Under the pieces are notes generated by a model. The model was given only the letters and a program-made list of their open reading frames with translations, made no database searches and was not told where the DNA came from. From a virus, in IMG/VR virus record IMGVR_UViG_3300003321_000927: a DNA stretch of 64,000 nt; one strand, written 5' to 3'. This document shows positions 1 to 64,000 of this stretch, in pieces. A program made the translations under genes and the position numbers. The stretch's first letter is position 1; each line of letters opens with the position of its first letter.

Positions 1-45
1 GTTGGGCGATCGTCTGGGGGCTGCGCAAGTACAAGGAGCGGCGCG

Positions 46-468
46 GTGACTGAACGCGACCGTCTGCAGCGCATCCTGCGCACGACAAAGACCTGGATCC
101 GGAAGGGGCGGGCAGCAGCCTGTATAGAGGAGAGCGTCCTCGACTTCGAGTCGCTGGAGTTCCTCGTCGAGCTACTCGACGCCGCCGACGACCTCATCCA
201 ACTAAGGCCGCCACATGCGTTCTACGAGTCCGAGGGTGGGAGCTTCTTCGGACTTGACCTTGGCCCCGCTGGCACGCTGCCGGATCCGGACTTCGAGCAC
301 GCCGAGGAGCTAGCGGGTCGGATCCTCGATCGGCTGAAGAAGCAGCGCGAGCGCGGCGAGCGCGAGCAGTTGATCGCAAAGCTGGAGAACGTCAAAGGGC
401 GCACGCCCGAAGAGGCCGAGCTGTACCTCTCGCGGGCGCGCGCACTCAGGGCGGCGCATGGGGGCTAA
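46..468 (+). CDS. hypothetical protein (140 aa)
   Basis: Long ORF, protein-like composition, start of a co-directional + block. The window edge may truncate an upstream start. Confidence 0.45.
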   Translation: MTERDRLQRILRTTKTWIRKGRAAACIEESVLDFESLEFLVELLDAADDLIQLRPPHAFYESEGGSFFGLDLGPAGTLPDPDFEHAEELAGRILDRLKKQRERGEREQLIAKLENVKGRTPEEAELYLSRARALRAAHGG

Positions 469-766
469 CAACGGCACCGGTCAGCCGTACTGGTTCCGTT
501 GCTCGAAGTGTCGCCGCCACGGGGCGCGTGACGATGGCTGGGCTGGCAACGTCGTACTCACCGGCCGCCAGCGCCCGCACCGCGGCAAGCAGGGAGCACG
601 CAACACGTTCATCGATCGCGAGTACCGCTGCGAGTCGTGCGGACACGTCGGCTGGTCGTGCCACGTCGATCTCGCACGCAAGGCCGGGGAGCACCCCGAC
701 CTGCAGTTGAAGGACGGTGAGCACGTGCTCCCGTCATGGGCCCAAACAAAGGAGGCAACGAGATGA
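458..766 (+). CDS. zinc-ribbon protein (two CxxC pairs)
   Basis: ORF containing CSKCRR...CESCGH; the start overlaps the stop of the upstream gene. Confidence 0.4.
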   Translation: MGANNGTGQPYWFRCSKCRRHGARDDGWAGNVVLTGRQRPHRGKQGARNTFIDREYRCESCGHVGWSCHVDLARKAGEHPDLQLKDGEHVLPSWAQTKEATR

Positions 767-1029
767 AGAACGGACTGGGTGCTCTTGACCGAGCGCTCGA
801 CACACTGCAGCAGTTGGCCGTCGAAGACGACATCCCGATCTTCAACGCGGCCCACGTCGAACGGGTGCATGCCGACGGGAAAGAGGCCCTCGACAACGTG
901 CGCAACCTCTGCGCCGCAACAACCAAGTTCGTGCAAGAGGCGCTGATCTCGGCGTCGACACCTCTCGAAGAGGAGTTGGTCAAGGCGCTCGATCGCGTCA
1001 TGAAGGCGCGCGAAGGAGCACGCGCGTGA
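736..1029 (+). CDS. hypothetical protein (97 aa)
   Basis: ORF in the + block; helical, charged sequence. Confidence 0.4.
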   Translation: MGPNKGGNEMKNGLGALDRALDTLQQLAVEDDIPIFNAAHVERVHADGKEALDNVRNLCAATTKFVQEALISASTPLEEELVKALDRVMKAREGARA

Positions 1030-1322
1030 CCGAACGTGAGATGATCGAGCGGGCCTGCAAGGAGCATGGGCTCACGATCCAGGGCTGGGACGAGGAGCAC
1101 GAGAACGGCCTGACAGCGAAGCTCGGGCAGTACATGGTCACCACGCCCGACTACGAAGAGGACGGCCTCTACGAGGGCGACGAGGGTGAGTTGACCGCCT
1201 GCGTCGTCGGCGCCGCCAAGTACCACAACCAGCGCGTCTCCTTCTCGTTCATCGGGGAAGGAATGGATAGTGGCAACGAGGTCAGCGATCTCTTTGCCCT
1301 CGACCCGGTCGAGTTGGCCTAA
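1026..1322 (+). CDS. hypothetical protein (98 aa)
   Basis: ATGA-type overlap with the upstream stop; acidic protein. Confidence 0.45.
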   Translation: MTEREMIERACKEHGLTIQGWDEEHENGLTAKLGQYMVTTPDYEEDGLYEGDEGELTACVVGAAKYHNQRVSFSFIGEGMDSGNEVSDLFALDPVELA

Positions 1323-1534
1323 TGAACAGAGCCGCAGCCGCCCAGTGGTTCGCGGGAACGATCGCTGGGTGGCTCGGCTACTCCTACATCGACCTGCCGC
1401 ACATCAAGAAAGCAGGCCTACGCAAGCCGAAGGCGGCCGAGAGAGAGGTGTTCGACCGTTTCGGCGAGAACGTCGCCTTAGCCTACGAGCTGGCGGTCGA
1501 CGAGCTGAAGCGGCTGAAGGAAGTGTCGTCGTGA
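1322..1534 (+). CDS. hypothetical protein (70 aa)
   Basis: Start abuts the upstream stop; plausible small protein. Confidence 0.4.
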   Translation: MNRAAAAQWFAGTIAGWLGYSYIDLPHIKKAGLRKPKAAEREVFDRFGENVALAYELAVDELKRLKEVSS

Positions 1535-1586
1535 GCGACAGATGTCTGGTAGACTGCCTCCCGGCAACCAACCGTAGGAGGTGCTC

Positions 1587-4529
1587 ATGACCGACATCGA
1601 GCTGTACGAGGAGGTGGACGACCGCCTCCCGACCCCGGCCCAGAAGCAGCGCGAGGCCGAGGAGGAAGTGCGTGAGATCAGCGAGCGCGTCTCGCGCCTG
1701 AGCCAGGAGCTTGTCGAGCTAGCCTCGACCCCCGTCGAAGGGGACGACCCTTCGCAGGCCCTCGTGACCCGCGACGCATCACCGGGCGCGAAGAAGCGGG
1801 AGCTGGGCGTGATGCGCGCTCGCGCTGCTCGCCGAGCGCAGGAGATCGAGAGCAAACGCGAAGAGATCCGCGAGGCATCCCGCGAGATGGAGCGGGCGAT
1901 GTCGAAGCAGATGGAGCTTGCCAAGGAGGCGCTCGCACCGCTGGAGAAGTACATGGCGCGGCTGGAAGAGGGGATCTGGATGGTCAACCTCTACCTCGGC
2001 CGCGACGAAGAGATCCTGATGCTGCAGGACGGCGATCCTGCGCCCGCCAACGAGGTGGTGACGATCCGCCAGCTCGTTCTCTACATGGACGAGGAGTGCG
2101 CGATCAATCCGGACGGTGACGGCATCGACGCGACGCAGATCGAAGCGTTCGATGAGTGGCTGGTCGCCGACCCGCGGCACCTCGACCAGGTCTTGCCGGA
2201 GCGCAAGGGCGTCGTCGCGCTGAAGCCGCGGCGGCACGGCAAGCAGTACACGGATCCGTGGAAGCAGATGGTGATGGACAAGGAGAACGCCCGCACCTAC
2301 TTTCTGATCCGCAACGGCGAGAAGGCGTGGCGCACCTGGACCGAGTTCGACGTCGGCGCGCGCCTCGTCCCCCTGGCCGACGAGTTCGGCTCCTTCTTCT
2401 ACGAGAAGCAGCGCGCGTCGCATTCCCTGCGCGAGCGCGGCCTCAGCGATCACCGCATCCCGATCGAGCCGGGCACGAAGGCCTGGGAGGAAGCAGAGGA
2501 GGCGGCCGATGCGCGGCAGCGGCACTACATGCGGGTCGGGCTGATCCTGCAGGGCCTAGTCGATCGCACGACCGTCTTTCATCCGTTGCCCGAGGGCGGC
2601 ATCAACTTCATGGACTTCAACCACAGCAACAAGACCTGGCGCTTCGTGATCGACGCCGAGAACTTGATCGAGTCAGGACGCCAGCCTTACCGTGAATGGC
2701 TGCGCGAGCGTGCTGAGATGCTCCAAGTCGGCATGCGGATCGTGGGCACCTTCAACCGCTGGGACGACGGCGAGCGCTACCGGGGCAACGTCCGCCCGCC
2801 CGGCGCCTCGCTGCCCCCCTCGAACGAACTGCTCGTCCTGGACGAGAAGGGCCCCTACAGCGGATCGTTCCTCGTCCGCTACAACCGCACCGACAAGGTC
2901 TGGTCGAGCCGAAAGGTACCGGTCCCTGATCGGCCGGGCTGGGTCCATACGGAAGGCTACGTCGAGCCGAAGAGGCGGGCGTCGATGATCGTCGACGGGG
3001 GCGACCACAACATCATCCCCTTCGATCTTGTGACCGAGGAGGAGATGCTCGCCTACCTGAACGCGCGGCTCGACCGGCATAACTACGCCGAGATGTTCCC
3101 GCTGCTAAAGGCCGCCGTGCGGGCGAAGCGTGTCGAGCGCGAGGAGGAGCGCCCGTTCAGGACGATGATGGTCGGCGTGCTCGCGCGCGAGAACGGCGTC
3201 AGCGCGGAAGAAGCCGAGAGCTTGATCGACGACCTGATCTCCTGGTGGAAGACAGGCAACCGCTGGCATCGGCCTCTCATCGGCGGCGAGGAATCCCAGG
3301 CGAAGGCCGTGCGGGCGCTCGTCGCTGAGCACGCTCGGCGTCTACGCGTCCAGAGGCGCGGCAGTCTCGGTGCGTCGGTCATCGAGAGCATCAAGGGACA
3401 GAACCCGCAGCTCATTGCGATTCTCCAGCGCCGCTCCAACGGTCACCTGCTCGCGGTGACGCCTGAGCGGCACGAGCTGTACACGGACGTCGATTATACG
3501 TCGCCGTATGTGCGCATCGACGAGTACACCGCGACCGGACGCAGGCACACGAAGGGCGAGAAGCGCTGGTTCATGCTCGCGCCGAGCTGGCTCTCCCGCC
3601 TCGACGTAGTACTCGAAGGCGACCAGTGGGACGCGTGGCCGAAGAACGCGTCCGATCGCGAACATCTCAGCGGGCCCGAGCTGGAGCGGCTGTACGGCGC
3701 TGTCCGCGACCGCGCAGAAGGCATGGTGGAGGCGATCGCCTACGATCCGCACAAGAAGAACTTCTACCTCTGGACGTTCGAGAAGGATGCCCAGCTCGAC
3801 GCTAGTTCTCCGTTCACCGCCACGCTCCGGGAGCCGATTGTGCAGGAGACGGTCTATGGGTGGATGCGGCGTAATGGCGAGGCGCAGCTCAACGAGCACC
3901 GTTGGGGCAGCTCGCGGCCGAACTACATCTACCAGACACGCCCATGGGACACGCGTCCACGCGACAAGCGCGACCGCGACCTCTGGTGGGATGACGAGAA
4001 GGTCAGCGCAGAGGAGTTGGCGGTCAACAAGTACGTCGTGCTCTACGTCGACGAGGCACTCGTTCAGCGCTACGACGAGCAGAAGGCGGCCTATGCGCAG
4101 GTCAGCGAGGCGCTGGAGGGGCCGCGGCGGCGCGTGCGTTCCCTCCTCGCCTCGATCGAACGGCAGTGGGTCGAGCGCAAGGAGCGCGCCGAGTACGATC
4201 GCTTCCTGGAGGACTACCTCGATCCCGAACTGTGGGAGGGGCACAAGAAGGCGCTGCCGCAGGGCTTCTTCTCCTACCCGCACAGTCACTACAGATCATG
4301 GCGGAGGGAGCCGGACGCGCTCGCGCTGATGATCGAGTACCACATCGAGATGGACATGCCGATCGTCGGGCTCACGGTATGGGAGGCGACGGAGAATTTT
4401 CCTCCCGTCGCGTGGATCAAGGATCGGCTGCAGAAGGAGCAGGAGTGGTGGGGGAAGGCGCCCAAAGCGACCGACATCCCCGAAGACATCCGTGATCTGC
4501 GTTTCGAGGAGCCGTCGGATGACGACTAA
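1587..4529 (+). CDS. large hypothetical protein (about 980 aa), N-terminal coiled coil, no recognisable NTPase motif
   Basis: AGGAGG at 1575-1580 lies 6 nt before the ATG at 1587. The ORF is uninterrupted for 2.9 kb. No Walker A motif is visible. Confidence 0.6.
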   Translation: MTDIELYEEVDDRLPTPAQKQREAEEEVREISERVSRLSQELVELASTPVEGDDPSQALVTRDASPGAKKRELGVMRARAARRAQEIESKREEIREASREMERAMSKQMELAKEALAPLEKYMARLEEGIWMVNLYLGRDEEILMLQDGDPAPANEVVTIRQLVLYMDEECAINPDGDGIDATQIEAFDEWLVADPRHLDQVLPERKGVVALKPRRHGKQYTDPWKQMVMDKENARTYFLIRNGEKAWRTWTEFDVGARLVPLADEFGSFFYEKQRASHSLRERGLSDHRIPIEPGTKAWEEAEEAADARQRHYMRVGLILQGLVDRTTVFHPLPEGGINFMDFNHSNKTWRFVIDAENLIESGRQPYREWLRERAEMLQVGMRIVGTFNRWDDGERYRGNVRPPGASLPPSNELLVLDEKGPYSGSFLVRYNRTDKVWSSRKVPVPDRPGWVHTEGYVEPKRRASMIVDGGDHNIIPFDLVTEEEMLAYLNARLDRHNYAEMFPLLKAAVRAKRVEREEERPFRTMMVGVLARENGVSAEEAESLIDDLISWWKTGNRWHRPLIGGEESQAKAVRALVAEHARRLRVQRRGSLGASVIESIKGQNPQLIAILQRRSNGHLLAVTPERHELYTDVDYTSPYVRIDEYTATGRRHTKGEKRWFMLAPSWLSRLDVVLEGDQWDAWPKNASDREHLSGPELERLYGAVRDRAEGMVEAIAYDPHKKNFYLWTFEKDAQLDASSPFTATLREPIVQETVYGWMRRNGEAQLNEHRWGSSRPNYIYQTRPWDTRPRDKRDRDLWWDDEKVSAEELAVNKYVVLYVDEALVQRYDEQKAAYAQVSEALEGPRRRVRSLLASIERQWVERKERAEYDRFLEDYLDPELWEGHKKALPQGFFSYPHSHYRSWRREPDALALMIEYHIEMDMPIVGLTVWEATENFPPVAWIKDRLQKEQEWWGKAPKATDIPEDIRDLRFEEPSDDD

Positions 4530-4737
4530 GACGAAGCGGCGGCGGCGCACCAAGGCCGAGATCCGTGCGGCCCGCGAGACGGAATGGAGGAAGCTCGTCC
4601 ACGGGCACACCGGCAACTACACGTGCCGCTGGTGTGGGGACGCGAAGTACTGCCGAGGCACAACCAAGCGGCGCATGGCCTGCGAGGAGTGCTATCTCGA
4701 AAAAGGGCCGCCGAAGATCGCCAAGGGATCGAAGTGA
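4492..4737 (+). CDS. zinc-ribbon protein (CRWCG...CEEC)
   Basis: Small ORF overlapping the 3' end of the 980-aa gene; four Cys arranged as CxxC pairs. Confidence 0.4.
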   Translation: MICVSRSRRMTTKTKRRRRTKAEIRAARETEWRKLVHGHTGNYTCRWCGDAKYCRGTTKRRMACEECYLEKGPPKIAKGSK

Positions 4738-4976
4738 TGCACCGCCACATCATCACCGAGCACGGTGTCGCCTTCGCCGCAGAGCTGGTCGGCGACACGG
4801 TGACGAGCGCGATCGAAGTCGAGCAGGTCGAGCAGCATCTCCTCGATCAGCAGGTCGAGGAAGCAAAGCAGCTTGCCTATGACAACGATCAGCGGCTCAC
4901 CTGTGAAGCGCTTACCCTGATGCTGCTGCGAGGAGAAGCGACCACTATCGGCGCGTACTTCGAGGTGGGGCTGTGA
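4736..4976 (+). CDS. hypothetical protein (79 aa)
   Basis: ATG at 4736 overlaps the upstream stop; acidic helical protein. Confidence 0.4.
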
Positions 4977-5015
4977 TCGACAGCATCCGGACCTATTGCA
5001 TCAGGCACCGCGGTC

Positions 5016-5246
5016 GTGCGATTATCGACGAGGTCGATGGGGCAGACGGGGGGCACACAACAGGTGCATTGGCATCGGGCGGGCGCGCGCGAGACAACCT
5101 TGATCACGATGATCGTGGACGCCCCCTCGGCGGAGCTTCTCCTGGAGGGCCTGGAGCGCCTGGAGAAGAACATCTTCATCAGCCGGATGAAGCGCGAGCT
5201 GCAGGCAGCGATCGAGGCAGCCTGTGAGGGGCAGGAATCTGCGTGA
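5016..5246 (+). CDS. hypothetical protein (76 aa)
   Basis: More protein-like than the overlapping Gly/Arg-rich frame 4973..5227. Confidence 0.3.
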   Translation: MRLSTRSMGQTGGTQQVHWHRAGARETTLITMIVDAPSAELLLEGLERLEKNIFISRMKRELQAAIEAACEGQESA

Positions 5247-5429
5247 GCGTCTCGCTGCGGCACTGATTGACGTCGCGAAGGATGCCGCGACTGGCATCGT
5301 TCTTGTCGTCGCATTCCTGCTCTTGGTGCTCGCCCTCATCGAGGGCCTTGCGCTCATCTTTCGAATCGGTTGACCAGTCATTGCTGCCATGCTTCTATAC
5401 CATCACGCGAACGAAAGGAGGCACCACCT

Positions 5430-5939
5430 TTGACTCAGACAATGGTCGACGAGCTGGAGGCAGCTCTCACCGAACCAACTGCAGGGCCACTCCGGGAGAT
5501 CTTCAAGGAGATGATCCCGGTCATCCAGCAGAGGCTGGAACAGGGCGACGCTCACTGGGCGCGCATTCAGGCGCTCTACCAGGAGCGTCGTCGGATCCAC
5601 GAGAGCGAGAAGGCGCAGGCCCTGCGCCTTCTGAAGGAGCTGGGCCACGAGGCTCCTAAGTCCCCGGCGCGGCGCAAGGAAGACCCCAAGCCAGGGCCCG
5701 AGGCGATCGAAAAGACAGTCCGTTGGCTGGCAGGCCAGAAGGAGCCGAAGAGCTTCAAGGACATCGCCGAGAGTCTCGACATCGCACTCTCGTCGGCGAC
5801 GAAGCAGGTCGCCGTCGCGAAGAAGCTGGATCTGGTTCGGATCGCCAAGCGCGGCGGAACGACCGGACGCATGCAGTTCTTCGCCGTCCACGACGACGCA
5901 ATTCAGCGGCTGGATGAGGGGCGTGTCCAGTGGCAGTAG
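5430..5939 (+). CDS. putative DNA-binding protein (C-terminal winged-helix-like)
   Basis: AAGGAGG at 5415-5421 lies 8 nt before the TTG at 5430, with MVDELEA following. The C-terminal segment KSFKDIAESLDI...LVRIAKRGG resembles a wHTH. Confidence 0.45.
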   Translation: MTQTMVDELEAALTEPTAGPLREIFKEMIPVIQQRLEQGDAHWARIQALYQERRRIHESEKAQALRLLKELGHEAPKSPARRKEDPKPGPEAIEKTVRWLAGQKEPKSFKDIAESLDIALSSATKQVAVAKKLDLVRIAKRGGTTGRMQFFAVHDDAIQRLDEGRVQWQ

Positions 5940-6394
5940 CTGTTCGCGCCAAGGAGTTCCGGCTGACGCAGTACCACGTCAGCGACCGCGAGTTGCTGGG
6001 TGTCCTTCGTGACGCGCTCGACGCCGACGGCTACGCAGAGTCAGCGGTCGTCGCCGCGGCCTTCTGGCCACGTACCATGTCGAAGGCCGACAGCGCCGAT
6101 GCCCGCTCAGCAGTCGCGGCGGTCTCGCGTCGGCTCGGCTACATGGCCTCCCAGCTCGGTTTCGTCACGCGGGAGCCGAAGAAGTCAGGTCTGGCGCGCT
6201 GGACGTTGACCGAGGAGGGAGAGCATCTCCTCAGCGGCAGGCTGCGGGCGGCCGTCGAACGCGGGATCGACGAGATGGATGGCGCTCAAAGTGTCACCGC
6301 CATGGGGGTACTCGCTGGCCGAATCGGTTCGGCGAGAGGGCCCTTCAGCACAGCCATGGTGAGGGCCTTCCGCTCTGGATACGGACGGCGCTGA
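5930..6394 (+). CDS. hypothetical protein (154 aa)
   Basis: GTG start overlapping the upstream TAG; the protein reads as coding. Confidence 0.45.
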   Translation: MAVAVRAKEFRLTQYHVSDRELLGVLRDALDADGYAESAVVAAAFWPRTMSKADSADARSAVAAVSRRLGYMASQLGFVTREPKKSGLARWTLTEEGEHLLSGRLRAAVERGIDEMDGAQSVTAMGVLAGRIGSARGPFSTAMVRAFRSGYGRR

Positions 6395-6798
6395 TGACGA
6401 GCGAGGTCTGGCAGGAAACAGTCGAAGTGCTGGGCGAGCACGGCATCAAAGTCCGCGTGCAGCACCTGCGCCGCTGGCGGGTGAAGACAGGCGTGGAATC
6501 GCTGATGTCGGTCGGGCAGTTCCACTCGATCGACATTCCCGAGCACGCACTCACGCCGGGCAACGTGTTCGAGCTTGACCCGCGCGGCGGCATCACGCAT
6601 CTCTGGCTCTTTCGGGGCGAGGCGAACGCTCAGGAGATTCTGGCCGACGTCCACATACGCGTCCATCCGAACGACAACTACTGCAAGAGGATCGGACGAG
6701 AGAAGGCGCTGAGCGCGGCGCTCGACGTCGTGAAGAGCCGAGATCCAGAGCTGCGGCAACAGATCAGCTCAGGGCGTCAGCAGGCCGCGAAGGCGTGA
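6394..6798 (+). CDS. hypothetical protein (134 aa)
   Basis: TGATG overlap with the upstream stop. Confidence 0.45.
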   Translation: MTSEVWQETVEVLGEHGIKVRVQHLRRWRVKTGVESLMSVGQFHSIDIPEHALTPGNVFELDPRGGITHLWLFRGEANAQEILADVHIRVHPNDNYCKRIGREKALSAALDVVKSRDPELRQQISSGRQQAAKA

Positions 6799-6808
6799 AA
6801 AGGACCGT

Positions 6809-7054
6809 TCAGGCCGCCGCACGTTCATCGTCGGAACTCCGACGTGCGGCGGCCAGTTCGGCTTCGAGCGTATGCACTGCGGCACGAAGCATCTGGATCT
6901 CGGCATACAGCTCACGAAGGTAGGAGCGGTGGTCGGGCGGGTAGCTACGTTCCTCATAGCGGAGCCACCAATCACAGGGCCCGAACTCTTCAGCCGGAGA
7001 CGGGATACCGTCCTCGTCGCGCCACCGGTCGGTCGCTGCTTCTCCGCCAGCCAT
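6809..7054 (-). CDS. hypothetical protein (81 aa)
   Basis: ATG at 7054 overlaps the stop of the HNH gene (ATGA). Confidence 0.4.
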   Translation of the reverse strand: MAGGEAATDRWRDEDGIPSPAEEFGPCDWWLRYEERSYPPDHRSYLRELYAEIQMLRAAVHTLEAELAAARRSSDDERAAA

Positions 7055-7617
7055 CACTCCTCCTCTTCGTACGTCCGGCGCCTGACCGTCTTGCCGATCG
7101 GCCGCCCGCGCTTGCGGCTCCGACGCCGCTTCGAATCGCGTATGTTGCGGCGATGTTGCGAGGTCGCCTGGACGTCGGGCGTCAACTTCGCCTCGCGCGG
7201 GTCGTTGTTGTCGACGTGCTTGTGGTGGGCGTGGCACAGCGTGCGCAGATGCCGCGCGTCGCACGCTTCACGCACGAAGTGGTCCCAGCCGGGCGCTCCG
7301 CGTTGCGGGCTGCCACAGCGCTCCCAGATGTGCCGGAGCTTCTCTTCGTGATGCACTTCCAGGAGCGCCTGGGTGTTGCATCGGCGGGTGCCGACCGTCC
7401 ACGTGCAGCGGTAGCCGTCACGGGCGACGACCTCGGCCTTCACCTTCGACCAGCGCGGATCCTTGTACAGCCAGCGGAACGGGTTCTTCTCCAGACGCCG
7501 GTGATCGCGCTTGCGCCGATGGTCAGGGCAACGCCCCTCGGGCGAGAGAACGCCGCATGGGCCCCACGAGCCGTCGCGCCGCTGCACCCTCTCCATGCAC
7601 GGCTTCAGGGCAGCCAT
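7054..7617 (-). CDS. HNH endonuclease
   Basis: Motifs VHHEEKLRHIW...CHAHHKHVDNN with Cys pairs. GGAGG lies 7 nt upstream of the ATG at 7617. Confidence 0.65.
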   Translation of the reverse strand: MAALKPCMERVQRRDGSWGPCGVLSPEGRCPDHRRKRDHRRLEKNPFRWLYKDPRWSKVKAEVVARDGYRCTWTVGTRRCNTQALLEVHHEEKLRHIWERCGSPQRGAPGWDHFVREACDARHLRTLCHAHHKHVDNNDPREAKLTPDVQATSQHRRNIRDSKRRRSRKRGRPIGKTVRRRTYEEEE

Positions 7618-7674
7618 GTAGGCGCCTCCTGCTGCCATGCTGCACGCATTCAACGAGACTAGGAAGGTGGTCGG

Positions 7675-7962
7675 ATGACACCCCAGATCTGGACGCCGGA
7701 GGACGAGTTCCGCCGTTGGTACCCGGCGCTCGGCGCGCGCCTCGACCGTCTCCCGTTCGCGGAGATAGCACAGCACGCGCTCGACATCGAGAAGGAGCTG
7801 CAGAGCGGCGAACGCGTCTGTTTGGAGGTCGAGAATGGCGCGATGCGTAGTGAGGGCGAACTGACGATCGGCTTCAGGACCGGTGCCGAAATCTCCTACA
7901 TGCTCACGAAGCCGTTCGGTGGCCTCGGCGACTGGCGACCCACTGGCTGGAGGCCAGCGTGA
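7675..7962 (+). CDS. hypothetical protein (95 aa)
   Basis: ORF preceded by GGAAGG; coding-like. Confidence 0.45.
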   Translation: MTPQIWTPEDEFRRWYPALGARLDRLPFAEIAQHALDIEKELQSGERVCLEVENGAMRSEGELTIGFRTGAEISYMLTKPFGGLGDWRPTGWRPA

Positions 7963-8213
7963 GGCTCTGGTGGCGCAAGCGCCGTCGCAAGGCCCGGCCC
8001 GGAGACTGCATTCGGCTCGACGGCAAGCTCTACATGGTCGTGGAGGTCACGTGGCCGCAACAGGAGGCGACGCTCGAACCGCTTGGCTCCCTGCTCGCGA
8101 ACTGGATGGCAGCGAGCGATGACGCGGGCGTGCCGATTCTGATCTTCGATCTGCTCGTCGACGCGGGCTGGACGCCGCCCGACACGAGCCGCCGCGTGAT
8201 GGGGTACAGCTAG
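7959..8213 (+). CDS. hypothetical protein (84 aa)
   Basis: Overlapping start/stop with the upstream gene. Confidence 0.4.
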   Translation: MRLWWRKRRRKARPGDCIRLDGKLYMVVEVTWPQQEATLEPLGSLLANWMAASDDAGVPILIFDLLVDAGWTPPDTSRRVMGYS

Positions 8214-8393
8214 GTGAAGTTCGTCATCGAGATAGAGGTTGACGACCCACCCAGCTACGCGGAAGAGGTCATCTGCAAGTCGATCGCGCTAAAGGCTGCG
8301 CGGGGCGCCCTCCTCGACAGCAACTTCACGCTGTCCATCACCCGCGTCGGGCCTTTCAGGATCGAGTCCGGCTTCATTCGAAGGGTCAATTGA
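8214..8393 (+). CDS. small hypothetical protein (59 aa; VKFVIEIEVDDPPSY...)
   Basis: GTG directly after the upstream TAG. Absent from the supplied ORF track (under 60 aa) but has clean coding character. Confidence 0.35.
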   Translation: MKFVIEIEVDDPPSYAEEVICKSIALKAARGALLDSNFTLSITRVGPFRIESGFIRRVN

Positions 8394-8395
8394 CC

Positions 8396-8725
8396 ATGAG
8401 CGTCACCATCAGGGGCGTCACGTTCATCAAGCTCGGGCCTGTCGACCGGCGCCAGTCGACGCTCGTATCGAAGCGTGGCCGGTACCTCTGTCCCTGGTGC
8501 TCCGACCTGGAGCGGCATCGCATCGTCGGCTTCTTCGGCACGCACCTCCCCGAGCACTTGATCAAGCACATGAAGCAGGACCACTACCGCTGCACGCAGT
8601 GTTACTGGGTCGGCGTGCGACCGGGGCAGCATGTTCGCCGGGGCCGGGAGCACGAAGCCTTTTCGCCGAATGGCGAACGACGCTTGCGCTATCGCAAGGT
8701 CAGGCTTTTCGATCGCTCTTCGTGA
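8396..8725 (+). CDS. zinc-binding protein (CPWC...CTQC)
   Basis: ORF with two CxxC pairs and His residues. Confidence 0.45.
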   Translation: MSVTIRGVTFIKLGPVDRRQSTLVSKRGRYLCPWCSDLERHRIVGFFGTHLPEHLIKHMKQDHYRCTQCYWVGVRPGQHVRRGREHEAFSPNGERRLRYRKVRLFDRSS

Positions 8726-9197
8726 AGTACGGCCGCGAGTATAGGTAGCCGGGGTAGCCGTAGTCGATCTTGCCGTTGTTGTGCAATTCGATGAAGCGCT
8801 GGCGGTCTTCCTGTGAGAAGTGCTGGAAGTAGAACTTGTGCCGCGGCCCCGTCGGAATGTGCTTCGCGCCGAAACAGACGAAGCACTCGACGCCCTCGGG
8901 ATTGGCCGCGGTCTTGTGTGTCGCGCCCTCGCCATGACACTCCCAGCAGGGCTTCTCCTTGTCCCCCCACTCCTCGACGTAGAGCTTGTAGCCCTTGTCT
9001 GTTGGGCCAAGCTGGGCGGCCTCCGACTCGATCAGCTCGAACAGGCGTGCTGGCGGCAGCGAGCCGCAGTAGGAACAGTGGAGCGCACCTTCGCGCTCGC
9101 GCCAAGTGTCCTCGCCTTGACGTTCCGGCTCGAAGATCGGCGAGTAGCCGCCCCAGCTCAGGTAGTCGAGACGGCGCGGACAGAAGAATGTGTTCAC
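8700..9197 (-). CDS. Cys-rich protein (about 165 aa; CSYCG, CWECHG, CFVCFGAKH)
   Basis: GTG at 9197 forms a GTGA overlap with the upstream stop. GGGGG lies 7 nt upstream. The C-terminal 165 aa of the 378-aa ORF look coding; the N-terminal part looks antisense-like. Confidence 0.45.
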   Translation of the reverse strand: MNTFFCPRRLDYLSWGGYSPIFEPERQGEDTWREREGALHCSYCGSLPPARLFELIESEAAQLGPTDKGYKLYVEEWGDKEKPCWECHGEGATHKTAANPEGVECFVCFGAKHIPTGPRHKFYFQHFSQEDRQRFIELHNNGKIDYGYPGYLYSRPYFTKSDRKA

Positions 9198-9388
9198 AGA
9201 TTCGCCCCCGGACACTCGTGATAGCGGAACGTCATGTCGACGACGTCGTGGTCGGCCCTCGGATCGCGGGAGGGCTCGACCATCACCTCGACGGGGTCGC
9301 TCCAGGTGCGGTATGCACCCGCCAGCTCGTGCGATATAACGCATGCATACTGGCCGGGCTGCAGCTTGACGGTCACCTCGCGCTCCAT
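9194..9388 (-). CDS. hypothetical protein (64 aa)
   Basis: Internal ATG at 9388 shares a nucleotide with the upstream stop (TGATG). Confidence 0.35.
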   Translation of the reverse strand: MEREVTVKLQPGQYACVISHELAGAYRTWSDPVEVMVEPSRDPRADHDVVDMTFRYHECPGANL

Positions 9389-9846
9389 CACGCCGCCTCG
9401 GGGCGACGAACGATCCGCCACACTTGCATCGGGCGACGGTGATTTTGCGGCATCGCCGACTTCCGCATGACATCGTTCCCTGAAGCGTCCATAACCTTCT
9501 CGATGAATCCTTCCGCCGCCACACGTCGCGTGATAGGTCCCATCGCGCGTCGGTCGTGAGTTTCGTCAGCAACCCCCCAGGCCTCCATCGTCTCCCAGAC
9601 AGGGTCGGTGATGATCTGCGTGTAGACCGAGGTGCGCAGCACATGCATCCAGGCATCGTAAGCACACTTCTTCCAGGACTCATCCGCGTTGTCGTGGACC
9701 TGCTCGATCGCTTCTTCGCGAAGCCTGATCCCCTCACTTGCATCGAGCACGCGCTTCGCCTCTTCGTCACGGACCCACTGCGGTACAGGCGGGACCTTGA
9801 AATGAGTCTCTTCGGGCGGGAAGGAGCCTTCGACATCGGGGCTCAT
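9388..9846 (-). CDS. hypothetical protein (152 aa)
   Basis: GGAGGAGAGAGCA precedes the ATG at 9846. Confidence 0.45.
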   Translation of the reverse strand: MSPDVEGSFPPEETHFKVPPVPQWVRDEEAKRVLDASEGIRLREEAIEQVHDNADESWKKCAYDAWMHVLRTSVYTQIITDPVWETMEAWGVADETHDRRAMGPITRRVAAEGFIEKVMDASGNDVMRKSAMPQNHRRPMQVWRIVRRPEAA

Positions 9847-9986
9847 TGCTCTCTCCTCCAGGCGCGCCACTCGCGCTTAATCAGCGCCAGAGTCCAACGC
9901 CAGAGCTTGTAGTCGACCCAGCAGCCACCAACGAGGAACGTGATGGCGGCAAGCCAGACAGTCGTGTGGCCGAGGAACTCGATCAC
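9843..9986 (-). CDS. small membrane protein (47 aa)
   Basis: GTG at 9986 gives a GTGA overlap with the upstream stop, and its TGA overlaps the downstream ATG. Contains one hydrophobic helix. Not in the ORF track. Confidence 0.35.
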   Translation of the reverse strand: MIEFLGHTTVWLAAITFLVGGCWVDYKLWRWTLALIKREWRAWRREQ

Positions 9987-10234
9987 CGAGCGACCTTGAT
10001 GCCGGGCGTCGAGATGGAGATCGCCCTCGTCTTGAAGAAAGTCTCGATCGTCGTACTGAGCAGCTCGCTCAGCTCGCGCTCCCAGAAGCCGTTGTGGTCG
10101 AGGGTGTTGACCTTGTCGATCAGCTCATTGTCGACCGGGATGACCATGTAGCCCTTACCCTGCGGCGGCTCGTCGAGCGCCTCCAGGCCACGCCGTCCAT
10201 GACGAACGGTCTCCACGAAGATACGTCCAGCCAT
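9983..10234 (-). CDS. hypothetical protein (83 aa)
   Basis: ATG at 10234 overlaps the upstream stop (ATGA). Confidence 0.45.
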   Translation of the reverse strand: MAGRIFVETVRHGRRGLEALDEPPQGKGYMVIPVDNELIDKVNTLDHNGFWERELSELLSTTIETFFKTRAISISTPGIKVAR

Positions 10235-10431
10235 CACGCCCTCACTTTCTTCAGCTTCACACTGATCGGCTCCATCACGAACCACTCCGTCTCGCACTTG
10301 GGGCAGACGGACGGCAGGCGATCCTCACCGTCATCCCCTGGGTAGGGGATCCACTCGCCACAGACGCACTCCAGCTCGATCTCGCCCACACGCGTCTGAG
10401 CACGCGGCACCATGCGCGTGTAAGCGCTCAC
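10234..10431 (-). CDS. zinc-ribbon protein (CVCGEW...CPKCE)
   Basis: Two CxxC pairs in a 65-aa ORF. Confidence 0.4.
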   Translation of the reverse strand: MSAYTRMVPRAQTRVGEIELECVCGEWIPYPGDDGEDRLPSVCPKCETEWFVMEPISVKLKKVRA

Positions 10432-10495
10432 CGGAGAGCCGCCACGGCGAGGATGACCACGGCCACCACAGCAAGAACGAGTGCGACGTCGACCC

Positions 10496-10693
10496 TCACC
10501 ATGTCTGAATCACGACGTCGTCGCCGCAAGGGCAGCGGTAGACGGGGCACGCAGCTCCCCGGCGCTCGACTGTGAAAGGACCGCTGAAGACGAAGAGGAG
10601 CTGAGCGTCAACGAATCCGCACGAGCCGCAGCAGATGCGAACAGCGAATGGCGGACGCACCTCGGGCTCACCGCGTGCCTCATGCAGTGACAC
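10496..10693 (-). CDS. zinc-ribbon protein (CCGSCG...CPCGDD)
   Basis: 65-aa ORF with Cys pairs. Confidence 0.4.
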   Translation of the reverse strand: MSLHEARGEPEVRPPFAVRICCGSCGFVDAQLLFVFSGPFTVERRGAACPVYRCPCGDDVVIQTW

Positions 10694-10694
10694 G

Positions 10695-10901
10695 TCACCG
10701 CTCGTCCTCGGCCTCGTTCTGGTTGGCCGACAGCAGCATCGCGCTGATTGCTGTCTGGCTGAGGAGGAGAGCGCCCACCGCGACGATGGACGCGTTCGTC
10801 TGCAGGCAGGAGAAGAGGATCACGGCACCCCAGAAGGGCATCGAGGCCCACTTCATCAGCGCAAGGCAGATGCATATACGAACGAGCGTCCAAACGTTCA
10901 T
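10695..10901 (-). CDS. small membrane protein (68 aa, 2 TM)
   Basis: Hydrophobic ORF directly upstream of the phosphoesterase stop/start junction. Confidence 0.4.
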   Translation of the reverse strand: MNVWTLVRICICLALMKWASMPFWGAVILFSCLQTNASIVAVGALLLSQTAISAMLLSANQNEAEDER

Positions 10902-11630
10902 TCAAACCTCCAGGGAGATGATCTTTTCGATGCGGCCGTCATCGTCGAGCCAGACTCCGGAAGGGCGACCGCCACCCTTACAGCCGGTATCGATGTTCAA
11001 GGTGAAGGTGCCATCCTGACGCTCGTACAGGACGGGCCCCTCAGGCATGGGCGTATGGCCGACGACCTGGGAGAAGCGCTTGTTCTTCTTCTCGCTACGG
11101 AAGTCCGACCAGAGGATGCCGCCCACTTCCGCGCGGCCACCGCGCGCCCAGCCGATGGCGTCGAGCACATAGTTTCGCCAGTTCGGATACTCCTGCCACG
11201 CTTTCTCGATCGCGAGGTAGGCCTCCTCGGCAGTCCAATCGCCGGTAAAGGCCCAGCCAGCGTGAGAGAGAAGCGTCTCCCCGACCAGGAGCGCGGGCAC
11301 CACGAACCCAGAGCGGCGCCAGGCGTTGTACTGGGAGCGCAGCGGCGGGTGGCCGTAATAGCCAGAGAAGGTCGCGGTGTCGTGGAGGTAGGGCCACTCG
11401 TGGTTGCCGACGATCAGATGGTCGAACCACTTGGGCGCGACGTGCGCGCACATCTCGTCGCCGGTCACATCTTCGAGCACGGCGTTGAGCAGATCGCCGA
11501 TTGAGACGATCGTCGTCGTCTCGCCCAGCTCTGTTAGCTCCTCGGTGTCCCCGACAAGCCCTTCCTGGTTCAGAAGGGCCCACAGAGCAGCAACGTTGCC
11601 ATGGATGTCGGAAACGACGAACGTGCTCAT
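10902..11630 (-). CDS. calcineurin-like metallophosphoesterase (lambda-phosphatase-like)
   Basis: Motifs DIHGN, GDLLN and GNHEW in the canonical order of the phosphoprotein phosphatase family. Confidence 0.75.
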   Translation of the reverse strand: MSTFVVSDIHGNVAALWALLNQEGLVGDTEELTELGETTTIVSIGDLLNAVLEDVTGDEMCAHVAPKWFDHLIVGNHEWPYLHDTATFSGYYGHPPLRSQYNAWRRSGFVVPALLVGETLLSHAGWAFTGDWTAEEAYLAIEKAWQEYPNWRNYVLDAIGWARGGRAEVGGILWSDFRSEKKNKRFSQVVGHTPMPEGPVLYERQDGTFTLNIDTGCKGGGRPSGVWLDDDGRIEKIISLEV

Positions 11631-11801
11631 TCAGGTTCCCAGCTCGATCTCCAGCGTCTCTGGACGTCCCATGGCAACCCAAAGGCCGTGGGCCATGTAG
11701 AGCTGCGTGTCGCTCTCCTGATCGCTGAACCACGCCTGATCGGGTGGGTCGCTGCAGTGGACGTGGTCGTTCTCGAAGCGCAGCGTGATCTCGACCCGCA
11801 T
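11631..11801 (-). CDS. small hypothetical protein (56 aa)
   Basis: ATGA overlap with the upstream stop at 11801. Translates as MRVEITLRFENDHVHCSD...ELGT. Not in the ORF track. Confidence 0.3.
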   Translation of the reverse strand: MRVEITLRFENDHVHCSDPPDQAWFSDQESDTQLYMAHGLWVAMGRPETLEIELGT

Positions 11802-11995
11802 CAGACGCCGTCCCGATCGAGCTTCTCCTCGATCGCCTCTCGGGCGATCTCGGTCATCGCGACCTTGCGGCCCTCCTCCTCGGAGCGGATGTTCGAGGCG
11901 CGCAGCAGCCGGTCGTACAGGCCCGGTTGCTCTAGGCGCACGACGAACTGGCGCAAGCGTGTCGCGACCGCGATCGTCTGCTGCTTTACTGCCAT
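11801..11995 (-). CDS. small DNA-binding-like protein (64 aa; possible ribbon-helix-helix)
   Basis: ATG at 11995. The N-terminal beta-strand-like segment MAVKQQTIAVATRLRQ is followed by helices. It sits divergent to a + gene across a palindrome. Confidence 0.4.
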   Translation of the reverse strand: MAVKQQTIAVATRLRQFVVRLEQPGLYDRLLRASNIRSEEEGRKVAMTEIAREAIEEKLDRDGV

Positions 11996-12033
11996 GCTTC
12001 CATAACAGTACGAATGTCGTCGGACGACATTGC

Positions 12034-12048
12034 TAGCCTTGAAGGCTA
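12034..12048. promoter_or_regulatory. perfect 7-1-7 palindrome TAGCCTT-G-AAGGCTA between divergent genes (candidate operator)
   Basis: Read directly from the sequence. It overlaps the ATG and RBS of the + gene and lies 39 nt from the start of the - gene. Confidence 0.35.
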
Positions 12049-12389
12049 TGGAGAGGACAGTTGCAGATCGCCGCCGCTGGGTGTTGATCGACACGGCACG
12101 CGAGGGAGAGAACGCGCTCTACATCGCCTCGACCGTCTCCGACCTCGGCTTGGAGATGAATCGCCTCACAGCCCTCGTCGAACAGCACGGGATGATCGAG
12201 GAGATCGAGCTGCTCTCGCGCAAGGACAGGCGGATCATCTTCCGCTCCGGAGGCGTCGTCCAGTTCGTGCTCCGAGACGACGTGAGCAAGAGGACGCACG
12301 GTGCAAAGTTCGCCGTCGCAACGTCGACATCGGCGCTCAGCTACTGGGACCGCCGCGACGTGCGTACTACCGGCGCTCACTTCATCTGA
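12048..12389 (+). CDS. hypothetical protein (113 aa)
   Basis: ATG at 12048 preceded by GAAGG. The ORF runs up to the tRNA array. Confidence 0.45.
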   Translation: MERTVADRRRWVLIDTAREGENALYIASTVSDLGLEMNRLTALVEQHGMIEEIELLSRKDRRIIFRSGGVVQFVLRDDVSKRTHGAKFAVATSTSALSYWDRRDVRTTGAHFI

Positions 12390-12431
12390 GCTTGCCTTCG
12401 TCACGATCGCCGTCTAAACTGAGGCGCTCGC

Positions 12432-12505
12432 GGATCCCTAGCTCAGCCCGGTAGAGCGTCGGCTTGAAACACCGAAGGTCGCTGGTTCGACCCCAGCGGG
12501 ATCCA
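12432..12505 (+). tRNA. tRNA-Phe: tRNA-Phe (anticodon GAA)
   Basis: Hand-folded cloverleaf. Acceptor GGATCCC/GGGATCC, D-arm TAGCTCAGCCCGGTAGAGC, loop TTGAAAC, T-arm GCTGG-TTCGACC-CCAGC. Confidence 0.75.
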
Positions 12506-12508
12506 TCC

Positions 12509-12581
12509 GGACAGGTAGCTCAGTTGGGAGAGCGGCGGTCTGATAAGCCGCAGGTCGGAGGTTCAAATCCTTCTCTGTCCA
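12509..12581 (+). tRNA. tRNA-Ile: tRNA-Ile (anticodon GAT)
   Basis: Acceptor GGACAGG/TCTGTCC, anticodon loop CTGATAA, T-loop TTCAAAT. Confidence 0.75.
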
Positions 12582-12594
12582 CTGCAGTACGCGT

Positions 12595-12666
12595 GCCCGC
12601 GCAGCTCAACTGGTAGAGCACCGGCGTCGTAACCCGGAGGAAGGCGTTCGAGTCGTCTCGTGGGCT
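12595..12666 (+). tRNA. tRNA-Thr: tRNA-Thr (anticodon CGT), unusual G32
   Basis: Acceptor GCCCGCG/CGTGGGC, anticodon loop GTCGTAA, T-arm AGGCG-TTCGAGT-CGTCT. Confidence 0.6.
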
Positions 12667-12731
12667 CTTGGAGGGTGAGATGAGTCGCGACGGCATCGCG
12701 GCGGGTTCGACTCCCTGTAAGAGACACGCTC

Positions 12732-12804
12732 ATCCTCCTACGGGTCGCTAGCTTAATGGTCAGAGCGGTGGACTCTTAATCCATCAGGTCTCCGTTCGAG
12801 TCGG
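12732..12804 (+). tRNA. tRNA-Lys: tRNA-Lys (anticodon CTT)
   Basis: Acceptor GGGTCGC/GCGGCCC, anticodon loop CTCTTAA, T-arm CTCCG-TTCGAGT-CGGAG. Confidence 0.75.
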
Positions 12805-12808
12805 AGGC

Positions 12809-12881
12809 GGCCCTTTACGTCGACGTGGCCGAGGTGGTCAAGGCGCTCCGCTGCAAACGGAGAGATGTCGGCTCGACTCCG
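12809..12881 (+). tRNA. tRNA-Cys: tRNA-Cys (anticodon GCA), 1-72 mismatch
   Basis: Anticodon arm CTCCG-CTGCAAA-CGGAG is perfect. T-arm GTCGG-CTCGACT-CCGAC. The acceptor has a G1-A72 mismatch. Confidence 0.55.
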
Positions 12882-12903
12882 ACCGTCGGACTCTGGTACG
12901 TTC

Positions 12904-12976
12904 CGTCCGCCCTGCTCTCGTCAGCTAGTGGCCTAGGCTGCCTCCCTGTCGAGGAGGTCACGCGCGTTCAAATCGC
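12904..12976 (+). tRNA. tRNA-Asp: tRNA-Asp (anticodon GTC)
   Basis: Acceptor GCTCTCG/CGAGAGC perfect. Anticodon arm CCTCC-CTGTCGA-GGAGG. T-loop TTCAAAT. Confidence 0.8.
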
Positions 12977-12997
12977 GTCGAGAGCGTCGTCCGATAC

Positions 12998-13023
12998 GGG
13001 CACGAGACTCCTGTCTCGTGCCC
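12998..13023 (+). terminator. 11-bp perfect hairpin GGGCACGAGAC-TCCT-GTCTCGTGCCC after tRNA-Asp, overlapping the HNH start
   Basis: Inverted repeat read directly from the sequence. No T-tract follows, so this is a terminator-like or translational-occlusion structure. Confidence 0.35.
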
Positions 13024-13407
13024 TATGCGGATCCAGAGGCGCAGCGGCGATACCAGCGCGAGTGGGCGGCCAGCCGAAGGCGCGAGTACGTCGATGGGCA
13101 GGTCTGCGCGAAGTGTGGCAGTGACGAGCGACTCGAACTGCATCACCTCGACAAGACTACGAAGGTAAGCCACCGAATCTGGACGTGGTCGCGCGACCGT
13201 ATCGAGGCAGAGCTGGCGAAGTGCGAGTGGTGGTGTCGTAACTGCCACGAGAAGCACCATGCTGCAGAACAGCGCTACGACTGGGATGTGTGCGGGACGC
13301 GCGTCGGGTACAACAAACGTGGGTGTCGCTGTGAGAGATGTAAGCGGTGGCGCCGAGACGATGGCCGCGCATACCGCGCTCGGCAGCTTGACGCCGTCGC
13401 CGCCTAG
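13018..13407 (+). CDS. HNH endonuclease inserted in the tRNA array
   Basis: CAKCGS...LELHHLDKTTK...CRNCHEKHH, an HNH core with a zinc-binding Cys4. Confidence 0.7.
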   Translation: MPYADPEAQRRYQREWAASRRREYVDGQVCAKCGSDERLELHHLDKTTKVSHRIWTWSRDRIEAELAKCEWWCRNCHEKHHAAEQRYDWDVCGTRVGYNKRGCRCERCKRWRRDDGRAYRARQLDAVAA

Positions 13408-13427
13408 CACTACCCTGAGTCACTCGA

Positions 13428-13500
13428 TCGCGAGTAGCTCAATCGGTGGAGCGGCTCCCTGTTAAGGAGAAGGTTCCAGGTTCGACCCCTGGCTCGCGAG
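13428..13500 (+). tRNA. tRNA-Asn: tRNA-Asn (anticodon GTT)
   Basis: Acceptor TCGCGAG/CTCGCGA perfect. Anticodon loop CTGTTAA. T-arm CCAGG-TTCGACC-CCTGG. Confidence 0.75.
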
Positions 13501-13513
13501 CTTGAAGTAGCAC

Positions 13514-13586
13514 GGGCGTCTAGCTCATGTGGTAGAGCATCTGCCTTGCAAGCAGAGGGTGCGCGGTTCAAGTCCGCGGACGTCCA
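13514..13586 (+). tRNA. tRNA-Ala: tRNA-Ala (anticodon TGC)
   Basis: Acceptor GGGCGTC/GACGTCC. Anticodon arm TCTGC-CTTGCAA-GCAGA. T-arm CGCGG-TTCAAGT-CCGCG. Confidence 0.8.
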
Positions 13587-13659
13587 TGGCCGGTAGCTCA
13601 GTCGGTAGAGCGTCCGTATCACAAGCGGAAGGTCGCTGGTTCGAGCCCAGCGCGGCCAA
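13587..13659 (+). tRNA. tRNA-Val: tRNA-Val (anticodon CAC)
   Basis: Anticodon loop ATCACAA. T-arm GCTGG-TTCGAGC-CCAGC. Zero spacer to tRNA-Ala. One G-G mismatch at 7-66. Confidence 0.65.
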
Positions 13660-13665
13660 TTGCAC

Positions 13666-13737
13666 GAGCCTCTAGCTCAGCGGTAGAGCGCCTGCCCGAC
13701 ATGCAGGAGGCCCCTGGTTCGAGCCCAGGGAGGCTCA
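13666..13737 (+). tRNA. tRNA with anticodon loop CCGACAT (reads as GAC/Val, but with C33); identity uncertain
   Basis: Acceptor GAGCCTC/GAGGCTC, anticodon stem CCTGC/GCAGG and T-arm CCTGG-TTCGAGC-CCAGG are all perfect. The loop is noncanonical. Confidence 0.55.
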
Positions 13738-13738
13738 C

Positions 13739-13810
13739 TCCGAGGTAGCTCAGCGGAAGAGCGGACGCGTCCTAAGCGTACGGTCGCTGGTTCGAGTCCA
13801 GCTCTCGGAG
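13739..13810 (+). tRNA. tRNA-Arg: tRNA-Arg (anticodon CCT), G32
   Basis: Acceptor TCCGAGG/TCTCGGA. Loop GTCCTAA. T-arm GCTGG-TTCGAGT-CCAGC. Confidence 0.65.
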
Positions 13811-13882
13811 CTTCTGCAGGGCGAGAGAGGAGCCGCGGACGCAACGTAGGGTCGGGCCAGCCGCTTTAGCCCTGCAGATCAT

Positions 13883-13951
13883 GGGTCGGCCACTGGGTGG
13901 CGCTGGGTCTCCAAAGCCCGGTCGGGGTGCGTTCGAATCGTCCACGGCCCG
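13883..13951 (+). tRNA. possible degenerate tRNA-Trp-like element (loop CTCCAAA, T-loop TTCGAAT)
   Basis: T-loop and anticodon-loop signatures are present, but the D-arm and T-stem pair poorly. It lies just upstream of the CPR-like gene. Confidence 0.25.
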
Positions 13952-14248
13952 TTGAAGCTCTGGGTCGACGATGAGCGCCAGGCGCCCTGGGGATGGGTTC
14001 GCGCCGACACGTTCTGGGTCGCCTACGCGTGGATCTGGGCGGAGTGGCCGAGGCTCACCGAGATCTCGCTCGACCATGACCTCGGCGGCGAGAAGACCGG
14101 CTACGACCTGCTCGTGAAGATCGAGGAGGCAGTCGCCAGCGGCGCCGAGCGGGGCTTCGAGATCCATGTCCACACGGCGAACCCTGTCGGCCGGAAGAAC
14201 ATGCTCGCGGCCATCGCGTCGATCGAGCGTCTCGAAGCGAATCGTTGA
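13952..14248 (+). CDS. small protein with LWVDDER N-terminus (CPR / receiver-like domain family seen in phage RNA-repair neighbourhoods)
   Basis: MKLWVDDERQAPWGW...ISLDHDLGGEKTGYDL...EIHVHTANPVGR. The TTG start sits inside the tRNA array. Confidence 0.5.
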   Translation: MKLWVDDERQAPWGWVRADTFWVAYAWIWAEWPRLTEISLDHDLGGEKTGYDLLVKIEEAVASGAERGFEIHVHTANPVGRKNMLAAIASIERLEANR

Positions 14249-14285
14249 CTTCGTCCGACGGTCACGCTACAGTCCGGACTCGCAT

Positions 14286-14358
14286 TGCGGAGTGGAGCAG
14301 TTGGCAGCTCGCCAGGCTCATAACCTGGAGGTCGTGGGTTCAAGTCCCACCTCCGCGA
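14286..14358 (+). tRNA. tRNA-Met: tRNA-Met (anticodon CAT; elongator-type, or could be Ile-lysidine)
   Basis: Anticodon arm CCAGG-CTCATAA-CCTGG. T-arm GTGGG-TTCAAGT-CCCAC. Acceptor TGCGGAG/CTCCGCG. Confidence 0.75.
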
Positions 14359-14429
14359 CTGAAATGAAGTACGCACTGCAGCAGCCGCAGGAACATCACC
14401 AGCCCCGCTAGGGGCTTCGTGTGCTGCGC

Positions 14430-14501
14430 TGCAGGGTCGACTAATCGGTAGGTCATGCGACTCTGGATCGTAGGGTGAGGGTTCGAATCCTTCCCCTGCA
14501 G
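14430..14501 (+). tRNA. tRNA-Gln: tRNA-Gln (anticodon CTG)
   Basis: Acceptor TGCAGGG/CCCTGCA. Loop CTCTGGA. T-loop TTCGAAT. Confidence 0.7.
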
Positions 14502-14528
14502 CGGAGCACAAGAGGCTGGCTCCGACTC

Positions 14529-14599
14529 CTGAGCGTGGCATAACGGTAGCGCGCCTGGTTTGGGACCAGGAGGTGGAGGTTCAATTCCTCCCGCTCAGA
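14529..14599 (+). tRNA. tRNA-Pro: tRNA-Pro (anticodon TGG)
   Basis: Acceptor CTGAGCG/CGCTCAG. Anticodon arm CCTGG-TTTGGGA-CCAGG. T-arm GGAGG-TTCAATT-CCTCC. Confidence 0.65.
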
Positions 14600-14607
14600 T
14601 CCAACAT

Positions 14608-14679
14608 GGCACCGTAGTCTAGAGGTCTGGACGCCCGGCTCTCAACCGGGAGGCGAGGGATCGTTCCCCTCCGGTGCTA
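14608..14679 (+). tRNA. tRNA-Glu: tRNA-Glu (anticodon CTC), atypical T-loop ATCGTTC
   Basis: Acceptor GGCACCG/CGGTGCT. Anticodon arm CCCGG-CTCTCAA-CCGGG. T-stem GAGGG/CCCTC. Confidence 0.6.
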
Positions 14680-14681
14680 CT

Positions 14682-14755
14682 GCGAGAGGGTCGCCGTTGG
14701 TGGCGATGCTGGGATGTGACCCCAGTGGCCGCGGGTTCAATTCCCGTCTCTCGCC
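14682..14755 (+). tRNA. tRNA-His: tRNA-His (anticodon GTG)
   Basis: Acceptor GCGAGAG/CTCTCGC. Anticodon arm CTGGG-ATGTGAC-CCCAG. T-loop TTCAATT. Confidence 0.6.
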
Positions 14756-14811
14756 TGGTATAGTCAGCTCCGAGCCTAGCGGCGCCGGAGGCGCTGGCAG
14801 GCCTCCAGTGT

Positions 14812-14884
14812 GCGGGTGTAGCTCAATCGGTAGAGCACCGGCTTGCCAAGTCGGAGGTTGTGGGATCATGGCCCACCACTCGCT
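14812..14884 (+). tRNA. tRNA-Gly: tRNA-Gly (anticodon GCC), atypical T-loop ATCATGG
   Basis: Acceptor GCGGGTG/CACTCGC. Loop TTGCCAA. T-stem GTGGG/CCCAC. Confidence 0.65.
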
Positions 14885-14890
14885 TCTCAC

Positions 14891-14963
14891 GCGGACGTAG
14901 CTCAGTCGGTAGAGCAGGGCGCTTCCAACGCCAAGGTCGCGGGATCGTAGCCCGCCGTCCGCT
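14891..14963 (+). tRNA. tRNA-Gly: tRNA-Gly (anticodon TCC), atypical T-loop ATCGTAG
   Basis: Acceptor GCGGACG/CGTCCGC perfect. Loop CTTCCAA. T-stem GCGGG/CCCGC. Confidence 0.65.
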
Positions 14964-14975
14964 TCGCGATGGTGC

Positions 14976-15281
14976 ATGGCGACTGAGACTCATATCGCTG
15001 GGCTTCAGCTCAACATCGGCGAGCGCTACCTCGTACAGCGCTGCGCCTGGTGCGGCGCCGTGCTCCTGCACTACGACGCGACGCGTATCGCCGTCGCCGG
15101 AGAGTGGCAGCCCCCGAGCCTGTTTCCGGTCGGCCAGCTCGTCCGCTGCACGTACGACGGAGTCGCGCGCTGGGGCGAGATCGCTCTCAGTCGGACGATG
15201 ATGGTTGTGCTCGACGACGAGAAGATGCCGGACGATGCGTGCCCGCTGAATTTGACGTATGACGTCGTCTTCGATCGCTAG
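14976..15281 (+). CDS. hypothetical protein (101 aa) embedded in the tRNA array
   Basis: ATG at 14976. Coding-like, containing CAWCG...C. Confidence 0.4.
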   Translation: MATETHIAGLQLNIGERYLVQRCAWCGAVLLHYDATRIAVAGEWQPPSLFPVGQLVRCTYDGVARWGEIALSRTMMVVLDDEKMPDDACPLNLTYDVVFDR

Positions 15282-15326
15282 AGTGGGTGACGTGGCACAG
15301 TGCCGCTCATCGAGTACGTCCGAATA

Positions 15327-15344
15327 GCCCGCGTTCGCGCGGGC
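15327..15344 (+). terminator. hairpin GCCCGCG-TTCG-CGCGGGC downstream of the 101-aa ORF
   Basis: 7-bp GC stem with a TTCG tetraloop, read directly. No U-tract follows. Confidence 0.3.
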
Positions 15345-15357
15345 CTCGTCGACGTCT

Positions 15358-15445
15358 GGATGGGTAAGCCGAGTTGGTCTACCGGCCGCTGTCTCGAAAA
15401 CAGTTGGGTGTCGCAGCCGTGGGGGTTCGAGTCCCTCCCCATCCG
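15358..15445 (+). tRNA. tRNA-Ser: tRNA-Ser (anticodon CGA), long variable arm
   Basis: Acceptor GGATGGG/CCCATCC perfect. Loop CTCGAAA. T-arm GGGGG-TTCGAGT-CCCTC. 88 nt. Confidence 0.75.
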
Positions 15446-15452
15446 CTCACAA

Positions 15453-15536
15453 GGAAGCGATCCGGCTGGATGAGGGGCCTCGTTGCTAGCGAGGTAGGTG
15501 CTTTGCGCCGTGCGCGTTCGAGTCGCGCCGCTTCCG
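15453..15536 (+). tRNA. tRNA-Ser: tRNA-Ser (anticodon GCT), long variable arm
   Basis: Acceptor GGAAGCG/CGCTTCC perfect. Anticodon arm CCTCG-TTGCTAG-CGAGG. T-arm GCGCG-TTCGAGT-CGCGC. Confidence 0.7.
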
Positions 15537-15917
15537 TTACCATCTTCGGGATGCCGCTGATCGAACGGACACTCTCCGACGGCCGAGTGCTCACGGTGGA
15601 GCGACGGCTCTACAACACGCTGCTCACGGTCTCGACGCCGAACGAGTATCCCTACACCTGGTCTCTCGGCTACTGATACGAGCGACCGGAGGACGCCGTG
15701 CGCGTCTGCGAGGAATGGAATGGAGAAGGCGAGCCCGATGGCTGGCACCGCGCCTACGACGGCTCCCATCGTCGGCGGCCGGGTGGAGACGCAAGCCGCG
15801 AGTACATCGAGCCTTGACTCCGTCCGCGCCGTGTGGCACGATGCCGTTCGGCATGATGCGCCAGTTCTTGTATCTGTGCCTTAGCTAGCCCGGCCGGTCG
15901 GCTGGGCCTCATTCGCT

Positions 15918-16003
15918 GGGCGCGTGACGGAACTGGATAACGTAGCGGGCTGTAACCTCGCTGTCCTGGCTAACAGGTGGTCGTTCGAATCGACCCGCGC
16001 CCA
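15918..16003 (+). tRNA. tRNA-Tyr: tRNA-Tyr (anticodon GTA), long variable arm
   Basis: Acceptor GGGCGCG/CGCGCCC perfect. Loop CTGTAAC. T-arm GGTCG-TTCGAAT-CGACC perfect. Confidence 0.7.
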
Positions 16004-16009
16004 TCACCT

Positions 16010-16094
16010 CCCGAGGTGGTGAAATCTGGCGAGACACACCGGTCTCAGAAACCGGCGGCTTCGGGCCATGAGGGTTCGACTCCCTCCCTCGGGA
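16010..16094 (+). tRNA. tRNA-Leu: tRNA-Leu (anticodon CAG), long variable arm
   Basis: Acceptor CCCGAGG/CCTCGGG. Anticodon arm CCGGT-CTCAGAA-ACCGG. T-arm GAGGG-TTCGACT-CCCTC. Confidence 0.7.
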
Positions 16095-16238
16095 CTTCAG
16101 CTTGCTTGATCGCGTCTGCGGCATCGAGCCCGCCAGTAGCGCTGTCCGATCGCCGAGCCGACGCCGATCAAGACGCCCTTGCCGATCAGGATGAGCGCAC
16201 CGAAGAGCATGCTCGGACTGTAGAGGCCGGTCCGGTCG

Positions 16239-16748
16239 CTATTCTGCGGGATAGTACCGCTCGATCAGATCGGAGCAGCCATGGCGCTCGGCGAACGCAA
16301 GGGTCTCAGTCCGGAGGAACTTTCGCTCGATCGGTTGCCGCCGATTGTGGTGCCGCCTGTGCGCTCGCTCGCACACGCACAGGCCGTCGTCCACGTCCCA
16401 GGTGAAGGCGGCGAGCCCGCGTCGACGAAGCTGTTGCTGGGTGACGACGTGATGGGCTTGCAGCGCCCCTTCGCAGACCTCACCCCGGCGAGCGCATACT
16501 TCGCACCCGCGCGCGACGACGATCGTACGCCACACCTCGCTGGCCTGCTGTTCGACCGCCGAACGTTTCGGCTTCGGCCGCGCCTGGATCGCTTTCTTCT
16601 GCTGGAGCGGCTTTCTCTTCTTCGGAGACGACGCTGACTTCAGTCGCATCTTCCGCTTGAGTGGCCCGCCGCGCTTCAGGGGCTTACGACGCTCCACTAT
16701 CGCGCTTTGCCTCGCGCACCGCCCAGGCTCGCGCCGTGCTGATTGCAA
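16239..16748 (-). CDS. HNH endonuclease
   Basis: CEVCARRGEVCEGALQAHHVV...CVCERAHRRHH. The basic N-terminus could instead start at MRLKS (about 16649). Confidence 0.6.
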   Translation of the reverse strand: MQSARREPGRCARQSAIVERRKPLKRGGPLKRKMRLKSASSPKKRKPLQQKKAIQARPKPKRSAVEQQASEVWRTIVVARGCEVCARRGEVCEGALQAHHVVTQQQLRRRGLAAFTWDVDDGLCVCERAHRRHHNRRQPIERKFLRTETLAFAERHGCSDLIERYYPAE

Positions 16749-16917
16749 CGCGGAGCGGGCAGGATGGGCATTCGCAGAATCCAGCCACGTGCCAGGCGGG
16801 ATTCTCCGGGTCGGGATCGCCAGGCTGCTTGTTGTCGACGTGCCGGTCGCCGCACATCCGCTCCTGGTCGTAGAAGCAGCGGGGCCAGGGTTCCCGCGCC
16901 AGGATCTCGAAGATCAC
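16684..16917 (-). CDS. small Cys-containing protein (77 aa)
   Basis: Coding-like ORF. Whether it overlaps the HNH N-terminus depends on which HNH start is used. Confidence 0.3.
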   Translation of the reverse strand: MIFEILAREPWPRCFYDQERMCGDRHVDNKQPGDPDPENPAWHVAGFCECPSCPLRVAISTARAWAVREAKRDSGAS

Positions 16918-17286
16918 GACTCGGTGCCGCCGAACTCCTCCTCGACGGCCTCCTCGATCACTTCGATGATCGACCTCTCCGACTCGAACATCTTGCGTGA
17001 GACATGCACAGGCCTCAGCTCGGGGGCCGGGCCTTCTGCTTTCAAGATTCGCTCATGCCGCTTATGGGCCGCCTGCTCCTTCTGCTTGGCCTGCAAGCAC
17101 ATCCGCGCCAGCGCACACTGACGCGGGTACTTGCAGCCCGGCGGACGGCTGAGCATACCCTGAGGCGCCTCAAAATGCTCGGGTGGCAGCCAGGGGAGGC
17201 CGGAGCAGAGATCGCCGCCGAGACGAGACTGTGGTGCCGCAGGCACGCAGACATCATCCAGCTCTCGTCGGACGGACATGCTCATG
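16914..17286 (-). CDS. hypothetical protein (about 124 aa)
   Basis: ATG at 17286 overlaps the upstream stop (ATGA). The N-terminal MSMSVRRELDD is coding-like. Confidence 0.4.
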
Positions 17287-18793
17287 CCGCAGCCTCCGCC
17301 AGCCGGTCGACCTCGAAGATTTCGTCCTCGACGACGGCGTTCGCGACCGCCTGACGGACTTGCCCTTGCTCGACGATCAGCGCGTCCGTGCCGTTCCGGT
17401 AGCGCTCTCGCACCTCGCGTCGCAGGTCCTCGACCCATTGCCGTGGATCGGCGATGCCCTCGGCGCGGAGGATTGCCTCCGTCTCGCGATCGTGCTCTTC
17501 CAGGTAACGCTGAGCTTGCGCCGTGCCGAGCACCGGCCTGTAGCGCGGCGTTACGTTCGCGATCCGGTCGAACTCGTGCGGCTCATGCCAGAGCATGAAG
17601 AGCTGGGCGATCGTCGTGTCTTCGTCGACGAAGCTGATGTAGTCCTTCTCGCTCGGGTCGGCGAAGAGGTGGATGCAGTAGCTCGCGTCGACCTCGCCCT
17701 TCGCGTCGAGCAGTTCGGCGGTCTTGCCCTTGCGGAGGCGGAAGAGACGGCCGTCGGCGGCAGTGACGAGGAAGCTCTTGGTCGCGAGATAGTCCACCTT
17801 CTGGGCGTCGTCGAGGAGTGAGAGCAGCAAGCGGTGCCCGCGCGTCTCAGCCACCTTGCGCTGGCGCTTGCGACGCAACTCGCGCCACGCTGCGCGCTCG
17901 CGGGCGAGCCGTGTCTCGGTGCAGTGCTCACAGGTGCCCGCACCCTCGCAGGTGCAGGGAGACGGCATCGGCCACCAGTCGAGCGAAGTGAGCCGAGTCC
18001 CGCTCGTCATCCACTGCTGCCACTGATAGGCGCCTGTCCCAGCCGTCCCGTAGTCGAGGTAGTCACCGGCGAAGGTATAGGTCTGCGCGGTTGCGCCCGT
18101 CGTGTAGTCGACGTTGTTCCAGCCGTTCTGGAGATAGAGCGTGTTCGTGTTCGCACTGGTCGTCATGGGGATGCCGTACCAACCGGTGGGCAACCAGCGG
18201 CGCCTGACCTCCTGCTGGTACTCGTTCCACCCCCGCGCGGTGCGTGCCCAAGCCCGAAGGTCAAGATGCGCGGTCTGCTCGTAGCGCTCAATCTGCGAGT
18301 CCGAGTCGCCGAGCCAGCCGGTGCTGCGGCGCGACTGCTCGACGGTGCGGGCGAGCACCTGCGCGAACGCGTTCATCTCGGCGGCGGCTGTCATCGCGGC
18401 CTGAGCGAAGTGCGTCATCGAGCGCGTCAGCTCGGCCACCATGTGTCTGACTTGCCCTTCGAGATGACGACTGACCTCGCGCTCTAGCCGTCGCCTGGAG
18501 TCCTCGTTCTGAAGCTCCTGGGTGGTCGCCGCGATCGCGCTGCGAGCGGTCTGCTCGTCGAACCAGGCGCGCTCGTCGACGAGCACCGTCGTCGGCCCGT
18601 ACATATCTGTGTTGATCGTGACGGAGCAGTTGGGGACAGGAACCGGGGGAGCCCACTGGTTGTAGTAGAGACGCTGGAGACGCTCGGGCGGCCGTTGGGG
18701 CGGCAGCTCGTAGCTCACGCCCTCAGGGATCACAGGACCGACTCCGGCGACCGTCTCTTCTGCGGTCGCCGGAGTCGTTGCCACGCGTGGCAA
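17282..18793 (-). CDS. large hypothetical protein (503 aa), coiled coil plus CTCEGAGTCEHC knuckle
   Basis: Uninterrupted ORF with protein-like composition and no recognisable catalytic motif. Confidence 0.55.
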   Translation of the reverse strand: MPRVATTPATAEETVAGVGPVIPEGVSYELPPQRPPERLQRLYYNQWAPPVPVPNCSVTINTDMYGPTTVLVDERAWFDEQTARSAIAATTQELQNEDSRRRLEREVSRHLEGQVRHMVAELTRSMTHFAQAAMTAAAEMNAFAQVLARTVEQSRRSTGWLGDSDSQIERYEQTAHLDLRAWARTARGWNEYQQEVRRRWLPTGWYGIPMTTSANTNTLYLQNGWNNVDYTTGATAQTYTFAGDYLDYGTAGTGAYQWQQWMTSGTRLTSLDWWPMPSPCTCEGAGTCEHCTETRLARERAAWRELRRKRQRKVAETRGHRLLLSLLDDAQKVDYLATKSFLVTAADGRLFRLRKGKTAELLDAKGEVDASYCIHLFADPSEKDYISFVDEDTTIAQLFMLWHEPHEFDRIANVTPRYRPVLGTAQAQRYLEEHDRETEAILRAEGIADPRQWVEDLRREVRERYRNGTDALIVEQGQVRQAVANAVVEDEIFEVDRLAEAAA

Positions 18794-18796
18794 GGC

Positions 18797-19117
18797 TCAA
18801 CCGCCGCGAAGCTGGGGAGTCAGGAGCATAGACTCAACGTTCGGATCGAACTCCTTGATCTCGCGGCCCTTGTTTCCCTGACCATCAAGGGCGAACGCCT
18901 TGTAGCCCATCTTCTTGACGTACTGGTCGAAGGTCGCACGCGCGTCCTCGACGTCTTCCTTCTTGCCCTTGTCCCACTCGACCTTGCGGTCGCCGTGCCG
19001 TGCCGTCAGCACCTTGATCACCGACGTCGGCTTCGTGTCGCGAGCACGCACGCGCTCCCGGAGCCGCGACGTGATCTCCTCGATCACCGCCACCGGCTCG
19101 TCCATCGTCTGGGTCAT
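18797..19117 (-). CDS. hypothetical protein (106 aa)
   Basis: Charged small protein lying between the 503-aa and 163-aa genes. Confidence 0.5.
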   Translation of the reverse strand: MTQTMDEPVAVIEEITSRLRERVRARDTKPTSVIKVLTARHGDRKVEWDKGKKEDVEDARATFDQYVKKMGYKAFALDGQGNKGREIKEFDPNVESMLLTPQLRGG

Positions 19118-19132
19118 GCAGTCACCCCCTGT

Positions 19133-19624
19133 TTAGGCGGCCTTCAAGAGCCGCGGAATGAAGTCTCGCCCGATCATGCAGCCGTACGTGTCGGCGAGCC
19201 TGAGAGCGAGACCTGGGCCGTTCGCATGGATGACGAACGGATAACCGAACTCCGCGCGATAGCCGTTGACGTGTTCGGCGATCAGACCCCAGATTAGGAC
19301 CTGGCCGACCACGACCCTCTCCTGCTTGAAGTCAGTCTTGTTCGAGACCTGGTTCGCGCGGTTGAGGTCGTCGATCGACTTGTAGCAGTGGATGCCCACG
19401 ACATCGCCGTCCTTCTTGATCGCCTTGTGTGCGGTCATGGGCTTGCCCGGCGTCCACACCGACGACTGCGTCGCCGAGCGCAGCTCAGGGCTCAGATCGC
19501 CCGAGACGTTCCACGAGCGCCAGGCGAGCAGCGTGTTACGCGGCTGCCTGCCCTCGACGAGCTGCTTCAAGTCGACCTTCTTCGCGTACTGCTCAACGCT
19601 AAGCGCTGATCCCGACAGGCACAT
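19133..19624 (-). CDS. hypothetical protein (163 aa)
   Basis: Coding-like ORF. It lies upstream of RtcB in the same transcriptional direction. Confidence 0.5.
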   Translation of the reverse strand: MCLSGSALSVEQYAKKVDLKQLVEGRQPRNTLLAWRSWNVSGDLSPELRSATQSSVWTPGKPMTAHKAIKKDGDVVGIHCYKSIDDLNRANQVSNKTDFKQERVVVGQVLIWGLIAEHVNGYRAEFGYPFVIHANGPGLALRLADTYGCMIGRDFIPRLLKAA

Positions 19625-19814
19625 CGGCTTCCTCCGTTCGCTCGTCCGAAGCTACCACATCCGAGGCGGCGGTGATGAGCCTCGGCTGGAGACCCATCGC
19701 GCGCCGGTTCCGATTGAGCTTGCACTGCTCCGCCCGGCTCAGGTCGTCCCAGCGCCGAGTGCCCCCGCGGCGGTGCAAGAAGACAGCCGTTGTGTCCTCG
19801 ATCAACGCTCCTCC

Positions 19815-21236
19815 TCAGTCTTTGTATGGGTCGAAGGTGTCGGGTCCGGCCATGACGACGCCGATCGGTGACAGCCGGTGTGCGATCTCGATGTTCGGGT
19901 GGTGCGCGAGCACCTCGTCGAGGCGCTTGTAGGCCCCAGGCGCCTCATCCGCGCCCGCGCCGAGCACGACAATCCCCCTCTCGGTCAGAGAGGCTCTCGT
20001 GGCATCCCAATCGATCGCGGCCGTGCTCGCGTCCCGCATCCGCTCCCGGCGCAGCGGAATGCCGCACTGGGGGCAGTGGTTCGAGGGGAAGCCTGTCTTG
20101 TTTCCGGTGCTCGGGATTGGCTCGAAGTCACAGTTGCGGTTCGGGCAGACCCACATCTTCCGCATCTTCCCCGCCGCCTTCGTTCGGCTCATCTGTCGTC
20201 CGGCACCGTGCGGCGCCGAGCCGAGGTTGCCAAGGTCGACGACGCGCCCGTAGAGCGAGTCGAGCATCTGCTCGTGACCCTCCTGCGGATCCGGCATCTT
20301 GCCGCGAACGATGTAGCTGTCGTCGCCCATCGAGCCGCCGATGAAGGCGTAGTCCTCGGTAAGCGGGGTCGCGCCTTTGCGAACGACCCAAAGCTTGTCG
20401 GGGCCCTCCTGCCAGGCGAAGTTGTGGTGGTTGTGGACGTAGAAGGTGGGCTTCGCGCCGAGGATCTCCAGCACCTGGTTGAGCACGTAGTCGCGGCCCG
20501 CGTAGGCGTAGCGCCCAGCGAGCTTCATCGCCTCGATGTAGAACTGACCGAGGTCGCTGTTGGTGGAGAAGACGACCGGATCGTCGCTCTCCTTCACTCG
20601 CTCTGTGAAGGCTAGGCCTTCTGCCGCGGCCAGGAAGCCGGAGGCGATCGTGTGCCCGAGGCCACGTGAGCCGAAGTGGTTCGCGACCCAGACGTAGCCA
20701 TGCTCGTCGACGAGCAGGTCGACGTAGTGGTTGCCGGAGCCGACTGTCCCGAGCTGCTGCGCCGCTTTGTCGTAGAGGCCGACACCGAACTCGTTGATGA
20801 CGTCGAGCCAGATGTTCTGGCCGCGGTCGAGCACCTCGTGATCGAACGGCGTCTCGTTCTTCCGGCCCATGCCAAAGGAGACTTTGCGCTGGATCTCACG
20901 CATGAAAGGCTTGACTCCCGCGTGGATGATCTCGGGCTCTTCTGTCGATGTCTCTGCGTTTGCCTGGCCGACAACGCTGACCAGTAGGTCAGCGAGGCGG
21001 ATATTCGTTCTTGCGCAGGCGTTGCCGCACGCAATGTCGAAGCCAACTCCGTTCGGACTGATCGCCTCCTCGAACGCGACGACACCGCCGATCGGCATCG
21101 AGTAACCCTTGTGATGGTCGGCCATGAGCGCTCCCTTCACGGCTTGTGGTTGGTCGAGCACGTTCTGGATCTGCAGGAGCGAGGCTTCGTCGACGGGATC
21201 GCCGAAGACAGCGAGCGGCTTGGTAGCGACAGTCAT
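19815..21236 (-). CDS. rtcB: RtcB-family 3'-phosphate/5'-hydroxyl RNA ligase with a C-terminal zinc-ribbon insertion
   Basis: Motifs ADHHKGYSMPIGGV, GSGNHY, NHHNFAW, HGAGR and APGAYK in RtcB order. An inserted CPNRNC...CPQCG segment is present. Internal ATG at 21236. Confidence 0.85.
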   Translation of the reverse strand: MTVATKPLAVFGDPVDEASLLQIQNVLDQPQAVKGALMADHHKGYSMPIGGVVAFEEAISPNGVGFDIACGNACARTNIRLADLLVSVVGQANAETSTEEPEIIHAGVKPFMREIQRKVSFGMGRKNETPFDHEVLDRGQNIWLDVINEFGVGLYDKAAQQLGTVGSGNHYVDLLVDEHGYVWVANHFGSRGLGHTIASGFLAAAEGLAFTERVKESDDPVVFSTNSDLGQFYIEAMKLAGRYAYAGRDYVLNQVLEILGAKPTFYVHNHHNFAWQEGPDKLWVVRKGATPLTEDYAFIGGSMGDDSYIVRGKMPDPQEGHEQMLDSLYGRVVDLGNLGSAPHGAGRQMSRTKAAGKMRKMWVCPNRNCDFEPIPSTGNKTGFPSNHCPQCGIPLRRERMRDASTAAIDWDATRASLTERGIVVLGAGADEAPGAYKRLDEVLAHHPNIEIAHRLSPIGVVMAGPDTFDPYKD

Positions 21237-21372
21237 GTGCGAACCAGCCCGATCGAGACGCCGGTCGACTTCGGCTCCTTCGTGCGCCAGAGATGCATGC
21301 CGAGGAAGACCTTCTCCGCGAACAGAAAGCCGATGCGGAATACGCCATCGAGCGTGCCACAGACGAAGCTGA

Positions 21373-21597
21373 TCACGCTGCACGTCCTCTCCGAAGGCGC
21401 TTCGGGACGGCGGCGAGCGAGACGGCCTTTGCGTCCGGCACTAGCTGCGCGAGCCACTCCTTCTGCGTCTTCTGGTCGATGTAGTCGCCCTCCTCTCGCG
21501 CGCCCCAGCCTTCGGCGAGGCGGTAGTCGCCGGTGATCGGCACCCCATGCCGCCGCAAGTCCCTGAGGCGCCGGGCGTTCTTGCGTAGGAAACTCAT
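21373..21597 (-). CDS. hypothetical protein (74 aa)
   Basis: ORF directly upstream of RtcB. Confidence 0.4.
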   Translation of the reverse strand: MSFLRKNARRLRDLRRHGVPITGDYRLAEGWGAREEGDYIDQKTQKEWLAQLVPDAKAVSLAAVPKRLRRGRAA

Positions 21598-21706
21598 CTC
21601 TCGTTCGAGATCTCGGTTGCGGTCGTGGTCATCTTCTTGCCTTTCTGGTGGGAGGGGGAGGTGCCGGACCCCGGCGGGGGAGAGGACGCCGGGGTCCGAA
21701 CTTGGC

Positions 21707-22675
21707 CTACCTCGTCGTCGCGACTACACCGCCGAAACTGGATCCGCCCGGCCAGCAGGAGAAGCCCGCTGGTACGGCGACACCGGCCTTCTGCTCGGCG
21801 TCGAGCCAGTCGATGCAACGCGAGACGAGTACCAGCTCGGAGAGGCCGCCCTTCTGCCGCGCGAGCGCGGCATTCGCCTTCGACTCGGCTGCGTTCGTCT
21901 TCTCGCGCTGGACTGCAATCTGGGTCTGTGCGACCTGTTGCTGGAGCTGGTTGATCCGGTTCTGCGTCTTGTCGTCGAAGTGGACGATCGGGAGCTGTAC
22001 GTTCAGGACCTCGATCAGTGGCTTGCCGTTGATGTCGGTCACCTTCGACTTCATGCCGTTGTAGATCTTCGTCGCATAGCCGGGGAGCGGGTTGCGAGCC
22101 CCTTTGCCGGAGGCGATCGATGCCAGCGGGTTGTACGCGGCGAGCGCCTCGTTCGTCGCGTTGAACAGCTTGCGGTCGACGAGCTGCTTCTCGATGTGCG
22201 AGAACGAGCGGTAGTTCTTGTACAGATAGTCGACCTGCGAGGGATTGACCCTCCACTGGATCGAGACCTCGGCGCAGCCAGTCTGGTTGTTCGCGATGCG
22301 GACCTGCAGGCAGCGCTTGTCGAGGTGATCGAGCGTCTGGATGGCGCCGTCGATCTCGACGACCTTCGTCCAGGGCGAAACCGGCCAGTGCGGGCCCGCG
22401 CCGTAGTGGGTCGTGCCGACCTTCCCGAAGGTGACCGGCACGCCGATCTCCTTCGTGTTGACCCTGCGGAAGGTCGAGAAGAAGAGCGGGATCAAGGCCA
22501 GTACGGCCAAGACGGCGGCGCTAGCCGCGAACCACAGTCGCCACCTGCGGGCGGACTGCATCGCGTAGGTGTTCCGCGTCTCCTGCTCACCCCGGTGCGG
22601 CGGCCAGAAACGGCGTCCGAGCCAGAGCCCCAGCGCGATCAGAAGGAGGATGATGCCGAAGATGAACAAGCCCAT
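21707..22675 (-). CDS. membrane protein with band-7/SPFH (prohibitin/HflK-like) domain
   Basis: N-terminal TM helices, then VNTKEIGVPVTFGKV...IANNQTGCAEVSIQWRVNP...YKNYRS, which is typical of an SPFH beta/alpha core. Confidence 0.55.
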   Translation of the reverse strand: MGLFIFGIILLLIALGLWLGRRFWPPHRGEQETRNTYAMQSARRWRLWFAASAAVLAVLALIPLFFSTFRRVNTKEIGVPVTFGKVGTTHYGAGPHWPVSPWTKVVEIDGAIQTLDHLDKRCLQVRIANNQTGCAEVSIQWRVNPSQVDYLYKNYRSFSHIEKQLVDRKLFNATNEALAAYNPLASIASGKGARNPLPGYATKIYNGMKSKVTDINGKPLIEVLNVQLPIVHFDDKTQNRINQLQQQVAQTQIAVQREKTNAAESKANAALARQKGGLSELVLVSRCIDWLDAEQKAGVAVPAGFSCWPGGSSFGGVVATTR

Positions 22676-22693
22676 GACGGGGGTCCTCTCTGT

Positions 22694-22945
22694 CTACTTG
22701 TCGGGGTCCGTGCGCTGCCAGACCAGCTTCTGGTGGTAGCGGGCGCTGTTGTAACGCGTGTTCGCGTCTTCGAGATGGGTGATCGTGAGCGCGAGATCCC
22801 GCGCCGCCGCGTCGTGCTCTGCACGTGTCTCGGGCGAGAGCGTCAGCGCCTGTTCGCCGCGCGAGCAGGCGGTCGACTCGCTCTTCTTCTCCTGTGCGAT
22901 GGCAAGCGCCGCCGCGATGTGCTCGTTGAATGTGAGGTCGGTCAA
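22694..22945 (-). CDS. hypothetical protein (83 aa)
   Basis: ORF in the - block. Confidence 0.4.
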   Translation of the reverse strand: MTDLTFNEHIAAALAIAQEKKSESTACSRGEQALTLSPETRAEHDAAARDLALTITHLEDANTRYNSARYHQKLVWQRTDPDK

Positions 22946-23187
22946 GCTACTCCTTCTCGTTCGCGTTTGAGTGTCTCGGCGATCGGCTCAGGAAGGAGCC
23001 TCAGGCCGTGCTGGGTGTCACCGGCTACGAGCAGGTGGCGCTCGGGCCGTTCGGTCTCTCCCATCTGCGGCGCGTAGTAGCCGTCGATGAAGGAGACGAC
23101 GACGTCGTCGGCGTACTCCTGGAGCCACAGACGGCCGTTGGCATCGTCAAACCAGAAGCGGCCGATCGTCGTCTTGTCTGGGATCAC
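22942..23187 (-). CDS. hypothetical protein (81 aa)
   Basis: Start/stop overlaps with both neighbours. Confidence 0.4.
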   Translation of the reverse strand: MIPDKTTIGRFWFDDANGRLWLQEYADDVVVSFIDGYYAPQMGETERPERHLLVAGDTQHGLRLLPEPIAETLKREREGVA

Positions 23188-23579
23188 CTTCCGGCGGCCT
23201 CCTCGACTTCGCGATGGTCGACCAGGTCGTGGATCAGCTTCCCTGCGGGCCTTAGCTCCGGAGGCTCTTCGAGCGACTCAGCGATCGATGTGAAGTCCGG
23301 CTTGACCGGAAGCTCCGTCCAGTACCGCAAGAGGCCCGTCAGCGCGTAGCAGAGATTCTTGATCGCGTGCCGCGACCGCCGCTCCTCATGTTCGAGCTGC
23401 ACCGAGAGGTCGATCAGTGCCGTCGAGATCCGTCTGTTGTAGGCGAGGTCACGCCGCTGTCTCGCCATCATCGTGATGATGATTCCCCCCGTGCCCAGAA
23501 TCGCAGCCACGCCGATGGTCACGAGAATCAGAATCGCGATTTCGATGTCGAGCTGCCGGTCTATCCCTACCGCAATCAC
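23184..23579 (-). CDS. membrane protein (about 131 aa)
   Basis: GTG at 23579 forms a GTGA overlap with the VRR-NUC stop. Contains a TM segment ILILVTIGVAAILGTGGIIIT. Confidence 0.4.
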   Translation of the reverse strand: MIAVGIDRQLDIEIAILILVTIGVAAILGTGGIIITMMARQRRDLAYNRRISTALIDLSVQLEHEERRSRHAIKNLCYALTGLLRYWTELPVKPDFTSIAESLEEPPELRPAGKLIHDLVDHREVEEAAGR

Positions 23580-23893
23580 CGCAGAACCTCCTCTACCTGC
23601 TTCCATTGGCTGGGGCGCCAGACGTAAACTTCTACGCCTGGGCACTGCCCGAAGTACGCGAGCCACTTCTCCTGGGCGTCACTGAGACGCCCATGTTCGG
23701 TCTTCAATTCCGCCACCACGATCCGCGGTGGCCGCACGAGAACTAGGTCCGGGAACCCTGGCGTGCTCCTCCGCGAGTCATACGTGTGATACGCGAGCCA
23801 ACGCTGAAGACGCGCAGCGCGAAGGATCGTGTCCTGCCACTTGGCTTCGGACGTTGCAAGCTGGCTGCGAGGTGGTCGACGGGCCCGAGCCAC
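23576..23893 (-). CDS. VRR-NUC domain nuclease
   Basis: PDLVLV...VAELKTEHGRLSDAQEKWL...GVEVYVWRP matches the VRR-NUC core (D, ExK, Q). Confidence 0.65.
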   Translation of the reverse strand: MARARRPPRSQLATSEAKWQDTILRAARLQRWLAYHTYDSRRSTPGFPDLVLVRPPRIVVAELKTEHGRLSDAQEKWLAYFGQCPGVEVYVWRPSQWKQVEEVLR

Positions 23894-23924
23894 TCAGGCA
23901 TGTTCGTCTTCTTCCCGGACAACA

Positions 23925-24185
23925 TCAGCGGTCGCGCCGTCCCGTGAAGTGCTTCATGAAGGCGGCGGCGATGTCCTCCGGCGAGACCTTGCTGAAGATC
24001 TTGCCGAACACCTCGGTGTTCGTCTCCTCCGTCACGAACGCGTCGATCGCCTCGGCGAGGTCGACCACGACGGTCTTCGCCTTCTCGTCACTGGTGATGA
24101 GGCTGTTGTTGATCAGCACCATCGTGACCTCGGACGCGACGCGGACTGATTCCCTGCGCCGCTCCTGCGCCTCGTAGCTGTTCAC
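23925..24185 (-). CDS. hypothetical protein (86 aa)
   Basis: ORF in the - block. Confidence 0.4.
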   Translation of the reverse strand: MNSYEAQERRRESVRVASEVTMVLINNSLITSDEKAKTVVVDLAEAIDAFVTEETNTEVFGKIFSKVSPEDIAAAFMKHFTGRRDR

Positions 24186-24427
24186 GATCCCACCCCCAGT
24201 CCGCGCTTGCGCGCCTCGGCCATGAGCGCCTTCTGGAAGTCCTCCTCGCCGCGCCCGGCCGCGATCTCGGAGATGACCTCGCGGTCGCTCAGGTTCTTCA
24301 TCAGCCGCTCGTAGGCGGGCGGCTTCGCTTCGCCCTTGTACTCGTACGAGTACTGGCTGCTCTTCAGGACGCTGTCGCGGATGCCGACACGCCGCTCGGA
24401 CTCAGTCATGTGCTGTGACCTCGACAT
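24182..24427 (-). CDS. hypothetical protein (81 aa)
   Basis: ATGA-type overlap downstream. Confidence 0.4.
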   Translation of the reverse strand: MSRSQHMTESERRVGIRDSVLKSSQYSYEYKGEAKPPAYERLMKNLSDREVISEIAAGRGEEDFQKALMAEARKRGLGVGS

Positions 24428-24469
24428 CAGTTCACACGCTCCTCTGCGTGGTCTCGGACGACATATCCC

Positions 24470-24981
24470 TTAGAACGGGATGTCCTCGTCGGCGCCGCTG
24501 AAGTCGGCGTCGGATGCCTCGGAGCCGGTGTACGCGGGCAGGTCGTCGGAGCGCCGCTGCTGGCCGCCGTCCGGATGGCTCCAGTCGACGGTCGTACCCT
24601 CCGGCTTGCGCACGCGGACCTTGAAGTTGTGGTACTCGTTGCCGCCGCTCTCGGGCGCTTGCAGACCGAGGTACTTGATCGCGACGGCGTCGCCGATCGC
24701 GACGCCTTCCCGGCCGAACTGCGAGGAGAGGACGCGTGTCAGCCAGACGGTGTTCTTCTGGTGCGTCGTCGGGTTCTCCAGCACGGCGATCCGCTGCTGC
24801 TGCTGGACGCCGTCGCGCTGGAAGGTCGCGAGCCTCATTGCCTTGACGACGCCGACGATCATCGCCCCGTCGCCCGCCTCCTTGAAGTTCCAGCTCGGCG
24901 GGTAGTCCTCCTCCAGCTCGCCCATCATCTCCCGTTCGAGCTGGGCGAAGTACTGCTCGTCGCTCAGTCGCTGCTGTGCCA
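24470..24981 (-). CDS. SSB-like protein with acidic C-terminal DEDIPF tail
   Basis: Internal ATG at 24981 (MAQQRL). The C-terminus ...SGADEDIPF matches the hallmark SSB tail. Confidence 0.5.
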
Positions 24982-25344
24982 TGCTCGCTCTCCCTTGGTC
25001 GTTCGCGTTTTGACGGGGCGCAGCGTTACCCAACTCACAAGGGATCGTCAAACTCCCGCAACGTGCAGGGACGTTCCTCGTGGAGATCTTTTCCACAGCG
25101 GTGGAAAGAGATGGGGAGGGCGCCGCGAACGTCACGGCGCCGCCTTCCGCGCCGCGCCCTCCCCTCGGCTTCGCCAGGCGTAGCCTTGGCGCACGTTCGA
25201 GTGTAACCCCTGCCCAAGGACGGGGGCGCGGCGGCTCCCTTCGACAACAGCACCCACAGGGTTTACGTGTTAGAAGCCTTGTGGGCGATGCGACCGCCAC
25301 GCCCCCGAGGCGCCGGTCGTCCGGACGATGCGGCGCGAACCAGC

Positions 25345-25983
25345 CTAGCGACCGTCACGGATCGCACGCGCGATGTTCGTCATCTCCAGCTTCAGACCTT
25401 CTTGCCATGGCTGCCTGCAAAGGCGCGAATCATCATCGGCGTAGAGGCGGGTGTAGGGCAGGTCGATCTGCTTCCAGCGAGGACAGAGCACGCCGAAGAT
25501 GAAGTCCGCCTCGTAGAGGACACCGAGCGTGAAGCCCGCGATACCGCGGACGGGCATCTCGATTCCATCGTCCTGAAGACAGCTTGCCTTCTCGTAGAGG
25601 TTATACGGGAAACGCTCGAACCAGCGGGCCCAGGTGTAGTCGACCAGGTGCCTGGGGCAGAGCGCACCTGCGGCCTGTAGCGCGAGATCGTCGTAGCCTC
25701 CCGCGTTCGACCCGTGGGCGTTGTTAGAGACGAAGACGCCCGGCTCGTAGGCAGCCATCAACGCGTCGTGCTCGCTGAAAATGACGTCGTCGTCCTGCCA
25801 ATAGATGACGTCATTCGACGCCTGCTTGGCGACCTCGTAACGGCCGTAGACCTTCAGGTCGACGATCTCCTGCGAGTTGTCCCAGATGATCACCTGCCCG
25901 TACGGAAGCGAATCAATGATCGGGTTCATATCGACGTTGCCGCGCGTGACGAGGCACGCGGTGATCTTGTCGGGCGTGATCAT
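25345..25983 (-). CDS. putative glycosyltransferase-like protein (DDD motif)
   Basis: ATG at 25983 overlaps the upstream stop (ATGA). ITACLVTRGNV...YWQDDDVIF resembles a GT-A Rossmann fold with a DxD motif. Confidence 0.4.
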   Translation of the reverse strand: MITPDKITACLVTRGNVDMNPIIDSLPYGQVIIWDNSQEIVDLKVYGRYEVAKQASNDVIYWQDDDVIFSEHDALMAAYEPGVFVSNNAHGSNAGGYDDLALQAAGALCPRHLVDYTWARWFERFPYNLYEKASCLQDDGIEMPVRGIAGFTLGVLYEADFIFGVLCPRWKQIDLPYTRLYADDDSRLCRQPWQEGLKLEMTNIARAIRDGR

Positions 25984-26456
25984 CGAGCGATCCTCCGCAG
26001 ATACGCCCTGGTCGCGCGGTCGACGTTGAACAGGTAGGCGCCGTCGTAGACCGGCCGCCACTTGATGCGCTGACTCTTACCGCAGGTGCTCGCGTTGCGA
26101 CGGATCTTCCCGGTGATCAGCACGGTCTCGCCCGGACGCAGGTCATCGATGCTGATGCGCTCGACGGAGTTGTGCCCGTTGGCCTTGTAGACGCGGCCGA
26201 CGGTGTGCGGGCTCGACCAGTCGCACTCGTTGTAGTTGTTGTGGATCTGGTGCCTCTCGCCCTTGGCGAACCAACCGTCGGCTTCGCCCTTCGCCCAGTC
26301 GACGCTGTAGACGCGGACGGTGATGCTGCGCTTGCCGACGTGATCGATGTTCGCGATCAGCTCGAACTCGTTGCCCTTGCCGCTGTAGTTGTAGCCGCAG
26401 CCAATGACCAAGGCGACGAAGGCGAGCGCCGCGATGACCAGTAGCCCCTTTCTCAT
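25980..26456 (-). CDS. lipoprotein (signal peptide plus VIGC lipobox)
   Basis: MRKGLLVIAALAFVALVIGCGYN. Confidence 0.55.
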   Translation of the reverse strand: MRKGLLVIAALAFVALVIGCGYNYSGKGNEFELIANIDHVGKRSITVRVYSVDWAKGEADGWFAKGERHQIHNNYNECDWSSPHTVGRVYKANGHNSVERISIDDLRPGETVLITGKIRRNASTCGKSQRIKWRPVYDGAYLFNVDRATRAYLRRIAR

Positions 26457-26653
26457 TGCAGTGGCCTTTCTCCGTTGATGAGTGCGTGCTGGATCCGGCG
26501 CTCGAATTCGTCCATCAGCTCCCTGACGCCATCGAGCGGAGGCTCAGGCTGGTTGGTCAGGCAGATGTCGCGGGCCGTCCAGAAGCACTCACCCCAGGAT
26601 CGACGACTCGGGAGCGGCGCATAGGTCGGGATCGTCACCGCGGCGACATTCAT
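26453..26653 (-). CDS. hypothetical protein (66 aa)
   Basis: ORF overlapping both neighbours at start and stop. Confidence 0.35.
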   Translation of the reverse strand: MNVAAVTIPTYAPLPSRRSWGECFWTARDICLTNQPEPPLDGVRELMDEFERRIQHALINGERPLQ

Positions 26654-26838
26654 CGCCCGACCCGCCGCCGCATCGAGATCGCGATGTCGATCGCGCAGAC
26701 GACGAACGCGCCGAAGAGCCCGAGCGAGGCGAGCTTCCAGACGCCCCAGATGCCGTTGTACTCCGCGGCGCCGACGCCTTCGAAGAGGTTCGTCTCCTCG
26801 ACGCTAGAGGTAAACCACGCCGATTCCGTGGGCTGCAT
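26650..26838 (-). CDS. small membrane protein (about 62 aa)
   Basis: Internal ATG at 26838. The TM segment LASLGLFGAFVVCAIDIAI is present. It overlaps the methyltransferase 3' end by 35 nt. Confidence 0.35.
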   Translation of the reverse strand: MQPTESAWFTSSVEETNLFEGVGAAEYNGIWGVWKLASLGLFGAFVVCAIDIAISMRRRVGR

Positions 26839-27334
26839 CACAGGCCTCCTTGGTGACGTAGGCGTCCGTGTCGTACATCGTGGCGAGCTGCCCGAACACG
26901 CGCCCAGGGGGATAGAGGGTGTCCTCGGAGCCATCGGGCGCGGCGATGTCGTGCATCAGAAGCACGCCGCCGGGCGCGATCATCGGCTGGTAGTGGAAGA
27001 CGTCCTGCCGCACAGCGTCGAAGCCGTGGTCGCCGTCGATGAAGACCCAGTCGTAGGGCCCGTAGCTGCGCACGCAATCGACGACGGAGAGTGTCTGGCT
27101 CTTACCGTAGACCGTGACGAGGTCGGTGTCGGGATGCTTCCAGTGCTCGTAGGCGCGCACGTTCGGATGGTTGAGGTCGACCGCAACCACGACGGCTCCG
27201 GGGCGCGCGTGGACCAGCCACTCCTTCAGCGTGCCGCCGTACCAGACGCCGATCTCCAGGATCCGCTTCGGCTTTCGCTCGACGTAGAGAGCGATCATGC
27301 GCTCCAGCTCGTCCGCGACCTGCAGGACATCCAT
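26804..27334 (-). CDS. class I SAM-dependent methyltransferase (TylF/MycF-like O-methyltransferase fold)
   Basis: ILEIGVWYGGTL...VVAVDLN...DWVFIDGDH...GGVLLMHDI. ATG at 27334. Confidence 0.65.
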   Translation of the reverse strand: MDVLQVADELERMIALYVERKPKRILEIGVWYGGTLKEWLVHARPGAVVVAVDLNHPNVRAYEHWKHPDTDLVTVYGKSQTLSVVDCVRSYGPYDWVFIDGDHGFDAVRQDVFHYQPMIAPGGVLLMHDIAAPDGSEDTLYPPGRVFGQLATMYDTDAYVTKEACDAAHGIGVVYL

Positions 27335-27565
27335 CACCTCGACCCCTCCCTGGCGTAGAAGCCGTACGGGTGACCGCAGTGAACGCAGCCGAGGTAGAAC
27401 TTCGTCTTGTCCTCGATGTCGGCCGTGCGGTTCTCCTGCTTTTTGTGGCAGCGCTCGCAGACGACGATCATTCGCACTGGTCGCAGTCGCCCGGATCGCC
27501 GCAAGGGCAGTTCTTGCTCTCATCCATGTCGGCGAGCTTAGGGCGCCCGTCGGACGGACTTGCTG

Positions 27566-27781
27566 CTATGGCATCAAGTACCAGTAGACCCAGCCGTGGC
27601 CGCCCGGAGGCTGCTTCGCTAGGAGCCGTTCAGCTTCGCGCCAGTCGACCCTTTCGGCCACGAGGTCTTCGGCCATGGACGCGGAGAAGCCGAGAGCGAG
27701 GAAACGGCCGAGCAGATGCATCTCGACCCGCTCCTGCTCGCTCGGGCCCGTGGCTTCCTTGTCCTCGTCCTTGGAAGCCAT
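27566..27781 (-). CDS. hypothetical protein (71 aa)
   Basis: ORF at the distal end of the lysis region. Confidence 0.35.
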   Translation of the reverse strand: MASKDEDKEATGPSEQERVEMHLLGRFLALGFSASMAEDLVAERVDWREAERLLAKQPPGGHGWVYWYLMP

Positions 27782-27793
27782 GGAGCACTCCGG

Positions 27794-27973
27794 TTACTGA
27801 CCGCCGAGCCTGGAGCCGAGGTGGGCCGCGCCGCCGCCGAGAATGCCGCCAAGAACCGCCGAGACGAGCGTCTCCAGCACCTGGCCATCGACCTTCCCCT
27901 CGAACACGAGGAAGACGAGACCGGCGAAGAGCGCGAGCACGAGCACGATCAACTTCCAGGTCAGCGCGATCAC
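27794..27973 (-). CDS. small TM plus Gly-rich protein (59 aa; holin-like candidate)
   Basis: GTG at 27973 forms a GTGA overlap with the upstream stop. The TM segment LIVLVLALFAGLVFLVF is present. Confidence 0.35.
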   Translation of the reverse strand: MIALTWKLIVLVLALFAGLVFLVFEGKVDGQVLETLVSAVLGGILGGGAAHLGSRLGGQ

Positions 27974-28506
27974 GGCGTCTCCTTCAGGACATTCAAGATC
28001 ACGGTCGGGTTCGTGCCCCAGGTGCGGAATGTCGCCGAGCACTTGTTGACGATCTCTTCCGCGGTCAGCTTCCCCCCCTGCGCGGCCCCGACAATGCAGG
28101 CGTAGGTGCCCTGCACGAGGGTCAGCGCGGTCGCCGCAACCCCGCCTGTCGGCTTCCAGTAGTTCTGGACGGTCGAGGAATTGTACGACCAGCTCTCCCC
28201 GTAGGGGAGCGCGTAGGTCGTGTTGAGTGGGTTCCACTGGGCGGAGCCACCCTCAGCGACGCCCCAGGCGTAGAGCAGCCGGAGGTTCTGCTTATTCCTC
28301 GGCGCGCCGAGCACAGCCAGCAAGCGCTCGCGCCAGAACGGAGGGAGATGGTTCGAGGTCGCCGAACTCGTTGACGTCGAAACAAGGCTGGCCTGGGAAC
28401 CACCCGCAATCACCACTGTCGGGGCCTTGTGAGTGACCATCCAGATCAGGAGCGAAACGAGGATCGTCCCGATCAGGCCGCCGTAGGCGTGGATCCACTT
28501 GTTCAC
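27970..28506 (-). CDS. membrane-anchored secreted protein (about 178 aa)
   Basis: GTG at 28506 with AGAGG 6 nt upstream. An N-terminal TM anchor is followed by a Ser/Thr-rich linker and a globular domain. Confidence 0.45.
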   Translation of the reverse strand: MNKWIHAYGGLIGTILVSLLIWMVTHKAPTVVIAGGSQASLVSTSTSSATSNHLPPFWRERLLAVLGAPRNKQNLRLLYAWGVAEGGSAQWNPLNTTYALPYGESWSYNSSTVQNYWKPTGGVAATALTLVQGTYACIVGAAQGGKLTAEEIVNKCSATFRTWGTNPTVILNVLKETP

Positions 28507-28606
28507 CGAGGCCTCTTCACGATCGGGGAAGGAGGAGGGGCGGGCGCGAAGACGATCTGGCCGACCCGGAGCGGCTGCTGGAAGAGGGTCTTGGTCGTGA
28601 CCAGCA

Positions 28607-29563
28607 TTACTTCGGCACGATCCCCGGCAGGTTGATGAAGACGCGCAGCCGGTCGGTCCACGAGTGGTAGTGGTAGGCAACGCGCTGTGAGCTGTTGCCC
28701 TCGACCGTCCAGTAGCCCTGGCCCTGAGTGACCTTGGTGATGATCCCGAGATGCCCGTCGTAGTTCAGGTAGGCAACGAGACTGCCGACGTAGGGCTTGG
28801 CGCTGAGGAAGCCCGCTGAACGGGCCCAGTCGACGATGTAGAAGACGCCCGCGCTCTTGTGTGCGAAGGTGCCATACCCGGCGTAGTGGTAGACCCACTG
28901 GTCGAAGATCGCGCACCAGGCGACGCCGTACTGGCCGACGACGCCGTCGTAGCTGAGTGCGTAGGTGCCGTGGTAGTTGCTAACCGGGTAAGAAATGCGA
29001 GGACCGCGATTACTGCCATAGGGCTGTTCGATCACCCCAACCTGGCTGAGTGCGATCTCGCGGATGCGGCTGCCGAGCCGTGTCACGCCCGGCTCCAGCG
29101 CGTTCAGCGCGAGCCTCTTCGCCGCCAGCGCCACCATCTCCTTCGTTGGATGCAGGCGCCCTCGGAGCATGTCGAGGAACGCCTTGCCCGCGACGGGGTG
29201 GCTCTTCTTGTTGTACCGATCCGGATAGCCAAGCCTGAACTTGTAGGCGTAGATGACCGCTCCGAACCTCTTCCCAAGGTAGCCGAGGTCGTGACGCTTC
29301 TTTGAGCACATCGGGCCCCTGTAGAGGCCCTTGACGTGCCGGTAGAAGACGTTCTGCTTGGGCGCCGGATCACGGAGCAGATAGCGGATCTTGCAGACGT
29401 TTGGCCCAGAGCTGCCGACGTGCAGCGGGAAGAGATCATGGCGCTTCGGCGCCACGACAGCGGCCCTGGCCTTCGCGTGCGTCGTCCCGCCAGCCGCAGT
29501 CGCCAGTGGAAGCACCAGAAGCGCCAGCGCAATGATGGTCGGGATGCCGCGGCGCATGGACAT
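28607..29563 (-). CDS. endolysin: signal peptide plus peptidoglycan-binding repeat plus NlpC/P60-or-CHAP cysteine peptidase
   Basis: N-terminal signal MSMRRGIPTIIALALLVLPLATAAG. LHVGSSGPNVCKIRYLL resembles a PG-binding domain. The catalytic Cys is in VAWCAIF and the His in YDGHLGII. Confidence 0.7.
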   Translation of the reverse strand: MSMRRGIPTIIALALLVLPLATAAGGTTHAKARAAVVAPKRHDLFPLHVGSSGPNVCKIRYLLRDPAPKQNVFYRHVKGLYRGPMCSKKRHDLGYLGKRFGAVIYAYKFRLGYPDRYNKKSHPVAGKAFLDMLRGRLHPTKEMVALAAKRLALNALEPGVTRLGSRIREIALSQVGVIEQPYGSNRGPRISYPVSNYHGTYALSYDGVVGQYGVAWCAIFDQWVYHYAGYGTFAHKSAGVFYIVDWARSAGFLSAKPYVGSLVAYLNYDGHLGIITKVTQGQGYWTVEGNSSQRVAYHYHSWTDRLRVFINLPGIVPK

Positions 29564-29592
29564 TAGAAATAGGATGGTCGCCGCGCCGGACG

Positions 29593-29943
29593 TCAGAAGA
29601 TAAGGCCGCTACGAATCCCGAGCGCCACGGCATGCGTCCGCGAGGCCGCATCGAGCTTGTCCAGCACGTGGCGGATGTGGCTCTTAACGGTCTCCTCGGA
29701 AATGATGAGGCGCTCAGCGATCTGAACGTTAGTCAAGCCATCGGCGGCGAGCTGGAGCACCTCCGCCTCGCGAGCAGTAACCCTATTCGGCGCGAGCCTG
29801 GCACCGAGCCGAGGCCTTCCGCCGGTGCGAGGAGTCGGTATAGACGGTGCCTCCAACACTTCGACCGTCTCCCGCCGTAGCTCCTGCCCCCGCTCCGCCA
29901 GGACAGCATCCAGACGCTCCCGCTGCTCGGGAGAAAGCGGCAC
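29593..29943 (-). CDS. LuxR-family HTH transcriptional regulator
   Basis: REAEVLQLAADGLTNVQIAERLIISEETVKSHIRHVLDKL, a canonical LuxR-type HTH. Confidence 0.65.
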   Translation of the reverse strand: MPLSPEQRERLDAVLAERGQELRRETVEVLEAPSIPTPRTGGRPRLGARLAPNRVTAREAEVLQLAADGLTNVQIAERLIISEETVKSHIRHVLDKLDAASRTHAVALGIRSGLIF

Positions 29944-30359
29944 TAGCGCTCAGGAGGGACGGTAGCGATCCGAATCTCACGCAGGAGCGCCGTCTGCTCG
30001 TCCGTCTTCACGAGCTGGGAATCAGCCTTGTCGAGCAGCTTCTGCAGAAGTCGGGCATGCTGCTCCAGGTTCGGCAGTGCCTGCAGGCGCTTGACCTCCG
30101 CCTCCGCCGTGAGCTTGTCGTCCCGCTCCCGTTCGGCCCGGTCACGCTCGATCTCCGCCTCTTCCCGCGCCAGCTTCAAGAGGCGCTCCGACTCATCAGC
30201 CCGGTTCTTCAGCGTCCCGAACATGAAGACGCCAGCAAGCACGAAGGCGATCGCCACCAGCGCCGAGATCGTCCCCGCTCCGGGAAGTCCGGCCGAGGCG
30301 AGCATCTGCCAGGCGAACACGCTGGGCAGAGGCACGAACTTGATGACCCCGATCAGCAC
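29943..30359 (-). CDS. membrane plus coiled-coil protein (138 aa)
   Basis: Two TM helices followed by a charged coiled coil. Confidence 0.45.
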   Translation of the reverse strand: MLIGVIKFVPLPSVFAWQMLASAGLPGAGTISALVAIAFVLAGVFMFGTLKNRADESERLLKLAREEAEIERDRAERERDDKLTAEAEVKRLQALPNLEQHARLLQKLLDKADSQLVKTDEQTALLREIRIATVPPER

Positions 30360-30392
30360 GATCTGATTCTCTTCAGCGCACCGGACGGCGGT

Positions 30393-31658
30393 CTAGGGGT
30401 AGCTGGCGTAGAGGGCGCGCGGACTCAGGTCGAGCGTCATTTCCCAGTTGGGGATGCGGTCATTGAGCCTGCTGATGTTGTTCTGGATGCCCTCGACGAA
30501 GTAGTCCACCGAGGACAACCCTCCTCCCCCAGGGTTCGCCGTGGTGATGTTGATGATGTGGTTGATCTCAACGTTAAGGATGAAGTCCCAGAGGTTGCCG
30601 GAGGCGCCGCCGGGGGCGGTCGTTCCGTCGTCCATCTGGCCGTGGAAGGTGATCGAGTCAACCCGAATCGTCGGGTTCTTGTAGTTGTTGAGGTGGTAGA
30701 GCGCGAAGTCCTTGCACTCCAGGACGCCGGTCTTGCCGCTGGTGCTCCCGTCGAGGGTCAGCAGATCAGGGATGACCAGGGAGCGGCGGCCGTACTTGCC
30801 GATCGAGACACTGTCTGCGACGCCGCCGAGCCCTGGATAGGCAGCCGCAATGCCCTTGTCGTCGACGTTCCGCGGGTAGCAAGTTACGAAGTTGTAGAGG
30901 TTTGCCTTGCCGTAGCTCGTCTGGATGTCGACGATCGGCAGCAGCGTCGGATCGGCCTGGACGGCGGCGTCGTCTCCGACGCGCCAGGTAGTGATCCAAT
31001 CCGGGTAGCTGGTCGGGGCGAAGCGGATGCCGCGACCGGAGAAGGCTGCGTTCCCCGACTTGTCGATGAAGAACTGGGCGACATTGGGGAACTCCGCCTG
31101 CGCCGCCTCCTGGATGACGCTGAGCGCCGCCGTTCCGTGATCGTAGGAGAGGCCCTGCAGATTGACATTCCCGGTTGCGATACGGGCGAGCGTCAGCGGC
31201 CAGCCGACGTCAGTCAATGCGGCCTTGATGCGGTCGTCGACATGCTGGGGTGCGTAATACGCGGCGGCGTTGCCGGATGTCACAGCCGCGTTCGCCAGCA
31301 GCTCGAAGCCGTCGACGAGATGCATGATCGTCTGCGCGCCACGCGGACCGATGCGCGAGTAGTCGAGCTGCTCCACGTAACCTGTGAAGATGTCGTGGGT
31401 CGTCAGGGCGAACGGGTGCTGCATCTGAACCTTCGCCTGTCGCAATGGCAGAAGGTTCCCCGCATAGGCGCCGCCGAGATTGGTGGGGTCATAATCGCCA
31501 TTGCGGTCACGAAGAGTCGCCTGGGCTGTCCCGGCTTCGATCTGATCGAACTCGCTCTGCTTGCCGCGCGTCGTCGTCAGCGAGACCAGGTCAGCCTCCA
31601 GACTCTGGAGCGTCGGCGTCGTATCGAAGACGTTGTTGGTGGGCGCGAAGTAGAGCAT
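30393..31658 (-). CDS. tail/baseplate-associated structural protein (421 aa)
   Basis: Lies in the late structural operon downstream of the fiber gene. Beta-rich composition. Confidence 0.5.
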   Translation of the reverse strand: MLYFAPTNNVFDTTPTLQSLEADLVSLTTTRGKQSEFDQIEAGTAQATLRDRNGDYDPTNLGGAYAGNLLPLRQAKVQMQHPFALTTHDIFTGYVEQLDYSRIGPRGAQTIMHLVDGFELLANAAVTSGNAAAYYAPQHVDDRIKAALTDVGWPLTLARIATGNVNLQGLSYDHGTAALSVIQEAAQAEFPNVAQFFIDKSGNAAFSGRGIRFAPTSYPDWITTWRVGDDAAVQADPTLLPIVDIQTSYGKANLYNFVTCYPRNVDDKGIAAAYPGLGGVADSVSIGKYGRRSLVIPDLLTLDGSTSGKTGVLECKDFALYHLNNYKNPTIRVDSITFHGQMDDGTTAPGGASGNLWDFILNVEINHIINITTANPGGGGLSSVDYFVEGIQNNISRLNDRIPNWEMTLDLSPRALYASYP

Positions 31659-31661
31659 CGG

Positions 31662-34600
31662 CTAGACCCGAATGTTGAAGTGCGCGCCCGACGACACAGC
31701 GCCAAGGACAAAAGGCACGTAAGACGCGCGGCTGATCGGAGCTTCAAAGATGACCATCGTCGAGCTGCCGTCGGCATTGACGCCCGTATCAAGCAGCGCC
31801 AACACATACAGCTTGTTGTTCGAGTAGGCGAGCCGCGAAAACGTCCAGGCGTCGAGTTGCGGCAACGGGTTGCGGCCGTCGACCGGCATCCAGCCGATCC
31901 CTGAGCCGGGGTCCTGATCCACGAAGATGCCGGTGCCGTAGAAGGGCGTCGTGTTGTTGAACCAGTCGTAGATCAGCCAGATCCTGCCCAGTTCATCGCA
32001 TACGCAGTCAACGCCGGTCGGATCGGTCCAAGCGTGCGTTGCGTCATTGCCAAGCGTGTCACTGGCGGCTCCGTTATTGGTCTGCCTGTAGTCCTTGCGA
32101 TGCACGTAGTCGGGCTGCTTGTACTTGCCCAGATACGGCTCCCACGCCGTGCCATCTGCGGCGAGCTGCATCACGAGCACCCGGTCCGCCGCCGAGGCGA
32201 GGATCACCCTTGAACCGTTCCAGATCAGCCGCATCCCCTGCTGGGCGCTGCCCTTGGTCAGCGTGAAGTTGCTGCCGATTAGCGGCTGTTCGAGGAAGCC
32301 CATCAGGTCGCGATCGCCGCCGGTGTTCGCGAACACTTCGAGATGCGTCTTCACCTGGCTCGACCAGGACGTGCCGTTGTACTCCTGGTAGATGAACTCG
32401 TTCTGGATCCCGGACGGATTCGTCCCGTTGGTAGGGAAGTAGCTGGCGCAGTAGATCGCCGATGGGTTCGCGTTCGGGCCATCGTGGTGGTGGAATGTGA
32501 AGTCGACCTGGAGCTGCGTGTCGACGTGGATGTTGTTGACGTTGTAGTAGGCGCCGTAGATCTGCACGCGGTTCGCGTCTGGGCCGGGCAGGGCGGTGTC
32601 GACCCAGGTTGAGCCGTTCCATTTCCAGAGATAGGGCCGTACGTAGAACTCGTCGGCGCCGCCGTCGGGGGTGGCGGTGTAGCTGCCTCCGCTGAACGTC
32701 CACGCTGATGGCCAGTCGACGGCGTTGATCGCCGGTGTCTCACCGGCGGGATAGGTGGCGGAGGGGTCGCGGCGCAGCCCGAAGCCGAGGTAGCCGTCGC
32801 TGAACCACGAGCTGGTGTCGGTCGCGCTGTTCGGAAACGCCCTCGCGGGCGTCCCCTCCTGCGCGATCCACGCCTGGATCTGCGTCCCCGTCTGTGCGCC
32901 GATCGCCCCGACCGGCGTCGCCCGGATCGAAAGGATCGTCGGGTCGCGGTTGATGCTGGAGTTGTGGACGTTGCCGTTGTAGAGCAGCGTCTCCGTCCAG
33001 TTCGCCGCGCTGGTGCCGGTCTTCTTGACGATCGAGAGCGCGTTCGCGCCGCTCGGGCCCTGCGTCCAGCGGGCGTAGTAGCCGGGGTACTCGATCCGAC
33101 CGCCGCCGAGGTCGACAGGCGCCTGCAGCATCACCCCGACCTCCGCGTACAGGTTGGTGGCGGCGCCGTAGAGCACGTCGACGTGCATCGCGGCTTCCTG
33201 CGCGTTGCCCTTCGTGCCACCAGCGGTATAGCGGGCGACGTTCATGTACGTGGTGGCCGCCGATGGCACGACCCTGTTGCGTGTGGTCGTCGAGCTGTCT
33301 TGATAGAGGATCGTGGTGGAGCGGACCGTCAGCCCCGATTGGTCCCAGGAGGCGGAGAGGTTCGTCAGGTCGTCGATCAGCGGGGCGGTGAAGAACGGGG
33401 TTGCGCCAGCGTCGTCGGTTTCGCACCAGCCGACCCACGGGCTGCCTGACGGGTCGACGCGCAGCGTCACGGCGCAGTCGCCGCGCCCGGCGTCACAGTT
33501 GCTCTGCGTGCGCACCGCGGGCATCTTGTTCGCCTGCCCCGTCGAGGAACCGAGTTCTGTGAAGGTGCCACTGCCGGGCGAGTACTTCATGCAGCGCCAA
33601 GCGGTCTGGTACTCAGAATTTCTGTTTGCGCGGGACACAGGAGGCTGCGTTGTCGATACTTCGCCCCACGCGATAAAGACGTTCGTGCCATCGGTCCCGA
33701 TCGAGCAACTTGGCTTGCCGCGAGTATTGCCCGCGAAGGTCGAGCTGATCTCCGACCAGGCGGCGCCGTTCCAGCGCCAGAGCACCATCTTCCCGGTCGC
33801 GTTCCAGGCGGGCGAGGCAGAGACGAAACTGCCGGAGACGACGTAGACATCGCCGTTCGAGGTGACGCAGAGGTCTTTGCAGTTCGGGTAGGCGTCGTCG
33901 GCGATTCGGGCCGGTGTCAGCCCGGCATCGGTCCAGGCGGTAGCGCCGAGCGGCAAATTCGACACCGTCGCCAGGTCGATCGTCCCTTGCGGCCCGCCGT
34001 CAGCAAGCCAAACGAAGTCGACCGACCGCACTTCGAGCGTCGTGTCGGCGTCGTCGCGACCGTCGTTGACGACCGAGAAGCTCACCTCGTCGCCAGCCTT
34101 CAGCCCGTAGTACGGAGGCCCGCCAAGCCAGGCCGTGATGCCGGAGGCGGGCGGCCCGGTGAGCACGGCCGCAAAGCTGCCACTAACGCCGTACCCCGCG
34201 TTGCTGTCAACCTCCAGCACGAACGGCGCCATCCCGAAGAGGTGACCATTGACGTGCATGATGAGCGCGTAGCTCGCGGCGAAGCGCTCGGTGGTCGGGC
34301 TGACGTCCGTGGCGACGCCGTTCACCACCACCTTATAGGCACCTGGGCTGGGCAGGTTCGTGCCGCGCACGTAAAAGCTCGGACTGGGGTACAAGTTGAG
34401 ATCGTCGATGCCGTAGAAGTTCGGACTGGTGTCCGCCTGCCAGATCCGGGAGTCGATCACGCCGGTGCCGGTGATGGTGACCGTCGGCGAGCTGGTGTTC
34501 GGGTCGGCGGTCGCGAGCACCGTCTTGTTCTTGCTAACGGTGACGGTGAGGGTCGTCGTCTCCGACGCGCTGCCGTTGTTTCCGGTGACGGTGAGCGCGT

Positions 34601-35522
34601 AGGTTCCTGCGGCGACGGTGGATGTCGTCGTGATCGTCAGCGTCGAGGTGCCTGCGTTCTCGTTGATCGACGTCGGCACGAAGGCCGCTGTCATCCCTGC
34701 GGGCAGGCCGGAGACGCTGAGGAGGACGGTGCCGCTGGTATCCGTACCGAGGGCAGAGGTGACGGTCGTCGACTGCGATGACGCTGAGCCTGCCGCAAAG
34801 GTCATCGCGTTCGGCGAGCAGGAGACCGAGAACGGGCCGGGAGCTGGCCCCCAGGCGATGGCATCGACGTTGTTCTGGGCGACACCCCCGATCGTCAGCG
34901 ACGCCTGAACGCTCACCGCCCCCGAGGAGATGTCGACGGTAACGAGGTGGTTGTTGCCGGTCTGCGTCCCCCAGAAGACACCGGTGTCGGGGTTGAACTT
35001 TCCCGCTTGCAGCCTCGTGGTGTCGCTGCCGGTAGCAACGGTCGTGACGGCGCCCGTCGAGAGGTTAACGGTCTCCACGAACTGGTCGTTGCCGATCACG
35101 TGGTAGAGGGTTCCACCGCTGAAGTCGAGCCCACCGCTGTAGTCGCTCGCCACGGCCCCAATCGTCGTGACGACCCCGGTGCTCTTGTTGATCGCCCAGA
35201 GTCCACCGCCGGTGGAATCCCAGCCGTAGAGTTGACCGGAAGCGCTGAAGGCTATGTCCGCGGCGGCGCGAGTCAGGCTCAAATCGGCAACGAGCGTGCC
35301 TGCGCCGGTAGTGCGGTCGATCGTGATGATCGCCTTCGGATGCGAGGCGCTGTTGTTGCTGGTCGCGCCATAGAGGATCCCTGTTGTCGGATCGATTGCG
35401 AGCCCGGTTACGGCAAAGCCGATCGGTCCGATCGACGTCATGTTCCCCGTCGCGGGATCGACCGAGTAGAGGTTGGATGTCGTATTCGGGCCGCCGAGCG
35501 CGGCATAGAGCTGGGAGGCCAT
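31662..35522 (-). CDS. tail fiber / receptor-binding protein (1286 aa): N-terminal beta-propeller-like repeats, Ig-like domains, C-terminal beta-rich region
   Basis: Repeated G..LY.. blades. Ig-like segments TTLTVTVS. The size and position distal to the TMP fit a fiber. Confidence 0.6.
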   Translation of the reverse strand: MASQLYAALGGPNTTSNLYSVDPATGNMTSIGPIGFAVTGLAIDPTTGILYGATSNNSASHPKAIITIDRTTGAGTLVADLSLTRAAADIAFSASGQLYGWDSTGGGLWAINKSTGVVTTIGAVASDYSGGLDFSGGTLYHVIGNDQFVETVNLSTGAVTTVATGSDTTRLQAGKFNPDTGVFWGTQTGNNHLVTVDISSGAVSVQASLTIGGVAQNNVDAIAWGPAPGPFSVSCSPNAMTFAAGSASSQSTTVTSALGTDTSGTVLLSVSGLPAGMTAAFVPTSINENAGTSTLTITTTSTVAAGTYALTVTGNNGSASETTTLTVTVSKNKTVLATADPNTSSPTVTITGTGVIDSRIWQADTSPNFYGIDDLNLYPSPSFYVRGTNLPSPGAYKVVVNGVATDVSPTTERFAASYALIMHVNGHLFGMAPFVLEVDSNAGYGVSGSFAAVLTGPPASGITAWLGGPPYYGLKAGDEVSFSVVNDGRDDADTTLEVRSVDFVWLADGGPQGTIDLATVSNLPLGATAWTDAGLTPARIADDAYPNCKDLCVTSNGDVYVVSGSFVSASPAWNATGKMVLWRWNGAAWSEISSTFAGNTRGKPSCSIGTDGTNVFIAWGEVSTTQPPVSRANRNSEYQTAWRCMKYSPGSGTFTELGSSTGQANKMPAVRTQSNCDAGRGDCAVTLRVDPSGSPWVGWCETDDAGATPFFTAPLIDDLTNLSASWDQSGLTVRSTTILYQDSSTTTRNRVVPSAATTYMNVARYTAGGTKGNAQEAAMHVDVLYGAATNLYAEVGVMLQAPVDLGGGRIEYPGYYARWTQGPSGANALSIVKKTGTSAANWTETLLYNGNVHNSSINRDPTILSIRATPVGAIGAQTGTQIQAWIAQEGTPARAFPNSATDTSSWFSDGYLGFGLRRDPSATYPAGETPAINAVDWPSAWTFSGGSYTATPDGGADEFYVRPYLWKWNGSTWVDTALPGPDANRVQIYGAYYNVNNIHVDTQLQVDFTFHHHDGPNANPSAIYCASYFPTNGTNPSGIQNEFIYQEYNGTSWSSQVKTHLEVFANTGGDRDLMGFLEQPLIGSNFTLTKGSAQQGMRLIWNGSRVILASAADRVLVMQLAADGTAWEPYLGKYKQPDYVHRKDYRQTNNGAASDTLGNDATHAWTDPTGVDCVCDELGRIWLIYDWFNNTTPFYGTGIFVDQDPGSGIGWMPVDGRNPLPQLDAWTFSRLAYSNNKLYVLALLDTGVNADGSSTMVIFEAPISRASYVPFVLGAVSSGAHFNIRV

Positions 35523-35584
35523 CAGTCAGTCGCCGCCGCAGGCATAGAGGTGAAGTTTCTCTCGGGCACCGGACGTCCTGGGGC

Positions 35585-36391
35585 TTAGAAGAAGTTGTCG
35601 AAGTGCGTCGCAGGAGTAGCGACGACAGGCGCCGTCCCGAACTGGTAGTTGGCCGTCAGGATGCTCGCCGACCCAGACGACCACGACCCACCCGGCTCAA
35701 TCGAAATGAGCGAGGCCGCCGAGGCAACGTGCGCCGCGAGTGCGATCTTTCCGTCGGCCGACTGATGCTCAGCGAGGAGCGTTCCGACAGCAGGCGTCCA
35801 GCCAGAGGCGAGAGATCCAACGGAAGGCTTGAACGCCGCACACGCCGAGATCATCTCGCAATCGTCCTGCGGATACGGCATGAAGCTCGGCCCGAGGTCG
35901 GCACTCCAGGTCAGCGAGTTGACCGTTCCTGTCTTCGAATTGCCGTTGGCGTAGTAGTAGCCGACGAAGTCTCCGGGAGAGGTGCCGCCGTTGTACTGCT
36001 GCACGGCGGTCTGTTCGATCTCCGAGAGAGCAAGAAGAAGACCGACGAGCGTCAGATTCGCGGGCCCCGCCGACCAAGAGATCTGGACCGTGTCGCCCAC
36101 CTGCAGAAGGGCGCCTGCAGAGCGGACGGCAGATTCCCCCACCTGCATCCTGACTCCGCCACTTCCATCAGAGGAAGCTCCGATGATCGAATCGTGAAGG
36201 CCAGCATGGGCGTCGTCCACCCATGATCCAGCGCGCGAATCCGAGGGTAGAGCGGAAGGAGCAGGTACGCTCGTAGTTCCTCCGCCTGCAGTGATCAGGT
36301 GAACAAGAGTTCCCGATGGCTGAGCAGCAGTGAGCGTGAGAGTGAGCGTGCTCGATCCAGAGGAATCTCCTGTAGCAAGAACAGTCGCCAC
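35585..36391 (-). CDS. minor tail protein (268 aa)
   Basis: Structural-operon ORF rich in Ser, Gly and Thr. Confidence 0.5.
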   Translation of the reverse strand: MATVLATGDSSGSSTLTLTLTAAQPSGTLVHLITAGGGTTSVPAPSALPSDSRAGSWVDDAHAGLHDSIIGASSDGSGGVRMQVGESAVRSAGALLQVGDTVQISWSAGPANLTLVGLLLALSEIEQTAVQQYNGGTSPGDFVGYYYANGNSKTGTVNSLTWSADLGPSFMPYPQDDCEMISACAAFKPSVGSLASGWTPAVGTLLAEHQSADGKIALAAHVASAASLISIEPGGSWSSGSASILTANYQFGTAPVVATPATHFDNFF

Positions 36392-36811
36392 TTACGGCGT
36401 CCCCGGCTGAAACTGGCCATTGGCGAAGAGGCGGCAGGGCTTGTAGGCGCCCGTATCGTCGTGCATGTGGCCAGGGATGTCGAACTCCTGCCAGAAGTGC
36501 TTGGTGAGCGTGAATGCAGTCGTGCCGTCGACGCCGCCGGTGATGTCGCCCTGGATCTGCAACACCTTCTCGACGTACATTGCGATGTTGCCCGCCGTGT
36601 CGAGGATGTTCGGCGATCCACTGACGATGCGCACGCGCGCGGGCACGCCTGTCCCGGTGTTGGCCCAGCCGTTCTCGAAGCTGGGCACGGCGGTGCCGTC
36701 GGGGAAAGTTCCGCCGCCGCCGATGTTGTACCAGGCACCGACCTGAACAGGATCGGCGCCGTCGGGGCTGTGGCTGCTGCGGCCGTGCGCGCCGGGCTGG
36801 AAGCGAGCCAT
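36392..36811 (-). CDS. minor tail protein (139 aa)
   Basis: Immediately downstream of the TMP stop. Confidence 0.45.
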   Translation of the reverse strand: MARFQPGAHGRSSHSPDGADPVQVGAWYNIGGGGTFPDGTAVPSFENGWANTGTGVPARVRIVSGSPNILDTAGNIAMYVEKVLQIQGDITGGVDGTTAFTLTKHFWQEFDIPGHMHDDTGAYKPCRLFANGQFQPGTP

Positions 36812-39800
36812 CTAGCGAGTCGCCCCGGCGTAAGCGCCGCGGCGCGGCGCGACGTTACGGGAATCGTGCCGCTGCAGCTCGCGGCGGATGTCGCGACCGA
36901 TCCGCGTCCCATCCTTGGAGTCGCCCCCGCCAATCGTGATGTTGATCGGGCCGGTGAAGACCTGGCCGCCGTCGCTGAACGCGCGGGCGGGGATTGCGGC
37001 GACGCCACGGGCCCGGCGGGTGCCACCGAGTGTGTCGAGACCGTTCGCATGCGGCGTGACGAGTCCTGCATTGACCGGATGCGCCTGCGCCTGCGCCACG
37101 GCCCCCTGGAGCGCCAGCTTCTTGTCCCTCGGCAGCGAGTCGTAGTGAGGAATCGTCGAGCGGAGCTGGCTGACCGCCGAGACGGGGTCAAGCAGCTTCT
37201 GCAGACGCTTCTGCATTTCGACGACGTTGCCCGGACGATCGCGAGCGTCGAGGATCTTGCCCTTGGAAGCGGCAAGCCCCTGGAGGAGCGCCTGGTTCCG
37301 CGGATCGTTGGCGGCGTTCTCGATCGTCAGTGAGTTCTTGGCAACGACCGCGGTCAGCCGCTTCAGCCACTGCGACAGCTCACCGAGACCCGGAACGCGC
37401 AGGGTCGGTACCGGCGATGGCGTGGGGTTCTGCCCGACGCCGTTCTCGCTGACGACGCCGCCATCCGCGTAACGCTTGGCGATCATCGAGAACAAGCTCG
37501 TCGGCGACACGTTGCCGACACCGAGCATCGTCGAGAGGTTCGACTGCTGCTGCCGGTTGAGCACGATCTCACCCGGCGTGAGCATCGCTGGCACGGTGTC
37601 GCCCGAGCCCGAGCCTGGGACGAGCCCCCCGGTCCGGAAGCCCTTGACACCGTAGTGGATGCGGCTCTCGATCTTCTTCATGAGGTCCTGCAGCGCCTCG
37701 TCCCCGTACTGGTTGGCGTAGCCCTTGAAGTAGGCGTCTGCCGCCGACGTGATGAAGCGACGGAAGTCGCCTCCCCAACGTCCGGTCTTATTGAGGGCCT
37801 TCTGCGGCACCCAGGAGGCGGCCTGGACCTCCTTGGGCGCCCATCCGAGCTGCCGCGCGACCTCCTGGTACATGGCCACGAAGCTGTTGTAGGCGTGGCC
37901 TGGTGAGTCGTGCCCCGGCCAAACGAGGGCTGTCGAGTGACGATCGATGGTCGTCGACTGCTGCTGCGCGAGCCGCGCGTAGGCCCGCGGGTCGGCGTTC
38001 TCCAGGATGCCGAGGAAGTAGTTCGTGAGCTTCGGGATGCGTCCCTTGGCACGCCCAGGACCGACACCGAAGAGATCGGCGATCTTCTCCATCTGAGCCT
38101 CATGGAACTTGAACTTGCCCTGAGCGCCGTTGGCCGTCCGACCGACCTTCGGCTTGTAGTACTTGGCGAAGGTCTCAGCGGTGAGCTTGCCCTCGCCCTT
38201 GATCGCGCGAATGGCGGCGACGGCGAGGTTGAAGTTGGAGGTCGGATCCTCGCTTGGCGAGGTATATGCCAGCGCCTTGACGAACTTGCTGGTGCTCACA
38301 CCCTCGCGCTTGGCTGACTGCTTCGCGACGAACGCTGCAGCGTCATACCAGCGGCGGTATTGCGCGTACTCGACGGCCATCGTGTAGATGCGCCTCATCG
38401 CACCAGCGGGGCCGCCTGGGAGATCCTTCGGCACGATCCAGTCCGCCTTGCCCTTGTTCGCGGAGACGAGCTTCTGGAAGTTCTCGACAGCCGCCGTCTC
38501 GTCGAAGGCCGGAACGTAGTTCCTTCCGATCAGGGTGCCTGCGACCCGCGCTGCCGCTTCGACGTCAGTGTCAAGAAGGGGCTTATGCGGGAGCGCGCGG
38601 CGGATGTTCCTCTTGCCGAGCGCGGTCTGGAACGAGGCGGGCTTATGGCCGGGGATGCCGTAATCGGGGAGATGGCGGTCGAAGACGTAGCTCCCTTGCC
38701 AGGAGATGTCATGCCCGCTGATGCCGAGCTTGCCAATCGTCTTCTTGAATTGCTCCGCCTCAACACCGCCAAAGTTGACGACGTAGTAGCCACGCCGCAC
38801 AGGGCTATGCATGATCCCGACGTTGCCCTCGCCGTAGGCCTGGTCGAGCCTTGCCTGGACCTCGGCGATGTCCCGGCCGCCAGACTGCCAGAAGACGCCT
38901 GGGTGGATGTCGGGCCCGACAGCACCAGGCGCGAGCGGGCGCCCGAACGACAGCGAGGCCTGCTTGAAGCCCTTGCCGACGTAGGCTGTGAGCGCCTTGA
39001 CCTTGTTCTCGAACGCCTGGTCGTAGCCCTCCTTCGGAATGGCGACGTGAATGCCGTAGCCGATGTTCTTCTGGCCGCGCCAGGTACCGAGACCAGGCCG
39101 GATGTCCGTCACGTTGAGTCCGAGCGAGCGCGCGGCCTCGTGGATCCGCTTGTTCGCGGCCCCCATGAGCGCCCGCGCCTCGATCGCCTGCCCACGGAAC
39201 GTCTTCGAGCGGAAGCGCGCGTAATCCTCGGGGTACAGTTCCTCCTTCGGCTCGAACTCACCGAAGATCTGCACCTCCTTCTGGTTGAGCGCGGCAACGA
39301 CCTTCTGCGGGAGGTTCGCGTAGTTCCGGTTGCGAAAGATGACATCCTCGCCCGAGTGAGCAATCCCGTACTTGCTGGTCTTCAACTGCTTGCCGACGAG
39401 GCCCTTCGGGATGGCGACGATCCAGCGTCCGTAGTACGAGCCAGGCTTCGTTGTCGCAAAGGCACCAGGAGGAGCGCCGAAGCCACCGCTCCGTTCCGCC
39501 GAGGTCGCGAGCAACTTCCCGCTCTCGATGATCGCCTTGGCCGACTTTTCATTCATCGTGGAGTGATAGAAGAAGCCTGCATTCGGGAGCAGGTCGCGAT
39601 CCTTGTAGGGCACGTAGAAGGCCTGGCCGCTCGCGAGGAGCTGATGGATGCGACGCGACTCACGGCCGAGGAAGAGCGCACCCGTTTCGTCCGTGGCAAG
39701 GCGCTTCAGTGCCTGCTTGAACCGGGAGCCGCGGCTCTTCAGGTCGAGTTCGAAGCGGCCACTCCTACCCCCGCCGACACGCTGGAACCCGAGGTGCTCG

Positions 39801-42800
39801 TAGAAGGTCTCGCCGGAAAGCGTCGAGAGCAGCTCCAGCTTTGACGCGCCAGACTTCAGGGCATCACCCATCACCCGCTGAACGAGCTGACGGCCGACTC
39901 CCTGCGAGTTGGCCGTCGTCGCGAGCGAGATCAGCTCTGCGCCCGACGCCTTGCCCTTCACCTTCCCGAAGACGTCGGTGATGCCGACGCGGTTGGCATC
40001 ACGCAGCGCGAGGTTGGCAACGCCAACCAGACCACCGGACTGGTCGCGGGCGACGTAGGTGCGCCCGCTCACCAGGTTGAGCAAGGTCTCTTCGGCGAGT
40101 TGCCTTCCGCCTGGCTTCCACTGCGCTGCGCGGACTTCGTTGAGGACTTCGACGCGCTTCTTAGGATCGAGGAGGCTGATTCCGTGCGCGAGTGTGATCT
40201 GGCCACGATCCGACCGGAGTGCGTTGATCACCCGCGAGCGACGGTCGGCAGGTGACAGTGTGTGGTCGGTCGCCAGCGACCCGAGGCCGGTGTTCTTGCC
40301 CCTGCGTGCATTCCTAAGCGTGTCCGCGACACTGCCCTCGCCACCGGGGTAGAAGGCCTCCTGCCACATCTCCTTGTAGGTGGCGGGGATCGAACGGAGG
40401 AAGCCGCGACGGTCATCACGCCATGTCTTCGCTCCTGCCGCCAGGCGCTCCCACTGCGCACGGCTGGCAACGCCGCTCGCAGCAACAGTCTCCCGCAACG
40501 CGCCCCCGGTCACCGGGATAAACTGCGCGCCGAAGAGAGCGAGTGCGCCGAAGAGACTCTTCGCGTTGCTTCCCGAGGGATCATCCGCGAACGCCCTACC
40601 CGTCTTGGCAACCGGCACGACACCGAAGCCGGAGGCGATCAGAGACCGGGCGATTTCGATGGGGTTGGACGCCGCCGCGAGCAGGCGCACGAGCGGCGAG
40701 TGCTCGTAGGCCTTGCGCAGAACGCGAAGATCCTCGGTGGTGTTCGGGGCATGATCCCCGCTCGTCGCTCCATGCGTCGCACGAACGAAAGCGCCGAGGC
40801 CTGACCTCGGATCGTATGTCGTCTTGACTGCGTTCGCGTGGTCGATCGAGTTGAGGATCCGTCCCTCCGACCAGGTCGGGTGCCATTGCTTGATCTGGCC
40901 GCGGATTTCGGCGTCGCTGTAGCCCTCGCGCCGCATGCGGCGGATCGCCTGGTCGATCGACTCCATCGGGGTCGCCGTCGTACGCTTGTGATGCCGGTCA
41001 GCGACGCCGCCGGTAGCGAAGCGCGAGATGCGATGAAAGAGGGTATGCGGGTCGTCGCTCGTGATGCCGAGGCGCGATGCGAGGCCGGACTGCTGGCGCT
41101 TGTTGAGGACGATCTCGCCCGGCGTCAGGAGCGCTGGGACGGAGTCGGTGCTCCCGCGACCAGGAACGACGGCGCCGGTGTTGGCACCGAAGAATCCCTG
41201 GTCGCGCAGGTTACGGCGGAGAAGGATCTGAAGCGGCTTTGGATACCTGTTGAGCCAGGCCTCGTACTCGTCCTTCGAGGGCCGACCGTGCTGAGGCGGT
41301 TCTCCGCCAACGTGGGCGGCGCGCATCGCAGCGATGATCGCCGGACGCGTCGGGATGCCGCTCGCGATCTTCGCATTCGTGATCGGGTTCGGAGCGGCAG
41401 CCGCTGTCACAGCCGCGGCGGCTCCGCCCTTGCGCGTCGAATCGGTCCGCTCCTCGGCGTTGATCGCGGCGATGCCCTGGGAGAGGTTGCGAAGGCGGGT
41501 CGTCAGGTCGTGCGTGCGCTTGTCGATCTTGTCGAGGTTGCGCTGGATGTCCTTGGTCAGGTTGTCGAAGTACTTCGACATCTGATCGGCGTATGCCTTG
41601 CCGCCGTCCTTGCCCGCCTGCTCGATCGAGACGTTGAAGCGGCGCATGATGCCCTGGACGTCCTTCTTGTACGTCGCGAGCGAGATCTTCCCCTTCTGGA
41701 ACAGCGTCTGCTCGCCTGCAAGGGCGGCCTTCAGGTTGTCCTCTGCGACCTGACGCGTGGCCTCGATGCTGCGCCGCAGGTCCGAGCGCTGGTCCTCGAT
41801 CGCCTGCCGTTCGAGCTTGCGCCGCTTGTCGAGGTCCTTCTTCGCGTTGTCGAGCGCCTTGTCGGCGGCCGTCCGCTCGGTCTTCGCACGCGCCTCCAGG
41901 CCGAACTTCCGCTGCGCGAGCTGTGCGTCCTCGATGTTCCGCTGCGCCTCGCGGATCGCTACCGGGTCGCCGACAAGCTCGGCCGTCCCCAGTGCCTGCC
42001 GCGAGTCGAAGAGATCGCGCTGGAAGTTGCGCTTCTCCTGGATCCGGTCGAGCGCGTCCAGCTCGCGCTCGGCAGGCGTCTTCCCGTTGACCTTGACGGT
42101 GAAGGTCGCGTTCGGCAACTTGACCTTCGCCGTGAGGTTGTCCTCCAGCTTCTGCGTCTTGTCGTCGAAGGCCGAGAGGATGCCGTCCGTCTTCCGGTCG
42201 AAGCTGTCGAGCATCCGGTCGGTGCGCGCCTCGAAGGCGTGCGTGACCGAGTCGCCGATGTGGTTGAAGAGCGTGTCGAACTGGTGCTGCGCAGCCTTGA
42301 CCTGCTGGTTGACCGGGTCGAGGATATTCGCCAGCTCGTCGTGACCGTGCTGGCGCAGGAAGTTTGCCGCGGCGACCGCGTTGGCGGTGAGCTGCTGTTC
42401 CTGCGCCTGCTGTAGGAGCGTCTCGGCAACGGCCTCCCGGCCCGCCTTGCGCGCAGCTTCTGCCTGCTTGACAAGGATGCCAATCTTCGGCAGCGTCCGG
42501 TCGAGCCCGTTCTCCAACTGCTTGAACAGCTCGTCGTTGACGTTGTTTTCGAGGTTCTTCTTCGCCGAGGCGCCGATCTTGCCGAGCCGCGCCTGGGCGT
42601 CGTGCGCATCGCGCTCGGACAGCCAGTGCCCGATCAGCGGCACGTGCTTGTCGATATGGTCGGCGAAAAACTGATCGAGCTTACCGAGCGCGGTGCGGCC
42701 CTTGCTCGTGCCATCGATAAGCTGCTCGATCGCAAGCGAGAGCCCGATGATCCCGCCCTTGCCGACAAGCGCGTTGAGGCCGATGGCACGAAGCGCGCCG

Positions 42801-45481
42801 GAGAAGAGCCGCGAGTTGACTACGCCCTTCGTCAACATGAATGTCCCGACTGCGTTGATCGTGTTCTCCAGCCCCAACCCCGATGCCTGAGCCGCGAGCA
42901 GGCCGCCCGCGACGAGCTTCAGCTTGGTGCCCAGCGACGCCGACTGGAAGGAGAGATCCTTCATCTTCACACCCAACGCGGCCAGTCCGGTCGCCGCGAC
43001 CGCACCGTCTTCGCCGAAGGCCTTCAGGCCCCTAATCTTTCCGAGGGCCGCAGCGCCACCGAGACCGATCGCCGCGAAGGTCGCGATGCCGACCTTCTGG
43101 ATGTCGAGCAGGTCGTGCGTGACGGCATCGCGCGTCTTGTGCGAGTCGAAGATGACCTTGCCAACCAGATCGGTGGCGAAGGTGAGCGCGATGAAGTCAA
43201 GGCCGAGCTTCGCGGTCTGCCGCATCCCCTGGATCGCGGTGCCGAAGTTCGTCGTCATGATCCGCAGCGGCTGCTGCGTCGCGGCGGCTGCCTCTGCCGC
43301 CTCCTGCCTCAACCGCGTCTGGAGCAGCTTCGTGCGCTGATCGAAGGCAGCGAAGCCAGTGACGGGAACTGCTGCAAGCGAAACCTGCCGCGTACGAATC
43401 CTGCTTTGGAGATCGGCGACGCGCGCGGCTGCAATCGAGATCCCCACTCCCTGCTTCTGGGCGATCTGCAGCTCCTTCTCGGCGAGCGTCAGCTCGCGCG
43501 TCATCTGCAGCAGCTTCGCGTCGGACGGGAAGAGCAGCGTCTCATTGCTCTTCGCAAGTTGAAGCTCGGTCGTGGCCCGGTCCAGCTCCGCGCGGGCGAT
43601 CGCAATCTGATTCGGGATGGCGGTCTGAAGTGCGGCGTTGTACTTCGTCTGCGCGGCGGTGACCGTCTGAGTCGCTGCCGCGACATCGAGCGCCCGCCGC
43701 TTCTCGATCACCGCAAGGGCGGCGCCGCCGATTGCGGCCTCTTCGCCGACCGTGAGACCGGCACCACCAGCCGTCTGGCCACGACTGAGATTGCGGCCAG
43801 CCGAGACCTTCGAGAGCGCAACGGCGCCCCCCGTGGCGGCGAGGATACCGCCACGGACACCGGCGTTAGAGGCGGCGTTGACGCGACCGATCGAGGCGGC
43901 TGCCCGATCAGCAGCTCCGGCGACCCTGTTGTAACCGCTGACGAACTCCACGGTCGCCTTGCGCTCGGCGATCAACGCCTGGTTCTGCTCGACGTTGATG
44001 CCGCGCACAGCGTAGGCCGCCTTGGTCGCGGCGACCTGCCAACGACCCCAGACGGTGACGCCGAGGGAGGCCGCCTGGACGAGACGGCCGAAGAGCGAGG
44101 TGATCGGGCCGAAGAGCAGAAGTCCGAGCCCGAAGTCCTTCAGCAGCCCATGCAGAGGGCCGAGCTTCTGAAGGAAGTCGTCGACACCCTTACCCGCGCT
44201 TACCGCGCCGTTGACGAAGCTCAGGAAGTCAGCGCCGATGTGGATGAAGCTGTGGCCGACCTCGATACCGGTTGCGCGCAGCTTCGAAAGCTGGAGCTGG
44301 AGCTGACCGATGGGGGTCTTCAGCTTCGCTTCGTAGGCACGCTTGATGACTTCCTGCGAATGCTCGGCGTCGAACGAGAGCTGCGAGAAGACCGACGCCG
44401 TCTGCGCCCGGCGCGGGCCTGTCAGGACGAGAAACTCGGTGAGGGCGCGGATGTTCGGGAACAGCTTCGCCATCGCCTCGTTTGTGGTCCCGACCTGCGC
44501 CTTGATCTTCGCGAGAGCGAGGGCGTCGCCGCCGAGTCCGGCCGCCAGCGTCTTCGTGTTGATCTTGACCGGCGCATCCCCGAGCTTGTTCAGCTCGGTG
44601 CGCAGGGCAATCAGCGTCGGCAGAAGGCCGATCTGCGGATCGCGGATCGACTTGATGACCGCGGTCGGCGAAGTGCCGACCGAGGCGAGCGCCTTCTGGG
44701 TGATCGGCTGGGCCTTCTGGATCTGCGAGAGGAGGGCGCGGACGCCGGTGACGGCGAGGTTGGCGTTCAGGCCCTGGCGCGTCGTCGCGGCGATTGCAGC
44801 GCCGAGCTGGTCGTAGGAGAGGCCGAGCGCGTTGGCGATCGGGATGGCGCGACCCATCGCCCCGGCCAGCTCATCCGTCGGCAGCTTGCCTGCGTTGATC
44901 GTTCCGATCAGGATGGCGACGGACTGGTTCGCGCTGAGCGAGGTGCGGCTCGCGGTCTGCCCGGCAATGCCGTACGCGTCGAGTGATGAGGCGACGGCGT
45001 CCGCGACATCACGAATCGATCCGAGACCGGCTGCCGAGGCCTTTGCGATCGGCCCCATCGCGGCGATCGTCTGATTGGTGCGGAAGCCGACCGACTGCAG
45101 CTCGAAGACGGCGTCGGCGAGGTCGGAGAAGTTGTTGACGATCGTCGAGCTGCCGAGGTTCAACATCGCGCGCGAAAGGCGCTGGGTGTCAGCAGCCGTC
45201 GTGTTCGTGATACCGCCGATCTTCGCGACCGAGGTCTCGAAGTCCGCCGCCAGCTTCGCGCTTGCAACCCCGAGCAAACCGAGCGGGACCGTCAGATTGC
45301 GCGTGAAGAAGTTTCCGACCTGGACGGTGCGGCGGCCGACGGCGCGCAGGCTTTCGTCGACCTTGCGACCAACGACCGTCGACGCCTGCAGCTCGGCGTT
45401 GAATGCAGCGACCTGCTGAGTCGCCAGCCTCAACTGCGCGTCATTAACGGTGATCGCGTAGGCGAGATCCTGGCGAGCCAC
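36812..45481 (-). CDS. tail tape measure protein (2889 aa) with embedded GNAT acetyltransferase domain and duplicated internal module
   Basis: GTG at 45481 with GGAGG 8 nt upstream. The N-terminal 1400 aa are a helical Ala/Gly-rich TMP core. It lies downstream of the chaperone and major tail genes. An internal Q.VGRQL GNAT motif A is present. Confidence 0.8.
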   Translation of the reverse strand: MARQDLAYAITVNDAQLRLATQQVAAFNAELQASTVVGRKVDESLRAVGRRTVQVGNFFTRNLTVPLGLLGVASAKLAADFETSVAKIGGITNTTAADTQRLSRAMLNLGSSTIVNNFSDLADAVFELQSVGFRTNQTIAAMGPIAKASAAGLGSIRDVADAVASSLDAYGIAGQTASRTSLSANQSVAILIGTINAGKLPTDELAGAMGRAIPIANALGLSYDQLGAAIAATTRQGLNANLAVTGVRALLSQIQKAQPITQKALASVGTSPTAVIKSIRDPQIGLLPTLIALRTELNKLGDAPVKINTKTLAAGLGGDALALAKIKAQVGTTNEAMAKLFPNIRALTEFLVLTGPRRAQTASVFSQLSFDAEHSQEVIKRAYEAKLKTPIGQLQLQLSKLRATGIEVGHSFIHIGADFLSFVNGAVSAGKGVDDFLQKLGPLHGLLKDFGLGLLLFGPITSLFGRLVQAASLGVTVWGRWQVAATKAAYAVRGINVEQNQALIAERKATVEFVSGYNRVAGAADRAAASIGRVNAASNAGVRGGILAATGGAVALSKVSAGRNLSRGQTAGGAGLTVGEEAAIGGAALAVIEKRRALDVAAATQTVTAAQTKYNAALQTAIPNQIAIARAELDRATTELQLAKSNETLLFPSDAKLLQMTRELTLAEKELQIAQKQGVGISIAAARVADLQSRIRTRQVSLAAVPVTGFAAFDQRTKLLQTRLRQEAAEAAAATQQPLRIMTTNFGTAIQGMRQTAKLGLDFIALTFATDLVGKVIFDSHKTRDAVTHDLLDIQKVGIATFAAIGLGGAAALGKIRGLKAFGEDGAVAATGLAALGVKMKDLSFQSASLGTKLKLVAGGLLAAQASGLGLENTINAVGTFMLTKGVVNSRLFSGALRAIGLNALVGKGGIIGLSLAIEQLIDGTSKGRTALGKLDQFFADHIDKHVPLIGHWLSERDAHDAQARLGKIGASAKKNLENNVNDELFKQLENGLDRTLPKIGILVKQAEAARKAGREAVAETLLQQAQEQQLTANAVAAANFLRQHGHDELANILDPVNQQVKAAQHQFDTLFNHIGDSVTHAFEARTDRMLDSFDRKTDGILSAFDDKTQKLEDNLTAKVKLPNATFTVKVNGKTPAERELDALDRIQEKRNFQRDLFDSRQALGTAELVGDPVAIREAQRNIEDAQLAQRKFGLEARAKTERTAADKALDNAKKDLDKRRKLERQAIEDQRSDLRRSIEATRQVAEDNLKAALAGEQTLFQKGKISLATYKKDVQGIMRRFNVSIEQAGKDGGKAYADQMSKYFDNLTKDIQRNLDKIDKRTHDLTTRLRNLSQGIAAINAEERTDSTRKGGAAAAVTAAAAPNPITNAKIASGIPTRPAIIAAMRAAHVGGEPPQHGRPSKDEYEAWLNRYPKPLQILLRRNLRDQGFFGANTGAVVPGRGSTDSVPALLTPGEIVLNKRQQSGLASRLGITSDDPHTLFHRISRFATGGVADRHHKRTTATPMESIDQAIRRMRREGYSDAEIRGQIKQWHPTWSEGRILNSIDHANAVKTTYDPRSGLGAFVRATHGATSGDHAPNTTEDLRVLRKAYEHSPLVRLLAAASNPIEIARSLIASGFGVVPVAKTGRAFADDPSGSNAKSLFGALALFGAQFIPVTGGALRETVAASGVASRAQWERLAAGAKTWRDDRRGFLRSIPATYKEMWQEAFYPGGEGSVADTLRNARRGKNTGLGSLATDHTLSPADRRSRVINALRSDRGQITLAHGISLLDPKKRVEVLNEVRAAQWKPGGRQLAEETLLNLVSGRTYVARDQSGGLVGVANLALRDANRVGITDVFGKVKGKASGAELISLATTANSQGVGRQLVQRVMGDALKSGASKLELLSTLSGETFYEHLGFQRVGGGRSGRFELDLKSRGSRFKQALKRLATDETGALFLGRESRRIHQLLASGQAFYVPYKDRDLLPNAGFFYHSTMNEKSAKAIIESGKLLATSAERSGGFGAPPGAFATTKPGSYYGRWIVAIPKGLVGKQLKTSKYGIAHSGEDVIFRNRNYANLPQKVVAALNQKEVQIFGEFEPKEELYPEDYARFRSKTFRGQAIEARALMGAANKRIHEAARSLGLNVTDIRPGLGTWRGQKNIGYGIHVAIPKEGYDQAFENKVKALTAYVGKGFKQASLSFGRPLAPGAVGPDIHPGVFWQSGGRDIAEVQARLDQAYGEGNVGIMHSPVRRGYYVVNFGGVEAEQFKKTIGKLGISGHDISWQGSYVFDRHLPDYGIPGHKPASFQTALGKRNIRRALPHKPLLDTDVEAAARVAGTLIGRNYVPAFDETAAVENFQKLVSANKGKADWIVPKDLPGGPAGAMRRIYTMAVEYAQYRRWYDAAAFVAKQSAKREGVSTSKFVKALAYTSPSEDPTSNFNLAVAAIRAIKGEGKLTAETFAKYYKPKVGRTANGAQGKFKFHEAQMEKIADLFGVGPGRAKGRIPKLTNYFLGILENADPRAYARLAQQQSTTIDRHSTALVWPGHDSPGHAYNSFVAMYQEVARQLGWAPKEVQAASWVPQKALNKTGRWGGDFRRFITSAADAYFKGYANQYGDEALQDLMKKIESRIHYGVKGFRTGGLVPGSGSGDTVPAMLTPGEIVLNRQQQSNLSTMLGVGNVSPTSLFSMIAKRYADGGVVSENGVGQNPTPSPVPTLRVPGLGELSQWLKRLTAVVAKNSLTIENAANDPRNQALLQGLAASKGKILDARDRPGNVVEMQKRLQKLLDPVSAVSQLRSTIPHYDSLPRDKKLALQGAVAQAQAHPVNAGLVTPHANGLDTLGGTRRARGVAAIPARAFSDGGQVFTGPINITIGGGDSKDGTRIGRDIRRELQRHDSRNVAPRRGAYAGATR

Positions 45482-45565
45482 CTAAAACGCCTCCGAATGT
45501 GCAGCAGTAAGGGAGGCGCTCGCCACTGCATCCATCGTAGGCTGGCGCATCGGACGTTCCTATCC

Positions 45566-45862
45566 CTAGTTCTGGGGACGATTGACGATTTCGGATGCGA
45601 CCCGGACCTCCTCGGCGATGTGCGCCGGGAGGTCCCAGAGATCACAGGGCGGGTGGCCCGTGATCTTCAGATCAGCCAGCCATTGAATCGCCATTAGCGG
45701 CTGCGCGACGAGCGTGCCGCCATGCAGAAGATGCGCTTGTTCCTCTAGGAGGAGGAGTCGTCTTCGCTCGGCTCGGGTGAGACCGGCGTATCGTTCGTCT
45801 TCTGGGAACTCGAAGCCGCCCGTCTCTGCTTCCGGTTCGGCTTCGTCTCCTCCTCCAAAGGG
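45566..45862 (-). other. -1 frame extension of the tail assembly chaperone (candidate G/GT programmed frameshift; slippery heptamer C-CCT-TTG at 45856-45862)
   Basis: In the chaperone frame the heptamer reads CTC CCT TTG (X XXY YYZ). The -1 frame stays open about 97 codons beyond the chaperone stop, down to the TAG at 45566-45568. Confidence 0.4.
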
Positions 45863-46308
45863 AGGATCGGCTGCCCCGTCTCGGGGTCCTGAGCGAGGGG
45901 CTCGATCCCCCAGGAGATCCAGCCGTAGATCTGGTCTTCCAGTGCCGAGTCGAGCTGGTCGAGGATCGACTCGCTCCAGGGCACGTCGTAGTCCCAGGAG
46001 ACGACGGCGCGCTTGATCAGCAAGCGACGGCCCGATCCGGGAGCAACCCCACCGGTCGATTCGTTCGTGAGGTCCTGGATCGCATGCTTGTCGGCTGCGC
46101 GCAGCGGACGGAAGGTGATCCAGATCTTGCGAGCGCCCTCCTTGGGCATGATGAACATGCGCTCGATCTCGGTGTCCTTGTCGGCCTCGACGGCGGCAGC
46201 AAATTGCTCCGTGTCGAGGGTCTCGCCCTTCACGACGAAGCGCGCTTCGCCGTCCTCGGGATCGAACACGAAGCGCTTGTAGGTCTCGTTGCCAACGAGG
46301 ACTGCCAT
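45745..46308 (-). CDS. tail assembly chaperone (G-like)
   Basis: ATG at 46308 with GGAGG 5 nt upstream. Acidic protein immediately upstream of the TMP, followed by a frameshift-compatible ORF. Confidence 0.55.
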   Translation of the reverse strand: MAVLVGNETYKRFVFDPEDGEARFVVKGETLDTEQFAAAVEADKDTEIERMFIMPKEGARKIWITFRPLRAADKHAIQDLTNESTGGVAPGSGRRLLIKRAVVSWDYDVPWSESILDQLDSALEDQIYGWISWGIEPLAQDPETGQPILPLEEETKPNRKQRRAASSSQKTNDTPVSPEPSEDDSSS

Positions 46309-46559
46309 CGAACCTCCAGAGTCAGATGCCGCGGAAGATTGGTGCTGCCAAGACAGCACCACGATGACAGGAGGATCGGACGGCAGCTATCGCTAGTTCG
46401 GGGGAGAACGAAGAAACCGCCTCCCGGCGGCTTCTTCGTTCCGGCGATTCGGTGGACCGTCGCCGCCGGTATAGAGGCGCGCGCCCCGGCTGCGGCTCCA
46501 GGGCGCGCGCTACGCGGGTTGCAGAACGTTGCCGCCCCGTCCCGCGATCTTCAGCTCGA

Positions 46560-47552
46560 CTAGCTGGTCGGGCCCGCCGTGTAGGACGCGACCGAGTTCG
46601 TCACGGCGACCGTGAAGAACTTGCCCGAGACCGTATCGAGGTGGACACGTGCCGTGACGTCGACCGCCTTCAGCACGTCCGCGCCGGAGATCGGAGCCGG
46701 AGCCGAGACCTCCTGGCAGGCCGGGACGGTGATGACGATCTTGTCCGTGCCGGTGCCCGTCGCCGTCAGACGGAAGCCGATGTCCGTCGGATCGACGTCG
46801 AGCGCGTACCGGTAGAACGTCTCCATCGTCGACCGGGCCGAGAACCGCACCTCGGCGTCCGCGTTACCGTACGGCAGCGCGTACAGCTTCCGCGAGCCGA
46901 GCACGGCCTCGTCGGTGTCGAGGTTGTTCTGGTACGTGACGCCCGCCGAGGCCGCGACGATCGCCGTCTGGTCGCTGAACGTGCCGTCCAGTGTCCATTC
47001 GACCGCGACCTGGGAGAACTTGAAGCGATTCGACGAGTCATACGAGGCGACCGGGGCCGTCTGCGTGTCGTCGAGATCGAGCGCGATCCAGTTCGCGTCC
47101 ATCTTGACGTAGTCGTTCGCCGCGATGTTCACCTGCAGCTCGTTGCCGCGCGCGTCCCAGAAGAGGTCGACGATGGCCGCCTGGCCTGCCGCCTTCGGGT
47201 CGTTGCGGATCGCGAAGATCGAGTGCGGCTCCGGCACCTTGCCAGCGGCCGTCGGGTCGAACGTGTGGACGTACGGCCCCGCGCCCGACGTGGCCGGGTT
47301 GCCGAGGAAGCCCGAGAGCACGCGCGGGAACGACGACGCGCGCGGCGCACCCGACATCGGCACCTCGAAGAAGCGGGTGCCGTAGTCGAGCCCGGTCGCG
47401 AAGCGGTTGCCGATCGTCTCCTGGATCGTAAGCTGCGTGGCATTGTCGTTCACGTCGGACGACTCGACCGGCACCCAGTACTCCATGCTGGTCACCTTCG
47501 TCCCCATGCCCGCTGGCTGAACTGCGAGTCCTACTGCATCGACGCGAGACAT
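46560..47552 (-). CDS. major tail (tube) protein
   Basis: 330-aa beta-rich protein in the canonical position upstream of the chaperone and TMP. Confidence 0.55.
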   Translation of the reverse strand: MSRVDAVGLAVQPAGMGTKVTSMEYWVPVESSDVNDNATQLTIQETIGNRFATGLDYGTRFFEVPMSGAPRASSFPRVLSGFLGNPATSGAGPYVHTFDPTAAGKVPEPHSIFAIRNDPKAAGQAAIVDLFWDARGNELQVNIAANDYVKMDANWIALDLDDTQTAPVASYDSSNRFKFSQVAVEWTLDGTFSDQTAIVAASAGVTYQNNLDTDEAVLGSRKLYALPYGNADAEVRFSARSTMETFYRYALDVDPTDIGFRLTATGTGTDKIVITVPACQEVSAPAPISGADVLKAVDVTARVHLDTVSGKFFTVAVTNSVASYTAGPTS

Positions 47553-47807
47553 CTACTTGTTCTCCTGTTCGGAAGAGGTTGCGAGGACGGAGGACTCGGC
47601 CTCCTGCTTGAACTTGAACGTCGAGGCGGGCCGTGCCACCTGGAAATGCACGTTCGAAGCCAGAAGGCGCTTCGCGAACTCCGTCGGAAGCTCGTACACC
47701 GCGTCGGGGACGAGGACTGGCGAGTAGCCGAACTCCCCCATCTCGTAGATGGACTGCGAGGCAGGCCCGCGGTAGGTCAAACGCATGGTGTCAGGCTTGG
47801 TCGCCAT
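47553..47807 (-). CDS. tail terminator / neck-associated protein (84 aa)
   Basis: Internal ATG at 47807. Adjacent to the major tail gene. Confidence 0.4.
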   Translation of the reverse strand: MATKPDTMRLTYRGPASQSIYEMGEFGYSPVLVPDAVYELPTEFAKRLLASNVHFQVARPASTFKFKQEAESSVLATSSEQENK

Positions 47808-47838
47808 TCGTCTCGAAGAGTAGGAAGGTGTTCGGACG

Positions 47839-48051
47839 TCATTGACTCGGCAGCAGAAAGCAGACGTAGCCGAGGGCGTCCCATTGCATTGTTGGGCAAA
47901 CGATCCAGGGCCCGTAGAGACCGGGCCTGACCACATAACCGTCTGCTTCGAGCAGCTTCGCTGCCGTCTCGATCATCTGCCAGGCGGCTTCCGGAATCGC
48001 CAGCGTCACGCCGTGGGATCCAGGATGGAGCCGGTCACCTGCAGTTCCCAA
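47839..48051 (-). CDS. hypothetical protein (70 aa)
   Basis: ORF in the neck region. Confidence 0.35.
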   Translation of the reverse strand: MGTAGDRLHPGSHGVTLAIPEAAWQMIETAAKLLEADGYVVRPGLYGPWIVCPTMQWDALGYVCFLLPSQ

Positions 48052-48470
48052 GCGCTGATCAGCATTGAAGCGACTTCCACGTCGCCATCGGGTGTGGGCG
48101 GCGTCCGACGGCGGAGGGTCCTGGCATAGAGGTCGGCCGGTCCGCTCTGGCTGTCGTAGTCGAGCTTGTGCTCCATGAAGTTGGTCAGGACCTCTTGCGC
48201 CAGAGTCCGAGTCTGCCGCTGGGCTTCCTTCCAGTCAGTGAGCGCCACGTAGAGCTTGACCTCCCAGCGCCAGTCGAAGTCGCCACCTGGCCCGGCGCCG
48301 GTGCCAGTTTCGCTCTCGACAACCTCTGGAAGGAGGAAGTAGAGCGTGATTGCGGGCAGATCCATGCGATCGATCAGCCCTGGCTCGTACTGCATCACGC
48401 TCTTGATCCCGGCGATCTGGGATGCATGCGCAATGAAGGTCTTCTCGATCAGCTCGGCAACATCAGTCAC
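48006..48470 (-). CDS. neck / tail completion protein (154 aa)
   Basis: Position and size match head-tail joining proteins. Confidence 0.45.
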   Translation of the reverse strand: MTDVAELIEKTFIAHASQIAGIKSVMQYEPGLIDRMDLPAITLYFLLPEVVESETGTGAGPGGDFDWRWEVKLYVALTDWKEAQRQTRTLAQEVLTNFMEHKLDYDSQSGPADLYARTLRRRTPPTPDGDVEVASMLISAWELQVTGSILDPTA

Positions 48471-48909
48471 GGGTCACGTCCGAGAACAAGCGGTCGTACA
48501 CGCGGCCGACGATAGTCGGCACCTGAGACAGCACCCTTCCGTAGTAGGGGCGCGGGGCGTGGTGGATCGGCTTGCTGGTGAAGACGAACTCGCCATCGGC
48601 GCCGCGGAAGCGCATCACCTTCTTCTTGCGCGGGGCGACCGTGCCGCCGGTATCGAGCGAGCGCGCGTAGCGGCTGTGGAAGGTGCCGATCACGACTGTT
48701 TCGCCGCGGACGAAGCCCTTCGTCTGCTGCTGGATCGTCTTCCGGCGCCGCGACTTCGGCCAGTTGCCCCCCTCTGGCTCAGTGCGCCGGAAATCCTCGA
48801 CGAGGGGAGGGACAAGCTCCTGGCGAAAGAGCGCCAGGCGCCGCTCGATGTTGACCGGGATCTCGCGTGAGCGCTCCAGGCCCTTGATGCGGATATTGAA
48901 GCTCGGCAC
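48463..48909 (-). CDS. head closure / neck protein (148 aa)
   Basis: Position and size fit; basic protein. Confidence 0.45.
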   Translation of the reverse strand: MPSFNIRIKGLERSREIPVNIERRLALFRQELVPPLVEDFRRTEPEGGNWPKSRRRKTIQQQTKGFVRGETVVIGTFHSRYARSLDTGGTVAPRKKKVMRFRGADGEFVFTSKPIHHAPRPYYGRVLSQVPTIVGRVYDRLFSDVTRD

Positions 48910-49539
48910 CTAGCTGACCCGGTAGATCCGGTAGTTGTCGACAGTCTCCTGGTACTGGCTCGGGATCAGAGAGCTGAGCTTGACCGGGCGACCCTGGTTG
49001 CGCGCCAGCTCGGAGAGCTTCATCACGTCGTTCAGCACCCACTCGGCGGCGGTGCCGACCGCGACCTGGATGATGTCATCGGGGACAGCCGGAAAGCCCC
49101 AGTCGGTCGTGACCGAGAGCCACCAGCCCTGAGCGAGCGACTGGGTCGTCTTCACCTTCAGGTACTCGAAAGGCATGCCGGGTTCCGGATCGTCTGGGAG
49201 CGGCCAGACATCGCCGGTGTCCTCGGTGACGTCGAACGTGACGTACTCCTCGCGATCGGGAGACCAAAGGCGGACCTCGGTCGGCCAGGCGCTGAAGTCA
49301 CCCAGGCGGACGTACCCGCGCGTCACGTCCGCAGGCGTGACGAGCACGAAGCGGCGCTTGGCAAGCTCGGCCTCCGTCTGCTTGAACTCGCGCTGGGAGC
49401 GGCGCCGGATCGCCGTCGCCGAGGCATTGATCACGCGCACGAGCGTGCGCTGGCGGTTCGACATCTGCTGGTCGTCGTAGCCGAGTAGCTCCGCGACGTC
49501 CTCGACGTCACAGAGTGCATATGGGGAAAGCTGCGGCAT
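48910..49539 (-). CDS. head-tail adaptor (gp6-like connector)
   Basis: MPQLSPYALCDVEDVAELLGYDD...RQRTLVRVINAS is typical of an adaptor N-terminus. ATG at 49539. Confidence 0.5.
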   Translation of the reverse strand: MPQLSPYALCDVEDVAELLGYDDQQMSNRQRTLVRVINASATAIRRRSQREFKQTEAELAKRRFVLVTPADVTRGYVRLGDFSAWPTEVRLWSPDREEYVTFDVTEDTGDVWPLPDDPEPGMPFEYLKVKTTQSLAQGWWLSVTTDWGFPAVPDDIIQVAVGTAAEWVLNDVMKLSELARNQGRPVKLSSLIPSQYQETVDNYRIYRVS

Positions 49540-49550
49540 CGTCTCGGCCA

Positions 49551-49880
49551 CTAGATGTCTCCCTTCTCGACGACAAAGCGACCCTTGGCGGCGCACTTGC
49601 AGGCGCCTGTCCCTGCGAAATAGAGACGGCGCTCACCGTAGGTGTCGATGTCGAAGAAGAACTCGACGACCCCATCGGACGGGTTGTCCATCGAGGCGTT
49701 GACGCCCGCGGGCAGAGCCGGGCCGACGGAGCTGAAGGTGATCAGCGTGCCGTCACCCATGTTCCTAACCTTCAGCATCCAAGTCGTGGGCGTCGTCAAG
49801 ACCTGATCGGGCAGCGTCTTGCAGGTCGCCGTGACCTTGACCCGATTGCCTTCGACGTAAGAGTTGATCGATGCGGCCAT
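49551..49880 (-). CDS. hypothetical structural protein (109 aa, Ig-like?)
   Basis: Beta-rich small ORF. Confidence 0.45.
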   Translation of the reverse strand: MAASINSYVEGNRVKVTATCKTLPDQVLTTPTTWMLKVRNMGDGTLITFSSVGPALPAGVNASMDNPSDGVVEFFFDIDTYGERRLYFAGTGACKCAAKGRFVVEKGDI

Positions 49881-49885
49881 TGCCT

Positions 49886-52834
49886 CTAATCCTCACCGTC
49901 GGACAGGACGACACTGCCAGTCGCCTCATCGGTCAATCCGAGCCAGTTCGCGATCTCGTCGGTAAGGGCCGCCGCTGCGGTCATGTTCGAATCGAGGAGA
50001 GCGAGCGCCACGGCCTCGTCGGTAAGCAGCGCCTGCGCAGTCGCTGCATCGACGAGCAGGACGACCCCTTCGCGCTCGAAGACGAAGAACTCCCACGGCT
50101 CCCGTGTCGTCTGCGCGACCTTCTGCAGGGCATCGGCCTGCATCAGAGCCATGACTCGGAGGCTCGATGCCTGCGCCTCCGCCCGGAGAGCGGCCAGGAG
50201 CTGGAGGCTCGCGAGCGCCTCGACAGAACCGAGAATCCGTCCGCCCAATCCGGTGAGCGCCTCGACCGGAGCGGAGCCACCGGCCGACCGCAACGCCTGC
50301 TTCAGGTCCGCGATCATCGAGGCGTTTTGGGATACGGGCCTGACTGCCTCCGCCCGCGCAGTACCCGCGACGTTAAATGCGCGCAGCGCCTCGTAGAGCG
50401 CAGCCGTCGTCGCCCTGATGCCGCGTCCTACGTCGAGGGATCCCTCCATCGTCCGCTCGACGAGCTGGAGGCTCTCCAGGGCCATCTCTGCCGTCTGAGA
50501 GACTGTCCCCGTCGTACGACTTTCCTCGGGCGCGCCGATCGTAGCCCGGATCTCCTGTAGGGCGCCGATCGGGGCCACGATCGTCGCTCTGGTACCTGCG
50601 AGCGCCTGGACAACCTCGACAGCCGTCGCGCTGACCGAGGCGAGAGATTCACCGTCGAGCTGGCCTGAGGCGGCGAGCCGCTTTAGGCTGTCGAGCATGG
50701 CGGAGCCGACCGAGCTGAGGCTGAGTAGCGTCTCGTATGGCGGCGCGAAAAGTGCAGCCACACCGCGCAGGACATCGGCTGGGTACTGCTGGACTACCTG
50801 GATGGCCTGCTCGCTTTCGACGCCTACCGAACCCATCAGCGCGAGTCCGAGCAACGTCTCGACCGGGAAGGTGGCAATGTTCGAGACGGCGTTCTGATTC
50901 TGCGTGTCGAATGGATCACCGAAGAACTGCTGGACGAGCTGCAGCGCCTCAACGGCAAGCTGGGAGGAAGCGACGATCGAGCCGAGGCTCTCTGCCTGAG
51001 AGGTGACACTGGACGCAAGCTCTGCGCCACTCTCGGCGACGAGTTCTTCAAGGATGGCGAGAGTCCTGATGGAGTCGGAAGGTGCGACGAGTGCCGCCAC
51101 AAAGGCCTGCAGCGTTTCGACGGAGACACCGGTGCTGCTTGCGATGCCGCGGAGCGCTTCGGCAATCGCCACATAGGTCCGCTGGACGATCTGAAGCGTC
51201 TCCGCGCTCGACTCACCGGTTTGCGCAATGATGCCCAGCGCCTCGTTAGCGCTGGTGGCGCTGGTGGCGATTTGCGCCGGAAGGTCGAGCGACCCGGTGC
51301 CCGCTCTTGTGACGCCTTGCAGAGCCTCTTCGCACATTGCGATCAGGGCAGCAAGACCGCGCAGCGAATCGAGCTGCGAAACGCTGGATGCAGCGAGCGT
51401 AGACAGCGATTCCTGGGGCGTCTGAGAAGGGCGAGAAAGAGTCGAAAGGATCTCCACGGCCTCAGCGGTTGTTATCACCACCGTCTGCAACGCTTCCACA
51501 GCCTCCCCCGATCCAGCGACTGCCAGCTTCAGCAGCGTGCTGAGCGCGGCAGAGCTTGTCACCGCGAGCTTCTTCAGAGCTTCGTATGGTTCGGCGAGGC
51601 CGACGATCGCCAACATCCGCAGCGTCTCCAGCGCGTTCGCCGCGCCAGCCGCATCCACCGCCTGCAGCGCCTCGTAGGCGCTGGCGCTGCCCGCGACTGC
51701 GAGCGCGTGCAGCGACTCCAGGGGCAGATTCGACGTTTGTGAAACGCTCGTCACGGAGGTCGACTCCAGGGGGCCGACCTCGTTCGCCTTGATGAGCTGG
51801 GTCGCCTCGCCCGGATCCTGAGCCGAGGCGGAGCGTCCCGCGAGCGCCTCAATTGCATCGATCGCCCGAACACCCGCGTAGGTCAAGGAGACGTTACCGC
51901 CGCCGAAATTGTCGATGATCGCGACAGTATTACGGATGTCCACCTGGATCACATCGGCACCCGTGCTAAGCGTGCCGGTCGTCTTGGTGAAGCTAAGGAC
52001 AAGCACCCCGTTCTGGTAGGCCGTCAGCGTCTGGCCAACTACCCGAAACACGATCACGTCGCCCGCCGAGAGCGTGATCCCCGCACTTGCAATCGGCAAG
52101 ATGCTGTCGTTCGGTGAAACGAATGCGACAGATCCCGCACGCCACAAACAGCGGTAGGCAGGCGACCTGACGGTAAACATGATCTCGTCCGACCCGGTGG
52201 GCGGGGTGACAACAGTGCAGAAGATTTCGCAATCTGGACCGAACGTCGACGGCAGCCACTTGTTGCCCTTCAAGCCAAACGTGTCCGTCGTGTTCTTGAC
52301 CTGGTTCGAAACGATGAACAGGGTGTTGCCCGAGTTTTGCGAGATCCCCCAGTTGCCGGTCGCGTTCAACGCCGAGTCGGCCCGGTTGAAGTCGTCGAGC
52401 ACCGGGGCTTGGGGGATCGCTGTGTTGACGCTGTAGAGCGTCTGCAGAGCCTCGACCGCCTCCGCCTTTGCGGTGGCACTTCTCGCAAGTAGATCGAGTG
52501 GATCACCTGATGTGAGAGCCAGCAAGCGCAGAGATTCGAGCGGGTCGCCCGCGGAGGCCTGAAGAACCTGAAGCAGATCGGTCGACGAGGCCAGCGCGCG
52601 CGTCAATGCCTGCAGGTTTTCGTAGGGAAGGGAGAGAAGAGACGCAACCCCTCCCGGCGCATCAACCTGAGCCACGGTCGGCTTAGCCAGGCCCTGGACG
52701 ATGTCAATGAACCCGCTCTTGAGGAGGGCAACTAGCTCGTCGAGCGTGAAGTCGTCAAAGCCTTGCCCGAGGCCGTTCTCGAATTCGAGCGGATTGCCAA
52801 GGAAATCCTCGGAGATAGGAACGAAGCTCGACAT
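49886..52834 (-). CDS. giant repeat protein (982 aa): LamG/ConA-like domain plus degenerate E-A-L-Q helical repeats; head or tail fiber/decoration candidate
   Basis: A DDFNRADSALNATGNW...beta domain, followed by more than 30 copies of ..E(A/S)L..L(A/S).. repeats. Paralogous to the 1670-aa protein. Confidence 0.6.
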   Translation of the reverse strand: MSSFVPISEDFLGNPLEFENGLGQGFDDFTLDELVALLKSGFIDIVQGLAKPTVAQVDAPGGVASLLSLPYENLQALTRALASSTDLLQVLQASAGDPLESLRLLALTSGDPLDLLARSATAKAEAVEALQTLYSVNTAIPQAPVLDDFNRADSALNATGNWGISQNSGNTLFIVSNQVKNTTDTFGLKGNKWLPSTFGPDCEIFCTVVTPPTGSDEIMFTVRSPAYRCLWRAGSVAFVSPNDSILPIASAGITLSAGDVIVFRVVGQTLTAYQNGVLVLSFTKTTGTLSTGADVIQVDIRNTVAIIDNFGGGNVSLTYAGVRAIDAIEALAGRSASAQDPGEATQLIKANEVGPLESTSVTSVSQTSNLPLESLHALAVAGSASAYEALQAVDAAGAANALETLRMLAIVGLAEPYEALKKLAVTSSAALSTLLKLAVAGSGEAVEALQTVVITTAEAVEILSTLSRPSQTPQESLSTLAASSVSQLDSLRGLAALIAMCEEALQGVTRAGTGSLDLPAQIATSATSANEALGIIAQTGESSAETLQIVQRTYVAIAEALRGIASSTGVSVETLQAFVAALVAPSDSIRTLAILEELVAESGAELASSVTSQAESLGSIVASSQLAVEALQLVQQFFGDPFDTQNQNAVSNIATFPVETLLGLALMGSVGVESEQAIQVVQQYPADVLRGVAALFAPPYETLLSLSSVGSAMLDSLKRLAASGQLDGESLASVSATAVEVVQALAGTRATIVAPIGALQEIRATIGAPEESRTTGTVSQTAEMALESLQLVERTMEGSLDVGRGIRATTAALYEALRAFNVAGTARAEAVRPVSQNASMIADLKQALRSAGGSAPVEALTGLGGRILGSVEALASLQLLAALRAEAQASSLRVMALMQADALQKVAQTTREPWEFFVFEREGVVLLVDAATAQALLTDEAVALALLDSNMTAAAALTDEIANWLGLTDEATGSVVLSDGED

Positions 52835-52880
52835 CGAAACACCGATGCCTAGCTACTGATCTTCGCGGCTACCATGGCTC

Positions 52881-53435
52881 TTAGAAGAACCCCACCACTG
52901 TCATCCTGGTACCTGCCTTCAGGTTGGCGCCGTTCGCTGACAAGATGGAGAGCCTGTCCACGCCTGTCGTGCCGCTGTAGTAGCCATAGATGATCTCTCG
53001 TCCCCAGGTGCCCCCGTCGCCGTATCCCTCGTCGATGACAGCGGCGACGTTCTTCGTGCCGAGGGGATCGGGGATCCTGACGATGGTCGAGGCGAAAAGG
53101 TCGCCGCTATTGGCGGGGCACTCCGTGTACCAACCTCCGACGGTGGCTTGCAGTGATTGTCCTGAGCCGCCTGAGAAGAACGCGAACCGCGTCAAGTAGT
53201 TGCTCGTCGTGGCGTCGTTGTTGACCCGGATCAGTATCGCGTCAGTCGACGCGGCCCTGGCAGAGCATACGGAGATGTGCGCCTCGATGGCCTTAGTCCC
53301 AACTGGCACAAGGCCCGTTCCCGTGTCGAGCGAGGCTGCGGCGACTGCAAGCGTCGAGTCGAACAGGATCGTAGACCTTCCAACCACGTTCCCGTGGTAC
53401 GAGATCTGACCAGAGGTCTGCCTTTCACGGCGCAT
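52881..53435 (-). CDS. structural protein (184 aa)
   Basis: ATG at 53435 shares a nucleotide with the upstream TAA. Beta-rich. Confidence 0.45.
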   Translation of the reverse strand: MRRERQTSGQISYHGNVVGRSTILFDSTLAVAAASLDTGTGLVPVGTKAIEAHISVCSARAASTDAILIRVNNDATTSNYLTRFAFFSGGSGQSLQATVGGWYTECPANSGDLFASTIVRIPDPLGTKNVAAVIDEGYGDGGTWGREIIYGYYSGTTGVDRLSILSANGANLKAGTRMTVVGFF

Positions 53436-53755
53436 TAGGTGATTTCCGCGCCGCCGACGTACAGCGTGATCTTTGTATCGGCGTCCGCCTTGGCGTAAAT
53501 CGTGTCCGTCGCCGCGAGGGGAAGATAGACATCGTCCTCCCATGCCCCACCGGCGGGGATGGTGATGATCTCGGTGATCGCATTCGCAGCAGCCGATCCG
53601 TTTCGGAAAAGTTCGAGCGTATGCGAGGACGCGTCCTTGTTGACGCAACGGATGTGACGCACAACGGTCGTGGTCGATCCAGGCACCGTATAGACCGTGC
53701 CTCCTGCCGCAGTAGGCTGGCCGTGGTAGAGCGTCTTAGGGGTTGTCGCAGCCAT
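53435..53755 (-). CDS. structural protein (106 aa)
   Basis: Thr/Ala-rich beta protein. Confidence 0.45.
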   Translation of the reverse strand: MAATTPKTLYHGQPTAAGGTVYTVPGSTTTVVRHIRCVNKDASSHTLELFRNGSAAANAITEIITIPAGGAWEDDVYLPLAATDTIYAKADADTKITLYVGGAEIT

Positions 53756-53787
53756 CGCTCAGATGATGGCGCTGCCGGTGGACGACA

Positions 53788-56700
53788 TCAGTCACCCTCG
53801 AAGGTCTGAATGACCGACTTCAGGGTGTCGGCGAGGAGCGCCAGTGTCCGCGCGTAACCAGCGGCCTCGTCGATCTGCGCCGCAACGGGTGCGATCGTCC
53901 CAAGTCCGGCGTTGTAGTGCGCGAGGACCTGACTCTGCGTCAGCTCGTAGTTGTAGAAGGCGACCTCGTCGAGGAAGTGGTCGCCGTTCTGGTCGCCGTG
54001 GCCGATCGACATTGAGCCGGTGCCGGAGTTCGAGGCGAACGAGAAGCCCGTATCGTTGCGGTACTGGACGCCGTTGTAGTAGCTCTTCAGGGTGTGCGCG
54101 GTGGCGTTGTAGGCCATGACGATATGGAACTTCACGCCGACGTTGACCCCGTCCGGAGCGATCTGACTCTCGAATGGAGAGCGGCGGTAGGTGAGTCGCC
54201 CGGCGGGGGTGTAGCGGTAGAAGAGCCAGTTCCCCTGCGCCATCACCGAGCCGAACTGCGAGCCCGAGTTGGATGCCGGGTTGATCCAGAACTCATTCGT
54301 GAAGCTGCCGTTGCACTGGAGATCGGAGGAGAACGGGACGACCAACTGCCCGGCCGCCGTGAAGCGCGCGGAACGGCCTGTCAGGATCAGCGGCGACTGA
54401 TTGATCGTTGCGCTGCTATAGGTGCCGTCGAGACCCGCGACCGAGTCCGTTCCAGTCGTCCCGCTCGTCTCATCGAGCTTCCAGTAGTGAGTTGGGGAGT
54501 CGGCGAGCACGACGCTGCTGTACTGAACGAAGTTGTTCGGGTCCTGCAGTACCTGCGTAATGGTCCGAAGCAGATCCTGGATCAGCGTGCCACTCCCGGA
54601 GACGCGCTGAAGCGCGTCCAGCGCACCCGCCTCGGAAGCGGAGATGCCGCTGAGTGCCTCCAGGGCAACCAAGGCAGTCTGGGACACCAGTCCGCTCGTC
54701 GACTGGCTCTCGAACGGGGAGACAAGCAGCGCGGAAAGGCTCTGCAGGCTCTCGAAGGCAGTCATCACGTTGGACGTGACAGGCCTGAGGCTCTCGATCG
54801 TCTCGACGCCGGGGATGACGAGAGACGACGCCGACTCTGCACTCTCTTGCGACGAAGCAGCAAGCGCCTTGGGCGCGTCAAGGACCGTAAGCCCACGAGT
54901 AGCTGCCGTCGTCACCCGGAAGTTATCGAGCCGCGTAGCGCCACTTGCACCACTGAAGTCGAAGCCGATCCCGATGCCGACCTGACCGGCGCCTGTGATG
55001 CTGCTGTCGCTAAAGGTCGCGACCTCAACGCCATTCTTCGTCAACGCCATCGAGGTACCGGTGAGCTTGAAGCCGAGCCTGTCGCCCGCCGAGAAACTGA
55101 ACGAGGGGAAGCCTCCAAAAGCCGAGGATCCCGAACCGTTGACCACCTTGTCAACGTGAACGGTCTGCTCGACACAATAAAAGTTCGCCTGGTAGTAGGA
55201 GGTGTGGTCGGCGCTGACGCGCGCCATGATCAGAACCTTTTCTCCCGTGCCGCTGTTGCCGAGGACGGGCACGTCCACCTCGATCCACTGGTCTGCCTGC
55301 ACCACATCAACCCACGTGGCGAGATTGGCCGCGCCCGCGCTCGTGCTGGTCGGGGCTACGCGATTGCCCACGATCTGCAGGCGAGGAGCCGTCGTCCAGT
55401 TTGTCCACTTTCCATCGCTGGAAAGTGGGTTCTCGTCTGGTCGGTTAAAGTCGTCGAAGGGACTATCGGCAGACGAGACCAGCCGTAGCGCCTCAGCGCC
55501 TCCGGGTCCCAGGATGGCGAGCTGCTTCAGCACATCAACGATCTCGGGATTCGCGATCGCGAGAGCCCGCAGGGACTCATAGGCGTTGACGGCGCCCGTG
55601 ATAGCCAACTGTCGTGTCGCCTCCAGCACGTCAGCGGGACCGACGATCGCGAGCGCCTTCAGCGCTTCGAATGCGTCTGTGGAGCTGGAGATCGCAAGCA
55701 GCTTCAACGCCTCGACCGCCTCGGCCTCGGTGATCGCAAGTCCTTGCAGTGCCTCCAGGATGAGCTGCGCCGTCTGGGTTACGGGAGTAGTGGCGATGGA
55801 CTGGGTGGTGTCGATCTGCTCCGCGCCAACAAGAGATGTGGCGTTGATCAGATATGTCACGCCAACAAACGACCAGGACGACCCGCCGTTGAGCGTCCTG
55901 AGACCATTGTACGTCACGTTGAAAGTGTTATTCGCACGGACGCGCCAGCAATTCGAAGTGTCCGGGGATCCAGACGACCGGAACGAGACCCAATACGTCG
56001 TCCCCGCCGCGAGCGACACGAGCGAGCTGGTGAACTCGATCGAGTAGACCGTGCGCGTGTTGGAAGTCGGCACAAGATACTTCGTTGCGAGCACCGAACC
56101 AGGGTTGCCGCTCGAATCCGAGCGCACCTCGCAGATGATTGAGCTGGGCGGCGTTCCTACCCCCTCGATATCCACCGTCACGTTCTGCAACTTGCCAGCC
56201 ACGGACGGCGTGAAGTCCTTCGCGACGTAGGTGAGCGTGTCGTTCAACGGCTGGAAGGCTGTCCCAGGCGACTGCGACGAGGTGTCGAGTACGGTCGCTG
56301 TGTCCCCCGCAATGTTCTTCAACGCCCGCAGTGCGTCGAGCTGCTCCTGCAGTGTGGAGGCGATGGTCTGCTTAGCGTCGATTTCGCCAAGGGCCACAGG
56401 GCCCGCCGTGTAGGTGGCATAGATGAAGTGCTCACCAGTCGAGACCGTCGAGCCGCCAAACGGCGTATCCATCCCATCAGAGAAGGTGTCGAGCGTGTTG
56501 ATGTCGGCCTTCTGTCCTGTGCCCGAAACGAACGGGAGCGACCGGGCACCTCCAGACGCTGCAACGGCAAGCCAGTACGTCCCCGCAGGAAGAAGAACGG
56601 GATTGGCAAGCGCGAGCATCGACCAAGCGCTGGGGGCGGTATTGGCAAGCGTTACCGTTCCGGGCGTCTGGGCGATCAGCGCGTCTGGGGATCCCGAGCT

Positions 56701-58800
56701 GTCGGTGTAAATGCCCGCGCGGTACTGATGCGGCCCCCCCGTGTTGGCGGTCGTGTAGAAGCTAATCGACGTCACTAGCGCCGCCTCCGAGAGGGTGAAC
56801 TTCGAGGCGCGCTTGTCGCCCGCGCTGAACGGTGAGGCCGATTCGAGGCCCGTCGGGGTTGTCGCGCGACCGTAGGTCTTCGTCTGTGACGCGATCCCCT
56901 GCAGTGCCTCCACCCTCTCTGTCGGGCCGGTGATGGAGAGGGACTGCTGGGTGGCGATCTGCGCGCCAGGAATCGCGGTGACAAGGAGCGACAGGGTGTA
57001 ACCGCCAGCGATCCAGGTCGAACCCCCGTCGTTTGATTCCTTCGCGGTCGCTGTGATGTTCGATCCGGAAAGCGTGATGTAGTTCGAGTTGTCGATGGCG
57101 CCTGACCGGGAGATTGTCACCCAGTAAGTTCTGCCTGCCTGCACGCTACCGATGCCGACGACACGCGAAGAGAACGAGCTATCGAACGACGATGCCGCGA
57201 CCGACGTCGATGCCAGCACCGCACCGGGGCTGCCCGAGGAGTCCGCGCGCAGCTCGAAGACAATGTTGTCCGAGGGCGCCCCGGACTTGCGCGCCCTGAT
57301 CTGCACAAACGCGCCACCATCGAGGCTCGACGTAAACGAGTCGGCTGTCTTGTACCCGATGCCGCCCGACCCGGCGAGTTTCAGGTCAACCTGCTCGTTC
57401 TGCGCCTGCGCCGTCGTGTCCCGAAGCGATGTCGCTCCTGGCCCCTGAATTGTCTGCAGCGCCTCCGAGGGCTCCGAGAGGGTGACCGCAAGCCCCTGCG
57501 AGACGGCGACCTGCTCTTGCTGGGCAAGCGTCGCCGAGTAGTAGAGGTCGTCAGATTGCGCCTGCCAGACCGAAGCCCCGAACAACGCATCGAGATCTGC
57601 GCTTGCAAGCTGGGCGTTCACCTGCGTCGTCAGCCCGGCGAGGTAGTAGTTGCTCGTGCTGCGCGCGCCATCGCGGCGGAAGACGACCCAGTAGGTTCCC
57701 GGCTGGATCGGCGCGTTCGGCGTGAAATTGTACGTCGTGATGCTAGTCGTCAGCGACGACCCCGCGATCGTACCGAGATTCGCGTTCACGATTGAGCCCG
57801 CGCTTGTGTCGGGAAGGCCCGCGCTGTCCCGGCGCAGATCGAGCACGACGTTGTCACTCGGGGCTCCCACCTTGGCAAGGGCGACAGTAAGAGAGGTCAT
57901 GACCGACCCGACCGGCACGACGATCTGCTGCGCTTGCATCTGGGTGACCGCGCCCGCGGCAACTCCTTGGAAGGAGCGGCCGGTCGTTCCGACCACACCT
58001 GTCTGCTGGATGATTTTGCCAGCACTGACGAGCTGCAACGCCTCGACTTCTTCGACGATCGTTGGGGTGAGCTTCTGGCTCGCCTCAATTCGCTCGTCGG
58101 TCGTCACGGCGAGTCCCTGGCTAACGAGGACCGGCTCTGCAACCGTCGGCTTCAGAAGCTGCGCACTTGTATAGGGCAGCCCAGCCGTCGCCGATACCGC
58201 GATCGTAGGCGTGTAGGTGACGGTGACGACGACTCGGTCGACGCCGATCGAGACTGCGGCAGAGTTCGAGTTGCCGGTCTTCGGAACCGCCGTGATCCGC
58301 AGCTTGATCGTCGCCGAGGGCGCCTGCAGCGCCGAAGGAACGGCCTGCGTCGTTCCCGTCCGCGTCGACCAGGTTGTCTGGGCGGCGGCGGGCGTCGCCG
58401 CGGAGGCCTGGATCGTCGCCTGCAGCGTTCCGCCTGAGTCGTAGAACTCCGACGGTCCGACCACGCCCGCCGCGCCGCTCGTGAACTCCGGCTGCGCCCA
58501 GTCGTGCGAAAGGTTGACGTTGGTCACGATCGCCCCACTGGGAACGCCGAGATCAGTCCAGGCCCCTGTCCACTCCCAGTAGGGCGTGCCGTTCGTCTGG
58601 TTCTTACCGGTGCGACGCGCGCGCAGGCCGCCGTTACCGGCGTCGGTGTCGTTCGTCGACTCGTACGTCGCAGTCGTGTCGAGCGTGCCGGTTTCGTTTG
58701 TGGCGCCGTTCGTGTTGTGCGCCCACGATCCGCCCTGCGCCGTATACGGCAACGCCTGCGTTGCAGTATTGAAGCTGAAGGTCTTGGTGACTGTGGCCAC
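53788..58800 (-). CDS. giant structural protein (about 1670 aa): Ig-like N-terminal repeats, ALQ helical repeats, two LamG/ConA-like domains
   Basis: GTG at 58800 (TAGTG junction). The C-terminal lectin-like domain spans WKLDETSGTTGTD...NGDHFLDEVAFYNYELT. An internal DDFNRPDENP module is shared with the 982-aa protein. Confidence 0.6.
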   Translation of the reverse strand: MATVTKTFSFNTATQALPYTAQGGSWAHNTNGATNETGTLDTTATYESTNDTDAGNGGLRARRTGKNQTNGTPYWEWTGAWTDLGVPSGAIVTNVNLSHDWAQPEFTSGAAGVVGPSEFYDSGGTLQATIQASAATPAAAQTTWSTRTGTTQAVPSALQAPSATIKLRITAVPKTGNSNSAAVSIGVDRVVVTVTYTPTIAVSATAGLPYTSAQLLKPTVAEPVLVSQGLAVTTDERIEASQKLTPTIVEEVEALQLVSAGKIIQQTGVVGTTGRSFQGVAAGAVTQMQAQQIVVPVGSVMTSLTVALAKVGAPSDNVVLDLRRDSAGLPDTSAGSIVNANLGTIAGSSLTTSITTYNFTPNAPIQPGTYWVVFRRDGARSTSNYYLAGLTTQVNAQLASADLDALFGASVWQAQSDDLYYSATLAQQEQVAVSQGLAVTLSEPSEALQTIQGPGATSLRDTTAQAQNEQVDLKLAGSGGIGYKTADSFTSSLDGGAFVQIRARKSGAPSDNIVFELRADSSGSPGAVLASTSVAASSFDSSFSSRVVGIGSVQAGRTYWVTISRSGAIDNSNYITLSGSNITATAKESNDGGSTWIAGGYTLSLLVTAIPGAQIATQQSLSITGPTERVEALQGIASQTKTYGRATTPTGLESASPFSAGDKRASKFTLSEAALVTSISFYTTANTGGPHQYRAGIYTDSSGSPDALIAQTPGTVTLANTAPSAWSMLALANPVLLPAGTYWLAVAASGGARSLPFVSGTGQKADINTLDTFSDGMDTPFGGSTVSTGEHFIYATYTAGPVALGEIDAKQTIASTLQEQLDALRALKNIAGDTATVLDTSSQSPGTAFQPLNDTLTYVAKDFTPSVAGKLQNVTVDIEGVGTPPSSIICEVRSDSSGNPGSVLATKYLVPTSNTRTVYSIEFTSSLVSLAAGTTYWVSFRSSGSPDTSNCWRVRANNTFNVTYNGLRTLNGGSSWSFVGVTYLINATSLVGAEQIDTTQSIATTPVTQTAQLILEALQGLAITEAEAVEALKLLAISSSTDAFEALKALAIVGPADVLEATRQLAITGAVNAYESLRALAIANPEIVDVLKQLAILGPGGAEALRLVSSADSPFDDFNRPDENPLSSDGKWTNWTTAPRLQIVGNRVAPTSTSAGAANLATWVDVVQADQWIEVDVPVLGNSGTGEKVLIMARVSADHTSYYQANFYCVEQTVHVDKVVNGSGSSAFGGFPSFSFSAGDRLGFKLTGTSMALTKNGVEVATFSDSSITGAGQVGIGIGFDFSGASGATRLDNFRVTTAATRGLTVLDAPKALAASSQESAESASSLVIPGVETIESLRPVTSNVMTAFESLQSLSALLVSPFESQSTSGLVSQTALVALEALSGISASEAGALDALQRVSGSGTLIQDLLRTITQVLQDPNNFVQYSSVVLADSPTHYWKLDETSGTTGTDSVAGLDGTYSSATINQSPLILTGRSARFTAAGQLVVPFSSDLQCNGSFTNEFWINPASNSGSQFGSVMAQGNWLFYRYTPAGRLTYRRSPFESQIAPDGVNVGVKFHIVMAYNATAHTLKSYYNGVQYRNDTGFSFASNSGTGSMSIGHGDQNGDHFLDEVAFYNYELTQSQVLAHYNAGLGTIAPVAAQIDEAAGYARTLALLADTLKSVIQTFEGD

Positions 58801-59300
58801 TACTTGGCCGCCTGAATGCAGTGCAGCGCGCGAGGACGATTCGCCAGCTCGCCACCTGGGCTGTGCGAGCACTTCATGACGACGGGGTCATCGAGGTGCT
58901 GCTTGATGTGCCGGATCTCCGTCTCGCGCCAGACATTGAAGATCAGAAGCACGATCAAGAGCAGCTCGACGAAGCGCGTGAAGCTCCAGGAGATCTTCTC
59001 CACGATCATGTCCTCGTCCGTGACGACGGACTCGCCCCCGCGGGCGATGCCGCTCTCATTCATGAGTCCGCCGCTCAGGTAAGGGCGCCAGCCGAGCGAG
59101 AGAATCAGCACGCCGAGATGGAGGTCGAAATAGGGCCCGTAGCTCAGGCCTTGGAAGCGTCCCCCGGAGACCGAGCGACGCTTGAAGTCGAGGTGTATGC
59201 CGAGAGAGAGCCAGCCGTTGAGCTGCCACTGAAGCATCCACAGCTCGCCGTAGCGAATGTTCCAGCCAGTCAAGCGATGAATCCAGGATGGCAGCCGCAT
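58800..59300 (-). CDS. hypothetical membrane-like protein (about 167 aa)
   Basis: Internal ATG at 59300. Hydrophobic segments are present. Confidence 0.35.
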   Translation of the reverse strand: MRLPSWIHRLTGWNIRYGELWMLQWQLNGWLSLGIHLDFKRRSVSGGRFQGLSYGPYFDLHLGVLILSLGWRPYLSGGLMNESGIARGGESVVTDEDMIVEKISWSFTRFVELLLIVLLIFNVWRETEIRHIKQHLDDPVVMKCSHSPGGELANRPRALHCIQAAK

Positions 59301-59381
59301 CGGCCTCAGTCTCACGTCAGAGCCGGACGACAAGGGCGCCCGAAGGCGCCCCTGTCGATGTCAACCCCTCGGCGAGTTCGA

Positions 59382-60119
59382 CTAGGTCGTCTGCCCGTCG
59401 ATCTCTGACGTGTACGTCGTCTTCAGTGCGGCGTTGTTCGTCGCGAGCGAGAGCCGCAGCCAGACGCTCTGGTAGGCGCCGGAGCTGAGGTTCTGTGAGT
59501 TCGCGACGTTCGCGGCCGTCGAGGCGAACGTGATGCCCGCCGGGGCCGTCGTGCGGTCGGCGGCCGTGGTCGAGTCGGAGAGCGTCCCTTCCAGGCCATG
59601 ATCGATCAGGCCCGACGGGTCGGCGTTCTCCAGCACCTGCGCCGAGGTCAGCGCGAGCGAGCCGTTCGTGTTCTTCCACACGAACTTCGCGTAGCGCGTG
59701 ATCGTGCCCGAAGGCGACGATGCGATCTGCTGGAAGATGGCCCGGAAGCCCTTCTCCCCGACCGGGATCGTGCGGAAGGTGGTGGAGGACGTGTTGCCCG
59801 CAACGGTGATCGTGCCGATCGCGGCCGAGGCGAGCGTCACCGAGAGGATGCGCTCGTACGTGTTCGTCGAGAGCTTTGGCGTCGTGCCCGTGAGCGCGAA
59901 GGTCTCGCTGGAGAGCGTACCGTCCGACTTACGGCCGACGAGCGTGACGTTCTGCGTGTCCGACGCCGACGACGAGGTGAACTTCACGATCTCCGCCGAG
60001 GAGATCTGGGTGAAGTCGACGCGGATCGTCGCGTCGATGGCGCCACCATTCGTGCCCGAATCGGCTGTGGGCATGTTCGCCGTGGCGTAGGCGACGAGGT
60101 CTGTCGAGACGATCGACAT
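59382..60119 (-). CDS. beta-rich virion structural protein (245 aa)
   Basis: GGAGG lies 9 nt upstream of the ATG at 60119. Ser/Thr-rich with Ig-like character. Confidence 0.5.
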   Translation of the reverse strand: MSIVSTDLVAYATANMPTADSGTNGGAIDATIRVDFTQISSAEIVKFTSSSASDTQNVTLVGRKSDGTLSSETFALTGTTPKLSTNTYERILSVTLASAAIGTITVAGNTSSTTFRTIPVGEKGFRAIFQQIASSPSGTITRYAKFVWKNTNGSLALTSAQVLENADPSGLIDHGLEGTLSDSTTAADRTTAPAGITFASTAANVANSQNLSSGAYQSVWLRLSLATNNAALKTTYTSEIDGQTT

Positions 60120-60123
60120 CTAC

Positions 60124-60297
60124 CTATTCCTCCCCCGGAGCGCTCGGCTCCACGTCGATCACGGACTCGGAGACGCCCTGGCCGACGAGAGCGGACTCGC
60201 TCTGCGCCGCGAGGTGACCGTCGTACCACGGTCCATCCCAGTAGCCCGGCTTGAAGGTGCCGTCCTCCTGAAGCTCCGGCGGGTGCCATTCGCCCAT
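60124..60297 (-). CDS. small hypothetical protein (57 aa)
   Basis: Fills the gap between tightly packed genes. Translates as MGEWHPPELQEDGTF.... Not in the ORF track. Confidence 0.3.
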   Translation of the reverse strand: MGEWHPPELQEDGTFKPGYWDGPWYDGHLAAQSESALVGQGVSESVIDVEPSAPGEE

Positions 60298-60300
60298 GGC

Positions 60301-60504
60301 CTAGGCGAGCTTCCGCTCTGCCTCTTCTGGAGAGTCCAGCGTGCTGTCGTCGAGGCCTTCCGTAACCTCCAGAACGCCAGCAGCGTGAGCAGCCGCCGCG
60401 AGGTGGACGAGTTCCTCGCTCGGCGACTCGACGACGTGGTCGCCCTTGCCGTAGGCGTCGTGACCCTCGGGCTCCCACGGAGTGTGAACGGTGAACGCAA
60501 GCAT
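60301..60504 (-). CDS. small acidic protein (67 aa)
   Basis: Internal ATG at 60504 preceded by AAGGAAA. Confidence 0.35.
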   Translation of the reverse strand: MLAFTVHTPWEPEGHDAYGKGDHVVESPSEELVHLAAAAHAAGVLEVTEGLDDSTLDSPEEAERKLA

Positions 60505-60664
60505 GCAGTTTCCTTTGTCGCTCGATGGCGGTTGCACTCCGCAGTCTGGCTGCAGAGTCGGACGACAAGGGAATGCAGAGCAGGGCCCCCGGCCAGCCTT
60601 CTTTCGATATCCGGCTGCGTCCCCACTGCTGAGGACTCTGAACTTCGGGGGCCCTGCTTGCAGT

Positions 60665-61129
60665 CTACCGATTCGCAGCCGAGTCGCCGCCGCGCGCGGC
60701 GAGATCGTGCGTCGCGTCGTACTGCGCGCGCAGCGCAGCGTCGTGGTCGGCGTCCGGATCACCCAGGCCCAGTGCCTCGGCGACGTCCTCGGCGACTGCC
60801 TCGCCGAGATCGATCGCGTCGCCCGCCAGCTCCTTGGCGTCCTCGACGACCTCCTTGATGAGATCCGCGCCCGCCTGGGTGGCTGCCGTCAGTAGGTTCG
60901 TCGGCTTCTGGATGGCCTCGGTCGCGACGTCCTTCACCGCGGCAACGGCATCCTCGGCGAGCTGCACTGCGTCGCCGACGAGGTCACCTGCCAGCTTCGC
61001 GGCAGCAGGAGCGGCCTCGTCCGCCTCGTCACTGGATGGTTCCGGGGCGCTCTGGTCCTTCTGCTCCGCGCCTGCGGCGGCGTCCGCCTCGACGGCCTTG
61101 TTGCTGAGTTCCTTCGCGTCCATCGACAT
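60665..61129 (-). CDS. Ala/Asp/Glu-rich helical protein (154 aa)
   Basis: GGAGGAA lies 5 nt upstream of the ATG at 61129. Confidence 0.45.
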   Translation of the reverse strand: MSMDAKELSNKAVEADAAAGAEQKDQSAPEPSSDEADEAAPAAAKLAGDLVGDAVQLAEDAVAAVKDVATEAIQKPTNLLTAATQAGADLIKEVVEDAKELAGDAIDLGEAVAEDVAEALGLGDPDADHDAALRAQYDATHDLAARGGDSAANR

Positions 61130-61397
61130 TCGCTTCCTCCTTCTTCGCGCGCGTCCTGCGCGGCTTGGTCACCTTCGGCTCCTCCACGGGAGCCTGATTC
61201 GACTTCGCGAACCGTCCCTTGACCGTCCCTTCGTCGTAGCCAGGGATGGTCACCGGTTCGCTACCGATGCTGGCCTCGGGATTCCAGGACAGCACGACAC
61301 CATTCTTCGGACCCATGTGATCCTCCGGCTTGCAGGTGGAGTCCTCGCTCTTGCAGATGACGCAGAAGCGCGACTTCCGGCGAGGGAGGACGTACAT
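61029..61397 (-). CDS. hypothetical protein (about 122 aa), basic C-terminus
   Basis: ATG at 61397. It overlaps the next gene by about 100 nt in another frame. Confidence 0.35.
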   Translation of the reverse strand: MYVLPRRKSRFCVICKSEDSTCKPEDHMGPKNGVVLSWNPEASIGSEPVTIPGYDEGTVKGRFAKSNQAPVEEPKVTKPRRTRAKKEEANVDGREGTQQQGRRGGRRRRRGAEGPERPGTIQ

Positions 61398-61423
61398 CCA
61401 GGTGATCCTACGAGCCTGATCGG

Positions 61424-61690
61424 CTAGAAGAGAGCGACCATGTTCGTCGCCGTCGTGCCGGTCGCGTTCACCCGAGAGAAGCGAATCGGCAGCAGCGTGC
61501 CAGCCGCGACACCGGTAAAGACGACGGTGTTCCCGTCCATCATCACGACCGAGACATTCCCGGCACCGCCGACCCAAAGTGCGCGCGCGAGGAAGTCGAG
61601 GTCGGTGGCATCACTAGGGGCAACCACCTCTGCATGACCGTTCGGGCGGAAGAGTCCCTGGGGGTCGTGTGCGTACGGATCCTGAGCCAT
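61424..61690 (-). CDS. small head-associated protein (88 aa)
   Basis: GAGGAG RBS before the ATG at 61690. Directly downstream of the capsid gene. Confidence 0.4.
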   Translation of the reverse strand: MAQDPYAHDPQGLFRPNGHAEVVAPSDATDLDFLARALWVGGAGNVSVVMMDGNTVVFTGVAAGTLLPIRFSRVNATGTTATNMVALF

Positions 61691-62204
61691 GTCTCTCCTC
61701 GTCGGGTACCGACTTAGAGTAAGGGGCCCATCAGACAGCGAAGCCCCCGGTTGCGATCGGGAGCTTCGCTGTGGCCCGACCGAGGTCGAGGTACACCAGA
61801 GGACGCTTGATTCGGCTCTTCCGGGAGCTACCCCGGCGTCAGCGCACAGGCTCAATCGTCAACGCCAGACCACTAGGTTGAGGCCTAGCGCGGATCGTAC
61901 GCGCGTCGTCGGACGTCCCTCGCGGCGTTCTCCAGTTGCTCGATCCGACGCTCCAGACGCACGAAGCGATCGATCACCTCATTGCTACGGGGAATGCGCT
62001 TCGGGTGACGAAAGCAGCGAGAGCAGGAGCACCCGCGGCGCGGCCCGGTCAATCGATGTCGGATGCGCCAGAGAAGCAGACGCGGGTCACGGCGGTGACA
62101 TGGATTCGGCAAGCCGATGGCCCACCAGTCGCGTTCGGGCATCGCGACATCCTACAACGACAGAGGGCCCCGAAGGGCCCTCTGTCTCAACGAAGTGCTG
62201 TGTC

Positions 62205-63620
62205 CTACGACCAGCCGGTCGAGGCCTTCTCTGCGGTCGTGAAGTCGACCTCGCAGAAGGCGTCGGGGCGCGGCACTGCCAGCGCGTACCGACCCTCGGC
62301 CAGGACGGCGATCATGTTCCGGACGAACCAGTCCGAGTGGCTGTCCGTCGCGGTGATCGAGACGTCCTCCTGGACGTACAGGACGGCCTGCTTCCAGTCG
62401 CCGACGACCGGCGAGCCCTGGTCGACCGTGACATCCTCGATCATCGGCAGGCCCCAGATCTGGGCCTCACCGGCGACCGACGGCGGGCCGAAGTAGTACT
62501 GGCCCATCGCGTCCTTCGCCAGGCGGATCTCCTGGTAGTCGTTCGGGTGCAGGAGCACCGCCGTCGGCTCCAGGTAGGCCAGGCGGATCTTCGTGATCGC
62601 GGCCATGATCCGCTCGATCTTGCGGGCAGCCGTGATGCCGTTGACGACATCGTCCTGCGACTGGACGCCCCAGGAGAGGATGCCCTTCAGGTTCGGCGCG
62701 GAGCCGTCACCCTTCAGGATCTGCGTGTTCAGGCGCCGCGCCACACCATCGACGAGCTGGGTGTCGATCAGCGTCCGGAGCTGCGCCATGTCGGCGAGCG
62801 CCGCCCGCGTCGTCGGGATGTAGTGGGCGATGATCTCGGTGTTCGTGTGCTGCAGGCTGAAGCTCATCCCCGACTCGGGCTTCGTACCGGACGCACCGGT
62901 CGTTGCCGTCGCCTCGGCGACCTCGGCTGCCGCTGCGGCCACCGCCGTCTGCTGGATCCACTCGATCACCGAGGTGTCGGTCGCACCGACGGTGATGAGG
63001 TTGCGCAGCTTCAGCGGCGCCTGGAGCAGCTCGACGAAGCCCGGCAGGCGCGTCGGCTGGACGAGCAGCGTGCCCTGGTTGGTCGACGTCGCCGTCGGCG
63101 AACCGGACTGCAGCAGCGTCTTCATCGCGTAGCGGGACTGGATCTGCGCGATGTGCTCCTCGCGGGACATGCCCTTGACGCCCCAACGGAAGGCGCCCTT
63201 CTGCTGGACGGCCTTGCGGAACTCCGCGTAGCCCTCGTCGTCCGTGAAGCGCTCGCCCGGCGTCTTGTACTGCAGCGCCGCGGCGTACTCCCCGTCCTTC
63301 GAGTCCATGTCGAAGGGGCTCGTCTTCGACGGCGGCGTGAGGCCGTCCATCTCCAGAGCCTGACCGTACGCCTCCTCCAGACCCTTCATCTCCTCGACGA
63401 TCGTCTGGTAGGACGCCGATGCATCGTGAGCCTTCGCGACAAGTTCCTTGCCCTCGTCGCTGCTGGCCTTGAAGCCCTCGGCATTGATCTGATCGCGCAG
63501 CGGCTCGAAGACCGCCCACGCCGAGGCAGCGTCGGCCCGCTTGGCCTGCAGCTCCTCGCGAATCTTCGTGGAAGTCGACACTTCTGTTTGTCTCCTGTGA
63601 CTAGTGGGACGGCCAGACAA
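62205..63620 (-). CDS. major capsid protein, HK97 fold, with N-terminal helical (delta/scaffold-like) domain
   Basis: PF05065-like landmarks LLVQPTRLPGFVELL, SFSLQHTNTEIIAHYIPTTRAAL and FVRNMIAVLAEGRYALAV. The N-terminus is a coiled coil. Confidence 0.8.
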   Translation of the reverse strand: MSGRPTSHRRQTEVSTSTKIREELQAKRADAASAWAVFEPLRDQINAEGFKASSDEGKELVAKAHDASASYQTIVEEMKGLEEAYGQALEMDGLTPPSKTSPFDMDSKDGEYAAALQYKTPGERFTDDEGYAEFRKAVQQKGAFRWGVKGMSREEHIAQIQSRYAMKTLLQSGSPTATSTNQGTLLVQPTRLPGFVELLQAPLKLRNLITVGATDTSVIEWIQQTAVAAAAAEVAEATATTGASGTKPESGMSFSLQHTNTEIIAHYIPTTRAALADMAQLRTLIDTQLVDGVARRLNTQILKGDGSAPNLKGILSWGVQSQDDVVNGITAARKIERIMAAITKIRLAYLEPTAVLLHPNDYQEIRLAKDAMGQYYFGPPSVAGEAQIWGLPMIEDVTVDQGSPVVGDWKQAVLYVQEDVSITATDSHSDWFVRNMIAVLAEGRYALAVPRPDAFCEVDFTTAEKASTGWS

Positions 63621-63966
63621 ATGCCAGGCGCGCGATTTCGTCGTTGCTCACCGTAGAAGGGTCGTCGGACGACATGCTGTTGTCCGACTTGGAATCGCCT
63701 TCCTTCCCTTCCTCGGCTTCGCCGTTGGACTCGTCAGCAGCCTCTTCGGCCGCTGCCTCCTCCTCCGGCGCCTCGACCTCGGCCACCTGCTCCTCGGTCG
63801 TCTCCGACTCGCCAGCAGACTCGCCAGCGGGATCGGCCTCCGACGCGCCAGCATCCTCGGATGCCGCCTCGTCGTCCTTCTTGCCGAGCTTCGCCTTCAT
63901 CGCATCCTTGATCGCCTGACCGAGCACAGCCGGGTCAGCGGACGCCGTCTCGACGTCGACGGTCAC
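63601..63966 (-). CDS. acidic Glu/Ala-rich protein (scaffolding-like; N-terminus may lie beyond the window)
   Basis: It sits directly upstream of the capsid gene, with 20 nt of overlap, and is highly acidic. Confidence 0.4.
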   Translation of the reverse strand: MTVDVETASADPAVLGQAIKDAMKAKLGKKDDEAASEDAGASEADPAGESAGESETTEEQVAEVEAPEEEAAAEEAADESNGEAEEGKEGDSKSDNSMSSDDPSTVSNDEIARLAFVWPSH

Positions 63967-64000
63967 GGTGACGTTCGGGCCGTCGCCGTTCAGGATCGCG

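Follow-up and report, generated by a model that had tools for sequence, protein, structure and literature searches.

What do two giant repeat proteins, whose genes lie between those for the capsid and the neck in an uncultured soil-type phage, contribute to its virion? The question is raised by a 64,000-nucleotide stretch of high-GC viral DNA of environmental metagenomic origin, referred to here as the window (IMG/VR record IMGVR_UViG_3300003321_000927). The reading that we favour, and consider probable, is that both genes encode long modular adhesin fibres that bind glycans and that the virion bears alongside its canonical tail-tip proteins, with attachment at the head or neck preferred over the baseplate.

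Gene order and assembly of the locus

The smaller protein, of 982 aa, is encoded at 49886..52834 and the larger, of 1670 aa, at 53788..58800, both on the minus strand, as are all fibre-protein domains, partner genes and small genes located below. An identical copy of the smaller protein (P0001) is found on a 71.4-kb JGI contig. The larger frame is open over 53788..58872; its start was set at the GTG at 58800, giving 1670 aa, because the same gene called on the contig of P0003 (locus L002) starts there. In the window the major capsid gene (HK97 type, 62205..63620; phrog_10, 1.5e-58) is followed by the two giants, an adaptor-like gene (48910..49596; weak match to phrog_442, 1.8e-4) and the tail tube gene (46560..47552; PF18906). 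The reading frames, this order and GC3 (0.76 for the smaller gene, 0.80 for the larger) confirm the first-pass annotation, which had placed two giant repeat proteins of 982 and about 1670 aa between capsid and neck genes. That position is indeed unusual for fibres, as had been remarked: the canonical tail-tip and tail-fibre genes of the window lie after the 2889-aa tape measure, at 28–36 kb.

Upstream of the larger fibre gene is a gene for a 245-aa protein of two β-sandwich domains (59382..60119), which is conserved and forms the upstream member of the cassette described below. Between it and the larger fibre gene is a 166-aa gene whose product has one hydrophobic segment (58800..59300), and between the two fibre genes are two more small genes at 52881..53755, of 106 aa (53435-53755) and 184 aa (52881-53435). 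All three small genes are also called on L002, and none of their products matches a Pfam or PHROG family.

An assembly artefact is excluded: a second assembly has identical DNA, and there are no long DNA repeats to mislead an assembler; the agreement is one between assemblies. The contig of P0003, assembled separately, matches window positions 51500..60284 at 100% DNA identity. TRF gave nothing relevant in the repeat region, and the best direct DNA repeats reach at most 42 nt at 60–86% identity. It is very improbable that the repeat genes are such an artefact or that the giants are non-virion proteins, for example secreted or displayed on the cell surface during infection. Both genes are embedded on the same strand within the late structural operon, both products lack a signal peptide on inspection of the sequences, and the family of one of their domains, described below, is annotated as virion structural protein.

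The repeat DNA had also been proposed as a hotspot of recombination and length variation. At the DNA level this proposal is not supported, since near-identical repeats are lacking in the above searches, but the region itself is hypervariable between two related phages, as expected of a host-range determinant: compared with the related phage of locus L001, the flanks share 76–90% DNA identity, 50128-59383 is without DNA similarity, and similarity resumes at 50128.

Repeat shafts and interspersed β-domains

In the 982-aa protein the core repeat motif was counted 44 times, compared with 8.3 ± 2.7 times in shuffled sequences, and its modal spacing is 14. The unit is consistent across 266 units from 15 proteins and has the consensus x-x-P-Φ-E-A-L-x-G-Φ-A-x-T-x, so that of the repeats of 11–14 aa described at first, the repeat shaft is real and the period is 14 aa. 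Forming the main shaft of the smaller protein are ~41 units, estimated by length (50135..51880), with ~6 further units at 52418-52657. The shaft is followed by a conserved C-terminal segment of ~80 aa with an acidic end (PWEFFVFEREG...LSDGED; 49889..50134), common to P0002, P0125 and P0126. The larger protein has two shaft segments, at 55471..55803 and 54541..54900, identified by motif spacing and by BLASTP to the 982-aa protein (to its repeats, for the first segment). Each 14-aa unit may form a short helix plus turn, and the shaft is probably an oligomer.

Interrupting the shaft in both proteins is a domain named here after its DDFNR motif. In the smaller protein it is a ConA-like jelly-roll (residues 140–318; 51881..52417), predicted to adopt a curved two-sheet β-sandwich fold; its counterpart in the larger protein is ConA-like and carbohydrate-binding-module-like (54901..55461; phrog_2804 at 4.3e-9) and belongs to the family of the modelled domain. 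At the C terminus of the 1670-aa protein is a Laminin_G_3 domain of the ConA-like lectin/glucanase type (53926..54339; PF13385, E 1.3e-11), scoring 45.3 bits and exceeding the Pfam gathering cut-off of 27.6. The DDFNR domains of both proteins have no Pfam match even at E = 10, and their family aligns with the LamG_3 domains of the cassette with an hhalign probability of 67% (E 5e-5). The assignment of the β-domains as lectin-like, of ConA/LamG type, is supported by the Laminin_G_3 match together with the DDFNR model, and glycan binding by these domains is what we infer from it. Both the LamG/ConA-like character and the positions of the domains agree with the first-pass annotation.

Structurally, the DDFNR model comes closest to baseplate or tail receptor-binding modules of mycobacteriophages, which share 11% sequence identity with the domain: the C-terminal domain of TM4 gp23 (PDB 9n6a) and the BppU-CBM of Douge gp23 (PDB 8zdo). 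The Douge module has been shown experimentally to bind mycobacterial arabinomannan and α-glucan (PMC13033339). These relatives sit on baseplates, not on heads. The TM4 and Douge modules belong to short baseplate proteins whose genes follow the tape measure, whereas the DDFNR domain here is placed within a 14-aa-repeat shaft of giant proteins encoded between capsid and neck genes.

Relatives of the DDFNR domain number 517 at E ≤ 0.001 and are mostly standalone proteins of ~200 aa; one standalone protein, in surroundings that resemble a tail-fibre locus, has a LamG_3 protein and an acyltransferase as neighbours.

The N-terminal half of the larger protein, an array labelled Ig-like in the first-pass annotation, begins with a domain of ~205 aa (58186..58800) that is β-rich by sequence and matches neither Pfam nor PHROG. 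Following it are four homologous modules of ~155 aa (55825..58017; D1 57517-58017, D2 56965-57438, D3 56392-56883, D4 55825-56289), with one to three 14-aa units between each pair and a G-T-Y-W motif that is invariant in a MAFFT alignment. D3 resembles DUF4082 (PF13313; E 1.5e-5) with 25.4 bits, below the gathering cut-off of 28.4, and D1, D2 and D4 match phrog_35103 (best 1.7e-9). Assignment of all four modules to DUF4082 is not supported, D3 alone matching it, below threshold. In a comparison with Ig-like decoration proteins of the Hoc type, no Ig or fn3 match was found by Pfam in either giant protein, and at ~155 aa the modules are longer than Ig domains.

By BLASTP, the repeats of the two giants share 34% identity over 148 aa (E 1e-14), and a stretch spanning the DDFNR domain shares 23% over 387 aa (E 2e-9). 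The proteins are relatives sharing modules and not recent duplicates; of the paralogy first proposed, the shared repeats and DDFNR domain stand.

A partner protein and a mobile cassette

A gene of the 245-aa family lies upstream of a 14-aa-repeat protein, at a distance of ≤6.5 kb, in 10 of 13 informative phage contigs with different backbones (the window, the P0125 contig, L001, L003, L005, L007, L008, L010, L011 and L014); in the other three (L004, L009 and L015) the 245-aa gene is present and no recognisable 14-aa-repeat protein was found. The ten contigs differ in their capsid, tail and terminase contexts, and comprise siphovirus backbones and one contig with a sheath-like gene, judged sheath-like from its N-terminal sequence only. 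This two-gene cassette is previously undescribed and moves between unrelated phages. Its GC and GC3 are lower than those of the core virion genes. The 245-aa family has more than 753 relatives, all of them labelled ‘hypothetical’, and the model of the 245-aa protein matches none of the known decoration, collar or adaptor proteins.

The cassette is a feature of uncultured phages. Neither giant, nor the DDFNR domain, the 245-aa protein or the very regular repeat stretch of the relative P0127 has a tblastn match in 50,697 GenBank phage records, and sequence searches of the PDB gave no useful match. When the 1670-aa protein was used in a word-indexed search for homologues, it matched itself alone; the relatives came from an exhaustive HMMER search. 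A scan of bacterial and archaeal genomes matched a single MAG contig and gave no clue to the host.

The first-pass suggestion of head fibres or decoration was drawn from gene position alone, and that position varies. The cassette lies between capsid and neck genes in the window, between portal and capsid genes in L003, directly before the tail tube in L007, and before the endolysin and terminase genes in L010 and L008. The last two, together with L005, have it at the end of the late region, the usual place of tail fibres. This placement speaks for an alternative in which the giants serve as side tail fibres, or as primary or secondary receptor-binding proteins associated with the baseplate, that attach to the tail (tip or tube) and whose genes happen to lie apart from the tail module. 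Such a location would also suit the mycobacteriophage baseplate and tail proteins that the DDFNR domain matches best in structure, the tail-fibre-like context of its standalone relative, the weak PHROG matches to ‘tail protein’ or ‘minor tail protein’ (phrog_4978, phrog_1304 and phrog_737) and the match of the P0127 repeats to phrog_6079 ‘tail protein’. In most contexts, however, the cassette is upstream of tail tube or neck genes or among head-morphogenesis genes; it is between head and tail genes in six and adjoins portal or terminase genes in two more. It also travels between backbones with different tails, which would be harder for a part docking on a specific baseplate, and separate canonical tail-tip genes are present. 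Neither giant matches a tail-fibre family over its whole length (Pfam, PHROG, and tblastn against the 50,697 phage records), and both genes are upstream of the neck and tube genes and not at the standard tail-fibre position. We regard a tail-fibre or baseplate location as rather unlikely.

Proposed fibres and their precedents

Because the cassette sits between capsid and neck genes in this lineage, attachment of the fibres at the head or neck, in the manner of whiskers or head fibres, is favoured over the baseplate and is plausible. The cassette most likely helps the virus to adhere to its host. Its giant proteins form one half of a mobile two-component system, of which the 245-aa twin-β-sandwich protein is the constant half and may serve as the virion-side anchor or collar for the fibres. 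Along the shaft, ConA-like globular domains with a putative sugar-binding role would be displayed, of the DDFNR type in both proteins, to which the larger fibre would add Laminin_G_3 and four DUF4082-like modules. With numerous lectin sites, each of them weak, along long flexible fibres, binding to host surface glycans would be reversible and of high avidity, and such binding would raise the adsorption rate and tune the host range before the tail tip commits.

A purely structural role near the capsid is a further alternative, in which the proteins are decoration or cement proteins that mainly stabilise the head and the lectin domains are incidental. In its favour, the genes immediately follow the capsid gene in this lineage, PHROG places phrog_2804 in the category ‘head and packaging’, and the GC3 of the 245-aa gene is the highest of the module, level with the capsid and tube genes of the window. 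In five other backbones the GC3 of the 245-aa gene ranks only mid-to-high, and as a proxy for abundance of the protein GC3 is weak evidence. Cement proteins are small and conserved, whereas the giants have 982–1670 aa and are encoded in the segment most variable between related phages; no similarity to known decoration folds was found. A cement function is improbable, and glycan-binding fibres remain the preferred reading.

A bolder form of this reading, which we put forward tentatively and hold to be possible but not likely, is that the lectin proteins with 14-aa repeats and the 245-aa twin-β-sandwich protein together constitute a ‘head or neck fibre kit’ that is horizontally mobile and has so far gone unrecognised. 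In this kit, the 245-aa protein would dock on a structure common to tailed phages (the HK97-fold capsid or the portal and neck) and display exchangeable giant fibres, the shaft of which would be a new fibre fold. If so, the long capsid or collar fibres, the genes of which are mostly unknown and which electron microscopy reveals on environmental phages, would gain a gene family. How fast a phage adsorbs and which hosts it infects are set by accessory glycan-binding fibres, of which detailed knowledge is limited to a few cultured phage groups. To this the locus adds a shaft repeat without annotation, a binding module of the widespread DDFNR type and a constant 245-aa partner, in a portable cassette absent from the GenBank phage records searched. 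Should the cassette encode fibres of the head or neck, its members would be candidate genes for a class of appendage often imaged and rarely assigned to genes, and a natural scaffold for the display of lectin domains.

Long flexible head fibres making the first host contact are described for Agrobacterium phage 7-7-1 and Caulobacter phage phiCbK (PMC12796354). The proteins forming the capsid fibres of such flagellotropic phages have not been identified, and relatives of the cassette are absent from the 50,697 GenBank phage records, so that homology to these fibres is not indicated. A precedent for accessory fibres with carbohydrate-binding modules is the neck passage structure of lactococcal phages (936/Skunavirus and TP901-1), with non-essential collar fibres comprising a helical shaft and terminal carbohydrate-binding modules; for the TP901-1 collar, attachment to the portal has been proposed (PMC6669499). 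The likeness is one of fibres bearing such modules, and no sequence or profile similarity to the cassette was found. The lactococcal structure is a single protein of ~500–900 aa with an N-terminal BppU-like β-sandwich ring domain, a coiled-coil shaft and a C-terminal CBM, whereas here there are a separate constant 245-aa partner, a 14-aa-repeat shaft and several lectin domains along it. BppU has no profile or structure match in the N termini of the giants or in the 245-aa protein.

Homology of the shaft repeats to the phi29 head fibre was rejected at the sequence level (hhalign probability 0.1%). The phi29 protein, gp8.5, has 280 aa and an N-terminal twin-β-barrel base and is without lectin domains. 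Its gene, like the cassette in this lineage, is placed directly after the capsid gene, and its shaft is built from short (~13-aa) helix-plus-turn repeats wound into a three-stranded supercoil (PMC6542822).

The late operon and its two giant genes

The late operon of this high-GC DNA (about 65%) lies on the minus strand and runs from the capsid gene through small genes to two giant genes, which are followed by a 109-aa gene and an adaptor-like gene, the tail tube, the tape measure, and tail-tip-sized genes with an endolysin-like gene. The HK97-type major capsid gene (62205–63620, minus strand; phrog_10, 1.5e-58) encodes a protein only about 33% identical to capsids of Gordonia and Arthrobacter phages, and the phage therefore represents an uncultured lineage. 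The adaptor-like gene (48910–49596, minus strand), beside the 109-aa gene, matches phrog_442 weakly, and the tail tube (46560–47552, minus strand) and the 2,889-aa tape measure (36812–45481, minus strand) match PF18906 and PF10145, respectively. After the tape measure come minus-strand genes for proteins of 268, 1,286 and 421 aa, the sizes of tail-tip proteins, and the endolysin-like gene is at 28607–29563 (minus strand). Within the tape measure, a GNAT acetyltransferase domain (aa 1806–1900) and DUF7178 are matched weakly; its counterparts in relatives have 1,728 and 2,757 aa, which suggests a wide range of tail lengths in the lineage.

Directly after the capsid gene is an 88-aa protein (61424–61690, minus strand), 61% conserved in the related locus L001, that matches phrog_12296 'tail fiber protein' (9.7e-22); owing to its small size and its site next to the capsid gene this label looks doubtful, and it may be a small head protein. 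Outside the operon, an array of 20 tRNA genes for 18 amino acids (12432–16095, plus strand) and an RtcB-type RNA ligase gene (19815–21383, minus strand; PF01139, 9.5e-60) together suggest that the phage counters host defences that cleave tRNA. The genome also has a gene for an SPFH/Band_7 family protein at 21707–22675 (minus strand; PF01145, 5.7e-18).

The giant open reading frames described in the first-pass annotation are present at 49886–52834 (982 aa) and 53788–58872, the true start of the latter being a GTG at 58800, which gives 1,670 aa. Gene calling on the Logan assembly of SRR1926128 yields exactly this 1,670-aa protein, and an 8,785-bp Logan contig is 100% identical to positions 51500–60284; this agreement between assemblies excludes an assembler-specific artefact. 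The expectation that the repeat DNA is a recombination hotspot found no support: tandem-repeat (TRF) and direct-repeat searches turned up no DNA repeats that were long or nearly identical, the best being ≤42 nt at 60–86% identity, so the protein repeats are old and degenerate rather than a slippage-prone array. The region is nevertheless hypervariable.

Repeat shaft and globular modules

The annotation's picture of lectin-like domains joined to repeats is correct, with the repeat period now refined to 14 residues. The 982-aa protein contains 44 copies of the core motif [EDQ][ASTVIL][LIVMF]xx[LIVMF] (8.3 ± 2.7 in shuffled sequences), with a modal spacing of 14 residues and multiples at 28 and 42; in the related repeat protein P0004, 12 of 17 spacings are exactly 14. 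The unit consensus, built from 266 in-register units of 15 proteins, is x-x-P(50%)-Φ-E(85%)/D-A/S-L(68%)-x-G/A-[ILV](97%)-A/S-x-T/S-x, and would by its pattern form a short capped helix followed by a turn. The shaft matches no Pfam model. Single units double as linkers between globular modules of the large protein, an overall design of beads on a string. In many family members, including P0127, P0002 and the protein of locus L011, the 14-aa runs are irregularly broken up by a punctuation element (approximately E-S-Q/R-x-x-x-V-[ST]-Q-T-A-x-[LM]-x-[LF]-E-[AS]-L; for example, aa 355–375 and 772–790 of the 982-aa protein, at about 51710–51772 and 50465–50521), which may be a hinge or register reset.

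Both proteins carry a ConA-like module, referred to here as the DDFNR domain, which has no match in Pfam even at E = 10; among PHROGs, each of its two copies matches phrog_2804 'virion structural protein' (1.4e-12 and 4.3e-9) and gives weak hits to 'tail protein' families as well. Searching 1.84 billion representatives exhaustively with HMMER gave 517 relatives of the 982-aa protein, of which about a dozen are long repeat proteins and most others consist of the DDFNR domain alone; 92 of 135 full-length domain matches are proteins of ≤260 aa. This large, unannotated family of binding modules is newly recognized here. Nearest to it is a carbohydrate-binding module (CBM) of mycobacteriophage Douge, which has been shown experimentally to bind arabinomannan/LAM and alpha-glucan fragments (PMC13033339). 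At its C terminus, the large protein matches Laminin_G_3 above the Pfam cut-off, and an hhalign comparison of the DDFNR family with the LamG_3 domains of the cassette (67%, E 5e-5) is suggestive only. The four N-terminal modules of the large protein, D1–D4, align with an invariant G-T-Y-W; three match the unannotated phrog_35103, and D3 alone touches DUF4082, below threshold, which leaves the first-pass label 'Ig-like' for this array putative. Locus L013 (1488–5117) encodes a standalone 220-aa DDFNR protein after a 649-aa Laminin_G_3 protein, with an Acyl_transf_3 gene next to it on the opposite strand, indicating that the module is also used in ordinary-looking tail-fibre regions.

The two giants are related, as proposed, sharing by BLASTP both the repeats (34% identity over 148 aa, E 1e-14) and the DDFNR region (23% over 387 aa, E 2e-9). 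They are module-sharing relatives and not recent duplicates, because their DDFNR domains are only 24% identical and the copy in the 982-aa protein is nearer to other family members (25–37%).

A mobile two-component cassette

On all contigs reached through the few relatives of the 982-aa protein, the repeat protein is preceded by a homologue of a 245-aa protein (59382–60119, minus strand). Of 13 informative contexts, ten have a gene for a 14-aa-repeat protein downstream of the 245-aa gene, at a distance of up to about 6.5 kb (the window, L001, the P0125 contig, L003, L005, L007, L008, L010, L011 and L014), and no recognizable repeat protein is found near it in L004, L009 and L015. The genes between the two are not conserved. 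We recognize here a two-component mobile cassette whose backbones differ: they span three capsid families and include siphovirus tubes as well as, on one contig, a sheath-like gene recognized from the N-terminal sequence only. The cassette is located between capsid and neck genes in the window, L001, the P0125 contig and L011, directly before the tail tube in L007, shortly before the sheath-like gene in L014 (two small genes intervening), between portal and capsid genes in L003, and at the end of the late region, before endolysin and/or terminase, in L010 and L008; in L015, the 245-aa gene lies between terminase and portal genes. L003, an otherwise unrelated contig, also has a Band_7 gene.

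The DNA of the window and L001 is 76–90% identical over the capsid and 245-aa genes, and again over the stretch that starts with the final 80 codons of the 982-aa gene and extends through the tube, with no similarity at all in 50128–59383, where L001 has its own, different repeat and LamG proteins. GC over this segment is 0.61–0.62, compared with 0.64–0.67 in the flanks, and its GC3 is 0.71–0.80, with 0.76–0.80 for the cassette, compared with 0.92–0.93 for the capsid, tube and 245-aa genes, consistent with a fibre cassette that was acquired recently from a source of lower GC. Together, the lack of DNA similarity and the lower GC and GC3 are the signature of an exchangeable host-interaction module.

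In L011, the 245-aa family gene and the gene for the repeat fibre directly flank a 253-aa gene (10906–11667) whose N terminus appears GIY-YIG-like by eye; it has a faint NUMOD3 match and probably encodes a homing endonuclease. L009 (9919–11824) and L006 (10001–11654), on a backbone with a different capsid protein, carry two diverged tandem 245-aa paralogues (29–33% identical to the window protein) with no recognizable 14-aa-repeat protein nearby, so the 245-aa protein may serve other appendages too. Next upstream of the 245-aa gene, a gene (60127–60504, minus strand) that is 94% identical to a 126-aa L001 protein is interrupted by an in-frame amber TAG (about 60301–60303) where L001 has Glu, with an ATG two codons past it. 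None of the window's 20 tRNAs is a suppressor; the amber may reflect a nonsense mutation, a gene split in two or an error in sequencing.

Function and place on the virion

Location in the late structural operon, CBM folds of receptor-binding type, fibre-like repeats and the hypervariable segment together give good support to the giant proteins being virion-associated, predicted glycan-binding adhesin fibres. We lean towards accessory fibres that the 245-aa protein would anchor away from the baseplate: in most contexts the cassette has head or neck genes around it, it passes between phages of different tail types, and the genome encodes its canonical tail-tip proteins at another place. Attachment to the tail is the less probable arrangement, although baseplate proteins are structurally closest to the DDFNR domain, the cassette stands at the operon end in several contexts, and no known decoration or collar protein looks like the 245-aa protein. 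The head-fibre placement suggested at first pass is accordingly plausible but unproven.

Functionally, these accessory fibres come closest to three known systems: the neck passage structures of lactococcal phages, where CBMs cap fibres on the collar (PMC6669499); the head fibre of phi29, built with short helix-turn repeats and encoded immediately behind the capsid gene (PMC6542822); and the glycan-binding surface of Douge (PMC13033339). By sequence, the giant proteins belong to neither of the first two, and no homology of the fibres or the cassette to GenBank phages was found; the long capsid fibres of phage 7-7-1 still await assignment of a gene (PMC12796354). As a type, the fibres belong among the known accessory, CBM-bearing phage fibres.
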